From the NCBI GenBank assembly GCA_010093815.1, contig ML996591.1: DNA of 64,000 bases; one strand, 5' to 3'. The stretch is from Pseudovirgaria hyperparasitica. Taxonomy: Eukaryota. This document shows, piece after piece, positions 1-64,000 of the stretch. Position 1 is the stretch's first letter. Every line of letters begins with the position of its first letter. Under the pieces are notes generated by a model. That model ran no database searches. It was not told the DNA's origin and saw nothing but the letters and a program-made list of their open reading frames with translations. The position numbers were made by a program, and so were the translations under genes.

Positions 1-301
1 CGGTAGCGTTCTTGGGGGAGAAGGACGGGCCGTCGGCGAGGTTGGCGGGGAGGAAGCAGTGGTGGAGAGATGGACAGTCGCCGTTTGGCGTGACGGTGCC
101 CGGGCAGAAGAGCGTGGGAGCATGGCAGAAGGAGTGGTTTGAGGGCGAGAATGGGATGTTGCATTCCGTGTTGATGCGTGCTTGGGACTCCTTGTAGTGC
201 TCGTGGAGTCTGGTTTTGAAGCTGTCTAGGCCGAGGACGGGGAGCGGGTTGAGGAGGTGCAAGAAGAAGACGAGGGCAGTGGTTGTGATGAACCGATGCA
301 T
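1..301 (-). CDS. Small secreted cysteine-containing protein, 5' part only (runs off the left edge)
   Basis: ATG at 301 opens a stop-free frame to base 1: MHRFITTTALVFFLHLLNPLPVLG-LDSFKTRLHEHYKESQARINTECNIPFSPSNHSFCHAPTLFCPGTVTPNGDCPSLHHCFLPANLADGPSFSPKNAT. It has a hydrophobic signal-peptide-like N-terminus and 5 Cys in 100 aa. It is absent from the ORF track because no stop lies in the window. Confidence 0.6.
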   Translation of the reverse strand, partial: MHRFITTTALVFFLHLLNPLPVLGLDSFKTRLHEHYKESQARINTECNIPFSPSNHSFCHAPTLFCPGTVTPNGDCPSLHHCFLPANLADGPSFSPKNAT

Positions 302-480
302 GATGATGATTTTGGTGCAGCAAGAATGTTACTGGTGTGTGTGTGTAGAACTGGGAGGGAAGAGGATGTAATGAACAGGAACAAAAAGATGGGAGCATCC
401 TAATCACTTCCAGTCGACGTTGCATCCATCTGGCCATTTTGTGTTTTGTCCAAAGAAAACCCGTTGTACTTGCCTTCCAT

Positions 481-3354
481 TCACCCCTTAAGGTCTGCAA
501 GAGAATCCTTCAGCCGGTCCCAGCCATCTGTTCCTTCCCATGTATCCTTTCCTTTGCCCATGATACCCCTAATCGCACTCCGGGCCTTGAACTTCCAGTC
601 TTTTGCGACGAGCTCTCCATCTCCAGCGCCCAGGCCTTCAGTTCGATCCATCTCACCCAGACTTTGATAGGCATCGACCAAATCGATCGTAGCATCTACG
701 ACAGCATCCCATTGTTTCTCTTCGCTAAACTCCCAGCCAGGTTGACTGGTCACGCACCGCCATGCTTTTTCCTCTGCCTCGAGTGCTCGTGTCGGACGCT
801 TGCGCCAGAGCGCCAGCTTGGAGACAATCTTCCAGAGATGTGCCGACGACGTGATCAACGGGATGACTTTCTCGTCCACGAGTCTGACTACCATCCTCGC
901 GAGGCCCGGTTTGTTTGGGTCATAGCCCAGTCCTCCTTCCTCTTGATCTAGCGCAACGACGTGTCTGACGAGCATTTCAAGGATGGGCGCATCCACACAT
1001 TGCTCGCCAACTGACTTGCCGCGTATCTCGATGATTCGGCCCTGTGCTGTGACCATGTCGTTGTATGAGGGCGGGACAAGTGACGTAGCTACGATAAGCA
1101 CGTTCGCCCAGATCTTGTGGCTTTCGAACTTGAGGGTGGAGGCTCGTTTGAATGCTTTGAGTGCGTCACGGCGATGCTTCTGAGGATCGGACAATGCAGC
1201 TTGTGCAGAATGGTTGGCAGCATCTTCGCCTTCATCATCATCATCCAGTATAGTCGGAGGCATCCGCCTCTCGGTACCATCGGCAGTGACGTCGGGCTCG
1301 ACGTGGATCAAGGCAGCAGCAAGATTACTCCATGCCTCTGCGTCAGTGTCGTCGATTTGAACAGTACGAGAAAAGGCCTCTGCAGCTCTTACGTATTCCT
1401 GTAGTTCGAGAAGAGCGCACCCCATGGCAAACCAGGCGGACTGGTTGATCTGGTTAACCTTGAGCGACTGAGCATAGGCATGAGCAGCTTTTGTAAAGTC
1501 TCTGCCTGCGAAATAGTACTTTCCGAGCGAGCGCTGAGCACGAGCATAGCGGCTTCCAGAGACTTCCCAGGCTGTTTGGTACATGGCAGGGTCTTTGTCA
1601 ATGTCACCAATGATGCAATATAATCGTGGTGCATCAGAGGGTGGTGGAGATCTTGCCTTGCCTTCCCACTTCTCCGTATCTAGATCAGCACTCTCGTCGT
1701 CACCGCTAGTAGCATGGAAAAGCTGTCGTCGTACAACCATCTTAGCTTTGTCTTCGCGCTCTGTTGCGGCCCAGCATAAAGCTGCCTCGGCCCACATCTC
1801 GAGTCGCTCGTATATCTCGAGTGCAGACCTCAAGCCTCCCAGACTGACCCATCTTGAAGCAAGTTCTGCCTCCAGCTCCCATCTTGAGGGAGATGAGAGT
1901 TGGAAGACATACTTCAATCGCTCACTGACAGGAGCAGACTCGGACTCTTTAGCCCTCGGAAGAAAAGTCGAAGACGTGTTCTCTTTGACATCCGTGCTTT
2001 TCCCAGTGGTGGTCTCTGCAATGACTTGATCCACCAATACTTGTAATTGCAGCAGTCCTCGCTCGACGGTGCGTGATCTATAGCCCTCTACACGACTGCG
2101 CACGAGCAAGGCCTGTGTATATACCTGCCAATTCGAGCTCCCTCCCTCGAGTACACGAGTGGCGTATGGTAGAGTCTCTTCTCGCGTCAAGCCGTCTGCA
2201 GGAGACGTGTTCGTTATTGACGATGCAAGAGCAAGTAGGATGATGGAGTCGAAAGGGTCGAGTAGGGGTTGCTTCTCAGGGTCCAAATCTCTCAGGGCTT
2301 TCGGCAGAGATTCGTCACTGACAATATCAGTCATCGATGTCGGCTTCTTAGTAAACGAGATGGATTCCAGAAGGGTGTCGTCGTTGAGATCGAGGTTGTC
2401 TGGCCGCTTCGATGCTGTTGCTGCTGTTGCGTCTGTGCCATTTGCAGGCATCTCGGTCGAACTGCCACTTGGTAGACTTCTTGCGAGCACCACAAGCTGG
2501 CTCGTGTCTTTTTGCTGCCACTTTGTCCGCTTTCCGAGCAGTCCAGTAAGCGCAAACTCGAAGCCTCGTTCCTTAGTTGCGAGTTCCAGGTCTTCGCGAG
2601 CCAGCTTGTCCAGTCCATGATGGGTATGGATGGTGGCTTTCTCCAGCAAGAAAGCCACTCGTAATTCGTGTACACTGTTGACTGGCAAGGTGCCTAGTTG
2701 ATTCTCAAGCTCGTCGAGTCGCTCGAATATAGCTTTCTGCAGGGTAGGCGCGGGTTCTGACAGTAGCTTTTGGTGCCAAAAGTCTAGCCTCAAGCGCGCC
2801 CAAGGGAAGCTTTTTACATTCTGCGCAATGGGTGGGCATGACAAAATTGTTTTCGCCAGACAAAACAACTCTATGTTGGGCGTCAGGCGGTATGCAGCCT
2901 CTCCGTCGACAGAGAGCGAGGTTATAAGCTGCCGTCGAGTCCTTTCGACTTCAGACTTGGCTTTCTCATCTGCACTCGAAAGTAGGGTAAAGTCCAGTGG
3001 AGGACCAGTTACATTGCCTTGTAGAAAAGCACCAAACGCTGCAAGTCCAATGACGAAGTAAAGATGCTGCTGATATGCGGGGCTTTGCTCAATGCTGTCA
3101 GGAGGGGATTTCCTGTCTCCTAGAATGGCCTCGAGGCGGCATAGCACATAGTCACTCCAAAGTGGGAAATCCGATATCTGAATATCCTTCGTGTTGTCCT
3201 GTCCTCGAATGTCGCCAAGTAGCACCTTGGCGTGCTCGCTTTCGAGTAGTGTTTTGTAGTCGCCATTCTCCAGAGTTTCGAGATGCTTTTCAAGAGCGCC
3301 GCTTAGCTCTTCGGGCAGAGTTTGCCGTATATACTGTATTATGATATCAGCCAT
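481..3354 (-). CDS. EMW1: TPR-repeat protein, Emw1/TTC27 family
   Basis: Intronless ORF of about 957 aa from MADIIIQY (ATG at 3354). Family-like motifs are AFLQGNVTGP, LTGLLGKRTKWQQKDTSQLVV, NWQVYTQALLVRSRVE and RYARAQRSLG, followed by TPRs (AWFAMGCALLEL, EAWSNLAAAL). Confidence 0.85.
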   Translation of the reverse strand: MADIIIQYIRQTLPEELSGALEKHLETLENGDYKTLLESEHAKVLLGDIRGQDNTKDIQISDFPLWSDYVLCRLEAILGDRKSPPDSIEQSPAYQQHLYFVIGLAAFGAFLQGNVTGPPLDFTLLSSADEKAKSEVERTRRQLITSLSVDGEAAYRLTPNIELFCLAKTILSCPPIAQNVKSFPWARLRLDFWHQKLLSEPAPTLQKAIFERLDELENQLGTLPVNSVHELRVAFLLEKATIHTHHGLDKLAREDLELATKERGFEFALTGLLGKRTKWQQKDTSQLVVLARSLPSGSSTEMPANGTDATAATASKRPDNLDLNDDTLLESISFTKKPTSMTDIVSDESLPKALRDLDPEKQPLLDPFDSIILLALASSITNTSPADGLTREETLPYATRVLEGGSSNWQVYTQALLVRSRVEGYRSRTVERGLLQLQVLVDQVIAETTTGKSTDVKENTSSTFLPRAKESESAPVSERLKYVFQLSSPSRWELEAELASRWVSLGGLRSALEIYERLEMWAEAALCWAATEREDKAKMVVRRQLFHATSGDDESADLDTEKWEGKARSPPPSDAPRLYCIIGDIDKDPAMYQTAWEVSGSRYARAQRSLGKYYFAGRDFTKAAHAYAQSLKVNQINQSAWFAMGCALLELQEYVRAAEAFSRTVQIDDTDAEAWSNLAAALIHVEPDVTADGTERRMPPTILDDDDEGEDAANHSAQAALSDPQKHRRDALKAFKRASTLKFESHKIWANVLIVATSLVPPSYNDMVTAQGRIIEIRGKSVGEQCVDAPILEMLVRHVVALDQEEGGLGYDPNKPGLARMVVRLVDEKVIPLITSSAHLWKIVSKLALWRKRPTRALEAEEKAWRCVTSQPGWEFSEEKQWDAVVDATIDLVDAYQSLGEMDRTEGLGAGDGELVAKDWKFKARSAIRGIMGKGKDTWEGTDGWDRLKDSLADLKG

Positions 3355-3697
3355 ATCACTGCTGCCTACTTTCCGGGAGAAATAACAACAGATTTTAATT
3401 CTGGCACAAATTTTCACGTATTGATATTGTGAACTTGTGACAATTTTATCATTGTTAATGCCGAGGAAAGACCGATGAGTGGTATGGCACGTGGTTTGGT
3501 GCGGAGTATTCATTAGGACATCGTTAATTACGACACCGCAACATCATCGTCGACAGTGATAATTCATGTCTAAATCCGGAGACGTCCATCACGCCATCAA
3601 CCGAATGATCTAGTTTGATAGGATACACGAAGCAGGTATGTACAAATAGTGCAAGAGGCTTTCAACAAGCATTGTGGCTAGGGTATCAAAGAATCCT

Positions 3698-4586
3698 TTA
3701 GTCGGAGTCACTACTGGACGATGAGCTGCTGCTGCCTCCTCCGCGACTACGTGAGCGGTGCTTCTTGTGATGGCCATGGCCATGGTGTGCGGCCAGTCCA
3801 CCAAGAGCTGCAGACCCTGCATATCCACTACCGTGGCTGCCATGGGAGTGTTTATGCTTGTGCTCCTTGCCGTGCTTCTTCTTCTTCTTGTGCCTGGGTT
3901 TGTTAGTTGGACACGTTACAGAAAGGGCAGGTGTGCGTACTTGTCATGGCTGTTCTCCAGGACGTTTGCACCTATGGCACCCGCGACAATACCTCCGATG
4001 GTCCCTAGCGCACCACCGCCCAGCTTGTGGCCTGCAAAAGCGCCGAGGGCGCCGCCTCCAAGCGTCGCACCAAGACCGCGCTCGCCATCTTGAGCACCTC
4101 CGGGTCCGTATGCGCCAGGCGCTTGATCTTGATGACCGTAGCCTGGTTGGCCATGTTGTTGCTGGCCATACGGAGGCTGGCCGTGAGGTTGGCCCTGAGG
4201 CGGGTATGGAGAAGGACCACGGTCTTGCTCGTGGTTGTAGGGAGCTACTTGCTGGTGCTGCTGGTAGTCTTGCTGATAGCCCGGCTGCTGAGGTGGATAG
4301 CCTTGTTGCTGGTGCTGCTGATACGAGTCATGCTGTGGAGGATAGCCGCCCTTGGGAAGAAGTCAGCTTTGAGCAACTTGAAGTCATTCAACATAGACAG
4401 ACATACCTGCTGAGGTGGGTAGGGGTTTCCGCCGCCGTATTGATCGTGAGGCGGCTGGTATTGCTGCTGAGGGGCAGGCGAACCATACTGGTTGCCTGGG
4501 TTGTAGCCGTAGTCAGGAGGAGGTTGCTGCTGGTGCTGGCCGTAGCCTCCTCCACCACCTCCACCGTAGTAGTCGTTATTCGACAT
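3698..4586 (-). CDS. Gly/Gln/Tyr/Pro-rich low-complexity protein with a glycine-zipper segment and His/Lys-rich tail
   Basis: Three exons, with GT-AG introns at 4351-4406 and 3894-3940. Spliced product: MSNNDYYGGG...QQGGYPPQ...DGERGLGATLGGGALGAFAGHKLGGGALGTIGGIVAGAIGANVLE...KHKKKKKHGKEHKHKH...SSSDSD*. A TATA-like (TA)n run lies at about 4758-4768. Confidence 0.75.
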
Positions 4587-5662
4587 TGTCTAGAATCTGC
4601 TACACTGGATATGTGTGATGTTGTTCGAAGTGGCCGTCGGTAGGGTGTATAGGTTACAGTGAGAGGATTGATAGAGATACTGGAGCTAGACGAGAGGGAA
4701 TGGTGAGACGGAGCGGGGGGAGGGGTGGCTAGAATAGCTCAGGGCTGAAGTGCTGGGTATATATATATGTATAGCTTACACCGTGGACAGTACACCGATG
4801 GTTTAGTCACGCTACCTGGCTAATTAGCTCATTCACATCCAGGCATGATGAGCTGCGGTGTTTGACGGTTCTGCGGTAAGACGGCAGCCTCAGGCTCTGA
4901 TCGACCTATGACGTGCAGCTGTTCGGGCCACTTTTTGCTGTTTCGGCCACACTCGCCCGAATTTGCGGCGTAGAGTGTGGCTGAGCGGCACTGAGCACAC
5001 GTGTCTTTCGGCTGTGCGCGACGGAGTGAATATACTTGTTATGGTTACTATAGCTATAGTAGTAGTAGTTCGCAACAGCTTTTGCGACCAGACGTAGAAT
5101 AGTCATCCAGTGTGGCAAACAGCATAAACACGTGACTGCAATGTACCTGAAGATCATGACGACCGCACCGCACCGCCTTGGACTGTTGGATACGAGATAC
5201 GAGAGCCCCTCCATGCACGTGATCTCCTCCATCCCGACCGAATTTGAATGTCCCTCCACGACCACTCTCCTAATCATCCAACATACCATCCATCTCGCGA
5301 AGCTCCTACTTATGCATTCAATTCAATGATGCACTCAACACTGACATCACTCATGGCGCTGTCTTAGTAGGATGCAGTCACTAATGAGATACCAAGACCA
5401 TGACACCAGGCACGTATCAGATTTCTGTCAGTCTAATCTAAGCATAACCAGACTCCTACTTCATTGTCTCGAGGTCTCATTAGATCAGCAGGAGCCAGTG
5501 TAGAGCTTCTGAGAAATGATAATATGCTACACAAATTCTCAAGTCCAGCTTGATAGACACCAGACTGCAAACATACCCTTGTCAGAAAACCATCTGACCT
5601 TTTCGGAGACAGGGCGCAAGTTCAAGGAACCTTGAAGTAGAGGAATCGACAGATGGAGAGAT

Positions 5663-6351
5663 TCATGTCTCAGATAGCAAGATTCTCTCATCCTGTAGCA
5701 GTAGAGACACCAATATGTTCCTACGTAAGGAAAGTAGGTATAGTAGAAGTGGGCATAGGTCGGGGAAGTTGTCTTTAAGTGATCTGACGAGGAAGGAGCT
5801 GTCTTCCGCAGTACTATTCCTAAGAAGCTCCTTCCCTATGAGAGTAGTATACACACTACATTCCGTAAGTGTGGGCTATCTACTGAAAGAGCTCTTTATG
5901 GTTACCACGTTAGCCTCTCGCTCGAATCGTGTTATTTCGATATCTGATTCTTTAATACGCTTCAAATGATAGCTGGGCATTAGCATCGAGCTGAAGAGTT
6001 GGATTCTAGCATTGTGTGGATACTCATGACAGTTCGAGGCGTGGATCGAACAGAGCGCATTTTACTAGGGTTTGCGAGAGTATTAAGCGCAATCATGGCT
6101 TGCATCTACAAAACGTATCGGATGTTGTTAGTGGTCATGAGATATGAGTACCAAACCCTTGTCCAATCATCTGGCAATTTAATACCCAGATCCCACAGTG
6201 AAGATGTCCTTGCACGCCGGCAATGAACAACCGTATCGAAAAAGTGGCTTGATCCTAACACTACATTCTGCGCCCATACAGAACCATAGATCTCGTCGTG
6301 ACTGTTACTGTTGTTAGACCCTCGATCAAGCTCGCCACACCGCCATGACAA
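5663..6351 (-). pseudogene. Possible decayed, mildly RIP-mutated gene fragment
   Basis: TpA-rich island. One minus frame reads about 130 codons with a single TAG (...YHLKRIKESDIEITRFEREANVVTIKSSFSR*PTLTECSVYTTLIGKELL...). An adjacent frame reads WDLGIKLPDDWTRVWYSYLM. No family was recognised. Confidence 0.25.
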
Positions 6352-9300
6352 GTGCGAAGCTATATAAACAATAGACGAGACCCCTCTTATATGTCAACCA
6401 GATCAACGCCCCCAAGACAGCAATCTGACAGCAATAGGATCCCGAGATCCTGCATAATCTAGATCAATTCAGCCGCTATATAAACACTTCGTATCTAGGT
6501 AGAATCTGGGCACTAGGGCGCATGGGAATTCCGGCCGGCCGGGCCCCATGCGTCGTCGATCCGGCCCCATCCATCCACAACGGCAACTCCGAGCCGCAAG
6601 TGGAGTCACTATCACTTTTGGATTGTGTATTTTAACCTTTCACGCCTGACTACTACCACCGAGGGCCAAGACGACAAATGAGAGGCGACTGTATTCCAGA
6701 AGATATGTAGTTCGATTAGAACATTGCGTAACATCATGTCAAGTGGTGTACATATATGTAAATTCGATCGTCCAGCGCCTGCATGAACATGAATGATTCC
6801 GTGATTATAGTCTGCATGTCAAAGTATTTACGTGCAGCTAATAGATCTCGCGAGAGTCGTATGCTGTTCTTGCCCGTGATCCCGTATCCTTCAGATTAGC
6901 CCCTGAGCTAGCACGATTCCGAACTATTGCGTTGTTGACCGGCTGCAGAGTGACAGCGAATCGTACGTAGCTCTGCGTATTACTTTTGGGTTGTCTGATC
7001 ATGTCCAAGCTACACTGCTACAGGTGGATCTCGATTAATGATCGATTAACAAGCAATGCTGATGAGAGGCGGCGGAAGGACGTCCGTCCTACGCGCTGCG
7101 CTCGCGGCTCGTGTACAACTGTTGCCTAGAGCAAACACCAGTAGTGATTGCCCGGAGGGACCAGCAACTGCCAACTCTGCATTACACCCGTGATATTGCA
7201 ATTGTGCTTACAAACCATGTGTTGACATCCATGGATACTATATGAACAGATTCCAAGTTCTGCTACGAGGTTAAGTTAGAGCTACTGTCTGTCATGTTAT
7301 CTAAGAGAAGCCAGCAGGGCGTGGCAGATGGAATTGCGTGCATGCCGCAGTAAAGTAGATCTGTCGTTCTTATCCACGAGTACCATTCTGTTGGCTTTCA
7401 ACGTCTCCGATATCAGTATTGTCATACCTACACTGCCTGTGGAAGCCTCACGTGCCCTCTGTGTACAGCAAGGCTCTACATCAGCTCCAAATGGTCACTC
7501 GTCCGGTCAGACAAGGTGGGTGTCGGTGGCACTCTTTCCTATGAATCAACAAGACCAGAATTGTGCTGCGGACCACGAGATATGTGATTGAGTGAAGGAT
7601 ACACCAATCTGCGCTAGCGTCGTAGTTTGGTTTAAGTATATATATAGGCTCAATAAATCATGTTGTGCAGTCGCCATCCGATATTAAGGGTGGTGCTTGT
7701 CATGACCATGCCAGAGGCAACACGGCGCAAGATATTCAAGTCAGAAATGGGCATGTGAGAAATGAGATGGCTTAATTCGGACGTCGTGGTTGCACAGAGA
7801 TGTACAAGACTTCTCAAATATGGTGTCGGCGACCAATCATGGGTTCTGTCGGAACGGGATTCGAAAATATTCTTTTCTTGTACAACATTTGATCCGACAT
7901 GGTAGCAGAGCGCATCGTGAGGTGGCTTGAATCTTTTACGTGGGCACAACAACCACTCGTTAAGTGGCGTGCTCACGTCCATCGACAGGAACCGGTTCTT
8001 CAAGCATCTGACAGAACGCATACAGCTCAGATGCACGTATTAGTTTGATGGAGGCAAAGAATTCAGTGGTCAGCGGAGCCACGGACCGGAGGCTGGTCTG
8101 CCGGTGTCTAGTTCTCGAGGTGGTATTGCCACCGAATGTTTCCTACAGAGATCTACAGCCGTGTCAAACAAGGTGGAAAACACGGATTTGCATAAAGACC
8201 TGCCACTATTCATCCAGGCCACATATGCTGGAGTTGACCGTATATATTCATACGCCGGGCCATGGACAGCACGAAAATAAGGTTAATTCGGAGCCTAGGA
8301 CACCGTTGAATGACATGAATGGTGGAATTGGGCGAAAGCGAGAGCTGTAAGGGTACGTACGCTGACTTACGTTGCTGACGCGATCGACAGAGACGTACGA
8401 ATCTCAGACGGCGTGCTCATATAATACGACACAGTCAGGCGGTCTCGCATACTCGGAGTCTGGCATCACTAGTGATGGCCAGTCGTGCTTTGAAAGCGCC
8501 ATACGAGGTAGTTCGTACAGGCTGTGAGCAGCATATAATAATACCAGGCCGTAGCACAGGCTGTAGTGTCTCCGGACGAATCAGCCAAGGCTTCATGGGG
8601 TGGCTGACGGATGGAGCTGAAGAGGCTGAAGATGACCGTGCGTTGGAAGGGGAAGGCCTCACGCGCGCGTATTGCGGCGGATTGGACGACAGACAGGAGG
8701 AGTACAATGGTCAGCGAGCGTAAGCGGATATTGGTCGATGATTGGCATCCGTCTATACGGCTAGACGGGGCTGATGTTATTAAGGACTGTGGAGAAGAGA
8801 GGCGTAGAGCAGTAGTGTAGACCGACTGACTGATTGACACGCGACGGCGATTCCAGTCTAATCATCATCCGCAGTGACTGTGAGATGGGTTGCAGGCGCG
8901 TACGGAGGACTCGTGGACAAAGTCGAGGAGCGTTTGGTGGTACGAATGGTGATATATATATAAGAATATATCAATTCTGTGTCTGTGTGAGGAGGAGTGA
9001 GGGAGGGGAGAAGGATGAGGAAGAGGAGGAAGAGAAGGAGGAGGTGGAAGAGGGAAGTAATTAGTTGGTGGGGTTAGGGCGTGTTTGACGGCAAGGAGGT
9101 CCCTAAAATAGCTGCCCCCCCTGCCCATGAATAGCGCGGTGCCAGCCCATGATTTAGCGAGGATCCCCCCCAAAAACAGCCCAAGATCCCCGCCCAGAGC
9201 CCCCAACTTTGGCCCCAGTCAGCCCTTCCCGCCCCGACAGTGCGGTTGTTGTTATCATTCATTTCCAAGACTGTTCACTTTGAGCTGTCGTCTAAACACT

Positions 9301-11025
9301 GGGTAGCAGAAGACAGCCAGTATTATACACACTTCCACTCCCAAATCGTCTCTCCCATTCTCGCGCGCCTCACACAGCCCTCTATTCTACTTCCATCACG
9401 CATTTGCTATACTAATCCCTAATCATAGCCTCCTTACTTGTTCTCGTCTTCGTCATCGTCTTGGCTTCGTCCGGCCTTCTTTTTGCTTGCTATGGTCGTT
9501 CCGAATTGCCTCACATACACCGTTGCACAGGTTATGCCATGCCAAATCGAGTACTTAACCTTACGCACTTCCGATAATAGCTGCTCGCCCGTGCTGCATC
9601 GGCGCGCTTCTCTTTGTTTGCTCGACTTCGCTGCCTGTCAACGCGCGAGTTTACTATGCCTCTTTCGTCACCAAGGCCCCCCCCCCTCCCCCCCCCAGTA
9701 GCCTGTTTGTTCCAACGCGCTCCTGAGGCGAAGCTTAGTAGAAGAGCATGGGCTGCCTTGAGGGAGGCACTCGCAATTTATCTACTTGGCCTTGCTAATG
9801 GCTCATCGTAGAGCTGATGAGCAGGCGGACTTCTCGGATCAGGCACCGCTGTCATCCCGATCTATGGCGGCAGCGTAATTCGTACACCATTCATATAACC
9901 TCTTTAGTCTCTATCGCCTGTCCTTCTAGTTGATCTCTTGTCTGTTCCGGCTGCCGAAAATATCATCTCCCTGGTCCTCGATTATAGGTCTTCATCCTCG
10001 TGCTGGTATATACGACTCATCCTTACGATAAATCCCTTGTGGACTCCATACTTCTTCCTACATCTGCCTTGTAGGCTGTCATCCCTCACTTGACATCTCC
10101 CCACTGGACCTGCAGACGGTTTCACTCGGCCATCGAACGTGACTCAACGCTGTACGAATCCTGGGAGCCGTCTAGGAGGTTCAGAGTCAACAATCGATCT
10201 CTCCTATCTACTTTCCACACATCCATACTGCAGTGTCCCTTGCTCCTGGGCTCCGTCAGATAGCAACGACTAGAGTTTGTATCAATATCTATTTTCCACG
10301 ATCCTGAATTGTATCGAGGCCATAAAGGAATACCGTTAGCGGACTCACTGTTGTGAACGATAAGGCATAAGCATTCTTGGGATCCACTTTGTTCATAACC
10401 AAGGTTAGAGACAAATCTCAGACATTTCTCATCGTTCGCTTTCATAAGACATACCGACCATTGAGACACTGGCGGGCGTATCTGACCAAGCTTGCCATCC
10501 TCAGCATTATTTCTCATCGAAGAATGTACCTACTGACTCAACATAGGCACCAGTCCGTATCAATCTTGGCCTTGGACACTCAGAACCTGTATTGACTACC
10601 TTTACCTTGGTCATTGCGTAAGTATTGCTGTACAAAGAGCAGTTTTGAAGACCTTCTGTGTTCAAAACCACTTCAACTTGGACCATCGTCACATCAGATT
10701 TACATGTCAACCGCTCTGCTGTGTGTAGTTGGAGTTACTTAATAGCGGCACACTCGATCGAGAGCTGAATACCGGATATCTTCGAGTCTTCAGTCATTAC
10801 ACGACGACACACGACGTATTCACGGCGACAATCTATAATATTTGACTGGTAATTTCAAAGCAGTTCCATAGCTTTAGTCAGTATACGCGAGGTATCAAAC
10901 CACCACTTGGCACATAATCGTTCATCTCCAGTCGTCAAACTGGCTCTCGTGCAAGGACGAGTCCTTCAGGCAAGTGGTCCCTGACTCCTTGCTGCGCTGC
11001 CTCGACCACGTCGGCAGCTTGGGCG

Positions 11026-13345
11026 ATGAATGCTCTACAAGTGAGCTCTGATACCCGAGCAGACAGCTAACAGAGTATACATCAGCAGGCAGAAGGAGGC
11101 CTCAGGGCACCCTATATCGTCGACGACGACTCTGAGCCCTCGGAGCCAGCAGTGCTTCGAGACGGGCAGGACTACGAGGGGGGTCCTCTGACGGCAGCAA
11201 GTCTGTCGGCGACTCTCTTGTCAATGTCGGGGTACGGGAAGGGTCAAGAGGGAAACTTGGTGTATGGTGAGTATCCAGATGACTACTCCAAGGATGCAGC
11301 ACGTGTGCGTGGGAGAGTCTGACTGACCAGAGTGCCTGCCAGGATATGGCGCCACAAGATCGGAACCAGACCAGAGCTATGCTGTTTTCGCAACGCCTCA
11401 GTTTTCCTCGCCATATTCTGATGCACCTACACGCGCATCCCATGAGCCTTTGCTGGGCTCACAGTTTGAGCCGCGTGATGCTCCCTATCAGCAGCCGTAT
11501 TCCAATATCTTGAGCCCTCTGCCTCAACCGCGCCTGGAGATCACTTCCTTTTCGCCCTCCAAAGCTACTAATGGCCAGAAAATTTACATTCGCCTCAGAT
11601 CCAAATTCGACCTTACAGTACCAACTGTATACCGCTTCTCAGTCATGTACTACCAGAAGCGCTGCGAGGCAGCGCTGTCCAAACTCGACCAGAGTACACC
11701 ATACTTTAATTATGCTCTGGAAGCCGATATCCCACCATTCGATACAACGGGAAGTCTGGAGAGCCAAGTGCCGCTAGTGCTCCACATGGAGGATGAATAT
11801 GGGCAAAGTATCAGTGTTGTCGAAGTCGGGGACTTTACTTACGAGACTATGGATAATTATCCTGTCCACCAGACCAAGGGCAAGAGAAAGCGATCTGGTT
11901 CCGAAGATTCAACCCGATCTCCAGCAAAACGGATATCACAAGCGAATATACGTGGTGGCGGCAGGCTTAACACTTCCACATACTACCCAGCCGTAGGGCA
12001 GTTGCCAGCTTCACCTCCAACACCCAACCTCTCGACTGCACCAATATACTACGAACCATACCGACAGAGGATTTCCAGTTCATCGTATCCACAGATGCCT
12101 GAGCTCACTGCACCAGTCCCGCCTCAGACACGCATACCACATACAGGTTATAGTCCATACATGCCTATTTCACCGCCCGGTCGTGCCACTTCAATAGCCG
12201 GAACGCCTATCGGGAAACCAGTCCTCCCTTCGTCAAGTGATTCCACTGCGCCCACACTGGTACGGACGCCCACGGTGCAGCAGACGACGGCCACTCCGGG
12301 AACAAACTCTCACCCCTTCAATCCTTACCTGTACCCTTCCAAGGCTGTGTTGAAGATCGACGGCGATTTGGACAGGATGGCAGATGATTGGTCACGCGAA
12401 GAGAAAGAGGTGAGGCGGAGATTGGTACAGTTCCGTCGAAGGCAGACTGGAAGCACGATCACAGCAAATTTCAATGCTGTCACACCGGAAGAGCGAACTC
12501 CCCACAGCATATGCATCAGCTGCATATGGTGGGCAGAGAAGCAAGACTGGTTTGTGACGAGCGTCGACACGATCTTCTTACTAGAATCACTCGTGGCAGT
12601 TCGCTTTACGGTCGAGGAGAAAAACCGGATCCGACGTAACCTTGAGGGATTTCGGCCGCTCACCGTGTCGAAAGTGAAGGCTGATAGCGAGGACTTTTTC
12701 AAGATCATTATGGGATTCCCGAATCCGAAGCCCCGCAATATTGAGAAGGACGTCAAAGTATTTCCGTGGAAGATCCTAGCGCACGCGCTCAAGAAAATCA
12801 TTAGCAAATATGTGAGTAACTGTGTTAGAGTCATGGTCTCTCAAGTATCTAACCCAAGGAAACAGTCGGCAAGCTACTCATCCACGGCAGGGCCGATGCC
12901 GCCTTCGACCGTGAGCTACAACAGTGGCAGTATGTCAGAAGCAGGTACCGATACACGCTACACAATATCACCCAGGAACCGGTCGATATCAGGCGCCCCT
13001 ACGCAGTACCAGAACAGCAGCGTGACCTCTCCATCAGCTGGACCAGGGCGACTGTCAGCAGGACCCCAAGGCCAGAGAACGCCTTCAGTCTCGCAGGCAA
13101 GCTGGCATACGGCCCAGCACGCGCCGACGCCGTATACTGATAATCTCTCGTCATATGGGCGTGGAGCCAGCATCGATTACGCAGTCTTCTTGACGGAGCC
13201 TGGACTCCACGACCAATCAGCCCGTACACACCACACATCGCCGCATGGGGGTGTGGAGAAGGTGGGCAGGCAACGAGGCAACGTGGGGAGTCATATGGGT
13301 GACTACAAACTGCCAGGCTACGGTCATCGGACCAGCCAGGGCTAA
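11026..13345 (+). CDS. medA: Medusa (MedA/Ren1/Acr1) developmental transcriptional regulator
   Basis: Conserved MedA C-terminal domain (KAVLKIDGDLDRMADDWS..RRLVQFRR..CISCIWW..VTSVDTIFLLESLV..FTVEEKNRIRRNLEGFRPLTVSK..FPNPKPRNIEKDVKVFPW). Introns at 11041-11085, 11267-11330 and 12812-12865 keep the frame. The start codon is uncertain (11026, or the MSGYGK ATG at 11224). Confidence 0.88.
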
Positions 13346-13385
13346 CAACAAACACTGTGGTGGAAAAGATAGCTGAACATAGCGG

Positions 13386-13520
13386 GAGAGGGAGGGAGAG
13401 AGAGAGGGTGTGTGTGTATGTGCGTGTGTATATGTGTGTGGATGGAAGGTAAACAAGGTTCGGTGGTGGTTGTGATGATTGTGATGATTGTGATGGGGGC
13501 GTCCATCCATCCATTCATCC
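13386..13520. repeat. Microsatellite cluster (GA)n/(GT)n/(GTGATGATT)n/(TCCA)n in the medA 3' UTR
   Basis: Short tandem runs are visible directly after the medA stop. Confidence 0.7.
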
Positions 13521-16500
13521 ACATTCGTCCCAGCTGATCTGATCATGCGACGGACGCGACACCCTTTGCCTGATACGGTTAGCGCACTTCTCAGCCTTGG
13601 CTCATCCACCTCCACCACCCACACAGCCAACACTACTTTACCATTCTCGGCCTCGACATCTGCACGTCTTCACATCGCATCCCTCTCTTTTTCTCTTTCG
13701 GTTTCTACTTCTATTTCTCTATCTCGTTCTCGTTCTCGGTCTATCTCTCTTTCTTTTCCTTTCTCACTCTATGACAAACAGCTGTACCGCAGCTCCTGTA
13801 GTACATGTTGGCAATCCAGCTAGCATTGTTTGCTCGCATCCATGTATCTCCTTAATAGTCACGATTGCTATCTCGCACATGTTTATATGGTTGTATGGTT
13901 CTACAGCGTCGCCGTCTCCTTTGCATGCTGCAGGATGCAGCTAGGCGTACTAATAGGGGGAAAGCATTTATTCGGCGTGCATGGTCTCCTTGTCTTTCTT
14001 TGGGTCCGCAAGGAGTTATCTGAGGATTTGCAACACTTAATGTCTCCTTGACGACATGTTTGTACTATTCTCGTTTGGCTGATAGACTGCGCGTAGATAC
14101 CTTGCATTGGGTCCGGCGCCATGGAATATGTAAGGGGAGCCGTATTATCACGGATATACATGCATTGGGTATGGGGTCATGTAACTGGGCCAGACAGACT
14201 GGCATGCAGTATTTCACAGCTATTTCACTCACGTTTGTTTCGTAGTCTGTCGTATTTACCTGTTTAGAAGTTCCGAGAACGATACCCCAGCATGCTCTAA
14301 TTCAGATGCTACTATTAGTTGTTCCAATGAAGCTGGTTTGACAGTTCTGCACACGCATACATACTTGTACGACTTTCCTGTTCCTGGATGGTGAAACGTT
14401 GCTGCGCCTGGTATAGTCATGCTCTTGTACCAGGTGTTCGATCCTGTACGGGCGGGATAAGGATGGATCCTGTGAGATGTGGTAGACTTGCAGCCACTAA
14501 GGCGTGTAATATGGAGCCGGGCTGGACACTGGCGTTATGTATCTCAATCCTGCTTTATTGATCCTTTGAGGAGCGAACGGGGCATTGCAGTGGCACCTGG
14601 TCATTTGATTTGTAAACCGTCAGGGCACTCACTCTAGGCGTCCGGTCTCGTCCGACGCAGCCTCGTTCGCGATGACAATGTTGGGTCTGCACGCTGACCA
14701 TGGATCTTATCTACACGTGCCTAGCGAGCCCTAGTAGCCATCTCTCACTCTCACCACACAAACGACATGAATCCGTTCATGGCGGTGCTGCGAATGGAAA
14801 TGTCCAGTCGCAATTGTTCCAACCGCACACAGTACACACATCTCCCACACCATGCATGCTTTGAAGCGTCCATCGCTCGCCTACGCCTGACCTGTCGTTT
14901 AAGCATCGAATTGCATCGCAACCACGCCGCGCACCTGGAACGCGGGACTAAAGGTTACTTCTGGCTGACTGTTAGTGTTGGGCGTAAGTTCGCCCATTGA
15001 CGGTGTCCTGTTTACTATGCAGGGTCCCTCCACCCATTCCCCCGCGCGATGCAAGAGGTACATACCCAACGCAGAAGATCGGTACAGTAATAGAGAAGCT
15101 GTGTGTCAACTCTCCAGACGCAAGATTAGACCGTATGCCTAATTGATCCGACGATCGAGGACGTAAACCTCGTCTTCGGGATCCGGCCGCACCACAGGGA
15201 AGAAGAGGGCAGAGGAGGGCGCGCTCGAGAACAGTAAGAGGAACTAGAGAGAGACGATTGACGTTGGAGTACGGCGCACGAGCAAATGGCACGCGTAAGC
15301 GACGGAGCGTGATGTTGTGATATTCCAGAATAGCAATAAAGATGTGGGCCGGCGGCAGCGGTCCGACCACTGCACTTATGATTGGTCACTCTCTTCACAA
15401 CGGCCCCTCCCTGGACCCACTTCAGCCATAGATCCTTCATGGCCCCCCTTCCTGCACATACACACACACATACCCCCCCTCATGCCAACCCCCTACCGCC
15501 TAACATTCTCTTCCCTCTCTCTCGAGAGAGAAAGAGAGTCTCCCCCACGCCTCCATCCCATGCCAGGGTGCCTCAGATCCTTCAAACACGCTGTCAGCAT
15601 TCTGGGACAGATGGAGCGAGGTCACCCAACGTTTGACGGGTTTTGACAAAAGAAGTCGGCTGGATCGGCGCCTCTGTCGGGACTGTATCAAATGATCGAA
15701 AGGAGTCTGTCTTGCGGGAGTAGAATCACTGATACCACTCAGGAATGGAGATATTGCCACAATTGGTGCTCGTTGCGGCCGTGGTGATTCACTGTTTACA
15801 TTACTATGATACCGAAGTCTTCCAGAATCAAATCCTACACAGGATCTAATCCATCTGGTCGCTTGCGCCTCGTTTAGCCAAGTCATCATGCTCGTTGCTC
15901 ATGACTGCTACTCCCTGTACTCCGTCAACCCTACGAGGGCGGCCAAGACATCGATATTGATGACTCATAGAACAACCAGCTTACGTTGCGTGCCTGGGCA
16001 GCCAATCGCCCATACGCAAGACTCGTAGTAGTGATGACAATCTCTTTCAGCCAGGGCAGACCTCCCATCTAGATTCGAATGCCTCAATATCATCCACTGA
16101 AAGAGGCAAATCTGATCGTCTAGGCCATAGAACTAGAGAGGCGTCATCGACAATCGCAATCATAAACCTCAGCGGGTCTCAATCTCCCAGTCTTCAGCAA
16201 TACCGCATGCGCGGGTCAGGCATACACGTCCATACTACTTCTTCTTCATGCATTCCCGGAAATTTTTCACGTTCGGCTCGGACAGTCGCGAGCCGCAGCC
16301 TCGAGCCAGCCAGCCCATAGATACCTCCCCTCCCTCCCCCTTGCTTGCCTTCCCATCCCTCTTCTCCCTTCATACTAATTAACCGCCCGCCTGTCCGCGC
16401 CGCAACGACAAGACAAGCCTCTCGGGCCCGTGAAGAATTCTCAATCCCCCAGACTTCTGGAGCCAGAACGTGCTTGCTGGAGAAGTGGGGACTCAACGAG

Positions 16501-18050
16501 GTTATGACGCCGCAAGCACGCATGCAACCCTCTGTCACGAGCATACACAACACACACGCCCACAAACGCCCACATCCAGCCTGCAAGCTAGATCTAAGGC
16601 AAACAAAAAAACCCGCCAATCTCGCTCTTTCATATCGCCCTGTTGGGCGACTGGAGCAGCCTGTGCGTAGCATGCAATCCTCCCCGTCCCACAGCCCGTT
16701 GCGAACGGCATTCGGACGCAGCATAATAATTTGACAATTCTTCGGCTTTGGCGACTTCTGATAGGTTGTAATGGAGGTGATTATGCAGAGCCTCGACTGC
16801 CACCTATCTGCCGAATGGATGGGTACCGGACCCACCTTTTTTTGTCAACGGGCCTCAGGCATCTATTGGCATACATTTATTCCACTCTCGGATCATTCCA
16901 TTGTTATGAAACACTCGCCAAGCGCCGAAGACTGCCGCGCGTATGTTCATGTATGCGATCGAGGACGCTCACCCCACCTCCGCTGCGAAAAATAAGGCAT
17001 TGCTAGCGACCTGTAATAATGTCAACGAGTCTTGGATGTGAGACCCCCCCTCCTCCCTCCCTTCGAGGCATGGACTATACAGGTTTCCAGAGTCAGCAGC
17101 CTCGCCGTCCAAGTCGCTGGCCGCAAGGCTGACACAGATTTACACTTCGCCGATCTATCAGATAGCGCTCGCTGCCTTGCCAGCGATTCGGGCTATTACC
17201 GCTGAAGGGCTCATCTCATGCAAGCTGCAGTGTGCTCGGCGTCCAACTGACAACTGGTCCCCCCCCCCAGATAGGCGCAATCATCACATAGACGCTGTGT
17301 CTAGAAGGATGTACATGCCCGGAATTGGTAGATGCATCATATCTCACATCCTGAAAGTGGTCCAAGGACCACTCAACATTCCAGACTATTCGCCTCCGCC
17401 ACATCTCTTTGCGGAAGACCGCTAGACGCATTTATCCAGTGCTTGCGGGTGATGCTGTGTTTCACCACTGCGAGAGCGTGCCTACGGTAAGACAGCTATG
17501 AAGCAAGGGAGTTTCTGGGCATGAAATATCACTGCGAGAGCGAATACTTGCTTCCAGAACGTTTCGAGGCGGGCTGTGCAGATCTGGTTGACGATTTGCC
17601 ACCACTTCCGGAAACGTTTCTGGTGGAATAAGACAGTCCATGTCGATGTCCATTCCATATCAGGGATGCTTGTTTGCGGCGTTGGATATGTTTTTTTTTT
17701 TGTTTTCGAAACAGCCGATCGAGGGGCGAGAGTGCGAATGCGACCGAGGCCGGACAATCTCTCGCGTGGTTTCCACGTCTGTAATTATGCCTCTTTGCAG
17801 GGCAGGCAAGTAGGAGGTAATAGAGGACCCGATGTGACGGCATACAGTAAAGTACAAGGCATGAAAGCCCGGCGATCTCGAGATCTTTGATGCCGGGTCT
17901 GAAAGCATAGCCTGATTCAGCATGCTACGTTCTTTGTAGCTTGATCCCAGCAAAACAATCCATCCGGGTCCGGGTCCGGGACATACCAGGCTGTTCAGCT
18001 CCGGCTCTAGGCAATGTTTACTACACCCTTGTCCCTGGCACGTGCAGCAA

Positions 18051-18080
18051 GCAAAGCAAAGCAAAGCAAAGCAAAGCAAA
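18051..18080. repeat. (GCAAA)6 microsatellite
   Basis: Six exact GCAAA units. Confidence 0.95.
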
Positions 18081-19458
18081 CACTGCCGACGACCCGGCTA
18101 CGTATTGATTGCAAATATAGAAATTGAAACCGGCATGTGTATTCGTATTAGTGAACAACATAATTTGATAGAGGTGGGTCATGTGCGCTGTCAATGTCGC
18201 GTCGATTGTGGTTAAAACAGGCAGAATAATTTGCGAGGGCCGACTTCGTTACCCCCTTGCTTGTTGTTGTCATGCTACGTTGTGATGGTATGTGAAGGTC
18301 TCTTGCAAGTCATGGAATGTGGACTGTTTACAGAGATCTTGTAATCGCCTTCTAGATAAAGCCGTGTCTGTGTGAGGAGGCATTGTTGTTGTTACTGCTG
18401 CTGCATATCGCGATAGAGGACCGTTTCATACGACCTTGTTCAACCCGTAGGATGTTTCTATACTTCTTCCTATCTCATTCTCGTATCATGCTCAGGTCCA
18501 ATGTACAACGTGCGGACCTTACATTACCGAATTGCATTTTCTTGTTTCAGCGATTGTGCCTTTGAATGTCAGCATTTCTTCTTTACCAGGTCTATCTGGG
18601 CTCAAGTCAAATTGTACATTCAGGGGATAGAGGGCCTTGACGGTAGGCCGTACCACCGCACTCCCCATATCCCGCACATGTTCTCTGCCAGGCGACCTTG
18701 ATTCTCCCAAGTAGGCAGCCAAAATGTTGCGAATGTGTTCATGCTATTCCTGGTAGTCGCCAGCTCCTTCTGTTAGATTACCTACTCCATCAACTAAGCG
18801 TCGTTCCTGGCTTGCTATTCCGAAAACGCTGTGCTTCTTTGTGTTATCCCGATGCTGCGCCCCTAAACTCTTTCATCTTGCCCTTATCTTCAAGCTCTAC
18901 CTTTTTTTGCGTTGTGGGACAATGGTCATGGCGTGCTTTCTTGTCGGATCGGTTCGAAGCTGATCTCTGGGAGAAAACAGGTCCTTCTTTGATTGTTCAT
19001 TCCATGTCCTATTCAGATAAGCTCTCTTGTGGCGAAATAGAGGTCCTAATTCATCTTAGGAAGACCAGACCTTAGTCTTTTAAGTGCTAGAGTATAACAA
19101 AGAGCGTTGTAAATTCTTGGCCAGGGTGTCTCGGGATGCGTTGTACAACAGGACGAAGGGGCCTGTGGCCAGAATGAAGGACGGCTTTGCTTTGCCGCGC
19201 AGTCTCGAATCTTACCTTATGGTATCTTTCTTCATTCACACCACCGGACTCGGTCTATCCAGCATAGATCAACATGGTCCAACTAAAGTGTGAATCATTC
19301 AATTGGTCGGTAGAGCGGACTATTCAGAGCCTACTTATCATAGTGTCAAACTATGCTACTCATGCCTTCAGAGCCTACTTGTCATGGCATCAAACCCTGC
19401 TATTCATGCCTTCGGTTTCCATCATCTATACCGCATAATTCAATACTCTCATGCATCT

Positions 19459-20309
19459 TTATCCAATAATGATTCGTTTTTCCTTCATGACCTTTCTCCT
19501 TTCGCCTGGATGGGCACCTTTTACTGTCCGAATGAAGGTCTCTTCGATCCGTCGTCGCGGCTCTTGCGTGGATCTTGCATCGTTGGTAGTTGGACCATGC
19601 TTTCTGGCACGAAAGGCAGAACATTGGTCGAATTCTTCGCTTTGGGCTCGGGTGGCAAAAGACGACCAGGCCGCGAGGACTTCTGAATGGTCGGTAGAGA
19701 TACCACTGGTTTTGCGTGGCTGGATCTCTCTTGGTGTGATAGCTGACGAGTCTGGCTGTAGTGATGTACTGGAGTGCTTAGCAGGTGAAAAACTAACGCT
19801 CATCATGAATCGAGGCAAGAAAATAGTGCAACCTACCTTTTCACCGCGCGTACTTCCATATTGACTGGTTCCGGACCAGAGTTTGTAAGCATAGCTCCTC
19901 CACTCTGCGTATCGGTGGACACCGACTGAGTCTCGAGCCATTGTTCGAGGGTTTCTTCGTCGTCATCTGGAGGGGTGGGTCCTTGAAAGCCCCTTTGCTG
20001 CTTGCTCATATCCTTTGATGATGAGTCTGCACCTGGCTGTTCGAACGACGAGCGGAACTGCTTGTTCATGGCATATGGTTCAGCATTCTGGCCGACCACA
20101 CCGGTAAGAGGCGCCACGAATAGCCCATTAATAGAGCTCGCAGAGCTTGAGCGTGGAAGCTGGGCACGGTGGAATGGCTGCACATGCTGATCTTCAGGTG
20201 GAACCGGAACACCACCGCTGCTTGAGTCGGAGTCGGAGTACTGCGGCGACGGAAACGATGCCAGCTCAGGGCTACCGTCAGGCTGATGAGAGACTTGGGA
20301 ATCTGACAT
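19459..20309 (-). CDS. Hypothetical low-complexity protein
   Basis: ORF 19833-20309 (MSDSQVSHQP...) joins the frame ending ...IEETFIRTVKGAHPGERRKVMKEKRIIIG* through a GTAGGT..GCTAAG..CAG intron at 19769-19836. Confidence 0.55.
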
Positions 20310-21743
20310 CTCTGTGGCTTAAAGGCGTGTTTGGGTCGCTACGTGACTGACGACGAAGATCTGAACAAGTTTGAGCCTAAGGGAAGGTACAAGTCATCGG
20401 GCAGGAGCTTTCGATGCCTATTCTTAAGATTTATCGCCGTAAATACGTAGTTCACTTGGAATGCTATCTGAAATTACGACTACACTCGGGCTGTCACCGA
20501 GTTGCTCATTGTACGCTAAATTTCTACAATCTTGTTCACTCTGTGAGGCGAATTTTCATTTGTCGAATAGGCCCGCGTAGATATTTACCTCTCGTGCTAA
20601 CAGTGGCTTTTCGAATGAAGTGAAACCTACGGTCACTATCGATAGCGCTTGTTGATTCATGGATCTGGGTTCAAGTTACGATGTTGCCCCCGGCTAAGAT
20701 GTTACAGTTACGCTTTGCATACACAAATGACCGGGTGTGCACCCCTGAGGACAATTTTATAGTGTTTGGATACCGTACAGGTTTCGTATAGACCATGGAT
20801 GCTTTTAGTTATGCTTACATGTTCGCAGAGTTCCCGTTGATTTATTTAGCTATCACTGTCTCTTGCGCACAGCTTGTTGATCTAATATAGCTCTTCCAAC
20901 TCGTCATGTCCACATATTCTACTGAAAGAGACCAAAGTATACCATCATTCTCTCAAACGGTATATCTAATTATATCCTTTTCTCGACAGCTCGGACATCC
21001 TCGACCTAAGAGGTTCCCAATCTCTCTTGTTTCTGCCCTTTGTCCAGCAACAGTGCACAGTGTTTTGCGCATGGGTCTCTACTGACTGGAGAATGTATCT
21101 GACACAAGTCTCCTTTTTCGACTCCAACACTATTAAAATGAATGACGGTGCCTTGACTCTCTGCGGCAGAGAGACTGAGGCGTCCTTTGAGCCAGAGATT
21201 ACTAGTAAGCCACGCTACAGCTCATCTACACAATATCGACTTGGCCTAATATGAAACGAAAACGGTTGCTGTCGTCTAACAGAATTCCATTGCTCGGTTC
21301 TTACGCTACGACCGCGATTTCATAGACGGTCTGAACGACGGAACTTATCCACGCGGTACCCCTTCCCGTATTATCGCCAATAGCAGCTAGGAGGAACCGC
21401 ATGTGCCTTGGCAATGGAACAATGATGTATATCATGCGTAGTTACAGGGTTCATCACAGACCAACTGTTGCGTGGTTAGACTTGATGATAGGATACAAAG
21501 GTCTATGACGCTATATAATATGTTGAATTGGGTCTGGCCGAACAGTACGGAGATCATACCTCTAGACTGCAATTAGAGGACATTTTCCCAGGGGTATACA
21601 AGAGGTTAATGTTCATATCTACAGAGTGAAGATATTGCCAGACTCAGGTGTCATGAGTGAATCTGAGACGGCTCTGAATTACGCTTATAAATAAAGGAAC
21701 TCAACGCATCTCCTAAGCAGGGATATAAAGCGAGATCTCATAT

Positions 21744-22766
21744 TCATCCAGGCTGTCTCATGGGCTTTGCATTGCACGCCCACAATTTACCCCATATTGC
21801 ATTTTGTTTAATCCAATCCTGACAGAGCTCAATAGGACTTTCATCACCATAAAAGGCGGTCCCAACGTCGACACTCATCACGTCGACAAGGTTTTTAGGA
21901 TCCTGCTGCTTCCAAACAGGCTTGAACATGTATGTATGGTCTCTCTCAACATTAACGAAGATGAGTTTTATGGGCCGGTGGGTTCGTGTCAACCAGGCCA
22001 ACTTTGGGTTGCATGAGCCGAGAGAATCAGCTCTGGTAAGAATGACCGTGTCAAGATGCTCCAGACCTGCAAGGCTATCCCAGAATTGTGTGCTTTCAGT
22101 GTCAACATTGTATAGAGCCAGCTTCCTGAGAGCCGACCATGTGCTCCAGATTGGAGGTTCAGACAACGAAGTGTTTAGATCTAGATAGAGTTCGTCTCTG
22201 ACACAGACGAATTCCTCGAGGCTGGAAAGTTGAGCAAACGCATCGTGGAGCACATTGCGGACGCCAAGGTGATCGTCTTCCGGATAAAGTGCCCGGAAGG
22301 GAACGTCTACTACGAGTCTTCGGAGACTGCCGCAACAATGGCACAAGAGCTCTCTAACCCATATCGCGGTTGGGAGGTCGTCGAGATTGAAGTCATCAAA
22401 GGGAGCAAGATATGTTGAAGTAATATTGGAAAGTATGTCTGATCTGGGATTGGGCATTGATTGCAACGAGTTTGAGCGGTGGCGTTCCACAGTTAGTAGT
22501 AGTCGGCGTAGCCGGTCGTTCGAGTCTAGAAAGAGGCAACGGGTGAATAGATACCGGATCGCTGGAGAACATGTCAACTTGGAGGTCGTCGATAACGACA
22601 GAAGTGTTCTCGTGATGGCTGATCCGGGACTCCAAGCTATCCTTTGTTCTCCGGGCTGAGAAACCAAGCAATCGATGATCTGGAGTATCAACTCGGGCGG
22701 TAACCGCGGCGTTTGTTTATGTTGTCTGTAAGTTGCTGAACTGTCCGTTGAACGCAGAGTGGACAT
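21744..22766 (-). CDS. F-box-like domain protein (fungal hypothetical)
   Basis: Intronless 340-aa ORF. The N-terminal RLPPELILQIIDCL is F-box-like and is followed by LRR-like segments (LRRLVVD, LEEFVC, LRKLALYN). Confidence 0.7.
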   Translation of the reverse strand: MSTLRSTDSSATYRQHKQTPRLPPELILQIIDCLVSQPGEQRIAWSPGSAITRTLLSLSTTSKLTCSPAIRYLFTRCLFLDSNDRLRRLLLTVERHRSNSLQSMPNPRSDILSNITSTYLAPFDDFNLDDLPTAIWVRELLCHCCGSLRRLVVDVPFRALYPEDDHLGVRNVLHDAFAQLSSLEEFVCVRDELYLDLNTSLSEPPIWSTWSALRKLALYNVDTESTQFWDSLAGLEHLDTVILTRADSLGSCNPKLAWLTRTHRPIKLIFVNVERDHTYMFKPVWKQQDPKNLVDVMSVDVGTAFYGDESPIELCQDWIKQNAIWGKLWACNAKPMRQPG

Positions 22767-23103
22767 TTTCTGCTCGCCGAGATTCACCTTGGATTGTGGG
22801 TAAGCACGGTGATACTATAGAAACAGCCGGAGCAGGGCAGGTATCCGACGGATCCATTGCATCAATCTAGTAGCTTTTTACATAAGCTACCCCACCCGCT
22901 ACCTCCTGAAGGTTACGTAGTTACATTTGAATTCATGGGTAGGGTGTGCAGCGCTACCAGCTATGAGCCGTATCTAGGAAATTCGAATGCAATTGAGTCT
23001 TTGATCTACAGATGTTTTGGCCGATCTCGCGATGCCGCATAATATGAAAACAGAGCGTTCCTACTTATCCTTACAGGCAAAGATGACAAAACAGCATGAT
23101 ACC

Positions 23104-25229
23104 TTACAGCTTAGCCTTGGGTGCTTCTAGGCTTGGTAGCAGGATGTCTCTAATGTCACCGGCGGCCTCATTGAGGTAATGGCTCATACGCTCGTTACCC
23201 AGTTTCTTGCTCACAATGTTGAAGTTGAGGCTGTTTTCGTTGATCATGTATGCGATACTGGAATTAGTCAGTATGATATAAGTGGATACAGTCGTGTCAC
23301 TCACCCCCAGCCGTCCGGAATGACTTCACTCCATCCGTAACCATTGAAATATTCAGAGCTCAACTGACTAGTGCTGATGTACCAGCTGCTGGAGTAGGCG
23401 AAGGCGGGATCCTTATAGATCGCGGGAAGCTCCTCGCCTTCTTTCAAACATTTCTTCAATCCAAAAAGATGACGGTCTACGCCTTTACCATCCGAAGCGG
23501 CTGTGATATACTCACCCTGAGCCTTAAGGGCGGCTCGGAAAAGCTTAGCACATTCATCTGGTGAGACTTTAGGATCGGCCATGGCATCACAGAATGCTAC
23601 GCTCTCGTCGGAAACGGACCGCGACGTTTCAGTCCGACCTTGCCGGAAACGGCGTGTGGCAGCAGACTCATATGTAGGCCGGTTCTTGCCGTACATCTTA
23701 TGATATGCAAGTTGGATTACCATCTGAACGTAGCCATCAGGAGAGCATTTGAACTTCTTGATAAGCCCCTTGCCGTAGCCCTGGTACGCCTGTACCTTCA
23801 AATCATGGGCGCCTATTTGACTCTCGAAATGTTTGCGAGCATCCTCGATATCCTCCTGAAGTTTGCTATCAAGCTCGAATCGTATGGGTCGTGGATCGGG
23901 GAGGTTAGAACGCACTGAGGGATTGTCGAAATCCAGCTTGTTGTTGAGAATGAGGAAGTTGACAGTGTCATTTAGACGGTGGGTTGGAGTGCCGTCCATC
24001 TCGCTGTGTTCACCGTTAAAGCCAGAGGTACCGTTGTCATTGACAATGAATTGAAGCGGCTTGTCGAACCACCGATTAGATCCGTCTCCGTGCCAGAACT
24101 GCCGGGCGCGCTCCTCGAGTGTAACGGGCTTGGCGTCATCGAGACACACAAGGAATGCGGAAGATTGGATATCTTCCAGCGCAGCTTTGTTGGACTCGCT
24201 GACACTGATGAGACGTTCGCGAACCTGTGCAGATTTAGTAACCGGAAGGTTCAAGGTTGAGTCAAAATATGCACCTCTGCCCAGATGTCTCTGTTCTGAG
24301 AGGTCAGAATACCAACGGGTGACGCCTTCTCAGCCTTCTCGTAGATTTTTCGGAATTGCTGCTCAAGCTCGGAAGTGTTCAGCTGCTTGCCATCAATCTC
24401 TGTAGGAACCTTGAAGAATTGATTTTTGCGGACGACGATGATATGCTTGTGTTCCTCAAAATCATACTTGACGCTGTGGTCTTCAGGCTTGATAGGCAGG
24501 CGGCACGCATTGAACATCCATTTGTAGCTAGACATGGCGATTGGGAGCTTCTTCATATACTCCGGCTCCAACTCTTTCATATCGACCTGCCGCTTGAACT
24601 CCAAAGCTGCAGTGGTAATGGCAGCGGCACGTTTCGCCGGATCCCTTCGTTTTCTGTCGTCTCTGTGACTATAGAAATAGCTGACGTAGGGAACTACCGG
24701 GTCACGGTAGGACATATAAGCAGTGCTGTTCCACCAGTCGAAAATCCAATTCCTGACATTTGGGTCTTCTCTTCGGGCTTGCAGGCGTGATTGCAGTGTC
24801 TCACCGACGCCTCCAGGGCGGACGAAATCACTTACAGCTTTCTCGGTCTGTTCGTATTCGGACTTGGAGAGGAGAGGGTGTACGGATTTGAGGTATCGCT
24901 TGGAGGTCTCTTCTAGAGTGGGTACCGGAAGGCGAGGCAGAGAGTCCTCAAAGCGCAACATCTTGCCTTTGCTGAGATCCTCGACGTAGCCTGGGAGATT
25001 GGCATTCTCAGCTCTTTGGCTCTTTCGAGCAAACATCAGTCCGTTGCTCACCTTCTGGCAGAGACGAGTTATTCCTCCGCACTGGAGCCATGACGAGGGG
25101 CTATGACAGTAGTTAGTTATTGATTAGTATGTGCAAAGGATGATCGGGTACCTTGAATGCAGGAGCAGTGAGAGGTCGGTGGCGGAGGGCAAACGCAGAA
25201 GCTCGCGTTCTCGCGACTGTCTTGAACAT
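23104..25229 (-). CDS. CAT2: Carnitine O-acetyltransferase, mitochondrial/peroxisomal (Cat2/AcuJ type)
   Basis: Motifs LPRLPVPTLEET, NRWFDK, catalytic EHSEMDG, TYESAATRRF..GRTET, GKGVDRHLFGL and STSQL. Introns at 25101-25151, 24991-25051, 24225-24274 and 23258-23304. It has an Arg-rich presequence MFKTVARTRASAFALRHR and a C-terminal PTS1 AKL. Confidence 0.95.
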
Positions 25230-25358
25230 TGGAGAAGTGTAGGCAGAGAAAGTAGAGAAGAGAAGAATATCTATCTAGCGTATAGTACGCAAGGATACAG
25301 CTAGTCGGACACGGCCACCTGGGCAGTAGTAGGGAGAGAGGTGAATCTGGAAAAGCTA

Positions 25359-25364
25359 CCTCGG
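25359..25364. promoter_or_regulatory. CCTCGG motif (FarA/FarB/CTF1 fatty-acid response element candidate)
   Basis: Exact CCTCGG 130 bp upstream of the CAT2 ATG. This hexamer is the established FarA/FarB core in fatty-acid utilisation genes. Confidence 0.5.
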
Positions 25365-25519
25365 CCGTCGGATTTGGTTGCCTTGCAATTCGGCTGCTGC
25401 CCGGAGGTCCCGCTAGCAGTAGAGACCGAATAGACAGCACAACACGGCGAGTGGATGGGAGAAGACGGGATGTATTGGTGAGTTTGGGGTGAAAGGTGGA
25501 GCCAATGTAGCGTAAGTAG

Positions 25520-25525
25520 CCGAGG
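25520..25525. promoter_or_regulatory. CCGAGG motif (second FarA/FarB site candidate)
   Basis: Reverse-complement copy of CCTCGG about 290 bp upstream of the CAT2 ATG. Confidence 0.5.
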
Positions 25526-26323
25526 TTGAAGTGTCAGTTGAACGAGGCGCGCGCCGAGATGCATCCGGATAGATCAACCAACAACCCTAAATGAGTCCCG
25601 AGCGTTGCAGTGGATCCAGAGGTTTGATCCATACTGTAGATGAGCGTCACGCCGTCGGCGTCCTCTGAAATGACGGAGCTATTTACAGTATCCATCAAGA
25701 TATGGAGTGCCTGTTAGATTGAGGGAGTCTTCTTATTAACTTGCTACCTGATAAGCCAGGCAGTCGGCCAGTTCTCCGAAATGGAAGAGTATCAGCACCA
25801 GTGGTCAGCTTCAGCACCAAACTGTATAGATTTATCTGCCAAGTCAAGGTCTCATGCACTGTCGTCAGCGAGCAGAGGCAATGCTGAAGCCATACACACA
25901 AGATGCGTATGGTGATTGATCCTGGGGGCAAATCTATCAGTGTGGCTACTACAAGGCTGGCTGGCTCTCAATGCATAGATGCTCGTTGGCATATATCAAT
26001 CGTGAAGGCGACACCAGAAACACCTGCGTCCAACCTCTTGCATATGTGTACATGTTTGTTGTGCGGATAGTAGAGAAGAATTCACTTGCATTATAGAGGA
26101 TTAGAGGGGTATGCAGGGCTTGGCGGGCGCGGAGTCGGCGCAGGGACCAGTTAGTGGTCCTGGCGCTCTCTGACTTTAGCTCTGGCTCTGAAACTTTTCC
26201 CTCAATACGACACCTGGACGGTATTACACTTCATCTCTTTCCCATCATTCTTCATCCTCTGCTCAGAGAACTTCTGTCATCACCATCAATTCACCCAGTC
26301 TTCTCTTCTACACCCCCACAATC

Positions 26324-27685
26324 ATGTCTTTTGCACGCCAGATGCTCGGGGCCACTCAGAGGAGAGCCTTCTCCGCCTCGGCTCGTCAGGTACGCCCCGT
26401 CTAACTACGCTGCACTACATTTCCCGAAACGCATTCGGCATTCATTATCATCGCTCTATATGCGAATTGAAGCTGATGAGTGTTCTGTAGGCATCCAAGG
26501 TCACAGTACTCGGCGCTGCCGGTGGTATTGGTCAGCCACTGTCGCTGCTACTGAAGCTGAACCCTCGTGTCTCCAAACTCGCCCTCTACGATATCCGTCT
26601 AGCTCCCGGTAGGCCGAAGCTTTCCACTCAGTATACGTCGAGTAATAAAGTACCATCGGACAATGGAGTTCTGACATTATGGTCGTAGGTGTCGCCGCCG
26701 ACATTGGTCACATCAACACCAAGAGCGAGGTATGCGGCCCCACGGTTCCGAGCAATAGCCTTCAGGGCTGACGATATTGCAGGTAAAAGGATACGATGCC
26801 ACTCAGTCTGCCCTGCATGAAGCTTTGGAGGGTGCTGAGATTGTTGTTATCCCAGCTGGTGTTCCACGTAAGCCTGGGATGACGCGTGATGGTAGGTCTG
26901 CTCCGCAATCATCATAGAACACAGCTCATCCTATCTCCAGACCTCTTCAACACCAACGCATCCATTGTCCGCGACCTCGCCAAAGCTACCGCTGATGCTG
27001 CGCCAAACGCCAAGGTTTTGATCATCTCCAACCCGGTACGTAGTCTTCAAATCATCTGGATCGGTCAGGGACCAATTTTAATGAGTGTCACTAGGTCAAC
27101 TCTACCGTTCCCATTACTGCTGAGGTTTTCAAGTCAAAGGGCGTCTATGACCCCAAGAAGCTTTTCGGTGTCACCACTCTCGATGTTGTCCGTGCTTCTC
27201 GCTTCATCTCTGAGCTGAAGGGCACCGATCCCTCAGATGAGAAGATCACCGTCGTCGGTGGTCACTCCGGAGCTACCATCGTTCCCCTTCTATCCCAGTC
27301 TGGTTACTCGCTGGAGGGCGAGAAGCTTGACAGCTATGTCCACCGCGTTCAATTTGGTGGCGACGAGGTTGTCCAGGCCAAGGGTGGCGCTGGTTCTGCT
27401 ACTCTTTCCATGGCTATGGCTGGTGCCCGCTTCACTGAGTCTCTCCTGAAAGCTTCTCAAGGAGAGAAGAACGTCATCGAGCCAACATTCGTTGAGAGCC
27501 ATCTATACAAGGATCAAGGCGTTACTTACTTCGCCTCCAATGTTGAGCTCGGCCCCAACGGTGTTGAGAAGATCCACCCCGTAGGTAAGCTCACTGCTCA
27601 CGAACAAGGCCTCCTCGATGCCTGCCTGAAAGACCTCAAGGGCAACATCGAGAAGGGTGTTAAGTTCGTCAAGGAGAACCCATAA
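26324..27685 (+). CDS. MDH1: Malate dehydrogenase, mitochondrial
   Basis: Presequence [22 protein letters not shown], then [60 protein letters not shown] and GGHSG. Five introns (26390-26490, 26609-26688, 26730-26782, 26892-26940, 27036-27094). Confidence 0.95.
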
Positions 27686-28174
27686 ATGAACGATGGAAGG
27701 GTTGTAAATGAGAGGGTCATGTACGAATTCTGGTGTGACTGAAGAAGACAAAGCAGTCAGGATCCCTTGGTTGCGGCGCTTTGTTCGCAGGCGCTTGACG
27801 ATAGAGTGAAACATTTGGGTCTTGGATTTGGCTGTTACTCGTGTAGATTTAATAATCCAAATCTTCTTCGCCCTTAACCTCCGGTCAGAATATCTTTCTT
27901 CGGTACGGTTCTTCCATCTCTATATACTCGTACACATACTTGTCCAAGCGTGGTTGAAAGTGCTTGACTTGAACTCAGCTAAAGGCGTTCATCGAGCTTC
28001 CCCTAGCTTCTGACGAGACCCCTCCCTCTCCGTCCCTGCAATCCGTCGGCCATAAATGATCGCCACAGGTCGCCACCTATCTCGTAAGATCCATGAGCAT
28101 TTAGGATATCTAAACAATTGTATTCACACTACATACATACCAGCATCAGCTTTTGACGCACATATTTGGCCACC

Positions 28175-29032
28175 ATGACCCCCTCTGCAACGACCCTCGT
28201 CTCTGAGCCCACCCATAACGCCGCCCTGGGTGCCCTTGGGCGCACTGTCACTGGCAAACCCCTCAAAATCCGCTCCTACCCCAACTTCACCACCCTCCTC
28301 GAAGAACGCATATACCGAAAACAGCATCTCGCGGCCGCGTTTCGCGTCTTTGCAGACCGCGGCTTTGACGAAGGTGTTGCGGGCCACATCTCCGTCCGGG
28401 ACCCCATCTTGACCGACCATTTCTGGCTGAATCCGCTTTCAATGCACTTCAGCCAGATTCGGGTTTCTGATTTGATCTTGGTGAACGAGCAAGGCGAGGT
28501 AGTAGAGGGCGAGGAGCCTATCAATGCCGCGGCGTTTGCGATTCATTCTGAGATTCACAAGGCAAGACCGGAGATCAATGCGGCGTGCCATGCGCATAGT
28601 GTATATGGGAAAGCGTTCAGTGCGTTTGGACGTGAGTTGGACATGATCACCCAGGACGCGCTGCGGTTCTATAAATCACACAGCGTATATGACTCCTTTG
28701 GCGGCGTTGTATTGGACAGGGAGGAAGGCAGGCGCATTGCGGTATGCTTGGGAAAGGGGAAGGCCTGTATACTGATGAATCACGGGCTGTTGACCGTGGG
28801 GGAGAGCGTAGACGAGGCAGCGTTTTGGTTCATTAGCTTGGATAAGACATGCCATGCGCAGCTTCTGGTGGACGCGGCTAGGGCTGGGAGTGGAAGAGAG
28901 CCAAAATTGATTGGAGAGGAGGAGGCAAGGTTTAGCTATGAGCAGGTAGGTTTACCGGCGAAGGGGTGGTTAGCATTTCAGGGATATTTTGATGAGCAGG
29001 TTGCGAAGACCGGAGGCAGTCTTTTCATGTAG
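28175..29032 (+). CDS. Class II aldolase/adducin-domain protein
   Basis: Intronless ORF with EGVAGHISVRDP, AFAIHSEIHKARP, ACHAHS and LMNHGLLTVG (Zn-binding His residues). Confidence 0.9.
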   Translation: MTPSATTLVSEPTHNAALGALGRTVTGKPLKIRSYPNFTTLLEERIYRKQHLAAAFRVFADRGFDEGVAGHISVRDPILTDHFWLNPLSMHFSQIRVSDLILVNEQGEVVEGEEPINAAAFAIHSEIHKARPEINAACHAHSVYGKAFSAFGRELDMITQDALRFYKSHSVYDSFGGVVLDREEGRRIAVCLGKGKACILMNHGLLTVGESVDEAAFWFISLDKTCHAQLLVDAARAGSGREPKLIGEEEARFSYEQVGLPAKGWLAFQGYFDEQVAKTGGSLFM

Positions 29033-29901
29033 TCAAGTAGAAAATTACATGAATTGTAGGCATACATGTTTCCCCAGCGTCTGCGAAAACTTCAACACAA
29101 GATAATAGCATTGACACACCTATGTACAATTGATGTGCAAGTATGGAAACCAAGGGGCGGCGTTACCAGAGCAACGAAGCATATAATAATAATAAGTACC
29201 TATTGGGGACTAACCACAGTGCCTACGAGTACATATGCAGTATGAAGTCGGCATACGTGCAAGCTATCAAGAGAATTCTGGCTTTCTCGTAGAGACGTGA
29301 TACCATGTGAGCGTAATATTTAAAGCTGATGACCGTAATTCATCGAGTAGTTGCATTTCCGGCAAGGCTATAAGCGGGCCATGTCAGGCAGGGTGTGATT
29401 GTGGCAACGCGTCATGCCATCGATGTCCAACGGCAGAAAGACGTAACACCTCATGAGCAAATGGTCAGGTCGATTTCAAACACACCGAATCGACATCAAG
29501 AGATCAGGCAAGCCTCAAAATGAAACAAAAAAGGCCACAACCGTGAGGATCACGAGACGTAGATCGCGAATACGAGTGTGCAGATTTCCCAGTCAAACAC
29601 GAGGCCAGAGTTATGTTATCGAAAAGGTCAATGCAAAGACGGGTATCCAGATATGAGATGAGAGTCGAAGCATAAGTCCAGGACCAGAGGTGTCACCGTG
29701 ACGAAGAAGGTGTTAGAAAAAGCGTCAGAAGATGCATCACTGCGAACAACGCCGGCCATGCATGCATATTACAGTCGCGTCAGTATCGCCAGATGCAGTT
29801 GATGTCAGAAACGGCGAGAATCTCAACGTGGCGTATCAGATCATGTCGAGGCTTCACCCGTTTATGAGCAGAGCACGAGCAATATCACCAGAAAGTCGAC
29901 T

Positions 29902-31845
29902 CTAAGCAGGAGCTGATCCCTGGCCTGGTTGGCCTTGACTACCCTGTTGTTGGGCAATGGCTGCATACCACATCGCAACATAATTCTGATAGCCTCCGTA
30001 AGCAGCATAAGGGTCAGCTCCAGCGGCGTCAGCACCAGCGGGTGCTGATCCTGTAGCTGTGTTGGGCATCATGACCTGCGATTGGCCGTACGATGGCTGC
30101 TGTTGTGAGTAACGATCACCGTAGCTGTCATCGTTGTTGTTGCTACGTCCTCCCCGGCCGCCGCGGTTACCGCCGCCACGACCTCCACCATCACGTTCAC
30201 GTTGTTGCTACAGAAATCAGTACAAGTAAACAGCGGAGTGCTCGCAACGCTACTTACCACTGTTTCGACTTTGTCCCAGATAGCTGTCTTCGCCTGTTCG
30301 ATTGCTTGTCGAGTACCAATGAGTCCAATCTCTCGCTCAATATCAGCACCGCTTGGTTGGGTAACATTGATCTTGCATCCAGTCGTGTTCTGCATATCCT
30401 TGATAGTCTCTCCGCCTTTACCAATTATCATACCCACAGCCTCAGAAGGAACGTGGATGGTCTCATTGATCTTGTCAGAAGCTCCCTGGTTGAAACCACC
30501 GAAATCCAAACCGCCACCACCTCGGGCTTGGTTTGTTGTGAATTGCTGCTGCTGCGGCTGCTGCTGCTGGCCGTTTGGATTCCTCGTGTCGCTCTCGACA
30601 ATCTCGAGGATAAGGTGCTTGGCTTTGTCGGCAGCTTGAGGAGTGCCAATAAGATTTACGGGTCGTAGTCCATTGATACTCTTGTTCTCGCCCACAATGT
30701 TTACATGGCAGCCACTGCGCTCCTGAAGATCGCGAATAGTCTCACCACCGCGACCAATGATAAGGCCAACAGTCTTATCTGGTACCATAATCTGTAGAGA
30801 GTTCTCACCTTCTTTCAGTACTGGGGTGACACTGCGTTCATTCTGTTGTTGGCGTCCTCTGTTTGCCATGGCAAGATTTGCTCTGGTGCCAGCATTCATG
30901 TCTTGTGGTGGATTCCCACCATTCTCCTCAATAATTCTATTGATTTCTCGCTTGGCTTCAACTCTAGCGCGTGTATTACCCGTGATACGACAGTGTCGGC
31001 GAGGACCACTGTTCTCAGGACCACTGATAAACTGTATTCGTGTTTTGGTCTCGGTCTCAATTCGCTTCAAGTTTTCGCCTTGTCTACCAATGACAAGGCC
31101 TACCAGCGCAGAGTCGATGACAATGATCTCATTGTCTGGTGAGTTATCGGGTGTCCTGTCGCGTGCGTATTGACGATTAGGTGAGAAAGTATCACGTCCG
31201 CGTGGTCCTGGAGAACGCGATCGATCTCGGCCATATGTACTGCTACCACCGCCGCCGCCGCCGCCGCCGCCGCCGCTGCGTCTATCAGCTCTACGCTCAT
31301 CGCGGTAAGGATTATAGCTATCACGGTAGTTGTCTCGACGAGGTGGTGTCCTCGAGCGTGAGCGCGACCGTCGATACTGTTGTCGGCTTGCTGTTCTGGG
31401 GTCATCTCGGGATGTTACTTTGCGATATTAGCACAGTTCGTTTTTGACCATCGAATGCAGATTTACTTGAGCTTGCGCGGCCACTATCGTATCCCTTCTC
31501 AGCAGCAAAGCCACGAGCTTTAGCAATCGCGTCGGCGATACTAACCGAGCCTGTATTCACAGGTCTGATCGAGCTGAGATCTAAGCTCCCAGAGCCAGAG
31601 GGCTGTGGGAGGTTGAAGCCAGGAAGGCCAGCCGGTGGAGTAGGATTGGTCAGAGCTGGGTATCCAGGTGGCATGCCAGGCACTGGTTGTGGCGGTGGAG
31701 CCGACTGTTGAGGAGTCTGACTCTGACCGGCAGGTCGCTGAGCAGCTGAGGTGGTGGTCCATTAATTTTGTATAGATGAGATGTGTGTTTTGAAAAACTT
31801 ACCAAGAGCTGCAAGAATTGACGAGATATCTGGCTGCGCGGCCAT
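29902..31845 (-). CDS. KH-domain RNA-binding protein (FUBP/KHSRP-like, three KH domains)
   Basis: Start MAAQPDISSILAAL. Three KH GxxG motifs (VGLVIGRQGE, VGLIIGRGGE, VGMIIGKGGE) and a C-terminal DPYAAYGGYQNYVAMWY. Intron-containing. Confidence 0.9.
31249..31275. repeat. (CCG)9 coding trinucleotide repeat (poly-Gly in the KH protein)
   Basis: Nine CCG units, read as GGC codons on the minus strand. Confidence 0.9.
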
Positions 31846-32602
31846 TCTGCAGATACAGAAAGGGACAGCAAAGAGTGAGAGTGGAGATATTGGCAATGGC
31901 CACTCCGGCAGTTTTTTACCGAAAGACTGTAGATGAGGCGCTGGGATGTATTGTCGGGCGCGAAATGCAAAGTGCGAAGTGTGAAGTGTGAAGTGAGTAG
32001 TTTGAGCTAGTAAGTGTAGAAAAGCTGCGGTAAAAGGCCGAGAGCCGCGCCGAGGGAACAGCTTACTAAGCAATAATGGATATCTTACGGTATAATTCGA
32101 CCCTAATCACATATATTCACCTGATGCTCAGAGTTAAGGACGAAGGAATTGCCTCATCCATTCGTTCAACCACTAATATTCCGACCATAGTGAAATCATC
32201 TATATATCTATGCTCTCATTCAGAATCAACGTGCCATTGATATGACGGACATTATATTCAGCCCACTCACTAATAAGGTCTACCAACTATCTATTAGCAA
32301 CTTCTTCGTCTCTTTGGAGCTTATGTTCCCCCCCAAATCCGTATTCTCCAACCTAGTGTAGAATACAATACATCACGTTGAGTTTCGATCAGGGTAAAAT
32401 CTGATGTGATGGCCCATTGGCGCCTTATCCAGTTGCGGCCTAAATCCATCAGATGCGTCCCCGCTCATCAATCCAAACTCGGCATAGAACAGAACACCAA
32501 GGACAATCTAATTAACTCCCCAAGGGCCAAGGTCGAGTTAATTTCCAGCATCGCATCTAGAAATTCAGCTCTTTCCATCAGTTCCGGAGCCAAGAAGTCG
32601 TC

Positions 32603-33580
32603 ATGGCTGACGCACGGAAGATCGTCCTGATTACAGGGTATGGAAAATCTCACAATGCTTTACACAGTTCGCATCTGATGATGGAAGACTAAGACATCAC
32701 ACAGGACTAGCAGCGGTGCCGGGGAAGCTTTGGCTAAGGAATTCTTGTCGAAAGGTATCTATCCATTATTAGAACTCGAGTCAAAGTAATGTTACCAACG
32801 TTGACGAATTCATCAGGCTTTCGCGTCCTAGCCACAGCTCGCAATACAGACTCAATCATACACCTCGCTGACCTCGGCATCGAGACCTTTAGCCTCGAAG
32901 TCCACAAGCCAGCATCTATAAAGTCCCTCAAGTTGCAAGTCGACGCTCTCACCAACGGTCGCCTGGACTACCTTGTCAACAATGCTGGCCGCAACTTGAC
33001 TGTACCCGCACTCCACGTCGACTATGATGAAGTGCAGTACACTTTCGAAACGAACGTTTTCGGTGTCATGCGCATGTGTAGCGAATTTGCGCCCCTGTTG
33101 ATCGCTGCTAAGGGCACGATCGTACAAATCGGCAGTTTAGCCGGCGTAATGCCATACGTGTTTGGCAGTGTATATAACTCTTCGAAAGCGGCGTTGCATG
33201 CATATTCTAACACGTTGCGCGTTGAGCTCGCGCCGTTCGGTGTGCACGTACTTACGATTGTGACGGGAGGCATACAGTCAAATATTGCGCGGACGGAACG
33301 TAGCTTACCTTTGGACTCGATTTACCTGCCGATTGATTCAGACTACCAGCGCAGATTAAAGCACAGTCAGGAGGGAGCTAGTATGCCTGCTAAAGATTAT
33401 GCAAAGAGCGTTGTGAATGCTGCGACACGTAAGAGGGTGCCGCGCTTCCTATGGGAGGGGAACAAGTCATGGCTGGTGTGGTTGCTGTCGACTTTCTTTC
33501 CGACTTGGTTCATGGATTGGTACTTCACGCGGACCTTTGGGCTATGGAAGTTGCATGGAATACATACGAAGACAAATTGA
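32603..33580 (+). CDS. AYR1: Short-chain dehydrogenase, 1-acyl-DHAP reductase (Ayr1) type
   Basis: Spliced N-terminus MADARKIVLITG|TSSGAGEALAKEFLSKG|FRVLATAR (two introns), LVNNAG, catalytic YNSSK and LRVELAPFGV. Confidence 0.85.
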
Positions 33581-33759
33581 GTATAAACAGGCGGACCATG
33601 CAAACTAATGTAGTGTCTAGAAGTGAGTCACCGTATGGCGGCAATCATAATTCTCTTCTAGAGTAACAGGGTTCTTAATCTCGAACAATGATTAGCATCC
33701 ATCCACTGCCCCTTCACGATTGTCAAAGAACGACAAATCTCACCCGGCTCGAGCATCAA

Positions 33760-35069
33760 TCACAATACTGACAACCCTCCCATAAGCAGCATCGCAACGA
33801 AATACCCTGTACCCACCGACAAATATGTCCACAGGCCACTCGCAACTTCCAAGGCCGCTGCTCCGCCGCCCACACTGGTCTGTACTGGCAGCTCTTCAAC
33901 ACTCGTGTCCACAGGACTTGCACCCTCCGCTGGGCTCTTTACATCGGCGTGAAAGCTTTTTACATAGAACTTGACATTCTCTGCGGCGTAAAAAGTTTCA
34001 CTGCCAAACTGAACAGTACCCAGATACGTGTCCCAAGGCATGAAACCATACCTAGGGAGGAAATGCACTAACGGCGTGACATCACCGTAGAATTGCGTAA
34101 GTGGCGCTGTAGTGACCCATGAGAATACGGTCTGTCCGTTGCCGTTTGTGCCTGCATACAGCGTGCTATCGTTGTCGAGTATCAGCAAGAAATCATTCTC
34201 CGCGATGGACTTACAGGACATCGGCATTACTCACAACTCAGCATTCCCAACCGTCTGCACTATGGGCGTAACTCGCGCCTGATCCATACCTATCGGCTCG
34301 CTGGCCCTGCCAAATCGACCTAGCCACACCATGATCTCATAACGTTGCTTCGCCGGTGTCCTACTTCGGTTTGCGTCGGCATCGCAAAAGAGGTCCATAA
34401 CGACATTGGCTTCGATACCGATGGCATCGAGAGCATCAGCATTAGGAGAAGTAGTTGGGTCGTCGGATAAACCTTCAATGAGGGAAGAGGGCTGTTTGGA
34501 GGTATTAGGCTGCTCGTGAATGCGAGTTGAAGGAGGCCGACCTTCATTGCCCACTCAAGGGATAAATCCAGTTGGGAGAGATTCGCAATCGAGACGGGCA
34601 AGACGTCAGAGTTGAGCTGGATGTGCGGGTATGCATGCACTCGTGGTGGACTCGATTGCCACCTCCATTCTGCGATGAAGGCATTGCTTGTGTTGTCCCT
34701 GGATGGCTACAAGATGTCATCATTAGAAGTGGGTCCGGCGCCTCTTTGACATACATATAGACACGTCCAGCCAGATTCGTCCTATGGAGCTCATCAGAAG
34801 TCATACAGGACTGCATTTGGTCGTCCTTCAGAAAAGACATACTTGGTTCCAGGCATTGCTGTTGACTAACAGCTGATCAGCGTGTAGTATCAAGAGCAAA
34901 GTATGAGATGTAATGAGAACCGTTTCTGGTCATACTCACATGTGTAGTTGCCCTGTACACGCGCGTCATCTTTTCCACATAACTGTTGGGGCTGGTTCTG
35001 GGCGTCTACACGCCCGAGCAGCACGCGACATCCCAACAGATAGCTCCAAACGGCCTTGGTGTACCCCAT
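33760..35069 (-). CDS. Glycoside hydrolase family 12 (endo-beta-glucanase-like) with signal peptide and hydrophobic C-terminal tail
   Basis: Six exons assembled from GT-AG introns: MGYTKAVWSYLLGCRVLLGRVDA-QNQPQQLCG..NYTFNSNAWNQDESGWTCLY..FIAEWRW..VHAYPHIQL..ANVVMDLF..YEIMVWLGRFG..QTVFSWV..YLGTVQFGSETF. Both GH12 catalytic Glu contexts (YEIMVW, GSETF) are intact. Confidence 0.85.
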
Positions 35070-36235
35070 ACTGTGCTTTAGCAGTTGGGGGTTCCACGAA
35101 TATGGAAGAACAGAAAACCTCCGCAGAGATTGGAGAAGAGAGAGGCTTTCTATGAAGGTGGTCAGAGAGTGAGATCGTCACCTCCACCGGGCGTTACCTG
35201 CTTCTGTGGGTGGACGATTGGTGCACCATGATAAGAGACGTAGGTGGTATCTATTATGTTGGACGGCAGACATTTTACCGCCGTCAGCTCTCTGGCTACA
35301 CCGTGTGGTATACAGCACGTTGTGCCCCGTGACTAAGTGCGTAGGGTGAGGGCGAAACGTCTTCGATAAACCCAAAGATAAGCTGTCAAGAAGTCCTAAA
35401 ATTGCGCATGCGAATTGACACTATTGCACTAAGAATATATCTGCTTGATGAGCTGGCACGAAAAACGCGAGAGAGCGAGGATGCAGCACTGAATCTCCAG
35501 CCAATGCTATACCGTAATACAGGTGCACTACGGTACTACGGTGCAAGAAGGTCGCGAAGAGAGACCTCCTGGTAAATTTTCCACGCGGGACGTAGCTACG
35601 TTTGACCTGTAAGAGGGCTTGCTACCGGACTCGGGTCACTCGGGTCCAGTGCGAGGATGAATCGCATTCTCTGCGCTTCCAAGTTTACTTATATTGCATA
35701 GACTCGATATAATGCGGAACGTATTACCGTTGGATCACTGGTAGGGATCGACCAGCTGGGTCGGGAGTGGACCAAGTTGTGAACTCATGCACGACTTTAG
35801 GCCCACACTGGAATAGTGGACAATACATACGGAGGTGTTGTAGGGATAATATGATATACCTGAAATCTTCCAGGTGATGGCGACTGCGAGTAGACAGATT
35901 TTATTAGTGGAGATAATGGACGTGTAGCACTGTTAATGCAAGGATTGGGTATCTACAGGGTTGGAAAATTGTGAATTTCAGGAGCCACAGGGGTGACATC
36001 TACTGTGCAGATATTCATCCCTGTAGGGCGAGAATCACATTTATGCAGGTTGTGCCGAGTCTATCGTCCGAACCCTGGTACCTGGGAACGAGTACTACCT
36101 ATCATATTGTTTGCTCCTTACCCCAAAGATGTCGTGACGCGTTTGCCATGAGATAGAGCAGAACCCCCAAAAGTCAAACTATTACGGAATGAAGCAAACA
36201 ACGATTGAAATGCAGGGAAGGAAATCAGCGGTCTC

Positions 36236-38275
36236 CTAGCAGACCTCAAACCCTCGCAACCTAGATCTTTTGCCAACTTTGCCGACGCTCTCTACTCGGA
36301 AACCCATGTCTTCCAGGCCCTGTGCATCAAGAACACCACGTGCATCAAACACCCACCTGGGCATTTTCATGCCACGGCCAACTTCCTCCCACTTGAGGTT
36401 CTCACCAGGATAGCTCTTAAGTGCGCCAGGTGCCTTGTTACATTTGGTGCACTCTATATTACATTGAGGCTGGGAGCGAAATAGGGTCTGCTGCGCATTG
36501 AGGTCCCAGTCCTCCGGTAGGACTTGTACCTGGGCCAGACGGGCCAAAGCAGTGTGCACATAGCTCTCGACGGCTGCTGCAGAGCTGTCAGCCTGCGAGA
36601 GTGGTGGGTACCTGAATTGATCCCAATCCGTAAGTATGAGTACGGCGGAGGAGCCTGTGCACGCCGTATATGGGTCTGCGTGAACATTGATGGGCCCTTC
36701 TGGGGCAATGATGCCGCTTCCAGCTGCACCAAATAAGGCTTGAAGTTCTGTACATATGTCGGCAGGTGTACATCCAGGATCGTAGATAGCAATCTCCGCG
36801 GGTCTTTCCCGAAGTAGATGTTCAATGACCGAGATCGATTGTGATTCTCGAGTATCGGACGTATCTTTTTTGAAAGCATAGCCAAGTATAGCCAGCTTCT
36901 TACCGGTTAACGAACCATTGAGTGACTTGATGACTGTGACACAGGTAAGCTGATGCAGTGCCTCTCATCTTAGCGGGCGTTTACCTCGTTTGACCAAGCG
37001 TTCACATTGCCAAACATTGATATCCACGACAGACTTCCAGTATGCAGCCACCTCTGGCAGGTCAAGTGACTCAGCAAGGTATGACAAGCTTAGGATGTCT
37101 TTCTTGAAACACGATCCACCAAAACCCAAACCTGCGTGGAGGAATTTAGCACCAATGCGGTGATCCATTCCAATGGCACTAGCAATATCCGAGACGTCTG
37201 CCCCTGTCTTCTCGCATATCGCACTGACGGTATTGATGCTGCTAATCCTCTGTGCTAGCATGGCGTTCGCCACGAGCTTGGCAAGCTCTGATGACCAAAG
37301 GTGAACATTAAGGATCGACGCCTCGGGAACCCACGCATTATAGACTAGAGCTAGTCTGGCAGCGGCAGTAAGACCAGACGAGGTGTTACTTGAGCCTATC
37401 AGGACTCTTGATGGGTGTAGTAGGTCAGAGATAGCTGTACCCTCGGCGAGGAACTCCGGATTGGACAGAATCTCAAATGGTACCCCTGGGCGGTGGATAT
37501 CAAGCTTCAAATTTTATTAATGGCATGGTCAGAGGGCGAATTTGGGTTGCTTACAATATCTCTGATGACTTGGGCAGTCCTGCAAGGAACGGTACTCTTC
37601 TCAACAATGATGGCACCGGGTTTGGCTACCACAGCAATGGATCTCATAGCTGATTCAAAGATCGAAATATTGGTTGCTGCCCCAGCCCCCACACCGACCA
37701 ATTTCGTTGGCGTATTGACACTCAGGAAAATGATGTCCGCTTCACCAATTGGTTGTTCGCAGTCCGTAGAAAAGAAGAGATTTGGTGTACGCTCAGGAAA
37801 AGCCACACTTTCCTTGGCACTGCCACGTGCAAGGATTGTGGCATTTGTACCATCTCGCGCAACTCGTACAATGTCGTCCAATCCTGGTTCATGGATTGGT
37901 AAATGCTTAGACTGCCATCTGCTTATTCTTGAACTGTCCCTGTCGACCACGGTAACTTGAATTTGTGGATTGGAAAATGCCAGAACTGCAGCCGTTGGCC
38001 CACCTACATTCATAGTTAGTATTGTCATATGTGAGCTGAACTGTCTACTAACCTACGTATCCAGCACCAACAAAGCATATCTTGGTGACAGGGTCAAAAT
38101 CTGCCGCCCGAGCTCGAATTGGCCCACCAGATTCCGTCGATATTTTGGGTGACGCATTGTCGTCAGAGCCAGAGATCGATGTTGAGCTCGAAGTACGAGA
38201 CAAAGTAGGAGAGATCGAAGGCGACGCAGTCCCTGACTGTGAACAAGGTGTGGATGTACTGGACAAAGCGGACAT
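36236..38275 (-). CDS. UGD1: UDP-glucose 6-dehydrogenase
   Basis: [69 protein letters not shown], catalytic [10 protein letters not shown] and [15 protein letters not shown]. Three introns (38004-38052, about 37505-37554, about 36934-36984). Confidence 0.93.
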
Positions 38276-39996
38276 TTTGCCAGAATCTGACACAGGACCT
38301 GTAAGTACAATAAGAACAAAGTCCCTGTGATTGAACGATCTAGACAAAGGATATGCTGATTCAATTCCCAGGAGAAAGAAAGATTCGGAGCACTTCTTTA
38401 AATCTTGTAGGAGAATACAGTGCGCGGAGTCACCATTTGGATGAGCGTCTTGAGCGCTGTCACAAGCTATATGCCGCGAGATTGTACAAAGTCGAGCAGT
38501 GGCACCTAGTCTAGGCCACGCTCTATGGCTTTGTGGCAGAGGCGCCCGAGGCGGGATCACAAAGCGCAGAGTGATTCTCGCTTGGGCTGAGATGCTACAG
38601 ACTTACAGTGGCGAAAGCAATAGACTTCCAGTATACGTTGTAAAATGCTAGTCCTAGTGTTCCAATATGCAGTCTAGCGGACAGGGGCACCAAAGCCTCG
38701 CGAGAGCTGTGAGAGCTAATGCCGTTGATAAATCAAGGTATTAAAGCCTTTGAGCCAGGTGAGAGAGATCTGTGCATAGAGAAAGGAATTATATGCGGGC
38801 CAAGAGAGAACGATAAGGGAGTTGTAACATGTGTATTGACGACAAGGAAGGGCCAGAGCCGGTGGGGAAAAGGGAACAGGACAAAAAGTTACTGTTGATC
38901 AGGGTCCCATGCAGTCCGACTAGGTATGAAATGGCACCCTGCAGAAGATCTGCAGTCAATGAATGTCAAGATCGAATCTCGGTGCCGTAAGTAGTCTGAA
39001 CCCGCACACAGACCAGACACGAGAACATTATTCTGCAAGAGCCATTCGGCGTCCATCGCAGCGCCCATGAGGTCGGAAACAAGCCATGCAGCACGATCCC
39101 GAGTCGGAAGACGGTGATACGATGTCCCAGAGACCAATGTCCGTCACTTGAGTACACGGATGGCAGAAAGGCGCCTACTGTGCTCTCGAAGGGCGACAGG
39201 TAGGAAGCTTTGATAGCCTGATGCTCGTTATACGGCATCTAGGTCGGCAGGTCGATTGAGTTGGTACCGAAGCGACGCGTCAGTCGTCTTACTGATTGTA
39301 TTGTAGAGGTCTTTGAAGGTTGTGAATAGACTCGATGAGAGATGATAAGGAGTTGTTGAGATAAATTATAATGGGTCGACAGAAGCTACGTAAGTACTAG
39401 TTCCGATATTCCTGCACTATTCCAATATAGGCAAAGTCTGGATCGAAGCGGTTCTCGGCACGGCCCGCTGAAATATCGCCTATGCGCGTTCACCGTTGCA
39501 AAATCACAATATCACCACCCCTTCAATGATTCACTCTTAGGCGTGCCATGTCGCGTCATCGCCTTTATAGCCATAATAGAGCCACCCATGTTCCCCCTGT
39601 AAACTACCACGTGTGAGTGTTCGTGGAAAGCAAGTATGAAATCCCAGGCTACCGGTTTATCGGTCAATGGCTCGATGCAAGAGGCATCGCAGGTCGCCAC
39701 AATGCCACGCCCTGGGCTGAGCTTAGGCCTATCATTTCATTCGTCCTACCTGAGGAACAGGGTATACTCCCGAAGTGCACAGAAGATACCACGAGAAGCC
39801 TGCATATAGCATCCAGTGGGTTTTGTCGATATGGGGGTTGATATTCCAAGACGTTGCGCAGAAGCTGTGTCTAGGGCCGCCACAACAGCGCTGCAGAGGA
39901 CACTAAAACGACAGAAAAGTTCCGAAAGTCAACAGTGGATAGATCATTGTTGGTACAAAGTCTCGACTTCTCCGACTTCCTCCAACCCGACTGAGA

Positions 39997-42591
39997 ATGG
40001 CCCATCGGTCCCCGCCCGTCCACCGAACAAATATGACTTTCAGTGCGCATCAAGACCATGCGATCGCACATGTGGTAACTCGTCAGGATATCTCCAGGCG
40101 ACTTGCAGCACAGTCTTCAAATGAAGATTCTGGACTTGATGCCAATTTGCTCCAAACTCAACTTCGAGCTACAGAAGAAGGCCAAGGGTTGAAAGACATA
40201 GGCGTTCGGCGACATGCAAGTCTGACATCCAACCCTGTCAGCAACAATAGCAGTACACCTGAGCTAGTCTACGGGATCAGAACACCTTCAGATGATGGCA
40301 GTGTGAGTAATGGACCGTTCGATTCCCACGCGATAAATGCTGACGGCTCACGATCAGACATCACATATCCCTGGTGAATTCCATGCTAGCTTAAGGACTG
40401 GTCTGAGACAAGCACTAGATACACAGGATTCGAAACAGCTCCGAGCGTTTCCTAGGATACGTTACCCAAACGATCTCTCCGGGCGTGCCAGTGCCACGCC
40501 TAGCTATGACTCGCTCCAAATCCGTGTGCCCATATCGGCTTCAGAGCACTATGCGTTTCGCACTGTTAGCATCGTTGAGCGATCTGCATCCGCAAGGACG
40601 ACTCCAGATATCACAGAAGTTTACGAGGAATCGGAATCGGACGATAGATACATCCACCGTCATGTCACACGATCTCGAAGCTTCACCTCCCTCCCACGGC
40701 CCGCCCCTGCCCACCTCAGTCGTAGAAGTTCGTTGCCCGGCCTGACACGTAGTGCGAACGATGTATACACTATGTTCACTATCAAGACTCCGAGTCGGAC
40801 GCTTATTCGACCTTGTGTCGGTATACCTTTCTCCAATAAGCACTACCAGCAGGAGTCAGCACACGATGATATCGAAGCTAGTGCAACGGCGAATGCTGTA
40901 GCAGTCGAAAAGCAGGAGGAATATCCTTCTGCTGAAGGGAAGAAGACCACGCCAAACATCTTTCGACGCGCTAGGAATAACTTGATTGCTACGTACGCCC
41001 CTCGAGTGCCACCCCCTTTAATACTACCGAGCGGGCCAACCGACGTAGAGAAAGTCTCATATCTCAAGACGAACCGCCTCTTCTTGTACACGTTTGGATG
41101 TCTTTCTTTTCTCAGCTTGTCAGCTGGTATGTGGTTGTTCGTCGTCTCTTCGATTCCATTCTACTGGTTTGGTCTTATGGTCGTGCTGCTCCAATGCTAT
41201 CTCTTTGTCTCATATGCAGTTTCGATCTGTGGTAAAGATTGGGACTACGAGGCACACAAAAAGACACTAGAAGATCATCCAGTCACTCCAGAGACAGCAC
41301 CGACAGTCGACATTTATCTTCCGTGTTGTAAAGAGCCAATTGAGGTACTCGAAAACACATATAAGCATGTCACAGAGCTCATCTACCCACCCGATAAGCT
41401 GAAAGTGTATGTACTCGATGATGGGGCAGACGAGGCGGTCAAGACCCTAGCAGAGCAGTACGGCTTCACCTATATTCTGAGAGATGATAGACCGCGGCTA
41501 AAGAAAGCTGGGAATTTACGATGGGCTTTTGCTCGGACATCTGGCGACTTCTTCAATATTTATGATGCCGTAAGTAACATGGGATCTTACTAGCACATCA
41601 TTGGACCTCAACTGATATATTCCAGGACTTTTGCCCTCGGCCTGACTTCCTCATGGAGATCATCCCTGAACATATAGCCAATCCACGAGCAGCAATCATC
41701 CAGACACCTCAGTTCTTTCGCATCAAAGACGAGCAGACTTGGGTCGAGCAAGGTGCAGGTGCTGTACAGGAACTCTTCTACCGCGTCATCCAAGTCAATC
41801 GCAACCGCTTCGGTGCATCAATTTGTGTCGGATCCAACGCCGTTTACAGACGCCAAGCCCTCGTTGAAGTCGGCGGTACGGCCGAAATTGGGTTCTCGGA
41901 GGATGTACACACCGGATTCTACGCTTTGACACGCGGATGGCAGGTCAAGTACGTTCCTTTATGCCTGGCCTGTGGTATTTGCCCGGATACGCCGCGTGCA
42001 TTCTTCAGCCAGCAGATGCGATGGTGTATGGGTAGCACGACGCTGCTTACGAACCCAGACTTCTGGACGTCGCCGTTGAGTTTGATGCAGAAGATCTGCT
42101 ATTTGTCAGGTATGATGTACTACAGCGCCATTTCGTTGTCTATCTTCCTGAATCCGCTACCGGGTATCCTCATGATATGGGTACGGCCCGAGTATGTCCG
42201 GTACTACAATCTTGCTTTTGCCGTACCTAGTATTCTGTACTCGCTGCTTGCAATTCGAGTATGGGCAAAGGCATCATACGGACTGAATGTCCAGTTCGTC
42301 ATGATGATTCAGTCCTTTGCATACTTCACCGCTATCAAAGACCGACTATTCGGGAGAGCGTTGGCTTGGGTGCCTAGTGGCGACACCAAGGCTCACAAGA
42401 ATAACAAGTACAGAAATATGCGTATCATGGCGTGGGTGTGGATGTGCAGTGCGAGCGGAGCGCTGATTGCCGGGACGACATATCAAGTGCTGCGTGGCAT
42501 GAAGTGGTATGATTGTTTCCCCGTGTTGTGTTTGACGGCCTTTAACTTCTTTCTGGCGCATCGTTTTCTGCTTTGTCATGGAAAGCTGTGA
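39997..42591 (+). CDS. Processive GT2 glycosyltransferase, cellulose-synthase-like (CelA/BcsA-like)
   Basis: The D,D,D,QxxRW set is present: DIYLPCCKEP, VYVLDDG, KKAGNL, YDADF (split by intron 41570-41625), CVGSNAVYRR, SEDVHTG and QQMRW. There are two TM segments before and several after the catalytic domain. The first intron is 40303-40357, and there is a long Ser/Arg-rich N-terminal extension. Confidence 0.9.
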
Positions 42592-42829
42592 ATATGAGGG
42601 CAGATTTGGGTGGATGGTAAGCATGGTACTGGGTTCGTAGGTGTATGTGGAGAAGTAGGTTTAGTAGGAGTGAGGTGGCTTAATGTGATAGAGGGTGATT
42701 TGTTCTGGGAGGATCATGCGCAATACGAATCGCTTTTAGCCGTTACATGACGTCGGCTATTGATTCCATACGTATACATGTGTACAGACAAAAAAAGTCA
42801 TCCATGAATATGTGAATCGTAATAATACA

Positions 42830-43120
42830 GTATATACCGGTCTTCCGTGTTAGTATATAGTAGTACTTACTCGCTATTATAGACTATAGAGAATATAAAA
42901 TATAGAAGATAGAAGTATAAGAGAGTATTATACTACCGAACTACCTATAATAGACTATTATATAATATATAATAATACTATACTATTGTTTAGGTATAGA
43001 CTAGTAGACTCGTATAAATTTACGAGTAGAATATAGTAACTTAAGTAGAATTATATGTAAAAAATTAGTAGTAAAAGTAGTTATATTAAATACTAATCTA
43101 TACTATCTAAGATATATACT
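42830..43120. repeat. RIP-degraded AT-rich repeat remnant, unclassified
   Basis: Abrupt switch to TpA-rich, CpA/TpG-depleted sequence. Confidence 0.6.
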
Positions 43121-44757
43121 TATAATAATAATAATATTATATAACTAGGTAGAGTAGTACTCTATAGGCCTATGCCTCCTCTAGTCTAAGCTACTATGTA
43201 AGAAGAAACCCCATAGAGAAAAACTTCCTTATATCTATAACTACATCTCGTTAAGCCTCTATTTCGTCTTAAGTATATAGCTATAGGGTACGCCTATTAG
43301 CCTATAGCCTATATTACCGTTATTTTACCCTTAGGTAGCACGTATAGGTGCGGAGGTTATTAGTTAAGGGCTACCCTTAACTAATAATCGGGGTTCTCCC
43401 GGGGTTCTTCTGGTATATATCGGGTTACTACCGGCGTATGCCGGGTCTCTTCCGGTATATATTTCCGGGTCCACTAGAATTAGAGGAGTGGTAGATATAT
43501 AATTATCTACCGGGCGACGTCCTTTAGGAACTTATTAAGCTATCGTACGATATCGGAGGTTCTTATCGTATAGATAAGCTTCTACCTTTACGTGTGAAGA
43601 TCGGGGCATATTACGAGATAGTAGCGTATTATGCCTCTCCGGCCACACGCCTTATACTATAGAGACACGTCGGGGACGCCTCTCTTATAGAGGTAGTATA
43701 GAAGTCCTATAGCGCCCGTTCGGGCTTAGAGGAGTATAGATGCCTAGGCCTTTATAAGCCCTTTATATATCCATTTACTTAGCTCCTTCTATAGTCCTTA
43801 GATCCACTCTAGGTACCTATCCTACTAGAAGGCCCACTAGGCCCGGAGTGTCTCTTTCTACTTATCTTAGATCCACGACCGTATACTTCGTCCGAGCTCT
43901 CGAAGGCTCTATTAGTCTAGAAGGGTATCTAGGTTATCCTTAATCTCTTATACTACTTAGTTCGAGTCTATTTCTATCGGGCACTTATACTATAGTCGAG
44001 TCCGGCCTATATATAAGAGTACTTAGTAGTATACGCTAACTCGCGCGCGTAGCGCGGCGAAGGTATATTCTACTTTTCCTACACGTTCCTATGCTTATTA
44101 TTTAGTAAAGTATACCACTCTCTATATCTAGTAGAAGTTATATATGCTTATAACGTCTGTCTCGCGTCGTAGTAGCACCGTGTTAGTAGCTTTATATACG
44201 CCTAATATAAGACGGAGTATACGGTTCTATATAGATTCGAGCTTTATTCGCCTAGTCTATATAAGGGCCGTATACTAGCACTCGTATCCGTACATGAAGG
44301 CGGGTCGTGCTATAGATATATATAGTTAGCGTGCCTTATCCCGGGCGGTTCCCTATATAGAGGCTGTAATCCGTCGTATAGCGGCTTCTACCTAGAGGGC
44401 CCTAGAAACGGCGTATGCTACCTATAGTCCCCATTTAAGCTTATTATCGATCATGACGCCGAGTGCGCGTATACTTTATATCGGCGGTTCGTTAAAGGCG
44501 TCTATTCTAGGGCGTCGCTCGCCTTCCCTAGTAGCCCATTTCCCACGGCGGTTAATAAAGTACATGAGTTAGTACTTTTCGGGGGCGAACTTTACTCCGT
44601 GGCGCTTTACCCATTAGACGCATCTCCCGTGGTCTTATTTAAGTTATCTATATGTTTGGCTAGTGTTATTATCGATGGCTAGAAGGTATATATCGTCTGC
44701 GTACCCTACTACCTCTATGTGTTACATTCCCTAGAGGAGGTCTACAGTGAAGAAGAG
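43121..44757 (-). mobile_element. Tad-like LINE copy 1, 5'-truncated, RIP-mutated
   Basis: Reverse complement of the 3' 1.6 kb of copies 2 and 3, from the RT GYADD region (GGGTACGCAGACGAT on the minus strand near 44700) to the (TAT)n tail at 43121-43140. Confidence 0.9.
43357..43387. repeat. 31-bp palindrome (3' site of LINE copy 1)
   Basis: TTATTAGTTAAGGG-CTA-CCCTTAACTAATAA, with perfect 14-bp arms. Confidence 0.95.
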
Positions 44758-46201
44758 GCCTCCAGTTCGAAGTCGGATGACTCCTACAGGTTCGACGTGC
44801 CCTATACCATCAGGCCCTACTCCTGTTTTTGCCTTATCTCATCCCCTTTAGGCTTATACCTCCAGCTCTACTAGAAGAGGGGCACGACGCCTCTTCTAGC
44901 TAGGAAACTACGAGGTTTGCTCCTTAAACTCATGTTACTAGCGTGCGTGCCTAGCGACACGTTCTGTCTCTTCATAAATCGACACGCGCATCCGTTCTCT
45001 CGGGCCATATAGTAGTCTCCCCGGCCAGGACGTGATCCCGCCTACTTCTAGGTATACTAAAGGTTAGAGCCCATTAAAGGGGTGAGGTCCTTAGAGCCAG
45101 CAGTTACTACTATATACCACGCCCCGCCTTTAAGCATGGCTACTATCTAGTTTTGCGTTACCCATGAGGATCTCTCTACGATAGGCCGACCGTGTCTTAT
45201 AGGCGAGCATTCTTTAAGTCCTATACGTGTACACTCGCGTGACGCGCCTAGGCGACTTAAGTATCCTCTACCTACTAACCCGACTTATTTCCACTACTTT
45301 TTAATAGGTCTCTATAGCCGCCTCTTGCCTATGTCCGTGTACTATTATCTATGTATACTAGCGCCCTACCTCCCACGGTAGACTATGACATCTCTTATAC
45401 GCGGGAGCCGCTCTATCTATCCTAGACCTAAGCGGTATCCCGTATCGAGCGAAAGGTCTTAATAGAGTCGCGCTACTGGTGGTCGCGCTAGGCGTCTTAA
45501 TAAACGTAGTTTAACACTATAGGAGAGTTAGCCTTAACAAGTTCATCCGCAGTAGTTTGTAGTTGCCCTCGACGTGATTTCTCGCTAATCCTTACGCACC
45601 CAGAGCCATTTAAGCCTCGAGGTGTCCTATCGCGCTACTAGGACTTCCGCTTTCTCTACCCACATGGTAAGGTAGATTCAGGCCTGCTTTTAACACAGCA
45701 GTAGCGCGTTAGGTGGTTTTCTTATCCCGGTATCCTCGTGGACTCCTCTTAACGCGTTAATTAAGAATAGGATGGAAGTATATGCTATCCCAGCTGGTTT
45801 ATTACGGTGTGGTCCCTGTAGAGTAACGCGTCGCGAAAACTCTACAACTACCCACCTAGCGACGACGAGGTCGCCATTAACGCCGCTCCGAACCTCTTGC
45901 TACCTCCGAAGAGGCATTGCCCAGCTACGACGACGTGGACGCGGTTCGTGAGACTTCGCAGCCAGATATATACTTATAGAGATCGACTTTATAAAACAAG
46001 TTAATAGTACTAAATTAATTATATCTAGCTATACTATAACCTTTTATACTTTATTCTTATAGAATATAAAAGATATTATAGATGGATATTTAATAAGAAT
46101 AGATATAAAAAGGACATAGATAGAGCTATATAATCTATCTAAGTTATTTTATTTCGTATTCTTATAAACTATAATTCTCGTCTCCGGCCGTTATTATTAT
46201 T
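44758..46201 (+). other. RIP-mutated gene-like or repeat segment of unknown family ending in a short (TTA)n run
   Basis: Not homologous to the LINE copies. A plus frame reads protein-like with mostly TAA/TAG stops (..FKPRGVLSRY*DFRFLYPHGKVDSGLLLTQQ*RVRWFSYPGILVDSS..). The segment has an AT-rich end and TTATTATTATT at 46191-46201. Confidence 0.4.
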
Positions 46202-46215
46202 CATATTCTCGTTAA

Positions 46216-48598
46216 TTAGGACTTTATGGGCGTGTCGCTTAGTGAGTCAACCTTGCCTGTCCAATAATTGATCCAGTTATAGATCTCACTATAGACCGTT
46301 AGAGCTACCTAGTAACAAAGGATAGGAAGACTTACGTATGCCAAACCAGGCTATTCTCCCGGTCCTGTACCCAGTGATTCTCATTTGGGAAGTTAAGAAA
46401 TCGACTTGGCACGCCCTTCTCCTGTAGCACGTTAAACAATGCGATGCCATCTCCAACAGGTAGTCTGTAGTCTAGATCGCTGTGCACGATGAAGTGTGGC
46501 GTTGAGAAGTTTGCGGCATGGTCGAGCGGATCAAACTTATTATAGTTCTGCATAGCATTAAGCCACGTCCCATTGTTGTCGTGGTTTATGAACCAAATTT
46601 CATCAGTCTGGTACTTGCACTCGCCACAGGCGGTCCCGTCGTGTGTCACGAGTGCCTTGAACTTGCGACCGAAGTCGTGACCTTGGATCCAGTTAGTCAT
46701 AAAGCCACCGTAAGAGGCGCCGGCCCCAATAGCGTTGTCGAAGTCAATATAGTCGTAATTGTCCTTCGCATAGTTATATGCGTTGATAAGATCCTCGTAC
46801 GGGTATGAGCCCCATTCGTTCGTAATGTTGTCGGTAAGCTTCTGGCCGAATGAGGTACTGCCGGTTGGATTAGGGCCAATGAGGACATAGCCCTGGTCAG
46901 CCCATGTTCGCAGGTTCCATCGTGTGCTCCAAGTGTTTCCGGTATAACCCTGCGGGCCACCGTGAATATAGAAAACCAGAGGATATTTCTCATCTGCAGA
47001 GAAGTTGGTCGGCTTGATTAGGACAGAGTGCTGGAGGTCACCTTGGCTGCCAGGGTACCAGAACTCCTCGAAGTCTTCCGGGTGAAGACCTGTGAGACCA
47101 GGATCAACATCATTCGCAGCAAAAAGGATTTCAATATGGGATTCCGGGGTCACGGTGTAGAAGTTACGCGAAGTCCAGACAGCGTTGGAGGAGACGAGTG
47201 CGTTACCATTGGGAAGGACATCGAAGTCGGTGATAGAAGTCTTACGGCTGCCAGTTACGTTCTTTGGTATAAAGCTGGCATCCGAATTGACAGGAATGAT
47301 GAAGAGCTTGGTAGCAGCAATGTAGTCGGCACCAACGTATAGGTGCTGACCATCAGGTCCCCATTTTAGAAGCCCAACACTCAAGTCCCAGTCAGGCGCA
47401 AGGTTCTTTATCTCACCAGAGTTAAGATCAGCTAGGTACAGCTTGATTCGGTCTGACTCATATGAGATACCGTCTTGCTGTCCATAAGCAACGTATCTGC
47501 CATCAGGAGAGAATCGTGGAGAAGATGAAGCACCCTTAGCAGTCTCGGGCGCGGGGCTGCCTGGACCATTGATAGCTTTGGGAGCTGACGAGCCATCGAA
47601 AGGGACCTGGTATATGTAGCTGGCAGTGTAGTTGGCCTTTGGAAGATGAGGAGCCTTGGTGAGGAAGACAACACTTGTGCCGTCAGGGCTGAGATCGAAA
47701 TCACCAGAGTCGCCGAACGGTTGAACAGGAGTCTCGGGGCGAGTGACGTTATACTCGAGGGCACTAATGAGATTCCGAACATCTCCTTTCTGTGCCCACG
47801 TGCCGTTGCTGTTGCCCAGAGTACCGGCAAACACGGCATAGCGCTCATGAGAGATGTATGCATCCCAATGGCGAATGTAGATGCTGTCATAATATCGAGC
47901 GGTACTATAAGGCTCGGTTGCGAGCTCCGAGTTGTAAGCACTGCCGTTGTTCGCATAGGCTAGCGAGGAAGCGATCCAGTTAATGTCGCCATTTTCGGTC
48001 TGCCTGGCCTTAAAGCCAGAGAACGGTGCTGCAAGGCTGGTGATGAAGGAACTTCTAAGGAGTCAGCCAGGACCTGGATAGGAGAGCTCTGTGCTCGATT
48101 CGCGTGGAGACTCACGGAGCAATAATTTCGGCGCCAATGTCGGCGGACCATATGGAGATACCACCAGAGACCTCATCATTCGTTCTGTTTATGTAGATGA
48201 CGCTAGTATCAGTGGGCCCAATCCACAGTACCTCTGAGACTTCACTGCCCCATGGGAGCTCAGAGATGTTTCCTGTGGCAACATGGAGTAAGTTCCAGGT
48301 AGTTGACGGCTCGTGCTCAGCCCAATCGTAGGTGGTAGAGGTGAACACAGCCAATTGCTATATATCTGTCAGGACGAGGAAGCTACCCAGCAGCTCGGTG
48401 GAGAAGGTACAGCAGTAGGATTGACAGTTGCAGCACTCCGGCGAGGAGCAGCAAGCATAAGCCTATAGAAAGAAAGTATGTCAATCAGAATATGAGCAAT
48501 AGTTGAGAGCGATAAACTCACTCGGGAGTGATGGCTCTTGCAAAGGGCAGGAGGGCCGCCACAAGGGCAGAGATAACTTTAGTCGGTGGGGACATCAT
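46216..48598 (-). CDS. DPP5: Secreted dipeptidyl-peptidase V (peptidase S9)
   Basis: Signal peptide MMSPPTKVISALVAALLPFARA-ITPE, IYIRHWD, PFGDSGDFDLSPDG and IHGGPQG. Catalytic Ser (GASYGG), Asp (DLDYRL) and His (NENHW) are present. Four introns, and the last exon ends EIYNWINYWTGKVDSLSDTPIKS*. Confidence 0.93.
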
Positions 48599-49469
48599 GG
48601 CTTATTGCTAACGGTAGCCTTCCACTTGTGAAGACTCGACGAATGCGGGACAGACAGCATATTTCCAATTCATGCTCTGCCGTTCCAAGGTATGCTTTAT
48701 AGCGGTCGGTCGACCACGACGGGATCTCGTAGCCGACCGTGGCGTCGACCTCGGGAAGGAATATCCATAGAGAAGGTCGTCCTCTAAGGTAACTTATCTT
48801 GATGGATTAATGCAGGGCCAGTCTAGGTACATCTACCTATCACCCAATCGCCTCCCACGTACGGCACTCGCTTCTACTACCCAGGGACCTGCCTAGCTAG
48901 GTAGGTAAGCACTGGGTAGCTTTCATGGTATACTATCAGGTAGCTATCATCCTAACGTCATGGAGGAGTTAGCTAAGATTACATGTAAGAAGTTAGATCT
49001 ACGTTAATAGATCTAAGAGTAGATATTATATAGGAAGAATATATTATTTCTTCTAAAGAATAGTATAAATTAATTGTTTCTAGTAGCTTACTTTATAATT
49101 TAATCTAAACTTTAACCTTTAATACTAATATTTATTAGATAAGATTTCTAAGATTAATAAATATTAAAATTAATAATAGAGAATCTATTTATTTATATAG
49201 TATTATATAAAAAACTTCTTTATACTCTAAGAGATAAAACTTCTTATACTCTAACGGACTAAACTAGTTAATTCGGGGTAAAACAGCGATTTACATACAT
49301 TAAACGATAGAGTACACCGAGTATAACAATCTCCGACATACATATATACGTATAGCGTATAATATACGACGATACTAATATATAGAGATACTATATATAT
49401 ACGCTTAAAGACTCTTTAATAATATAAGTATAGACTATATCTAATAAATACTAACACGCCGACCCCCTT

Positions 49470-49500
49470 TTATTAGTTAAGGGCTACCCTTAACTAATAA
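49470..49500. repeat. 31-bp palindrome (5' site of LINE copy 2)
   Basis: TTATTAGTTAAGGG-CTA-CCCTTAACTAATAA. Confidence 0.95.
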
Positions 49501-52500
49501 TTATAGCGGCCTTAGGCACTAATATACCCCGGCTTCTACCGGGTATACCCCTAATACTAGTATAGTAGAAACGGCTATATAGCGGTATATTCTAGAATAA
49601 TTAAACCCCCGTCTAATAAATAACGAATAACTAAGGGCGTATAATACTATAGATAATAGAGATAGAGGGGACTCTACCTAGAGAGACCCTCCCGGATAAG
49701 ATTAACTACTAGATAGTATATATAGAGAGGGAAGTTAAGAAGGGAGAAACGGCCCTACTTAGTATCTTCTAGAACCTTATCCGGAATATTAGAGAGCTTA
49801 CCGTAGGAGTAAAATAGGCGCTAGAATTAGACCCGGAATCTAGACTAGATCGTATAGAGGCCAGTCTATAGAGGATCTAGGAGGGCCTTACCTAGGGAAA
49901 ACGCCCTAGTACGTGGGTATAGATCGCCGCACCTATAAACGGAATAGCTATATTAGCTAAAATACTAAGGGCACCTATAGACGGGGTATATAGTATATAA
50001 GTTACTATCTAGAATAAAGAAGTACTCGTATAAGTCTAGTAAGCGTCCCTAAAGGATATTATAAATAAGATTAATAAATAGAAAGGGATATAGTTAAATA
50101 TAGTAGCCGCTAAACTCACCCTAGAAGGTATAGTACTAACTACTACTACTAATACAGCCTAGTAGACTATCTCGCGTAACCCAAACGTAATTAATAATAT
50201 CTTCCCTAGCGCGTCCGTCCGCGTAACCACGTATCTAATATAGATATATACTATCTCTATCCGAGAATACATTATTAGAGAAGATAATATTAAGTAAATA
50301 GAGTAATCTAACGAACCAAAGTACCCTAGAATTAAGATCGCGAAGGCGTGGTGGAAGAACGTCTAAGGGATTAAGATAAAATTAAAAAAGTACTCTACTA
50401 TAATAGTAGAGCTTAGGGACCCTACTCTCGTCTATAGAATAACATAGAAGGGCTTCCTAGCTAAAGGAGAGCTACTTACGGCGGAACTATAGAATAGAGC
50501 ATAGATAATAACGTAATACTTTAACTATTAGAGATATAGATATACTAGATAGAGGTACTCTTAGAAGACCGCCTATAGGTAGTATAAATAGGGCTATAAT
50601 ACTAAGGCATGCCCTTATAAGACGCAGAGCGATAAGACGCGAGATAGGGATACCGCTAAGTACTCTAACTACGACGGGAAATACCTATTCTAGTTAGTAA
50701 CGTATACGAAACGTAAGTAGGTCGTAGAATATATTAACGTGATAAAGATAAGAGGAGTAAGGTAGATATACTAAGCTATAAGGCCCTCGCTACCCTCGCC
50801 GCTATCCCTAACTTTACTTATAAATCTAGTAATTACCCCCTAAAGGGGAGAGGATAACGTGTAATAGTATACTATATAGAGAAAGATAGGCCGACCCTAG
50901 GGTATACTTAAAGCCGCTACCGCGCGAGGATAATCACGCCTTAGCGCCACTAATATATAGACTTAAACTTTCCCTAGCACCTAATAAGGGTATAAGATAT
51001 ACTTATTATTATATAGGTAAACGTATAATATAAATAAGAAAACTAAGTAACGCTTCTAGAAGAAATAGGAGCCGTAATAATAGCTATCTAGGAACTATAT
51101 AAATACTACTAAACTAATAAGCTAATAATATACCTAGGATACTATACTATCCACCCCATAGGCCCGGATAGAAGAGTTATATTTTATATATATAAGTCGA
51201 TCCCGCTCTTAGAATAGTCTTATACCGAATATAATAACCTCTAGATAATACTATATCTCTAGATAAGTATAGGGCCTATCTACATCTATAATATCTATAA
51301 TTAATAGTAATTACTTATACTAGACGATATACTAGAGGGCACCACGACGCCGGGATAATATATCCTCCTAGGTAACTTTAATCTCTACTATAGATAGTAG
51401 GGAGGCCTAGCCGTCGTAAGAGAAGAACTTAGAGTAAGGGAACTATATATACGGTACCATGACTTTCTATACCTCCTTATACCTATAGGGTAGATTACCT
51501 AGAGAAAATATAAATAGAATAAGGACGGGTCTACGCTCGACCTTACCCTTACTACTAAGTACATTAGCTATAGAGTATAGTACTACCGCCCGAGCCGGAT
51601 ATAGACGGACTCCGACTACGAATATATAGAAACCATAATAGACGTCTCTACTCTTAATAAATAACGTAGAAAATAGCTATAGAAGGATACTAATTAGGAT
51701 AAATACCTAGAGGACCTAGAATCGGCGATTCTAGACCCCTCTATAGTCGACGTATCTAACGGCCTAGCTATAGATAAGGCCGTATAAGTCCTCCTTTAAG
51801 TATACTAAGCCACGAGAGATAAATACGTGCTATACTAAATATATAGACCTCTAGAAGCAAGGGGTATACCTTAAATACGAGAGTATAGAAGAGACGCCCG
51901 TAGACTATATATATATATATACTATATCCGGACGACTAAGGCGTGGGAAGAGTAGAAGAAAGTAGTACGATATCGTAATAGGGCCCTCTATAATAAATAA
52001 CGAAAGTAATAGCGTATAATTACCGATAAATATATATAGTAAGCCGTAGAGCTATAGCGTATAGTAAAGTAGGCTAAGGGTATAGACGCGCCGATACCGC
52101 CGCTACTAATGCCTCCCCTAATATACTAAGAGAGAATATACTCTATAAGTCTAGAGAAGATGGAGATCTTACGTAAAGTTATATTCCCCCTCCCGGAGCT
52201 AGTAGACCTATTAGATATTAATAATACTAAATATCTAGATATAATTAATATCCCCTAAGAGGTTATCGAGGAGAATATACTTAACGCCGTTAAAGTACTC
52301 CTAAATAATAAGGTACCTAGACCGGATAGGATACCGAATAGGTGCCTTAAACGTACTATACTAGCTACCCTACCACTTATTAGTTATATATTTTAAGTAT
52401 ATATTAAGAACGGATACTACCTCTAAAGCTTCCGGGCTATCTATACTATTATACTTCTAAAACTAGGGAAGAACTCTAACTCCCTAAAAGAATGGAGGCT

Positions 52501-54279
52501 AATTACCCTCCTCTTCTATCTTAGGAAGATACTAGAGACTATAATTACGAAGAAGATAAGCGCCGTAGTATAGAAATATAACCTCCTCCTAGTAAACTAG
52601 AAGGCGAAGGCTAGAAGCTCTCTAATTACTACTATCTAATATATTCTCGAAGTTATCTAGACCGTATAGAAGTAGGGACGTATAGTAACGCTACTCTCTC
52701 TTAACATGGCCGGCGCATTCGATAAAGTAAACCATATAAGACTTATCTATAACTTATAGAAGAGGCGTATACCCGCGTAGATTACGTGGTTTATATAGTC
52801 CTTCCTTACTAAAAGAGTTACCTAGATATATATCTCTAGATATCGAAGTAAGTATAAGAAGACGGCTTACGGCATCCTATAAGGAAGTACTATCTCCCTA
52901 ATTCTATTTCTCTTCTTTACTATAGACCTTCTCTAGAGAATATAACGTATAGAGGTAGTAGGGTACGTAGATAATATATACCTTCTAGCTATTAATAATA
53001 ATACTAGCTAAATATATAGATAACTCGAATAAGACTACGGGAGATATATCTAATAGGTAAAGCGCTATAGAGTAAAGTTCGCCCCTAAAAAGTACTAACT
53101 TATATACTTTATTAACTACTATAGGAAATAGACTACTAGGGAAGGTAAGCGATACTCTAGAATAGACGCCTTTAACGAACCGCCGATATAAAGTATACAC
53201 GTACTTAGCGTTATAATTAATAATAAGCTTAAATAGAGACCATAGGTAGTATATACCGTTTCTAGGGCCCTCTAGATAGAAGCCGCTATATAATAGATTA
53301 TAGCCTCTACGTGGGGAACCGCCTAGGATAAGGCACGCTAGCTATATATATCTATAGTATAACCCGCCTTTACGTACGGACACGAGTACTAGTATACGGC
53401 CCTTATATAGACTAGGCGAATAAAGCTCGAATCTATATAGGACCGTATACTCCGTCTTATATTAGGCGTATATAAAGCTACTAACACGGTACTACTACGA
53501 CGCGAGATAGACGTTATAAGTATATATAACTTCTACTAGATATAGAGGGTAGTATACTTTACTAAATAATAAGCATAGAAATATATAGGAAATATAGAAT
53601 ATACCTTCGCCGTACTACGTATACGAGTTAGTGTATACTACTAAGTACTCTTATATATAGGCCGGACTCGACTATAGTATAAGTACCTAATAGAAATAGA
53701 CTTAAACTAAGTAGTATAAGAGATTAAGGATAACCTAGATACCCTTCTAGACTAATAGAGCCTTTAAGAGCTCAGACAAAGCATACAGTCATAGATCTAA
53801 GATAAGTAGAAAGAGATACTCCGGGCCTAGTAGGCCTTCTAGTAGAATAGATATCTAGAGTAGATCTAAGAACTATAGAAGGAGCCGAGTAAATAGATAT
53901 ATAAAGGGCTTATAAAGGCCTAGGTATCTATACTTCTCTAAGCCCGAACGGGCGCTATAGAACTTCTATACTACCTCTATAAGAGAGGCGTCCCTAATAT
54001 ATCTCTATAGTATAAGGCGTGCGGCCGGAGAGGTATAATACGCTACTATCTTATAATATACCCCGATCTTTATACGTAAAGGTAGAAGCTTATCTATATA
54101 ATAAGAACCTCCGATATCGTACGATAGCTTAATAAGTACTCTAAGGATATTACCCGGTAGATAATTATATACCTACTACTCCTCTAATTCTAGTAGACCT
54201 AGAAATATATACTAGAAGAGACCCGGTATACGCTAGTAGTAACCCGATATATACCGGAAGAACCCCGGGAGAACTCCGA

Positions 54280-54310
54280 TTATTAGTTAAGAGTAGCCCT
54301 TAACTAATAA
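54280..54310. repeat. 31-bp palindrome (3' site of LINE copy 2)
   Basis: TTATTAGTTAAGAG-TAG-CCCTTAACTAATAA (one G>A change). Confidence 0.93.
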
Positions 54311-56131
54311 CCTCTATACCTATATATACTACCTAAGGGTAAAATAATAGTAATATAGACTATAGGCTAATAGGCGTACTCTATAGCTATATACTTAAGA
54401 CGAAATAGAGGTTTAATAAGATATAGTTATAGATATAAGGAAGTTTTTCCCTATAGGGTTTCTTCTTATATAATAGCTTAGACTAGAGGAGGCATAGGCC
54501 TATAGAGTACTACTCTACCTAGTTATATAATATTATTATTATTATACTCTAAGAGACTAAACTAGTTAATTTAGAGTAATATAGAGATCTATATATATTA
54601 ATTAATAGAGTATACTAAGTATAATAACCTCTAATATATATATATATATATAGTATATAGAATATAATAATACTAATATATAGAGATACTATATATATAT
54701 ACTTAATAACTCTTTAAAGATATAAGTATAGACTATAATAAATTACTAGCTAGAGCCATAGAAGGATACATAGACTCTAGCACGAGTAGCGTAAGAGGTA
54801 GTATAGTATATAGAAGAGGTGCCTATAATATAATAGGTAGCCTTAGGTAGTAACCTAAGGCTAAGATAGATACCTATAGGAAGAACTAATTATAGATACT
54901 TAGAATAGGTATTCTAAGTAATCTATATAGTAATTAGAAATAGAATATTAGTATTCTAAGTAATATACTAAATACTTAGAATAAGTATTTTAATTAGAGG
55001 ACCTTAGTAGAACTATATAGACCCTTTAGACCTAATCTCTAGAGATAGTTCTATAGTAATTAATTTAAACTTATACTAATATAATTACTACTTTACTTAC
55101 CTACTAGCTAGTTACTATTTATACTCTATTAATACTTACTATAAATCTACTTATACTCCTCTAAGTCTTCTAAGTACCTTTATCTTAAGGAAAGCTAGAA
55201 TACTCTATATAACGGACTACTTAAGGGATAGACCGTATCCTTATCTAGGAAGGTTTATTATAGTTTAATTACTCTACTTAGACTCTAAAATAAGTATTTA
55301 CGCTATCTATTTAAATGTAAAATAGTAAATAATAGATAATTCTTATCTTTGCGAACTACTCTATAAGTACTAACTATAGAGTAAGTTAGATATCTTATTA
55401 CTAAACTAGGGGAGTAAGTTATAGAGCTCTAGAGAGAAAACGTTAAACTTAGAAAAGCTAAAGAGAGCTTTAAAAGAAAAATCCTAGAATCTTTTAAAGG
55501 TAAGCGAAGTAAACTCTAAGGATTTCTAATATAGATTAGAATATACCTTTAGACCTATTAAATTTAGAACCTAGAAGAATAAGTTATATTTACCGCTAGA
55601 CTACTAAAGAGAGACGTACTCGCGTAGTTCGAGCCTTACTTAAGGGACTTTATAGAAAATAATCCGTAGAATTAATAGAATAATACTACTAAGATCTTTA
55701 AACATTTTAAAGAATTTAAGGAATATATTAAAACGATCTTTAGAGATATAGATAAATAAAGAATAGCTAAGAGACGAATCTAGTAAATAGTCTAGATAAA
55801 ATCTATATCTAACTACGCCTCTAAATTCTAATAAATCTCTAGTTAGCTAGAATAGAATAATAAACCTCTAATTCTCTAGTTCTATACTAGATTATATAGA
55901 ACTTCTCACACCCTAACGGACTAAACTAGTTAATTCGGGGCAAAACAGCGATTTATATACATTAAACGATAGAGTATACCGAGTATAATAACCTCCGATA
56001 TACGTATATACGTATAGTATATAATACGCGATAATACTAACGTGTAGAGATACTATATATATACGCTTAAAGATTCTTCGATAATATAAGTATAGACTAT
56101 ATCTAATAAACGCCGACACGCTAACCCCCTT

Positions 56132-56162
56132 TTATTAGTTAAGGGCTACCCTTAACTAATAA
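56132..56162. repeat. 31-bp palindrome (5' site of LINE copy 3)
   Basis: TTATTAGTTAAGGG-CTA-CCCTTAACTAATAA. Confidence 0.95.
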
Positions 56163-59100
56163 TTATAGCGGCCTTAGGCACCGACGTACCCTAGCTTCTA
56201 CTAGGTATACCCCTAATACTAGTACGGTAGAAACGGCTATATAGCGGTATATCCTAGAATGATTAAACCCCCGTCTAATAAACGACGAATAACTAAGGGT
56301 ATATAACGCTATAGATAATAGAGATAGAGGGGACCCTACCCGGGGAGACCCTCCCGGATAAGATTAACTACTAGATAGTACGTATAGAGAGGGAAGTTAA
56401 GAAGGGAGAAACGGCCCTTCTTAGTATCTTCCGGAACCTTATCTAGAATATTAGAGAGCTTACCGTAGGAGTAAAATAGACGCCGGAATTAGACCTAGAA
56501 TCTAGACTAGATTATATAGAGGCTAGCCTATAGAGAATCTAGGAGGGCCTTACCTAGGGAAAACGCCCTAGCACGTAGGTATAGGTCGCCGCACCTATAA
56601 ACGGAATAGCTATATTAGCTAAAATACTAAGGGCACCTACGGACGGGGTATATAGTATATAAGTCGCTATCTAGAATAAAGAAGTACTTATATAAGTCTA
56701 GTAAGCGTCCCTAAAGGATATTATAAATAAGATTAATAAATAGAAAGGGATATAGTTAAATATAGTAGCCGCTAAACTTACTCTAGAAGATATAGTACTA
56801 ACTACTACTACTAATACGGCCTAGTAGACTATCTCGCGCGACCTAAACGCGATTAATAATATCTTCCCTAGCGCGTCCGTCCGTGTAACCACGTACCTAA
56901 TATAGATATATACCGTCTCCGTCTAAGGACACGTTATTAGAGAAGATAATATTAAGTAAATAGAGTAATCTAATAAACCGAAGTACCCCGGGATTAAGAT
57001 CGTAAAGGTGTAGTAGAAGAACGTCTAAGGGATTAAGATAAAATTAAAAAAGTACTCTACTATAATAGTAGAGCTTAGAGACCCCGCTCTCGCCTATAGA
57101 ATAATATAGGAGAGCTTTCTAGCTAAAGGAGAGCTACTTATAGTAGAACTATAGGATAGGGTATAGATAATAACGTAATACTTTAACTATTAGGGATATA
57201 GATATACTAGGTAGAGATACTCTTAGAAGACCGCCTATAGGTAGTATAAATAGGGCTATAATACTAAGGAATACCCTTATAAGACGTAGAGCGACGAGAC
57301 GCGAGATAGGGATACTACTAAGTACTCTAACTACGACGGGAAACATCTATTCTAGTTAATAACATATACGAAATATAAGTAGGTCGTAGAATATATTAAC
57401 GCGATAAAGATAAGAGAAGTAAGGTAGATATACTAAGCTATAAGGCCCTCGCTACCCTCGCCGCTATCCCTAACTTTACTTATAAATCTAGTAACTACCC
57501 CCCGAAGGGGAGAGGATAACGTATAATAGTATACTATATAGAGAAAGATAGGCCGACCCTAGGGTATACTTAAAGCCGCTACCGCGCGAGAATAATCACG
57601 CCTTAGCGCCACTAATATATAGACTCGAACTTTCCCTAGCACCTAATAAGGGTATAAGATATACTTATTATTATATAGGCGAACGTATAATATAAACGAG
57701 AAAACTAAGCGACGCTTCTAGAAGAAATAGGAGCTATAATAATAGCTATCTAGGAACTATATAAACACTACTAAACTAACAAGCTAATAATATACCTAGG
57801 ATACTATACTATCTACCCTACGGGCCCGGATAGGAGAGTTATATTTTATATATATAAGTTAATCCCGCTCTTAGAATAGTCTTATACCGAACGTAATAAC
57901 CTCTAGATAACGCTATATCTCTAGATAAGTATAGAGCCTATCTATATCTATAATATCTATAATTAATAGTAATCGCTTACGCTAGATAATATACTAGAGA
58001 GTACCACGACGCCGGGATAATATATCCTTCTAGGCGACTTTAATCTCTACCATAGATAGTAGGGAGGCCTAGCTATCGCGAGAGAAGAACTTAGAGTAAG
58101 GGAACTATATATATAGTACTATAACTTTCTATACCTTCTTATACCTATAGGGTAGATTACCTAGAGGAAATATAAATAGGACGAGGATAGGTCTACGCTC
58201 AACCTTACCCTCGCTACCGAGTATATTAGCTATAGAGTATAGTACTACCGCCCGAGCCGGATATAGACGGACTCCGACTATAAATATATAGAAACTATAA
58301 TAGACGTCTCTACTCTTAACGAATAACGTAGAAAATAGCTATAGAAGAATACTAATTAGAATAAATATCTAGAGGACCTAGAATCGGCGATTCTAGACCC
58401 CTCTATAGTCGACGTATCTAACGGTCTAGCTATAGATAAGGCCGTGTAAGTCCTCCTTTAAGTATACTAAGCTATAAGAGATAAACACGTGCTATACTAA
58501 ATATATAGACCCCTAGAAGCGAGGGGTATACCTTAAATACGAGAGTATAGAAGAGACGCCTATAGACTATATATACGTATATACTATATCCGGACGACCG
58601 AGGCGTAGGAAGAGTAGAAGAAAGTAGTATAATATCGTAATAGGGCCCTCTATAATAAATAACGAAAGTAATAGTATATAATTACTAATAAATATATACG
58701 GTAAGCCGTAGGGCTATAGCGTATAGTAAAGTAGGCTAAGGGTATAGACGCGCTGATACCGCCGCTACTAATGCCTCCCCTAATATACTAAGAGAGAATA
58801 TACTCTATAAGTCTAGAGAAGATGGAGATCTTACGTAAAGTTATATTCCCCCTCCCGGAGCTAGTAGACCTATTAGATATTAATAATACTAAATATCTAG
58901 ATATAATTAATATCCCCTAAGAGGTTACCGAGGAGAATATACTCGATACTATTAAAGTACTCCCGAATAATAAGGCATCCGGACTAGATAGAATACTAAA
59001 TAGATACCTTAAATATACTATACTAGCTACCCTACCGCTTATTAGTTATATATTTTAAGTATATATTAAGAATAGATACTACCCCTAAAGCTTCCGGGCT

Positions 59101-60941
59101 ATCTATACTATTATACTCCCGAAACTAGAGAAGAACTCTAACTCCCCAAAAGGATAGAGACTAATTACCCTCCTCTTCTATCTTAGAAAGATACTAGAGA
59201 CCACGATCGCGAAGAAGATAAGCGCCGTAGTATAGAAATATAACCTCCTTCTAGTAAACTAGAAGGCGAAGGCTAGAAGCTCTCTAATTACCGCTATCTA
59301 ATATATTCTTAAAGTTATCTAGACCGTATAGAAGTAGGGACGTATAGTAACGCTACTCTCCCTTAATATAGCCGGCGTATTCGATAAAGTAAACTACACG
59401 AGACTTATCTATAACTTATGGAAGAGGCGTATACCCGCGTAGATTACGCGGTTTATATAGTCCTTCCTCGCCAAAAGAGTTATCTAGATATATATCTCTA
59501 GATATTAAAGTAAGTACGAGAAGACGGCTTACGGTATTCTATAAGGAAGTACTATCTCCCTAATCCTATTTCTCTTCTTTACTATAGACCTTCTCTAGAG
59601 AATATAATATATAGAGGTAGTAGAGTACGTAGACGATATATACCTTCTAGCTATTAATAATAATACTAGCTAAATATATAGACGACTTAAATAAGACCAC
59701 GGGAGATGCGTCTAATAGATAAAGCGCTATAGAGTAAAGTTCACCCCCGAAAAGTACTAACTCATATACTTTATTAACTACTATAGGAAATAGACTACTA
59801 GGGAAGGCGAGTAATACTCTAGAATAGACGCCTTCGACGAACCGCCGATATAAAGTATATATATACTCGGCGTTATAATCGATAATAAGCTTAAATAGGG
59901 ACCATAGGTAGTATATACCGTTTCTAGGGCCCTCTAGATAGAAGCCGCTATATAATAGATTATAGCCTCTACGTAGGGAACCGCCCGGGATAAGGTACGC
60001 TAGCTATATATATCTATAGTACGACCCGCCTTTACGTACGGACACGAGTACTAGTATATAGCCCTTATATAGACTAGGCGAATAAAGCTTAAATCTATAT
60101 AGAACCGTATACTCCGTCTTATATTAGATATATATAAAGCTACTAATACGGTACTACTACGACGCGAGATAGATATTATAAGTATATATAACTTCTACTA
60201 GATATAGAGGGTGGTATACTTTACTAAATAATAAGTATAGGAACGTATAGAAAATATAGAATATACCTTCGCCGCGCTACGCGCGTAAGTTAGTATATAC
60301 TACTAAGTACTCTTATATATAGGCTAGACTTAACTACGGTATAAGTACCCGATAGAAATAGACTTAAACTAAGTAATATAAGAGATTAAGGATAACCTAG
60401 ATACCCTTCTAGACTAATAGAGTCTTTAAAAGCTTAAATAAAGTATATAGTTATAGATCTAAGATAAGTAGAAAGAGATACTCCGGGCCTAGTAGGCCTC
60501 CTAGTAGAATAGATATCTAGAGTAGATCCGAGAACCATAGAAGGAGCCGAGTAAATAGATATATAAAGGGCTTATAAAGGCCTAGATATCTATACTCCTC
60601 TAAGCCCGAACGGACGCTATAGAACTTCTATACTACCTCTATAAGAGAGGCGTCTCTAATATATCTCTATAGTATAAGGTGTGCGGCCGGAGAGGTATAA
60701 TACGTTACTATCTTATAATATACCCTAATCTTTACACGTAAAGGTAGAAGCTTATCTATATAATAAGAACCTCTAATATCGTATAATAGCTTAATAAGTA
60801 CCCTAAGAACGTCGCCCGGTAGATAATTATACACCTACTACTTCTCTAATTCTAGTAGACCTAGAAATATATATTAGAAGAGACCCGGTATACGCCGGTA
60901 GTAACCTAATATATACTAGAAGAACCCCGGGAGAACCCCGA

Positions 60942-60972
60942 TTATTAGTTAAGGGCAGCCCTTAACTAATAA
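60942..60972. repeat. 31-bp palindrome (3' site of LINE copy 3)
   Basis: TTATTAGTTAAGGG-CAG-CCCTTAACTAATAA. Confidence 0.95.
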
Positions 60973-61192
60973 CCTCCGTATCTATACGTACTACCTAAGG
61001 GTAAAATAATAGTAATATAGGCTATAGGCTAATAGGTATACTCTATAGCTATATACTTAAGACGAAATAGAGGTTTAACAAGATATAGTTATAGATATAA
61101 GGAAGTTTTTCCCTATAGGGTTTCTTCTTATATAATAGCTTAGACTAGAGGAGGCATAGGCCTATAGAGTACTACTCTACCTAGTTATATAA

Positions 61193-61223
<31 letters not shown>

Positions 61224-64000
61224 CTAGATTATATAATAATATTAAGGACGAAATCTCTAGAGAGAGAGAGACCGTTCTACCAACCTCTAGAAGTATATTA
61301 AGCTTATAGTCTAGATTAATAACTAACTATATAAGAGACGCTATAAGAAAAGAGGGAAGAAGGTCTTTTAACCCGTACTTAAATAAGATATAAGGAAGGG
61401 CTATATTAATAAAGCCCTAAACTACTTATATAAGGGATTCTATAATAGACCTATACCTATAGAACTTAGCACCTTATAGATAAAACATCTATCTAATAAA
61501 GAAAAGGAGTAACTAAAGAAGGAAGGTAAGTATCTCTACTATAAGGAAAAGGGACACTATATACGTGAATACCTAAAAAATAAGAATAAGAAAAATTAGA
61601 TTAAAGACCCGGTACTAAGATAAGGGAACTTCGCCGTAGAAAAGGAAGAAGTACCTTATATAGCTATGTTATAGACTAGTTATACTAATAATCTCTATTT
61701 TATATATAAGTTAGAGAAAGATAGTATAGATTAGTATCTAAAGAAAAGAAACGTCTTAATAGCTAGTAAATAACCCCTATCGCTTTATAAAAAAGTAGAA
61801 CTATAGAAACACTTAGAAGTAATAAGAAGACCTAAACTAACTAAAGAAATAGTACCTAAAGAAGTAATAATTAAAGAAAGTACTATAGAAGAGGATAGTA
61901 AGAAAGAAACCCTTACTATAGAGGAACTATATAATAAGTTAATAATAATATAAGACCCTATTACTTACTATATTATCTATTACTATAGAAAGTATATAGA
62001 TAAGAATAATAGAGACCCACCTAGAAGAGGCGTAGAAATCTAATTAGAAGATAACTAACTTATTTCACTCTATTACGAGGAACACGGTAAGACTTTCTAG
62101 GTTACTTATATCTATAATAACTATCTTCGCCACCTCTATAAGAAGTAAACCTAGAAATAGTTTCTATAACGGTATTAAAACCAAGTAATCCTAAAAGCCT
62201 TTAGAGACAAAGATATATAATAAAAACGAAATTTGCCCGGAGAACCAATACACCCAATGCCCGGACGTTACGTACCAAACTTATTTAATATCCAAGGCTA
62301 TTATATGGTATAACCTTCGAGTAGACTTAGATAAAATTAAGAAATAAGTTTAATCTATAATCTAACTTATATAAGAAATAGAATAAGAACTTAGTAAGCT
62401 ACGAAAAAACTAGGAAGGCCGGATATACTAAGAGAAATAGCTAAGCTAAAAAAAAAATCTCTCGTATCTATTAGTAGCTTAGATAATAAAACACGAATAT
62501 CTCTTAAAATTTAGCTCTATTAAAAATACTCTATTAAGGTACTAATTAATAGCGGAGTATAGTCTAATTTTATCTCTCTAACTATAGTAGATAAACTAAA
62601 AATACCCTATAATAGTAAAGAAGAACTATATAAACTATCCACGTTCAAAGGACTCAATATAGAATATACTAATAGAATAGTATACTTAGAAATAGAACCT
62701 CTGGATTTAGTCTTAATAGTAGGACACTAATAATTACGACTAGATATAGCGGAACTAGAATAATATAACTTAATCCTAGAAATACTATAGCTCGAAGAAG
62801 TTAACCCTACAATTAACTAGAAAACTAAGAAAATTATACCCTAGAGAACATTAAGACCCTTAGAAACTATTAAAGAAGAAGTAGAGATTAATAAACCTAT
62901 AAAGGCGCTAATAACTAGAAAGTCTATCTACTATATTCGGAAGCTTAACGATAAGTAAGGTAATATAAAGAGTAGACCCTTATATAAGAAATACGTAGTA
63001 TAATAAGGCACGCCTATAGATAAATAGATTTAAAAAATAAATAACGTACTTATACTAAAGGAATACTACTAATACTATATTATCTTTAAAGAAGAACTTA
63101 AGACGGGATTACTAAAGTATAGCCTATATAATTATATAATAATACTCTAACTAGAAATAGCACCTATATTTAAAAGTATATACTAACTTACCGAAAAATA
63201 ACTAGAGATAATATAATAATATATTAAGAAAATAGAAGTAAAGGGATATATCCGACCCTCTAAATTACCTATAGAATATCTAATACTCTTTATACTAAAA
63301 AAAAGATAGGAGCGAACGACCCTATATAGACTATTAATACTTAAATAATATTACTATTAAAAATAGATACCCTTTACCCTAAATTAATAAATTATAGAAC
63401 TAACTCGTAGAAGCTTAGTACTTTACTATAATAGACTTATAAGGAGCCTATAACCTTATATATATAGTAGAAGGAGATAAATAGAAAATAGCTTTTTAGA
63501 CTTAATACGGCTACTATAAATATCTAGTAATACTATTTAGGCTAACTAATATACTAGCTATATTCTAAGTACTAATTAATAATATACTAAGAGAATATCT
63601 CGACTACTTTATAATAGTCTACCTAGACGATATATTAATTTATTTAAGAAACCTATTAGAGTATAGAGAATACGTATATAAGGTACTTTAGAAATTACGG
63701 ATAGTAAATCTACTAGTAGAGTTAAAGAAGAGTATCTTCTATATATAGAAAGTTATATTTTTAGAATTTAAGATTATATCTAGAGAAATATAAATAGACC
63801 TAAAGAAAATTAAGACTATTAAAAACTAGAAGTAACCTAAGATAGTTAAGGAAATCTAAGGATTTACCGGATTCACGAACTTTTATAGAAAATTTATATA
63901 TAACTATTCTATAAAAACGGCTCTACTATATAAGCTTATAAAGAAAAATATAATATTTAAATAAGGACTAAAGTAAGAATAAGTATTTTAATAGTTAAAA

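Follow-up and report, generated by a model that had tools for sequence, protein, structure and literature searches.

A UDP-glucose dehydrogenase, GT2 synthase and GH12 gene trio of filamentous ascomycetes as a candidate system for an acidic beta-glycan

In the pneumococcal type 3 capsule locus (Cap3A dehydrogenase, Cap3B synthase) and in hyaluronan has operons, a UDP-glucose dehydrogenase (UGD) is paired with one processive, dual-function GT2. The galactosaminogalactan cluster unites a precursor enzyme, a synthase and a dedicated hydrolase; its synthase is a GT4, an epimerase and a deacetylase belong to it, and its product is alpha-linked and cationic. In Aspergillus fumigatus, a pair of UGD and group-1 glycosyltransferase makes an acidic glycolipid. 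A further fungal cluster, of UNGD and chitin-synthase-like GT2 (plus deacetylase), is shared with algal viruses, and the accessible sections of its description (PMC4059230) make no mention of the genes reported here. A further source reports glucuronic acid from mould walls, among them those of Neurospora and Fusarium, and describes the polymer that carries it as unknown (10.64898/2026.02.21.705424).

The locus described here lies in a 64,000-nucleotide stretch of Pseudovirgaria hyperparasitica DNA (assembly GCA_010093815.1, contig ML996591.1), called the window below. As in type 3 capsule and hyaluronan-type systems, a dedicated UGD adjoins the synthase, and the trio represents a concrete candidate pathway for mould wall glucuronic acid. 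No description of it turned up in the literature searched.

Structure of the locus and its proteins

The initial annotation reported three intact genes, GH12 and UGD on the minus strand and GT2 on the plus strand. Pfam searches and exon models place all three where they were claimed, intact and on these strands (Table 1). In spliced contigs from two public runs, which represent one sample of one study, UGD is joined across all of its three introns and GT2 across its two. Both runs also cover GH12, whose joints are outside the 15 listed of 21. The first exon of the 827-aa GT2 model is missing from the deposited one (P0001, 587 aa).

Table 1. Features of the locus, in positions of the window
Feature	Position	Strand	Product and exons	Basis or remark
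GH12 gene	33760..35069	-	335 aa, six exons	Pfam PF01670, open model, deposited P0388
GH12 exons	35069-34940, 34865-34843, 34781-34755, 34706-34542, 34491-34235, 34165-33760	-		
UGD gene	36236..38275	-	629 aa, four exons	Pfam, protein P0217, spliced introns
UGD exons	38275-38053, 38003-37555, 37504-36985, 36933-36236	-		
Divergent spacer	38276..39996	.		extent of spliced contigs
GT2 gene	39997..42591	+	~827 aa, three exons	Pfam, spliced introns, model, alignment
GT2 exons	39997-40302, 40358-41569, 41626-42591	+		
RIP-mutated repeat block	43100..64000	.		composite RIP index, genome matches; outside cluster

UGD and GT2 had been described as divergent across a 1.7-kb spacer, which agrees with their ATG-to-ATG distance. 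Since spliced contigs extend to 39349 on the UGD side and to 39493 on the GT2 side, the spacer is mostly 5' leader. A short gap near 39350-39492 is devoid of transcribed contigs, which are themselves blind to true start sites. The spacer probably acts as a shared bidirectional promoter.

Beyond GT2, a repeat block with composite RIP index of 1.25-1.74 begins about 500 bases past the stop codon; a gene island without RIP breaks it up at about 46-49 kb. Its unit at 43.1-44.8 kb recurs in the genome, with 35 or more additional matches of >1.2 kb. The transposon border noted previously is incidental and was rejected as a feature of the cluster, since the trio genes are unRIPped and the 28 kb around the second copy of the trio (contig C2) carry no RIP signal.

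By homology, the UGD is a eukaryote-type UDP-glucose 6-dehydrogenase. It matches solved enzymes of this type with E 2e-135, versus 3e-25 for GDP-mannose dehydrogenase; its EKST, NPEFL, ELAKL and GGSCF motifs align with solved UGDs, and Pfam detects three domains.

GT2 carries D, DD, DAD, ED and QQMRW motifs and has a long N-terminus of low complexity. Residues D180, D216-D217, D265/D267, E358-D359 and Q395-W399 (P0001 numbering) are invariant or nearly so in 90 aligned rows. The AlphaFold model (pLDDT 89.6) displays a GT-A domain and a multi-helix membrane channel. All top eight Foldseek matches are BcsA (TM 0.56-0.62); chitin synthases appear from the 37th rank down, and hyaluronan synthases, with 12-15% structural identity, also rank lower by fold and are absent from the 16 PDB profile hits. 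By motifs and fold, GT2 is of processive, BcsA-like type, with a predicted polymerising activity. No PilZ domain was detected by Pfam, and the TIGR03030 score is 195.7 against a cut-off of 699. Profile alignment reveals that the QTPH, TED and FxVTxK motifs of BcsA read QTPQ, SED and WxPSGD in GT2. Further active-site changes relative to BcsA (Q295, F268, R319, R325) are no mark of uronate use, because bacterial members carry them too; conserved basic residues were discarded as uronate-specific candidates on the same ground. None of the sequence or structure features examined identifies the donor sugar.

The six-exon GH12 model is free of internal stops, and its core is 100% identical to the deposited 335-aa protein. 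Alignment with PDB GH12 structures and residue conservation identify the nucleophile E167 (conserved in 37/37 cluster-type rows), the acid/base E257 (36/36) and D148 (37/37); residue conservation shows no newly conserved basic residues beyond K-to-H at 84. The enzyme had been called secreted. Its gene and strand are as proposed, but it has a hydrophobic, GPI-like C-terminal tail (hydropathy 1.9-2.3) and is probably surface-anchored rather than freely secreted. A similar tail occurs in 22 of 32 full-length relatives, and the signal peptide of the window GH12 is weak. Among 120 gene models listed, eight merge GH12 and GT2 into one. True fusion was rejected, as merged neighbours appear to be the simpler reading: close relatives keep separate consecutive GH12 and GT2 genes, and the GH12 part of one such model (P0028) ends in a hydrophobic tail. 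No GH12 homologue was found among 791 candidate longer proteins.

Conservation and co-regulation of the trio

The same genome contains a second intact trio in different gene order. It encodes three UGDs, two in trios and the third (contig C20) beside a GT4. All 15 cluster-labelled UGDs fall outside a 22-row clade (SH-aLRT 97) that holds the GT4-linked UGD, in a quick tree which does not resolve the cluster UGDs as one clade. By this tree the window UGD is a cluster-type paralogue, a point which the initial annotation had raised for checking. With three UGD genes in 35 Mb, one would be expected by chance no more than 10 kb from a given gene in about 2 of 1000 cases.

The proposed co-location of orthologues holds in most species and loci. 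Seven named species occur in both lists of hits and have a UGD of cluster type; in six of them, judged by accessions or tags, UGD and GT2 are consecutive or nearly so. Neurospora (NCU08226/NCU08228) adds to these six; the arrangement in Septoria linicola is not resolvable. GH12 and GT2 are consecutive in eight named Sordariomycetes. Eight separate fungal metagenome loci have flanks of 5 kb or more on both sides; UGD was found at five of them and GH12 at four, with GH5 replacing it at one, and three (L031, L044, L101) lack both UGD and GH12 within 10 kb. The UGD match at locus L063 is only partial. The trio occurs across Dothideomycetes, Leotiomycetes and Sordariomycetes. Its complete gene orders number five, and their flanks are unrelated. 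Since the copies share one origin, they are not independent events. Of the refuting conditions named in the initial annotation, the two open to computation, unlinked orthologues and missing co-expression, were checked for UGD and GT2 and neither was borne out; functional linkage of these two genes is well supported. No fourth gene recurs among the ORFs scanned, which leaves GT2 as the sole candidate consumer inside the cluster.

Published Neurospora data show GT2 and UGD both up about 6-fold upon nuc-3 deletion (log2FC +2.57 and +2.61) and the unlinked UGD unmoved (-0.02). Their log-TPM values correlate with r 0.93 across 18 samples. Co-expression is thus borne out for these two genes; GH12, which apparently lies between them, responds more weakly (log2FC +0.68, padj 0.10). 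A single NUC-3 peak is assigned to all three genes. Phosphate sparing of teichuronic-acid type was considered and found unsupported, as 4 h of growth without phosphate lowers the three genes about 2-fold.

Outside fungi, UGD is nearby in one of 80 bacterial genome loci and GH12 in none; actinobacterial GT2 relatives adjoin GH26 and GT-C. Viral relatives, at most 49% identical, group with the fungal clade and apart from bacteria. This concerns the CelA-like GT2 of chloroviruses (A473L family), which resembles the fungal GT2 by sequence grouping. A dehydrogenase is encoded in all three viral records searched and stands beside GT2 in one; chlorovirus-like loci have none within 5 kb of GT2. Adjacency of UGD to the CelA-like GT2 in chloroviruses was dismissed, as gene numbers in a review table put the UGD of some viruses close to a GT2 of another family.

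Candidate product and alternatives

From linkage and co-regulation we infer a polymer containing glucuronic acid. The trio would form a synthase-dependent polysaccharide system of filamentous ascomycetes, in which the dedicated UGD would oxidise UDP-glucose to UDP-glucuronic acid and the membrane GT2 would polymerise a beta-linked chain and export it through its own channel in BcsA-like manner. The donor would be UDP-glucuronic acid, alone or with UDP-glucose. Anchored GH12 may cut or transfer the chain at beta-1,4-glucosyl positions, affecting its length, release or wall attachment. It is rather likely that GT2 uses UDP-glucuronic acid and extrudes an acidic beta-glycan that GH12 trims. Its more likely form, a glucose/glucuronate copolymer, can be proposed tentatively; pure beta-1,4-glucuronan, polymerised from UDP-glucuronic acid alone, seems doubtful. 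What favours the copolymer is that GH12, in one locus replaced by GH5, is a glucanase whose active site is canonical, and not a lyase. The genome does encode one PL20 glucuronan lyase, unlinked to the trio. Growth probably does not depend on the product, which would be an accessory acidic polymer of wall or matrix.

It is unlikely that the glycan synthesised by GT2 and trimmed by GH12 is a neutral beta-glucan, cellulose-like or of mixed linkage, with UDP-glucuronic acid feeding an unlinked decorating or priming transferase. Cellulose synthases are the closest solved enzymes by profile and fold, neutral glycans are the substrates of the neighbouring GH12, GH5, GH16 and GH26, and nearly all bacterial members, as well as some of the fungal ones, have no adjacent UGD. 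However, an unseen enzyme would be required that is absent from the cluster in five gene orders although its precursor gene has joined, and the QTPH and FxVTxK motifs of BcsA are altered. A complete BcsA-like membrane domain with QxxRW, together with the endo-acting hydrolase that accompanies GT2 in fungi, bacteria and viruses, makes it very unlikely that GT2 is a membrane glucuronosyl transferase with short product (glycolipid, oligosaccharide or protein glycan), even though the other fungal UGD pair yields an acidic glycolipid and glucosylation of lipid or protein has been discussed as a possible role of chlorovirus A473L-type proteins.

UDP-glucuronic acid might also be a mere intermediate, with GT2 using UDP-xylose or UDP-galacturonic acid to make xylan, glucoxylan or galacturonan. 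Bacterial relatives found with GH10 and GH26, an extra epimerase in some phage-like loci and an unlinked membrane C4-epimerase in this genome are in line with this. It is highly improbable nonetheless: scanned ORFs of fungal cluster loci include no decarboxylase or epimerase, UDP-xylose synthase is absent from the eight top-scoring SDR matches in the genome (a non-exhaustive set), a motif of this enzyme gave 0 hits, and the respective pathways are sparse in the fungal classes concerned. Finally, one ancestral arrangement lies behind all copies and partners were lost at some loci, as if adjacency were inherited by genes of unshared pathways. This is hardly credible, since adjacency has come through a duplication of the whole cluster and no fewer than five rearrangements, always with different flanks, and co-regulation of GT2 and UGD is tight even with GH12 apparently between them.

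The reading with UDP-glucuronic acid as donor is directly testable in Neurospora, for which a synthase deletion strain (FGSC17911) and a published inducing background (nuc-3 deletion) exist. If true, it would mean an acidic polymer new to the fungal surface and an enzyme of BcsA fold that takes a uronate donor; it would also offer a lead on the chlorovirus A473L family, which is uncharacterised, and a short path to acidic beta-glycan. Should the product be glucuronan, GT2 would be the missing synthase of the polyuronide that ascomycete walls have long been reported to contain, and would supply a natural substrate of fungal PL20 lyases. The GT2 lineage is common to chloroviruses and phages, some with a nucleotide-sugar dehydrogenase beside GT2.

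Comparison with described systems

Resemblance to Aspergillus Tft1/CelA, the mixed-linkage glucan synthase invoked by the initial annotation, is limited to both being fungal cellulose-synthase-like GT2s. Orthology is unsupported and the lineage likely different: no Aspergillus protein is among the top 120 relatives listed, and the Tft1 switch motif scores 20 of 56 in the window GT2 and 22-23 in the C6 GT2, in a comparison based on the motif. The available portions of the literature report no cluster around Tft1/CelA. The parallel with the galactosaminogalactan cluster stands for the layout of precursor enzyme, synthase and dedicated hydrolase but not for the components, as GT4 synthase, epimerase and deacetylase are absent from the 40 window ORFs and from scanned fungal cluster flanks.

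The A. fumigatus glycolipid pair likewise has UGD adjoining its consumer, a layout repeated at the third UGD of this genome. The trio differs in having a UGD outside that clade and GT2 instead of GT4, and the product of the pair is a lipid. UNGD-CHSL clusters share dehydrogenase, GT2 and modifying enzyme, variable orientation, unlinked duplicates and viral relatives; the trio in turn has a true eukaryote-type UGD, a BcsA-like GT2 and GH12. With BcsA and BcsZ it has in common the fold, the D,D,D,QxxRW motifs and a hydrolase adjoining the synthase, but structural identity is about 20%, PilZ and BcsB are absent, the gating loop is altered and the partner is UGD. Compared with type 3 capsule and has operons, the fungal GT2 is BcsA-like and stands alongside its own, probably anchored GH12.

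Gene models and their genomic setting

Pfam search finds genes for a GH12 hydrolase, UDP-glucose dehydrogenase (UGD) and a cellulose-synthase-like GT2 where the initial annotation had placed them. The window is C27:124001-188000 of the 35.4 Mb fungal assembly, and its products have identical matches in databases under the name Pseudovirgaria hyperparasitica. All introns of UGD (3/3) and GT2 (2/2) are spliced out in public contigs of one sample (two runs); GH12 is covered in both runs as well, the splice evidence concerning UGD and GT2. The deposited GT2 model (587 aa) lacks the first exon and begins about 240 codons late. Spliced contigs back the added 5' exon, whose start codon is predicted.

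Coordinates of the trio and of other loci (window positions unless a contig or locus is named)
Feature	Position	Strand	Description
GH12	35069..33760	minus	six exons, 335 aa, matches deposited P0388
UGD	38275..36236	minus	629 aa
GT2	39997..42591	plus	827 aa
Part missing from deposited GT2	39997-40771
Upstream neighbours	26100-33580		malate dehydrogenase, class II aldolase, KH-domain protein, short-chain reductase
Peptidase S9	46332-48062		single exon, intact
Second trio	C2:2162639-2169299 (L018:1639-9299)	one strand	order UGD, GT2, GH12
Third UGD	C20 (L020:6511-7977, L021:723-2727)		divergent from a GT4
Distant GT2	C6:1461529 (L022:4841-6900)		multi-intron, 32% identity
PL20 homologue	C6:1607022-1607693 (L238)		E 3e-57 to 2zzj
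Epimerase-domain frame	C13:483244-485607 (L215:1111-3474)		single exon, 787 codons
Bacterial UGD-GT2 locus	L087:7839-13872

UGD matches solved eukaryote-type UDP-glucose dehydrogenases (E 2e-135) with catalytic motifs aligned. GT2 retains D,D,D,QxxRW in alignment, and BcsA occupies the top 8 Foldseek places for its predicted fold (pLDDT 89.6); its score is far below the CelA family cut-off and no PilZ domain was found in it. In profile alignment, it departs from BcsA at the QTPH, TED and gating-loop motifs. GH12 catalytic residues E167, E257 and D148 are kept in all cluster-type rows having a residue there. The window GH12 shares 30-52% identity with other cluster GH12s and 21-26% with the two ordinary GH12s of the genome. 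Because it bears a hydrophobic C-terminal tail, as do 22/32 full-length relatives, it is probably surface-anchored.

The upstream neighbours are ordinary genes and do not recur beside other cluster copies examined. The repeat block noted initially does adjoin the trio, but this is incidental, as a second intact trio (about 7 kb, on C2) lies in gene-dense surroundings free of signal of repeat-induced point mutation (RIP). Its identity to the window trio is 61% for UGD, 64-73% for GT2 and 52% for GH12. The peptidase S9 gene occupies a non-RIP island within the block.

The C20 locus is the published pair of UGD and group-1 transferase, reported as linked to an acidic glycolipid and rare in Dothideomycetes (PMC4059230). 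Since window, C2 and C20 loci each pair UGD with a glycosyltransferase, all three UGDs of the genome adjoin one. A quick tree (52 rows) places the UGD from C20 within a 22-row clade (SH-aLRT 97) that contains 0/15 UGDs known to neighbour GT2. The idea of a cluster-specific UGD paralogue thus holds insofar as these 15 lie outside the C20 clade, but they are not resolved as one clade themselves.

Elsewhere in the genome, the more distant C6 GT2 is possibly a CelA/Tft1-type synthase. The C13 frame joins a membrane anchor to a C4-epimerase domain, whose closest counterparts are enzymes of bacteria and phages, and its long C-terminal part has no assignment; the frame is possibly a Golgi nucleotide-sugar epimerase fusion.

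Linkage and co-regulation in other fungi

In gene pairs picked from the two top-120 match lists rather than from a genome-wide survey, adjacency of GT2 and cluster-type UGD can be read from accession or tag in 6/7 named species present in both lists (Dothidotthia, Mollisia, Glonium, Zymoseptoria, Pseudocercospora eumusae and Elsinoe; the seventh is Septoria linicola). GH12 adjoins UGD in Dothistroma, and 8/120 listed GT2 models are merged with GH12. From 80 metagenome loci, 41 were taken as fungal and reduced to 30 groups, of which eight are flanked by 5 kb or more on each side. UGD is present in five of these eight, GH12 in four, GH5 replaces GH12 in one, and three have neither partner. One of these three groups among Agaricales in the tree; Agaricales generally make UDP-glucuronic acid (PMC8092308). 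The anticipated co-location of orthologues is well supported for UGD and GT2. Complete trios occur in five gene orders; no recurring fourth gene was found among selected flanking ORFs of at least 150 aa.

Neurospora crassa NCU08226 is an orthologue of the GT2, and NCU08228 is a UGD (10.1101/2025.04.07.647663). Because GH12 and GT2 accessions are consecutive in six Sordariaceae (as also in two Colletotrichum species), NCU08227 is read as a putative GH12. Supplementary tables of PMC12506109 assign a single NUC-3 binding peak to all three. On deletion of nuc-3, the log2 change is +2.57 for GT2, +2.61 for UGD, +0.68 for NCU08227 (padj 0.10) and -0.02 for NCU04936, an unlinked UGD (PMC12506109). 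GT2-UGD expression correlation is 0.93 across 18 samples (0.99, 0.88 and 1.00 inside single experiments); correlations with NCU04936 inside single experiments are negative. Co-expression is therefore seen for GT2 and UGD, but is weaker for GH12.

The NCU08226 deletion strain is viable with increased biomass (PMC3364853), and in a review NCU08226 figures as a GT2 without assignment that is elevated in perithecia (PMC6796803). A passage of 10.1101/2025.04.07.647663 names the GT2 and UGD genes without mention of cluster or polymer. Full-text literature search, most subscription journals being outside its reach, found no description of the trio. As a polysaccharide module the trio is real and conserved, and it is apparently undescribed; its proposed key chemistry is testable in Neurospora or yeast.

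The wider GT2 family

A FastTree phylogeny of 84 rows places fungal GT2s, those of Agaricales and smut relatives among them, in a single clade (99). This clade groups with viral sequences (99) and is separate from bacteria, with no direction of transfer implied. A nucleotide-sugar dehydrogenase, about 25-36% identical to fungal UGD, lies near GT2 in 4/31 viral loci. Bacterial genome loci have UGD near GT2 in 1/80 cases and GH12 in 0/80. GH26 (16/66 high-GC loci) and GT-C (35/66) occur in actinobacterial loci; others have GH10 or GH16. Family-wide, a hydrolase partner is common and a UGD partner is not, so the donor sugar is not readable from family membership. The conserved residues differing from BcsA are also present in bacterial members.

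Several loci deserve separate mention. On phage-like contigs L093, L049, L062, L199, L201 and L210, the membrane GT2 of this family adjoins a short nucleotide-sugar dehydrogenase, sometimes plus an epimerase; these loci possibly modify the host surface. One 288-kb viral record holds three GT2 copies (L192, L209, L212), and related loci have GH16 adjoining GT2. L136-L182 represent a recurring actinobacterial operon of GT2, GH26 and PMT_2-type GT-C. In bacterial locus L087, UGD and a polysaccharide deacetylase accompany a GT2 that carries fused acyltransferase-3 and SGNH domains.

Putative product of the cluster

The trio comprises three intact genes of known chemistry; their linkage survives rearrangement and duplication, the UGD is of cluster type, and UGD and GT2 are tightly co-regulated. 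Within the cluster, GT2 is the sole candidate consumer of UDP-glucuronic acid, and no UDP-xylose synthase was found in the genome, the 8 top-scoring SDR matches having been examined. It is fairly probable that GT2 uses UDP-glucuronic acid and makes a long acidic beta-glycan, which GH12 would process. Because the canonical GH12 or GH5 partner suggests glucose in the chain, a copolymer is favoured. Pure glucuronan is a less likely product; the genome does encode the PL20 glucuronan lyase homologue, unlinked to the clusters. The main rival, in which GT2 would make a neutral glucan decorated by an unlinked enzyme, appears unlikely to us. For the acidic beta-glycan, the UGD-GT2 pairing resembles known dehydrogenase-synthase pairs, the pneumococcal type 3 locus (PMC2195575) and, in fungi, UNGD-CHSL (PMC4059230).

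Follow-up and report, generated by a model that had tools for sequence, protein, structure and literature searches.

LINE retrotransposons of Pseudovirgaria hyperparasitica were found to carry a 31-bp palindrome near each end of the element, and the earlier proposal that the LINE has it as a conserved cis element of its own structure is supported. The palindrome was also identified in an unrelated Gypsy element. With somewhat less than even confidence, it is read here as a paired site for a host bZIP activator which may have been passed between retroelements by template switching.

The window (the whole stretch of DNA analysed, 64,000 nucleotides) contains five palindrome matches, at the positions previously reported (43357, 49470, 54280, 56132, and 60942). 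Four are exact and that at 54280 has one mismatch; no further match was found in the window with up to six mismatches permitted. The sites and the elements around them are as follows:

43121..44757, minus strand: truncated LINE, 3′ part (1.6 kb) with tail
43357..43387, minus strand: 3′ palindrome of this 5′-truncated LINE copy
44758..45960, minus strand: repeated sequence X, unrelated, fused to the truncated LINE (far end approximate)
49235..54545, plus strand: LINE copy 1, full-length, RIP-mutated, with ORF1, an EN+RT ORF2, and a TAT tail (54531-54545)
49470..49500, plus strand: copy 1, 5′ palindrome with central T, damaged by RIP
54280..54310, plus strand: copy 1, 3′ palindrome with central A and one additional G>A
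54546..54745, plus strand: remainder of the 5′ end of an older LINE copy, interrupted by the insertion of copy 1 (C27:178546-178737)
55899..61222, plus strand: LINE copy 2, full-length, RIP-mutated, with a TAT tail (61193-61222)
56132..56162, plus strand: copy 2, 5′ palindrome with central T
60942..60972, plus strand: copy 2, 3′ palindrome with central A

Target site duplications (TSDs) of 15 bp (at 49220 and 54542) and 16 bp (at 55883 and 61220) were identified for copies 1 and 2, respectively. The stop codon of the ORF2 frame lies at positions 5-7 of site 54280..54310, and the older remainder ends before its own 5′ palindrome. The site at 43357 is a 3′ site whose host is a 5′-truncated chimeric copy. 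The end of X is identical at five loci, where the LINE junctions are five different ones.

In unmutated copies the palindrome has the form TTATTAGTCAAGGGC-W-GCCCTTGACTAATAA, with arms of 15 bp (unmutated arm TTATTAGTCAAGGG) about a single A/T centre. The asymmetric 3-nt core described earlier was not borne out, the true core being one base (A or T) flanked by complementary C and G. The CTA and TAG cores are RIP forms of CTG and CAG, and the asymmetry is largely a RIP product. RIP had been expected to have altered the arms, and RIP-damaged sites were indeed found, but the pre-RIP arm that had been guessed (TTGTCAGTTGAGGG) was wrong, as no match occurs in the genome with the two outer TA steps as CA or TG.

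Across the genome 591 palindrome matches were obtained, compared with none for the reversed control. The palindrome was seen in seven contexts. The palindrome was never seen alone in unique DNA among the sites examined, one of 48 unmutated half-site matches lay in unique DNA (control, two), and the flanks of the sites share no common duplication. No match was found in viral contigs, in prokaryote genomes, or, for three loci, in Rfam at the gathering score. A single metagenome match, in a repeat that looks bacterial and differs in the outer arms, was taken as unrelated. Four sequencing runs from two studies contain the palindrome, none of those listed being RNA, and the contigs from them represent the same unmutated copy and, for the most part, RIP-type differences. 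In the openly accessible literature no description of the palindrome was found, including work on palindromes or stem-loops in Tad1, on palindromes shared between elements, on Yap1 with retrotransposons, and on Gypsy with dioxygenases.

The host LINE is a non-LTR retrotransposon with an ORF2 encoding EN and RT, a simple-repeat tail, TSDs of variable length, and 5′ truncations. In an unmutated relative (L113, G000:C52) the ATG of ORF1 is 2 nt downstream of the 5′ site and the TAG stop of the ORF2 frame falls within the 3′ site, in agreement with the earlier placement of the sites just before ORF1 and at the end of the ORF2 frame. The spacing claimed (~235 bp from the 5′ end and ~220 bp before the tail) was also confirmed, with 5′ sites measured ~232 bp into the element and 3′ sites 220 bp upstream of the (TAT)n tail. 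ORF2 of L113 encodes an endonuclease and reverse transcriptase (Pfam Exo_endo_phos_2, E 1e-13; RVT_1, E 3e-33), its ORF1 has a weak CCHC-knuckle match (E 0.044), and a search with ORF1 returned one match, which is without a name. The flanks had been said to share no further homology, but a 15-mer, CCCGGCATACGCCGG, is present both downstream of the 5′ site and upstream of the 3′ site.

Among 28 full-length LINEs the 5′/3′ centres were T/A in 15, A/A in four, and T/T in one, with the 3′ left arm deleted in eight; the inverted arrangement proposed for the pair thus holds for 15 of the 28 and is not general. Altogether, the left arm of the 3′ hairpin is absent from 24 LINE copies, and the 5′ site of seven copies has two uncompensated mismatches. 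In six full-length copies that have lost the 3′ left arm, folding of the 5′ site likewise does not exceed that of shuffled sequences. Subfamilies with damaged sites have spread nonetheless.

The search outside LINEs that had been suggested located three sites in the Gypsy element, two exact and one degenerate, and the palindrome is consequently not LINE-specific. Two of these sites appear to lie in-frame within ORFs, their frame having fewer shared stops than either of the other two (16 vs. 45 and 37; 10 vs. 39 and 45), which indicates that location inside or outside ORFs is irrelevant. The Gypsy LTR has no sites, the nearest being ~500 bp inside the element, and all sites are within transcribed parts.

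The arms were found to have undergone two transversion steps in 60 columns where 7.1 were expected (P = 0.027, 28 copies), and the centre three A/T flips in two columns where 0.24 were expected (P = 0.002). The 20 bp upstream of the 5′ site and the 20 bp downstream of the 3′ site are equally invariant, so that the constrained unit may extend beyond the palindrome. Context-specific symmetric extensions of the palindrome exist in three contexts, and the bases flanking the loop remain complementary (CWG or AWT). The extensions and central flips show stem formation or mirror-copying, which fits RNA-based and neutral models too. The check proposed earlier, for compensatory changes in the arms, revealed none in stem pairs 2-14 in the 147 sites read, and no covariation was detected between the 5′ and 3′ centres. 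A sense-strand G-U bias is unsupported (two variants for, three against), and CTAAT was rejected as a splice acceptor, with no consistent AG downstream across contexts by eye.

A dimeric protein operator fits best of the options offered by the sequence-only reading, on sequence evidence. Each arm holds one 7-mer that is a Yap1/AP-1 response-element word, and the two putative elements, TTAGTCA (positions 4-10) and TGACTAA (22-28), face each other across an 11-bp spacer. According to PMC6545440, Yap1 binds TGACTAA, TTAGTCA, and TTACTAA, the last being its genome-wide consensus. Ten of 12 lineage-level substitutions lie outside the two 7-mers (P = 0.03, or 0.08 with the shared core change counted once; the comparison is post hoc). 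One of the two within them converts TGACTAA to the canonical TTACTAA in a subfamily of seven copies. A10G, present in 18 of 55 LINE 3′ sites, breaks the left element. At least one such element per site is present in every lineage, including the 24 deletion copies, and in the unmutated LINE Yap1-type words are confined to its two sites. Identical letters in the two LINE sites and in the exact and degenerate Gypsy sites would be expected from a trans-acting host factor.

The palindrome would thus recruit a dimeric host bZIP activator, by which transcription of both retroelements would be tied to stress, and unrelated elements would have kept the same letters because this factor binds them. One ancestral hairpin may have been copied between retroelement RNAs by RT template switching at short homologies, with mirror-copying preserving its symmetry and flipping its centre, before RIP, by changing CA/TG to TA, ruined the elements in almost every copy. 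It is conceivable, though doubtful, that this amounts to a cross-class regulon, in which LINE and LTR element share a self-symmetrising 31-bp module that is swapped during reverse transcription, wired to one host stress regulator, and RIP-silenced via its recognition words. Against a factor site, the 7-mer match is post hoc and short motifs are common among fungal factors, single-copy changes also strike the cores (set aside here as decay), and a factor needs neither the symmetric spacer nor the 3′-end sites. A chromo and Reb1-like Myb gene located 770 bp from the C19 variant was rejected as the binding factor, proximity being its only support.

The main rival to the bZIP site is an RNA pairing element, on balance unlikely, whose 14-bp stem with a 3-nt loop would open and form a 31-bp duplex with a second site, and so link one genomic RNA to another or the 5′ end of an RNA to its own 3′ end, as Ty1 PAL1-PAL2 does in dimerisation. 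PMC6844567 gives Ty1 SL1 an identical architecture with a UCU loop. The exclusively transcribed location of the sites, the computed hairpin z of ~-6, and a computed 5′/3′ duplex of -53.6 kcal/mol, compared with -18 for the two hairpins, are in favour, as are variants A10G and A3G, which give G-U in the sense strand, and the loop-flanking complementarity, which counts in an intermolecular duplex and not in a hairpin. However, covariation is absent, pairing alone leaves the LINE-Gypsy identity unexplained, and the natural loss variants (24 copies at the 3′ left arm, six full-length ones also with a non-folding 5′ site) argue against RNA dimerisation and mobility strictly requiring the palindrome at the LINE 3′ site. 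Dimerisation is not known for LINE RNAs. A passenger without function is quite unlikely; in this reading template switching captured a tiny hairpin on a few occasions, and the hairpin was mirror-copied and multiplied with its hosts. The central flips and symmetric extensions would reveal such a copying process, the C47 junction probably coincides with 9 nt that match the arm, both ORFs that terminate inside the palindrome end in P-D-Y-stop, and spread continues in subfamilies with damaged sites. Mirror-copying should, however, fix paired arm changes, and stem pairs 2-14 have none; in a distant remnant 27-28 of the 31 palindrome letters persist with flanks at 43-49%, and the palindrome occupies five retroelement places with no free copy in unique DNA.

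Recognition by an element-encoded protein with VANC-like anti-silencing activity, possibly linked to a dioxygenase of the Gypsy, with the target borrowed by the LINE, is very unlikely. The element with three sites does have an additional ORF related to PhyH-type 2OG-Fe(II) dioxygenases, but neither the 449 C-terminal codons nor the read-through around them gave a Pfam family or a DNA-binding domain. PhyH is not known to belong to the TET/JBP or AlkB family. Viral contigs contained no related loci of ORF2 or of the dioxygenase family. Sequence-specific anti-silencing by TE-encoded proteins occurs in plants (PMC5735166), although VANC targets are tandem repeats, unlike two to three isolated palindromes. 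The recombination sites suggested earlier, by which the ORF cassette would be excised, inverted, or exchanged, are highly improbable and already largely refuted. The palindromes are paired, the central base flips, and one cross-element junction (C47) lies at a site; yet no excision, inversion, LINE-Gypsy flank swap, or exchange of UTRs was seen in 147 sites, and no deletion between the two exact Gypsy sites in the loci read. Genome-wide, a junction search that misses junctions with A at +1 or +3 found only one site joining the LINE 5′ UTR flank to a non-ORF1 flank. In addition, the centre is one base whose orientation varies between subfamilies, and a domain search of the LINE and Gypsy found no recombinase. 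Equally improbable is a 3′ stem-loop for stringent recognition by the LINE's own RT, another earlier suggestion. The hairpin does lie in the 3′ region, and stringent LINEs use 3′ stem-loops, but it is without their variable-stem, conserved-loop pattern (both as given in PMC3747384). It is also 220 nt from the tail, is present at the 5′ end and in Gypsy, and is weakened by the 24 left-arm losses and the seven copies with uncompensated 5′ mismatches. Together, the lack of cassette deletion or inversion, the lack of covariation, and the left-arm losses speak against both a recombinase site and a stem-loop essential to RT.

Little has been charted of what activates fungal LINEs and LTR elements, or of whether unrelated elements exchange non-coding control parts. 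A shared activator site would explain the co-activation of two classes by one signal, while a neutral palindrome would be a clear case of LINE-Gypsy RNA sequence traffic. The site is short, unmutated copies of it exist, and natural variants have a left-arm deletion, the TTACTAA change, an AWT core, or a flipped centre, so that an RNA pairing element can be told directly from a factor site.

Tyrosine-recombinase sites of the loxP/FRT type have an asymmetric spacer of 6-8 bp between their arms, which gives them direction. The palindrome resembles them in having two inverted arms about a centre, but its centre is one base without directional spacer, no recombinase was seen in the LINE or the Gypsy, and no products were seen. 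With MITEs, as generally understood, it has in common short length, inverted repeats, and high copy number; it was rejected as one, having no TSD and no dispersed independent insertions in unique DNA, its copies coming from host retroelements. Like Ty1 SL1 (PAL1-PAL2), it is computed to form a stem with a 3-nt loop and an extended intermolecular duplex, although the Ty1 PALs (PMC6844567) are single, element-specific stretches of 6-7 nt in the 5′ UTR, whereas the palindrome is of 31 nt, repeated, and also present in a LINE. Its arms recall YRE/ARE elements in each having one YRE 7-mer, which in one subfamily has moved to TTACTAA; those known (PMC6545440) are single 7-mers in promoters, whereas here two candidate 7-mers are fixed in a perfect 31-bp palindrome that is also found at 3′ ends and inside ORFs. 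The CHS of GalEa Copia elements is likewise a short conserved inverted repeat of a fungal retroelement, with extended forms of 33-62 bp common to distant families in one species (PMC5445492). As described there, it abuts the 5′ LTR, replaces the PBS, and starts CTGATCAGT/CTAATTAGT with a fixed A/A mismatch, features which the palindrome does not have and on which it was rejected as a CHS; the palindrome is internal and perfect in its arms, with two to three sites in each element, and its LINE and Gypsy hosts lie on either side of the LINE/LTR divide.

The five palindromic sites that the sequence-only reading had placed in the window were found at the positions claimed, four being exact and the one at 54280 having one mismatch, within a RIP-marked region of this fungal genome. 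Two full-length LINE copies are present in the window, each with two sites, a TAT tail and target-site duplications of 15–16 bp, and the fifth site is the 3′ site of a minus-strand truncated copy. The central 21 bases of the palindrome (≤1 mismatch) gave 591 matches in the whole genome compared with 0 for the reversed control. In L113 (G000:C52), an unmutated relative encoding an ORF1 with a CCHC knuckle and an ORF2 with endonuclease and RT, 2 nt separate the 5′ site from the ORF1 ATG and the ORF2-frame stop lies within the 3′ site.

Some further features of the LINEs were observed. The unmutated near-full-length LINEs of contigs C52 and C39 have a common gap of ~290 bp near the ORF2 end relative to the window copies (L113 ~1426; L109 ~6715). 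The 15-mer CCCGGCATACGCCGG occurs in L113 soon after the 5′ site and soon before the 3′ site (approximately 5606–5620 and 1205–1219, minus strand). LINE copies directly adjoin the 5′ end of another LINE (window 49220–49234 and 54542–54745; L011/L033; L016/L034), and a target-site duplication in the window shows insertion into the 5′ end of an older copy, which suggests a self-targeting preference. LINE copy 2 sits inside an LTR-type element that RIP has mutated heavily and that resembles gag/pol on visual inspection (54750–55890 and 61236–64000).

The pre-RIP state was sought genome-wide for every TA step of the palindrome arm. At both outer steps neither possible pre-RIP form occurs (0 matches), while a search with C at position 9 in the third step returned 35 matches from 28 places, seven of which have both arms unmutated. 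Read directly from these copies, the original palindrome is TTATTAGTCAAGGGC-W-GCCCTTGACTAATAA, with 15-bp arms and a single central A or T. The asymmetric 3-nt core proposed earlier was not confirmed: RIP of CTG and CAG yields CTA and TAG, leaving orientation dependent on a single base. The inverted 5′/3′ pairing proposed with it holds in part, with T/A centres in 15 of 28 full-length LINEs against A/A in four and T/T in one, the 3′ left arm being deleted in the other eight; these are 28 of the 29 full-length copies found (one left out for withheld letters), a set biased towards window-like copies.

A search for the palindrome outside LINEs, suggested by the same reading, identified it in an unrelated LTR element of ~11.4 kb with 379-bp LTRs, whose pol reads as Gypsy and which has its own sites ~7.3 kb apart. 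After pol it has an extra ORF (L044 5343–8333, G000:C1; at least 40 copies) whose relatives are PhyH-type 2OG-Fe(II) dioxygenases; CCCGG-ATA repeats resembling CCCGGCATACGCCGG also occur upstream of this ORF. Two Gypsy sites are exact and a third, ~500 bp past the 5′ LTR (14 copies), is degenerate. The final site and the stop codon of the extra ORF overlap. The other two each occupy the reading frame that has the lowest number of stops common to all copies (16 versus 45 and 37 in 11 copies; 10 versus 39 and 45 in 10/11 copies) and so appear to be within coding sequence.

Both flanks were read for 147 distinct sites (55 LINE 3′, 45 LINE 5′, 34 and 11 exact Gypsy sites and two singletons). RIP should spare a 31-bp insert in unique DNA. 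The exact unmutated half-site gave 48 matches (control 2), namely the 35 with C at position 9 and 13 additional ones; nine of the 13 were read (seven in LINE or Gypsy, one the C19 variant, one a lone half-site in unique DNA) and the other four were assigned to Gypsy from distance only. A MITE was rejected, since one lone half-site in unique DNA among 48 matches, against a control of 2, is un-MITE-like. The palindrome is a real element shared between retroelements, with a putative cis function.

In one singleton (C47), 21 bp of LINE 5′ flank and the site adjoin an antisense piece of a different Gypsy, and the junction seems to fall on a 9-nt match with the palindrome arm. This locus (L110/L111, G000:C47:11013) is an unmutated mosaic in which the site is followed by 2.4 kb of antisense second Gypsy family without LTRs and then an ankyrin-like ORF. 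The C19 singleton is a variant, TTGTTAGTCAAGGG-ATT-CCCTTGACTAATAA, which keeps 27–28 of 31 letters (26 versus the C52 variant) with flanks at 43–49% (shuffled mean 46%). Downstream of it there is weak similarity to the LINE 3′ UTR (score reached by 0 and 3 of 300 shuffles), and the upstream flank has no similarity. A host gene 770 bp upstream (L157 1673–4330, G000:C19) has a weak chromodomain match and Reb1-like Myb repeats, its best relative being 33% identical. An unrelated repeat, X, is fused to LINE at five different positions, always by a fixed end and with 54, 117, 214, 638 or 1388 nt of LINE between the junction and the right arm, resembling U6-L1-type template-switch chimeras:

Chimeras of X with LINE 3′ parts
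Window 44758–45960, minus strand: X-LINE chimera
L107 ~6221: X-LINE chimera
L090/L114: X-LINE chimera
L091: X-LINE chimera
L156: X-LINE chimera

The chimera in the window is flanked by short AT-rich RIP-marked stretches (42840–43120 and 45960–46200).

Constraint was measured on a transversion-only tree of 28 full-length LINE copies. The 60 arm columns took 2 steps where 7.1 were expected (P = 0.027) and the two centre columns 3 where 0.24 were expected (P = 0.002); the 20 bp preceding the 5′ site and the 20 bp following the 3′ site are invariant too. No compensatory arm changes, which the earlier reading had proposed to test for, were seen in stem pairs 2–14 of the 147 sites. An RNA pairing element, for which the computed stem with a 3-nt loop and extended duplex would argue, is accordingly rather unlikely, as LINE lineages have also lost this structure. 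A 33-bp deletion removing the 3′ left arm is common to 24 LINE copies, and in seven copies the 5′ site has two uncompensated changes and folds no better than shuffles, which argues against a strict need for the palindrome. The centre is only A or T in all 147 sites, the product expected from palindrome inversion or mirror-copying, to which symmetric extensions in three contexts also point; a self-perfecting passenger is a slightly weaker prospect than RNA pairing. Site-specific recombination, including the cassette swap or inversion between sites suggested earlier, is very improbable given a one-base orientation signal, no site among 147 with flanks from two family contexts, and no recombinase domain seen in LINE or Gypsy; a genome-wide pattern for the LINE 5′ flank running into anything other than ORF1 matched C47 alone, the pattern being blind to junctions that have an A at +1 or +3. 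An RT-recognition signal is equally improbable, and a binding target of an element-encoded protein only a little less so.

That the letters are conserved in unrelated elements, inside ORFs as well as outside them, while the stem shows no covariation, is consistent with recognition by a trans-acting factor. Recognition by a host factor through Yap1-type elements is the leading candidate, though a tentative one, plausible but short of probable. Each arm has one such element, and no intact pair is left in the window. Yap1 elements include TGACTAA, TTAGTCA and TTACTAA in the sections of PMC6545440 consulted. Twelve lineage-level changes were counted, single-copy changes being excluded as decay: positions 1, 2, 3, 14, 15 and 17 in the third Gypsy site, 3, 15 and 17 in C19, 11 and 23 in one LINE subfamily, and 10 in LINE 3′ sites. 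Ten of these lie beyond the limits of the 7-mers, with a post hoc P of 0.03 that rises to 0.08 when the shared 15/17 change enters only once. The change at 23 creates TTACTAA, and that at 10, in 18 of 55 LINE 3′ sites, breaks one element. Spread between elements may have occurred by RT template switching, as suggested by the retroelement-only occurrence, the C47 junction and the five X-LINE chimeras, in which the end of X is constant.

No description of the palindrome came up in the literature listings searched, a search that left aside Repbase, Dfam and other fungal genomes. Its stem, 3-nt loop and extended duplex resemble Ty1 SL1, as far as the consulted part of PMC6844567 describes it. Identity with the GalEa CHS was rejected on position and sequence, judged from the sections of PMC5445492 consulted, and the closest system described is the extended CHS common to GalEa Copia families within one species (same source).
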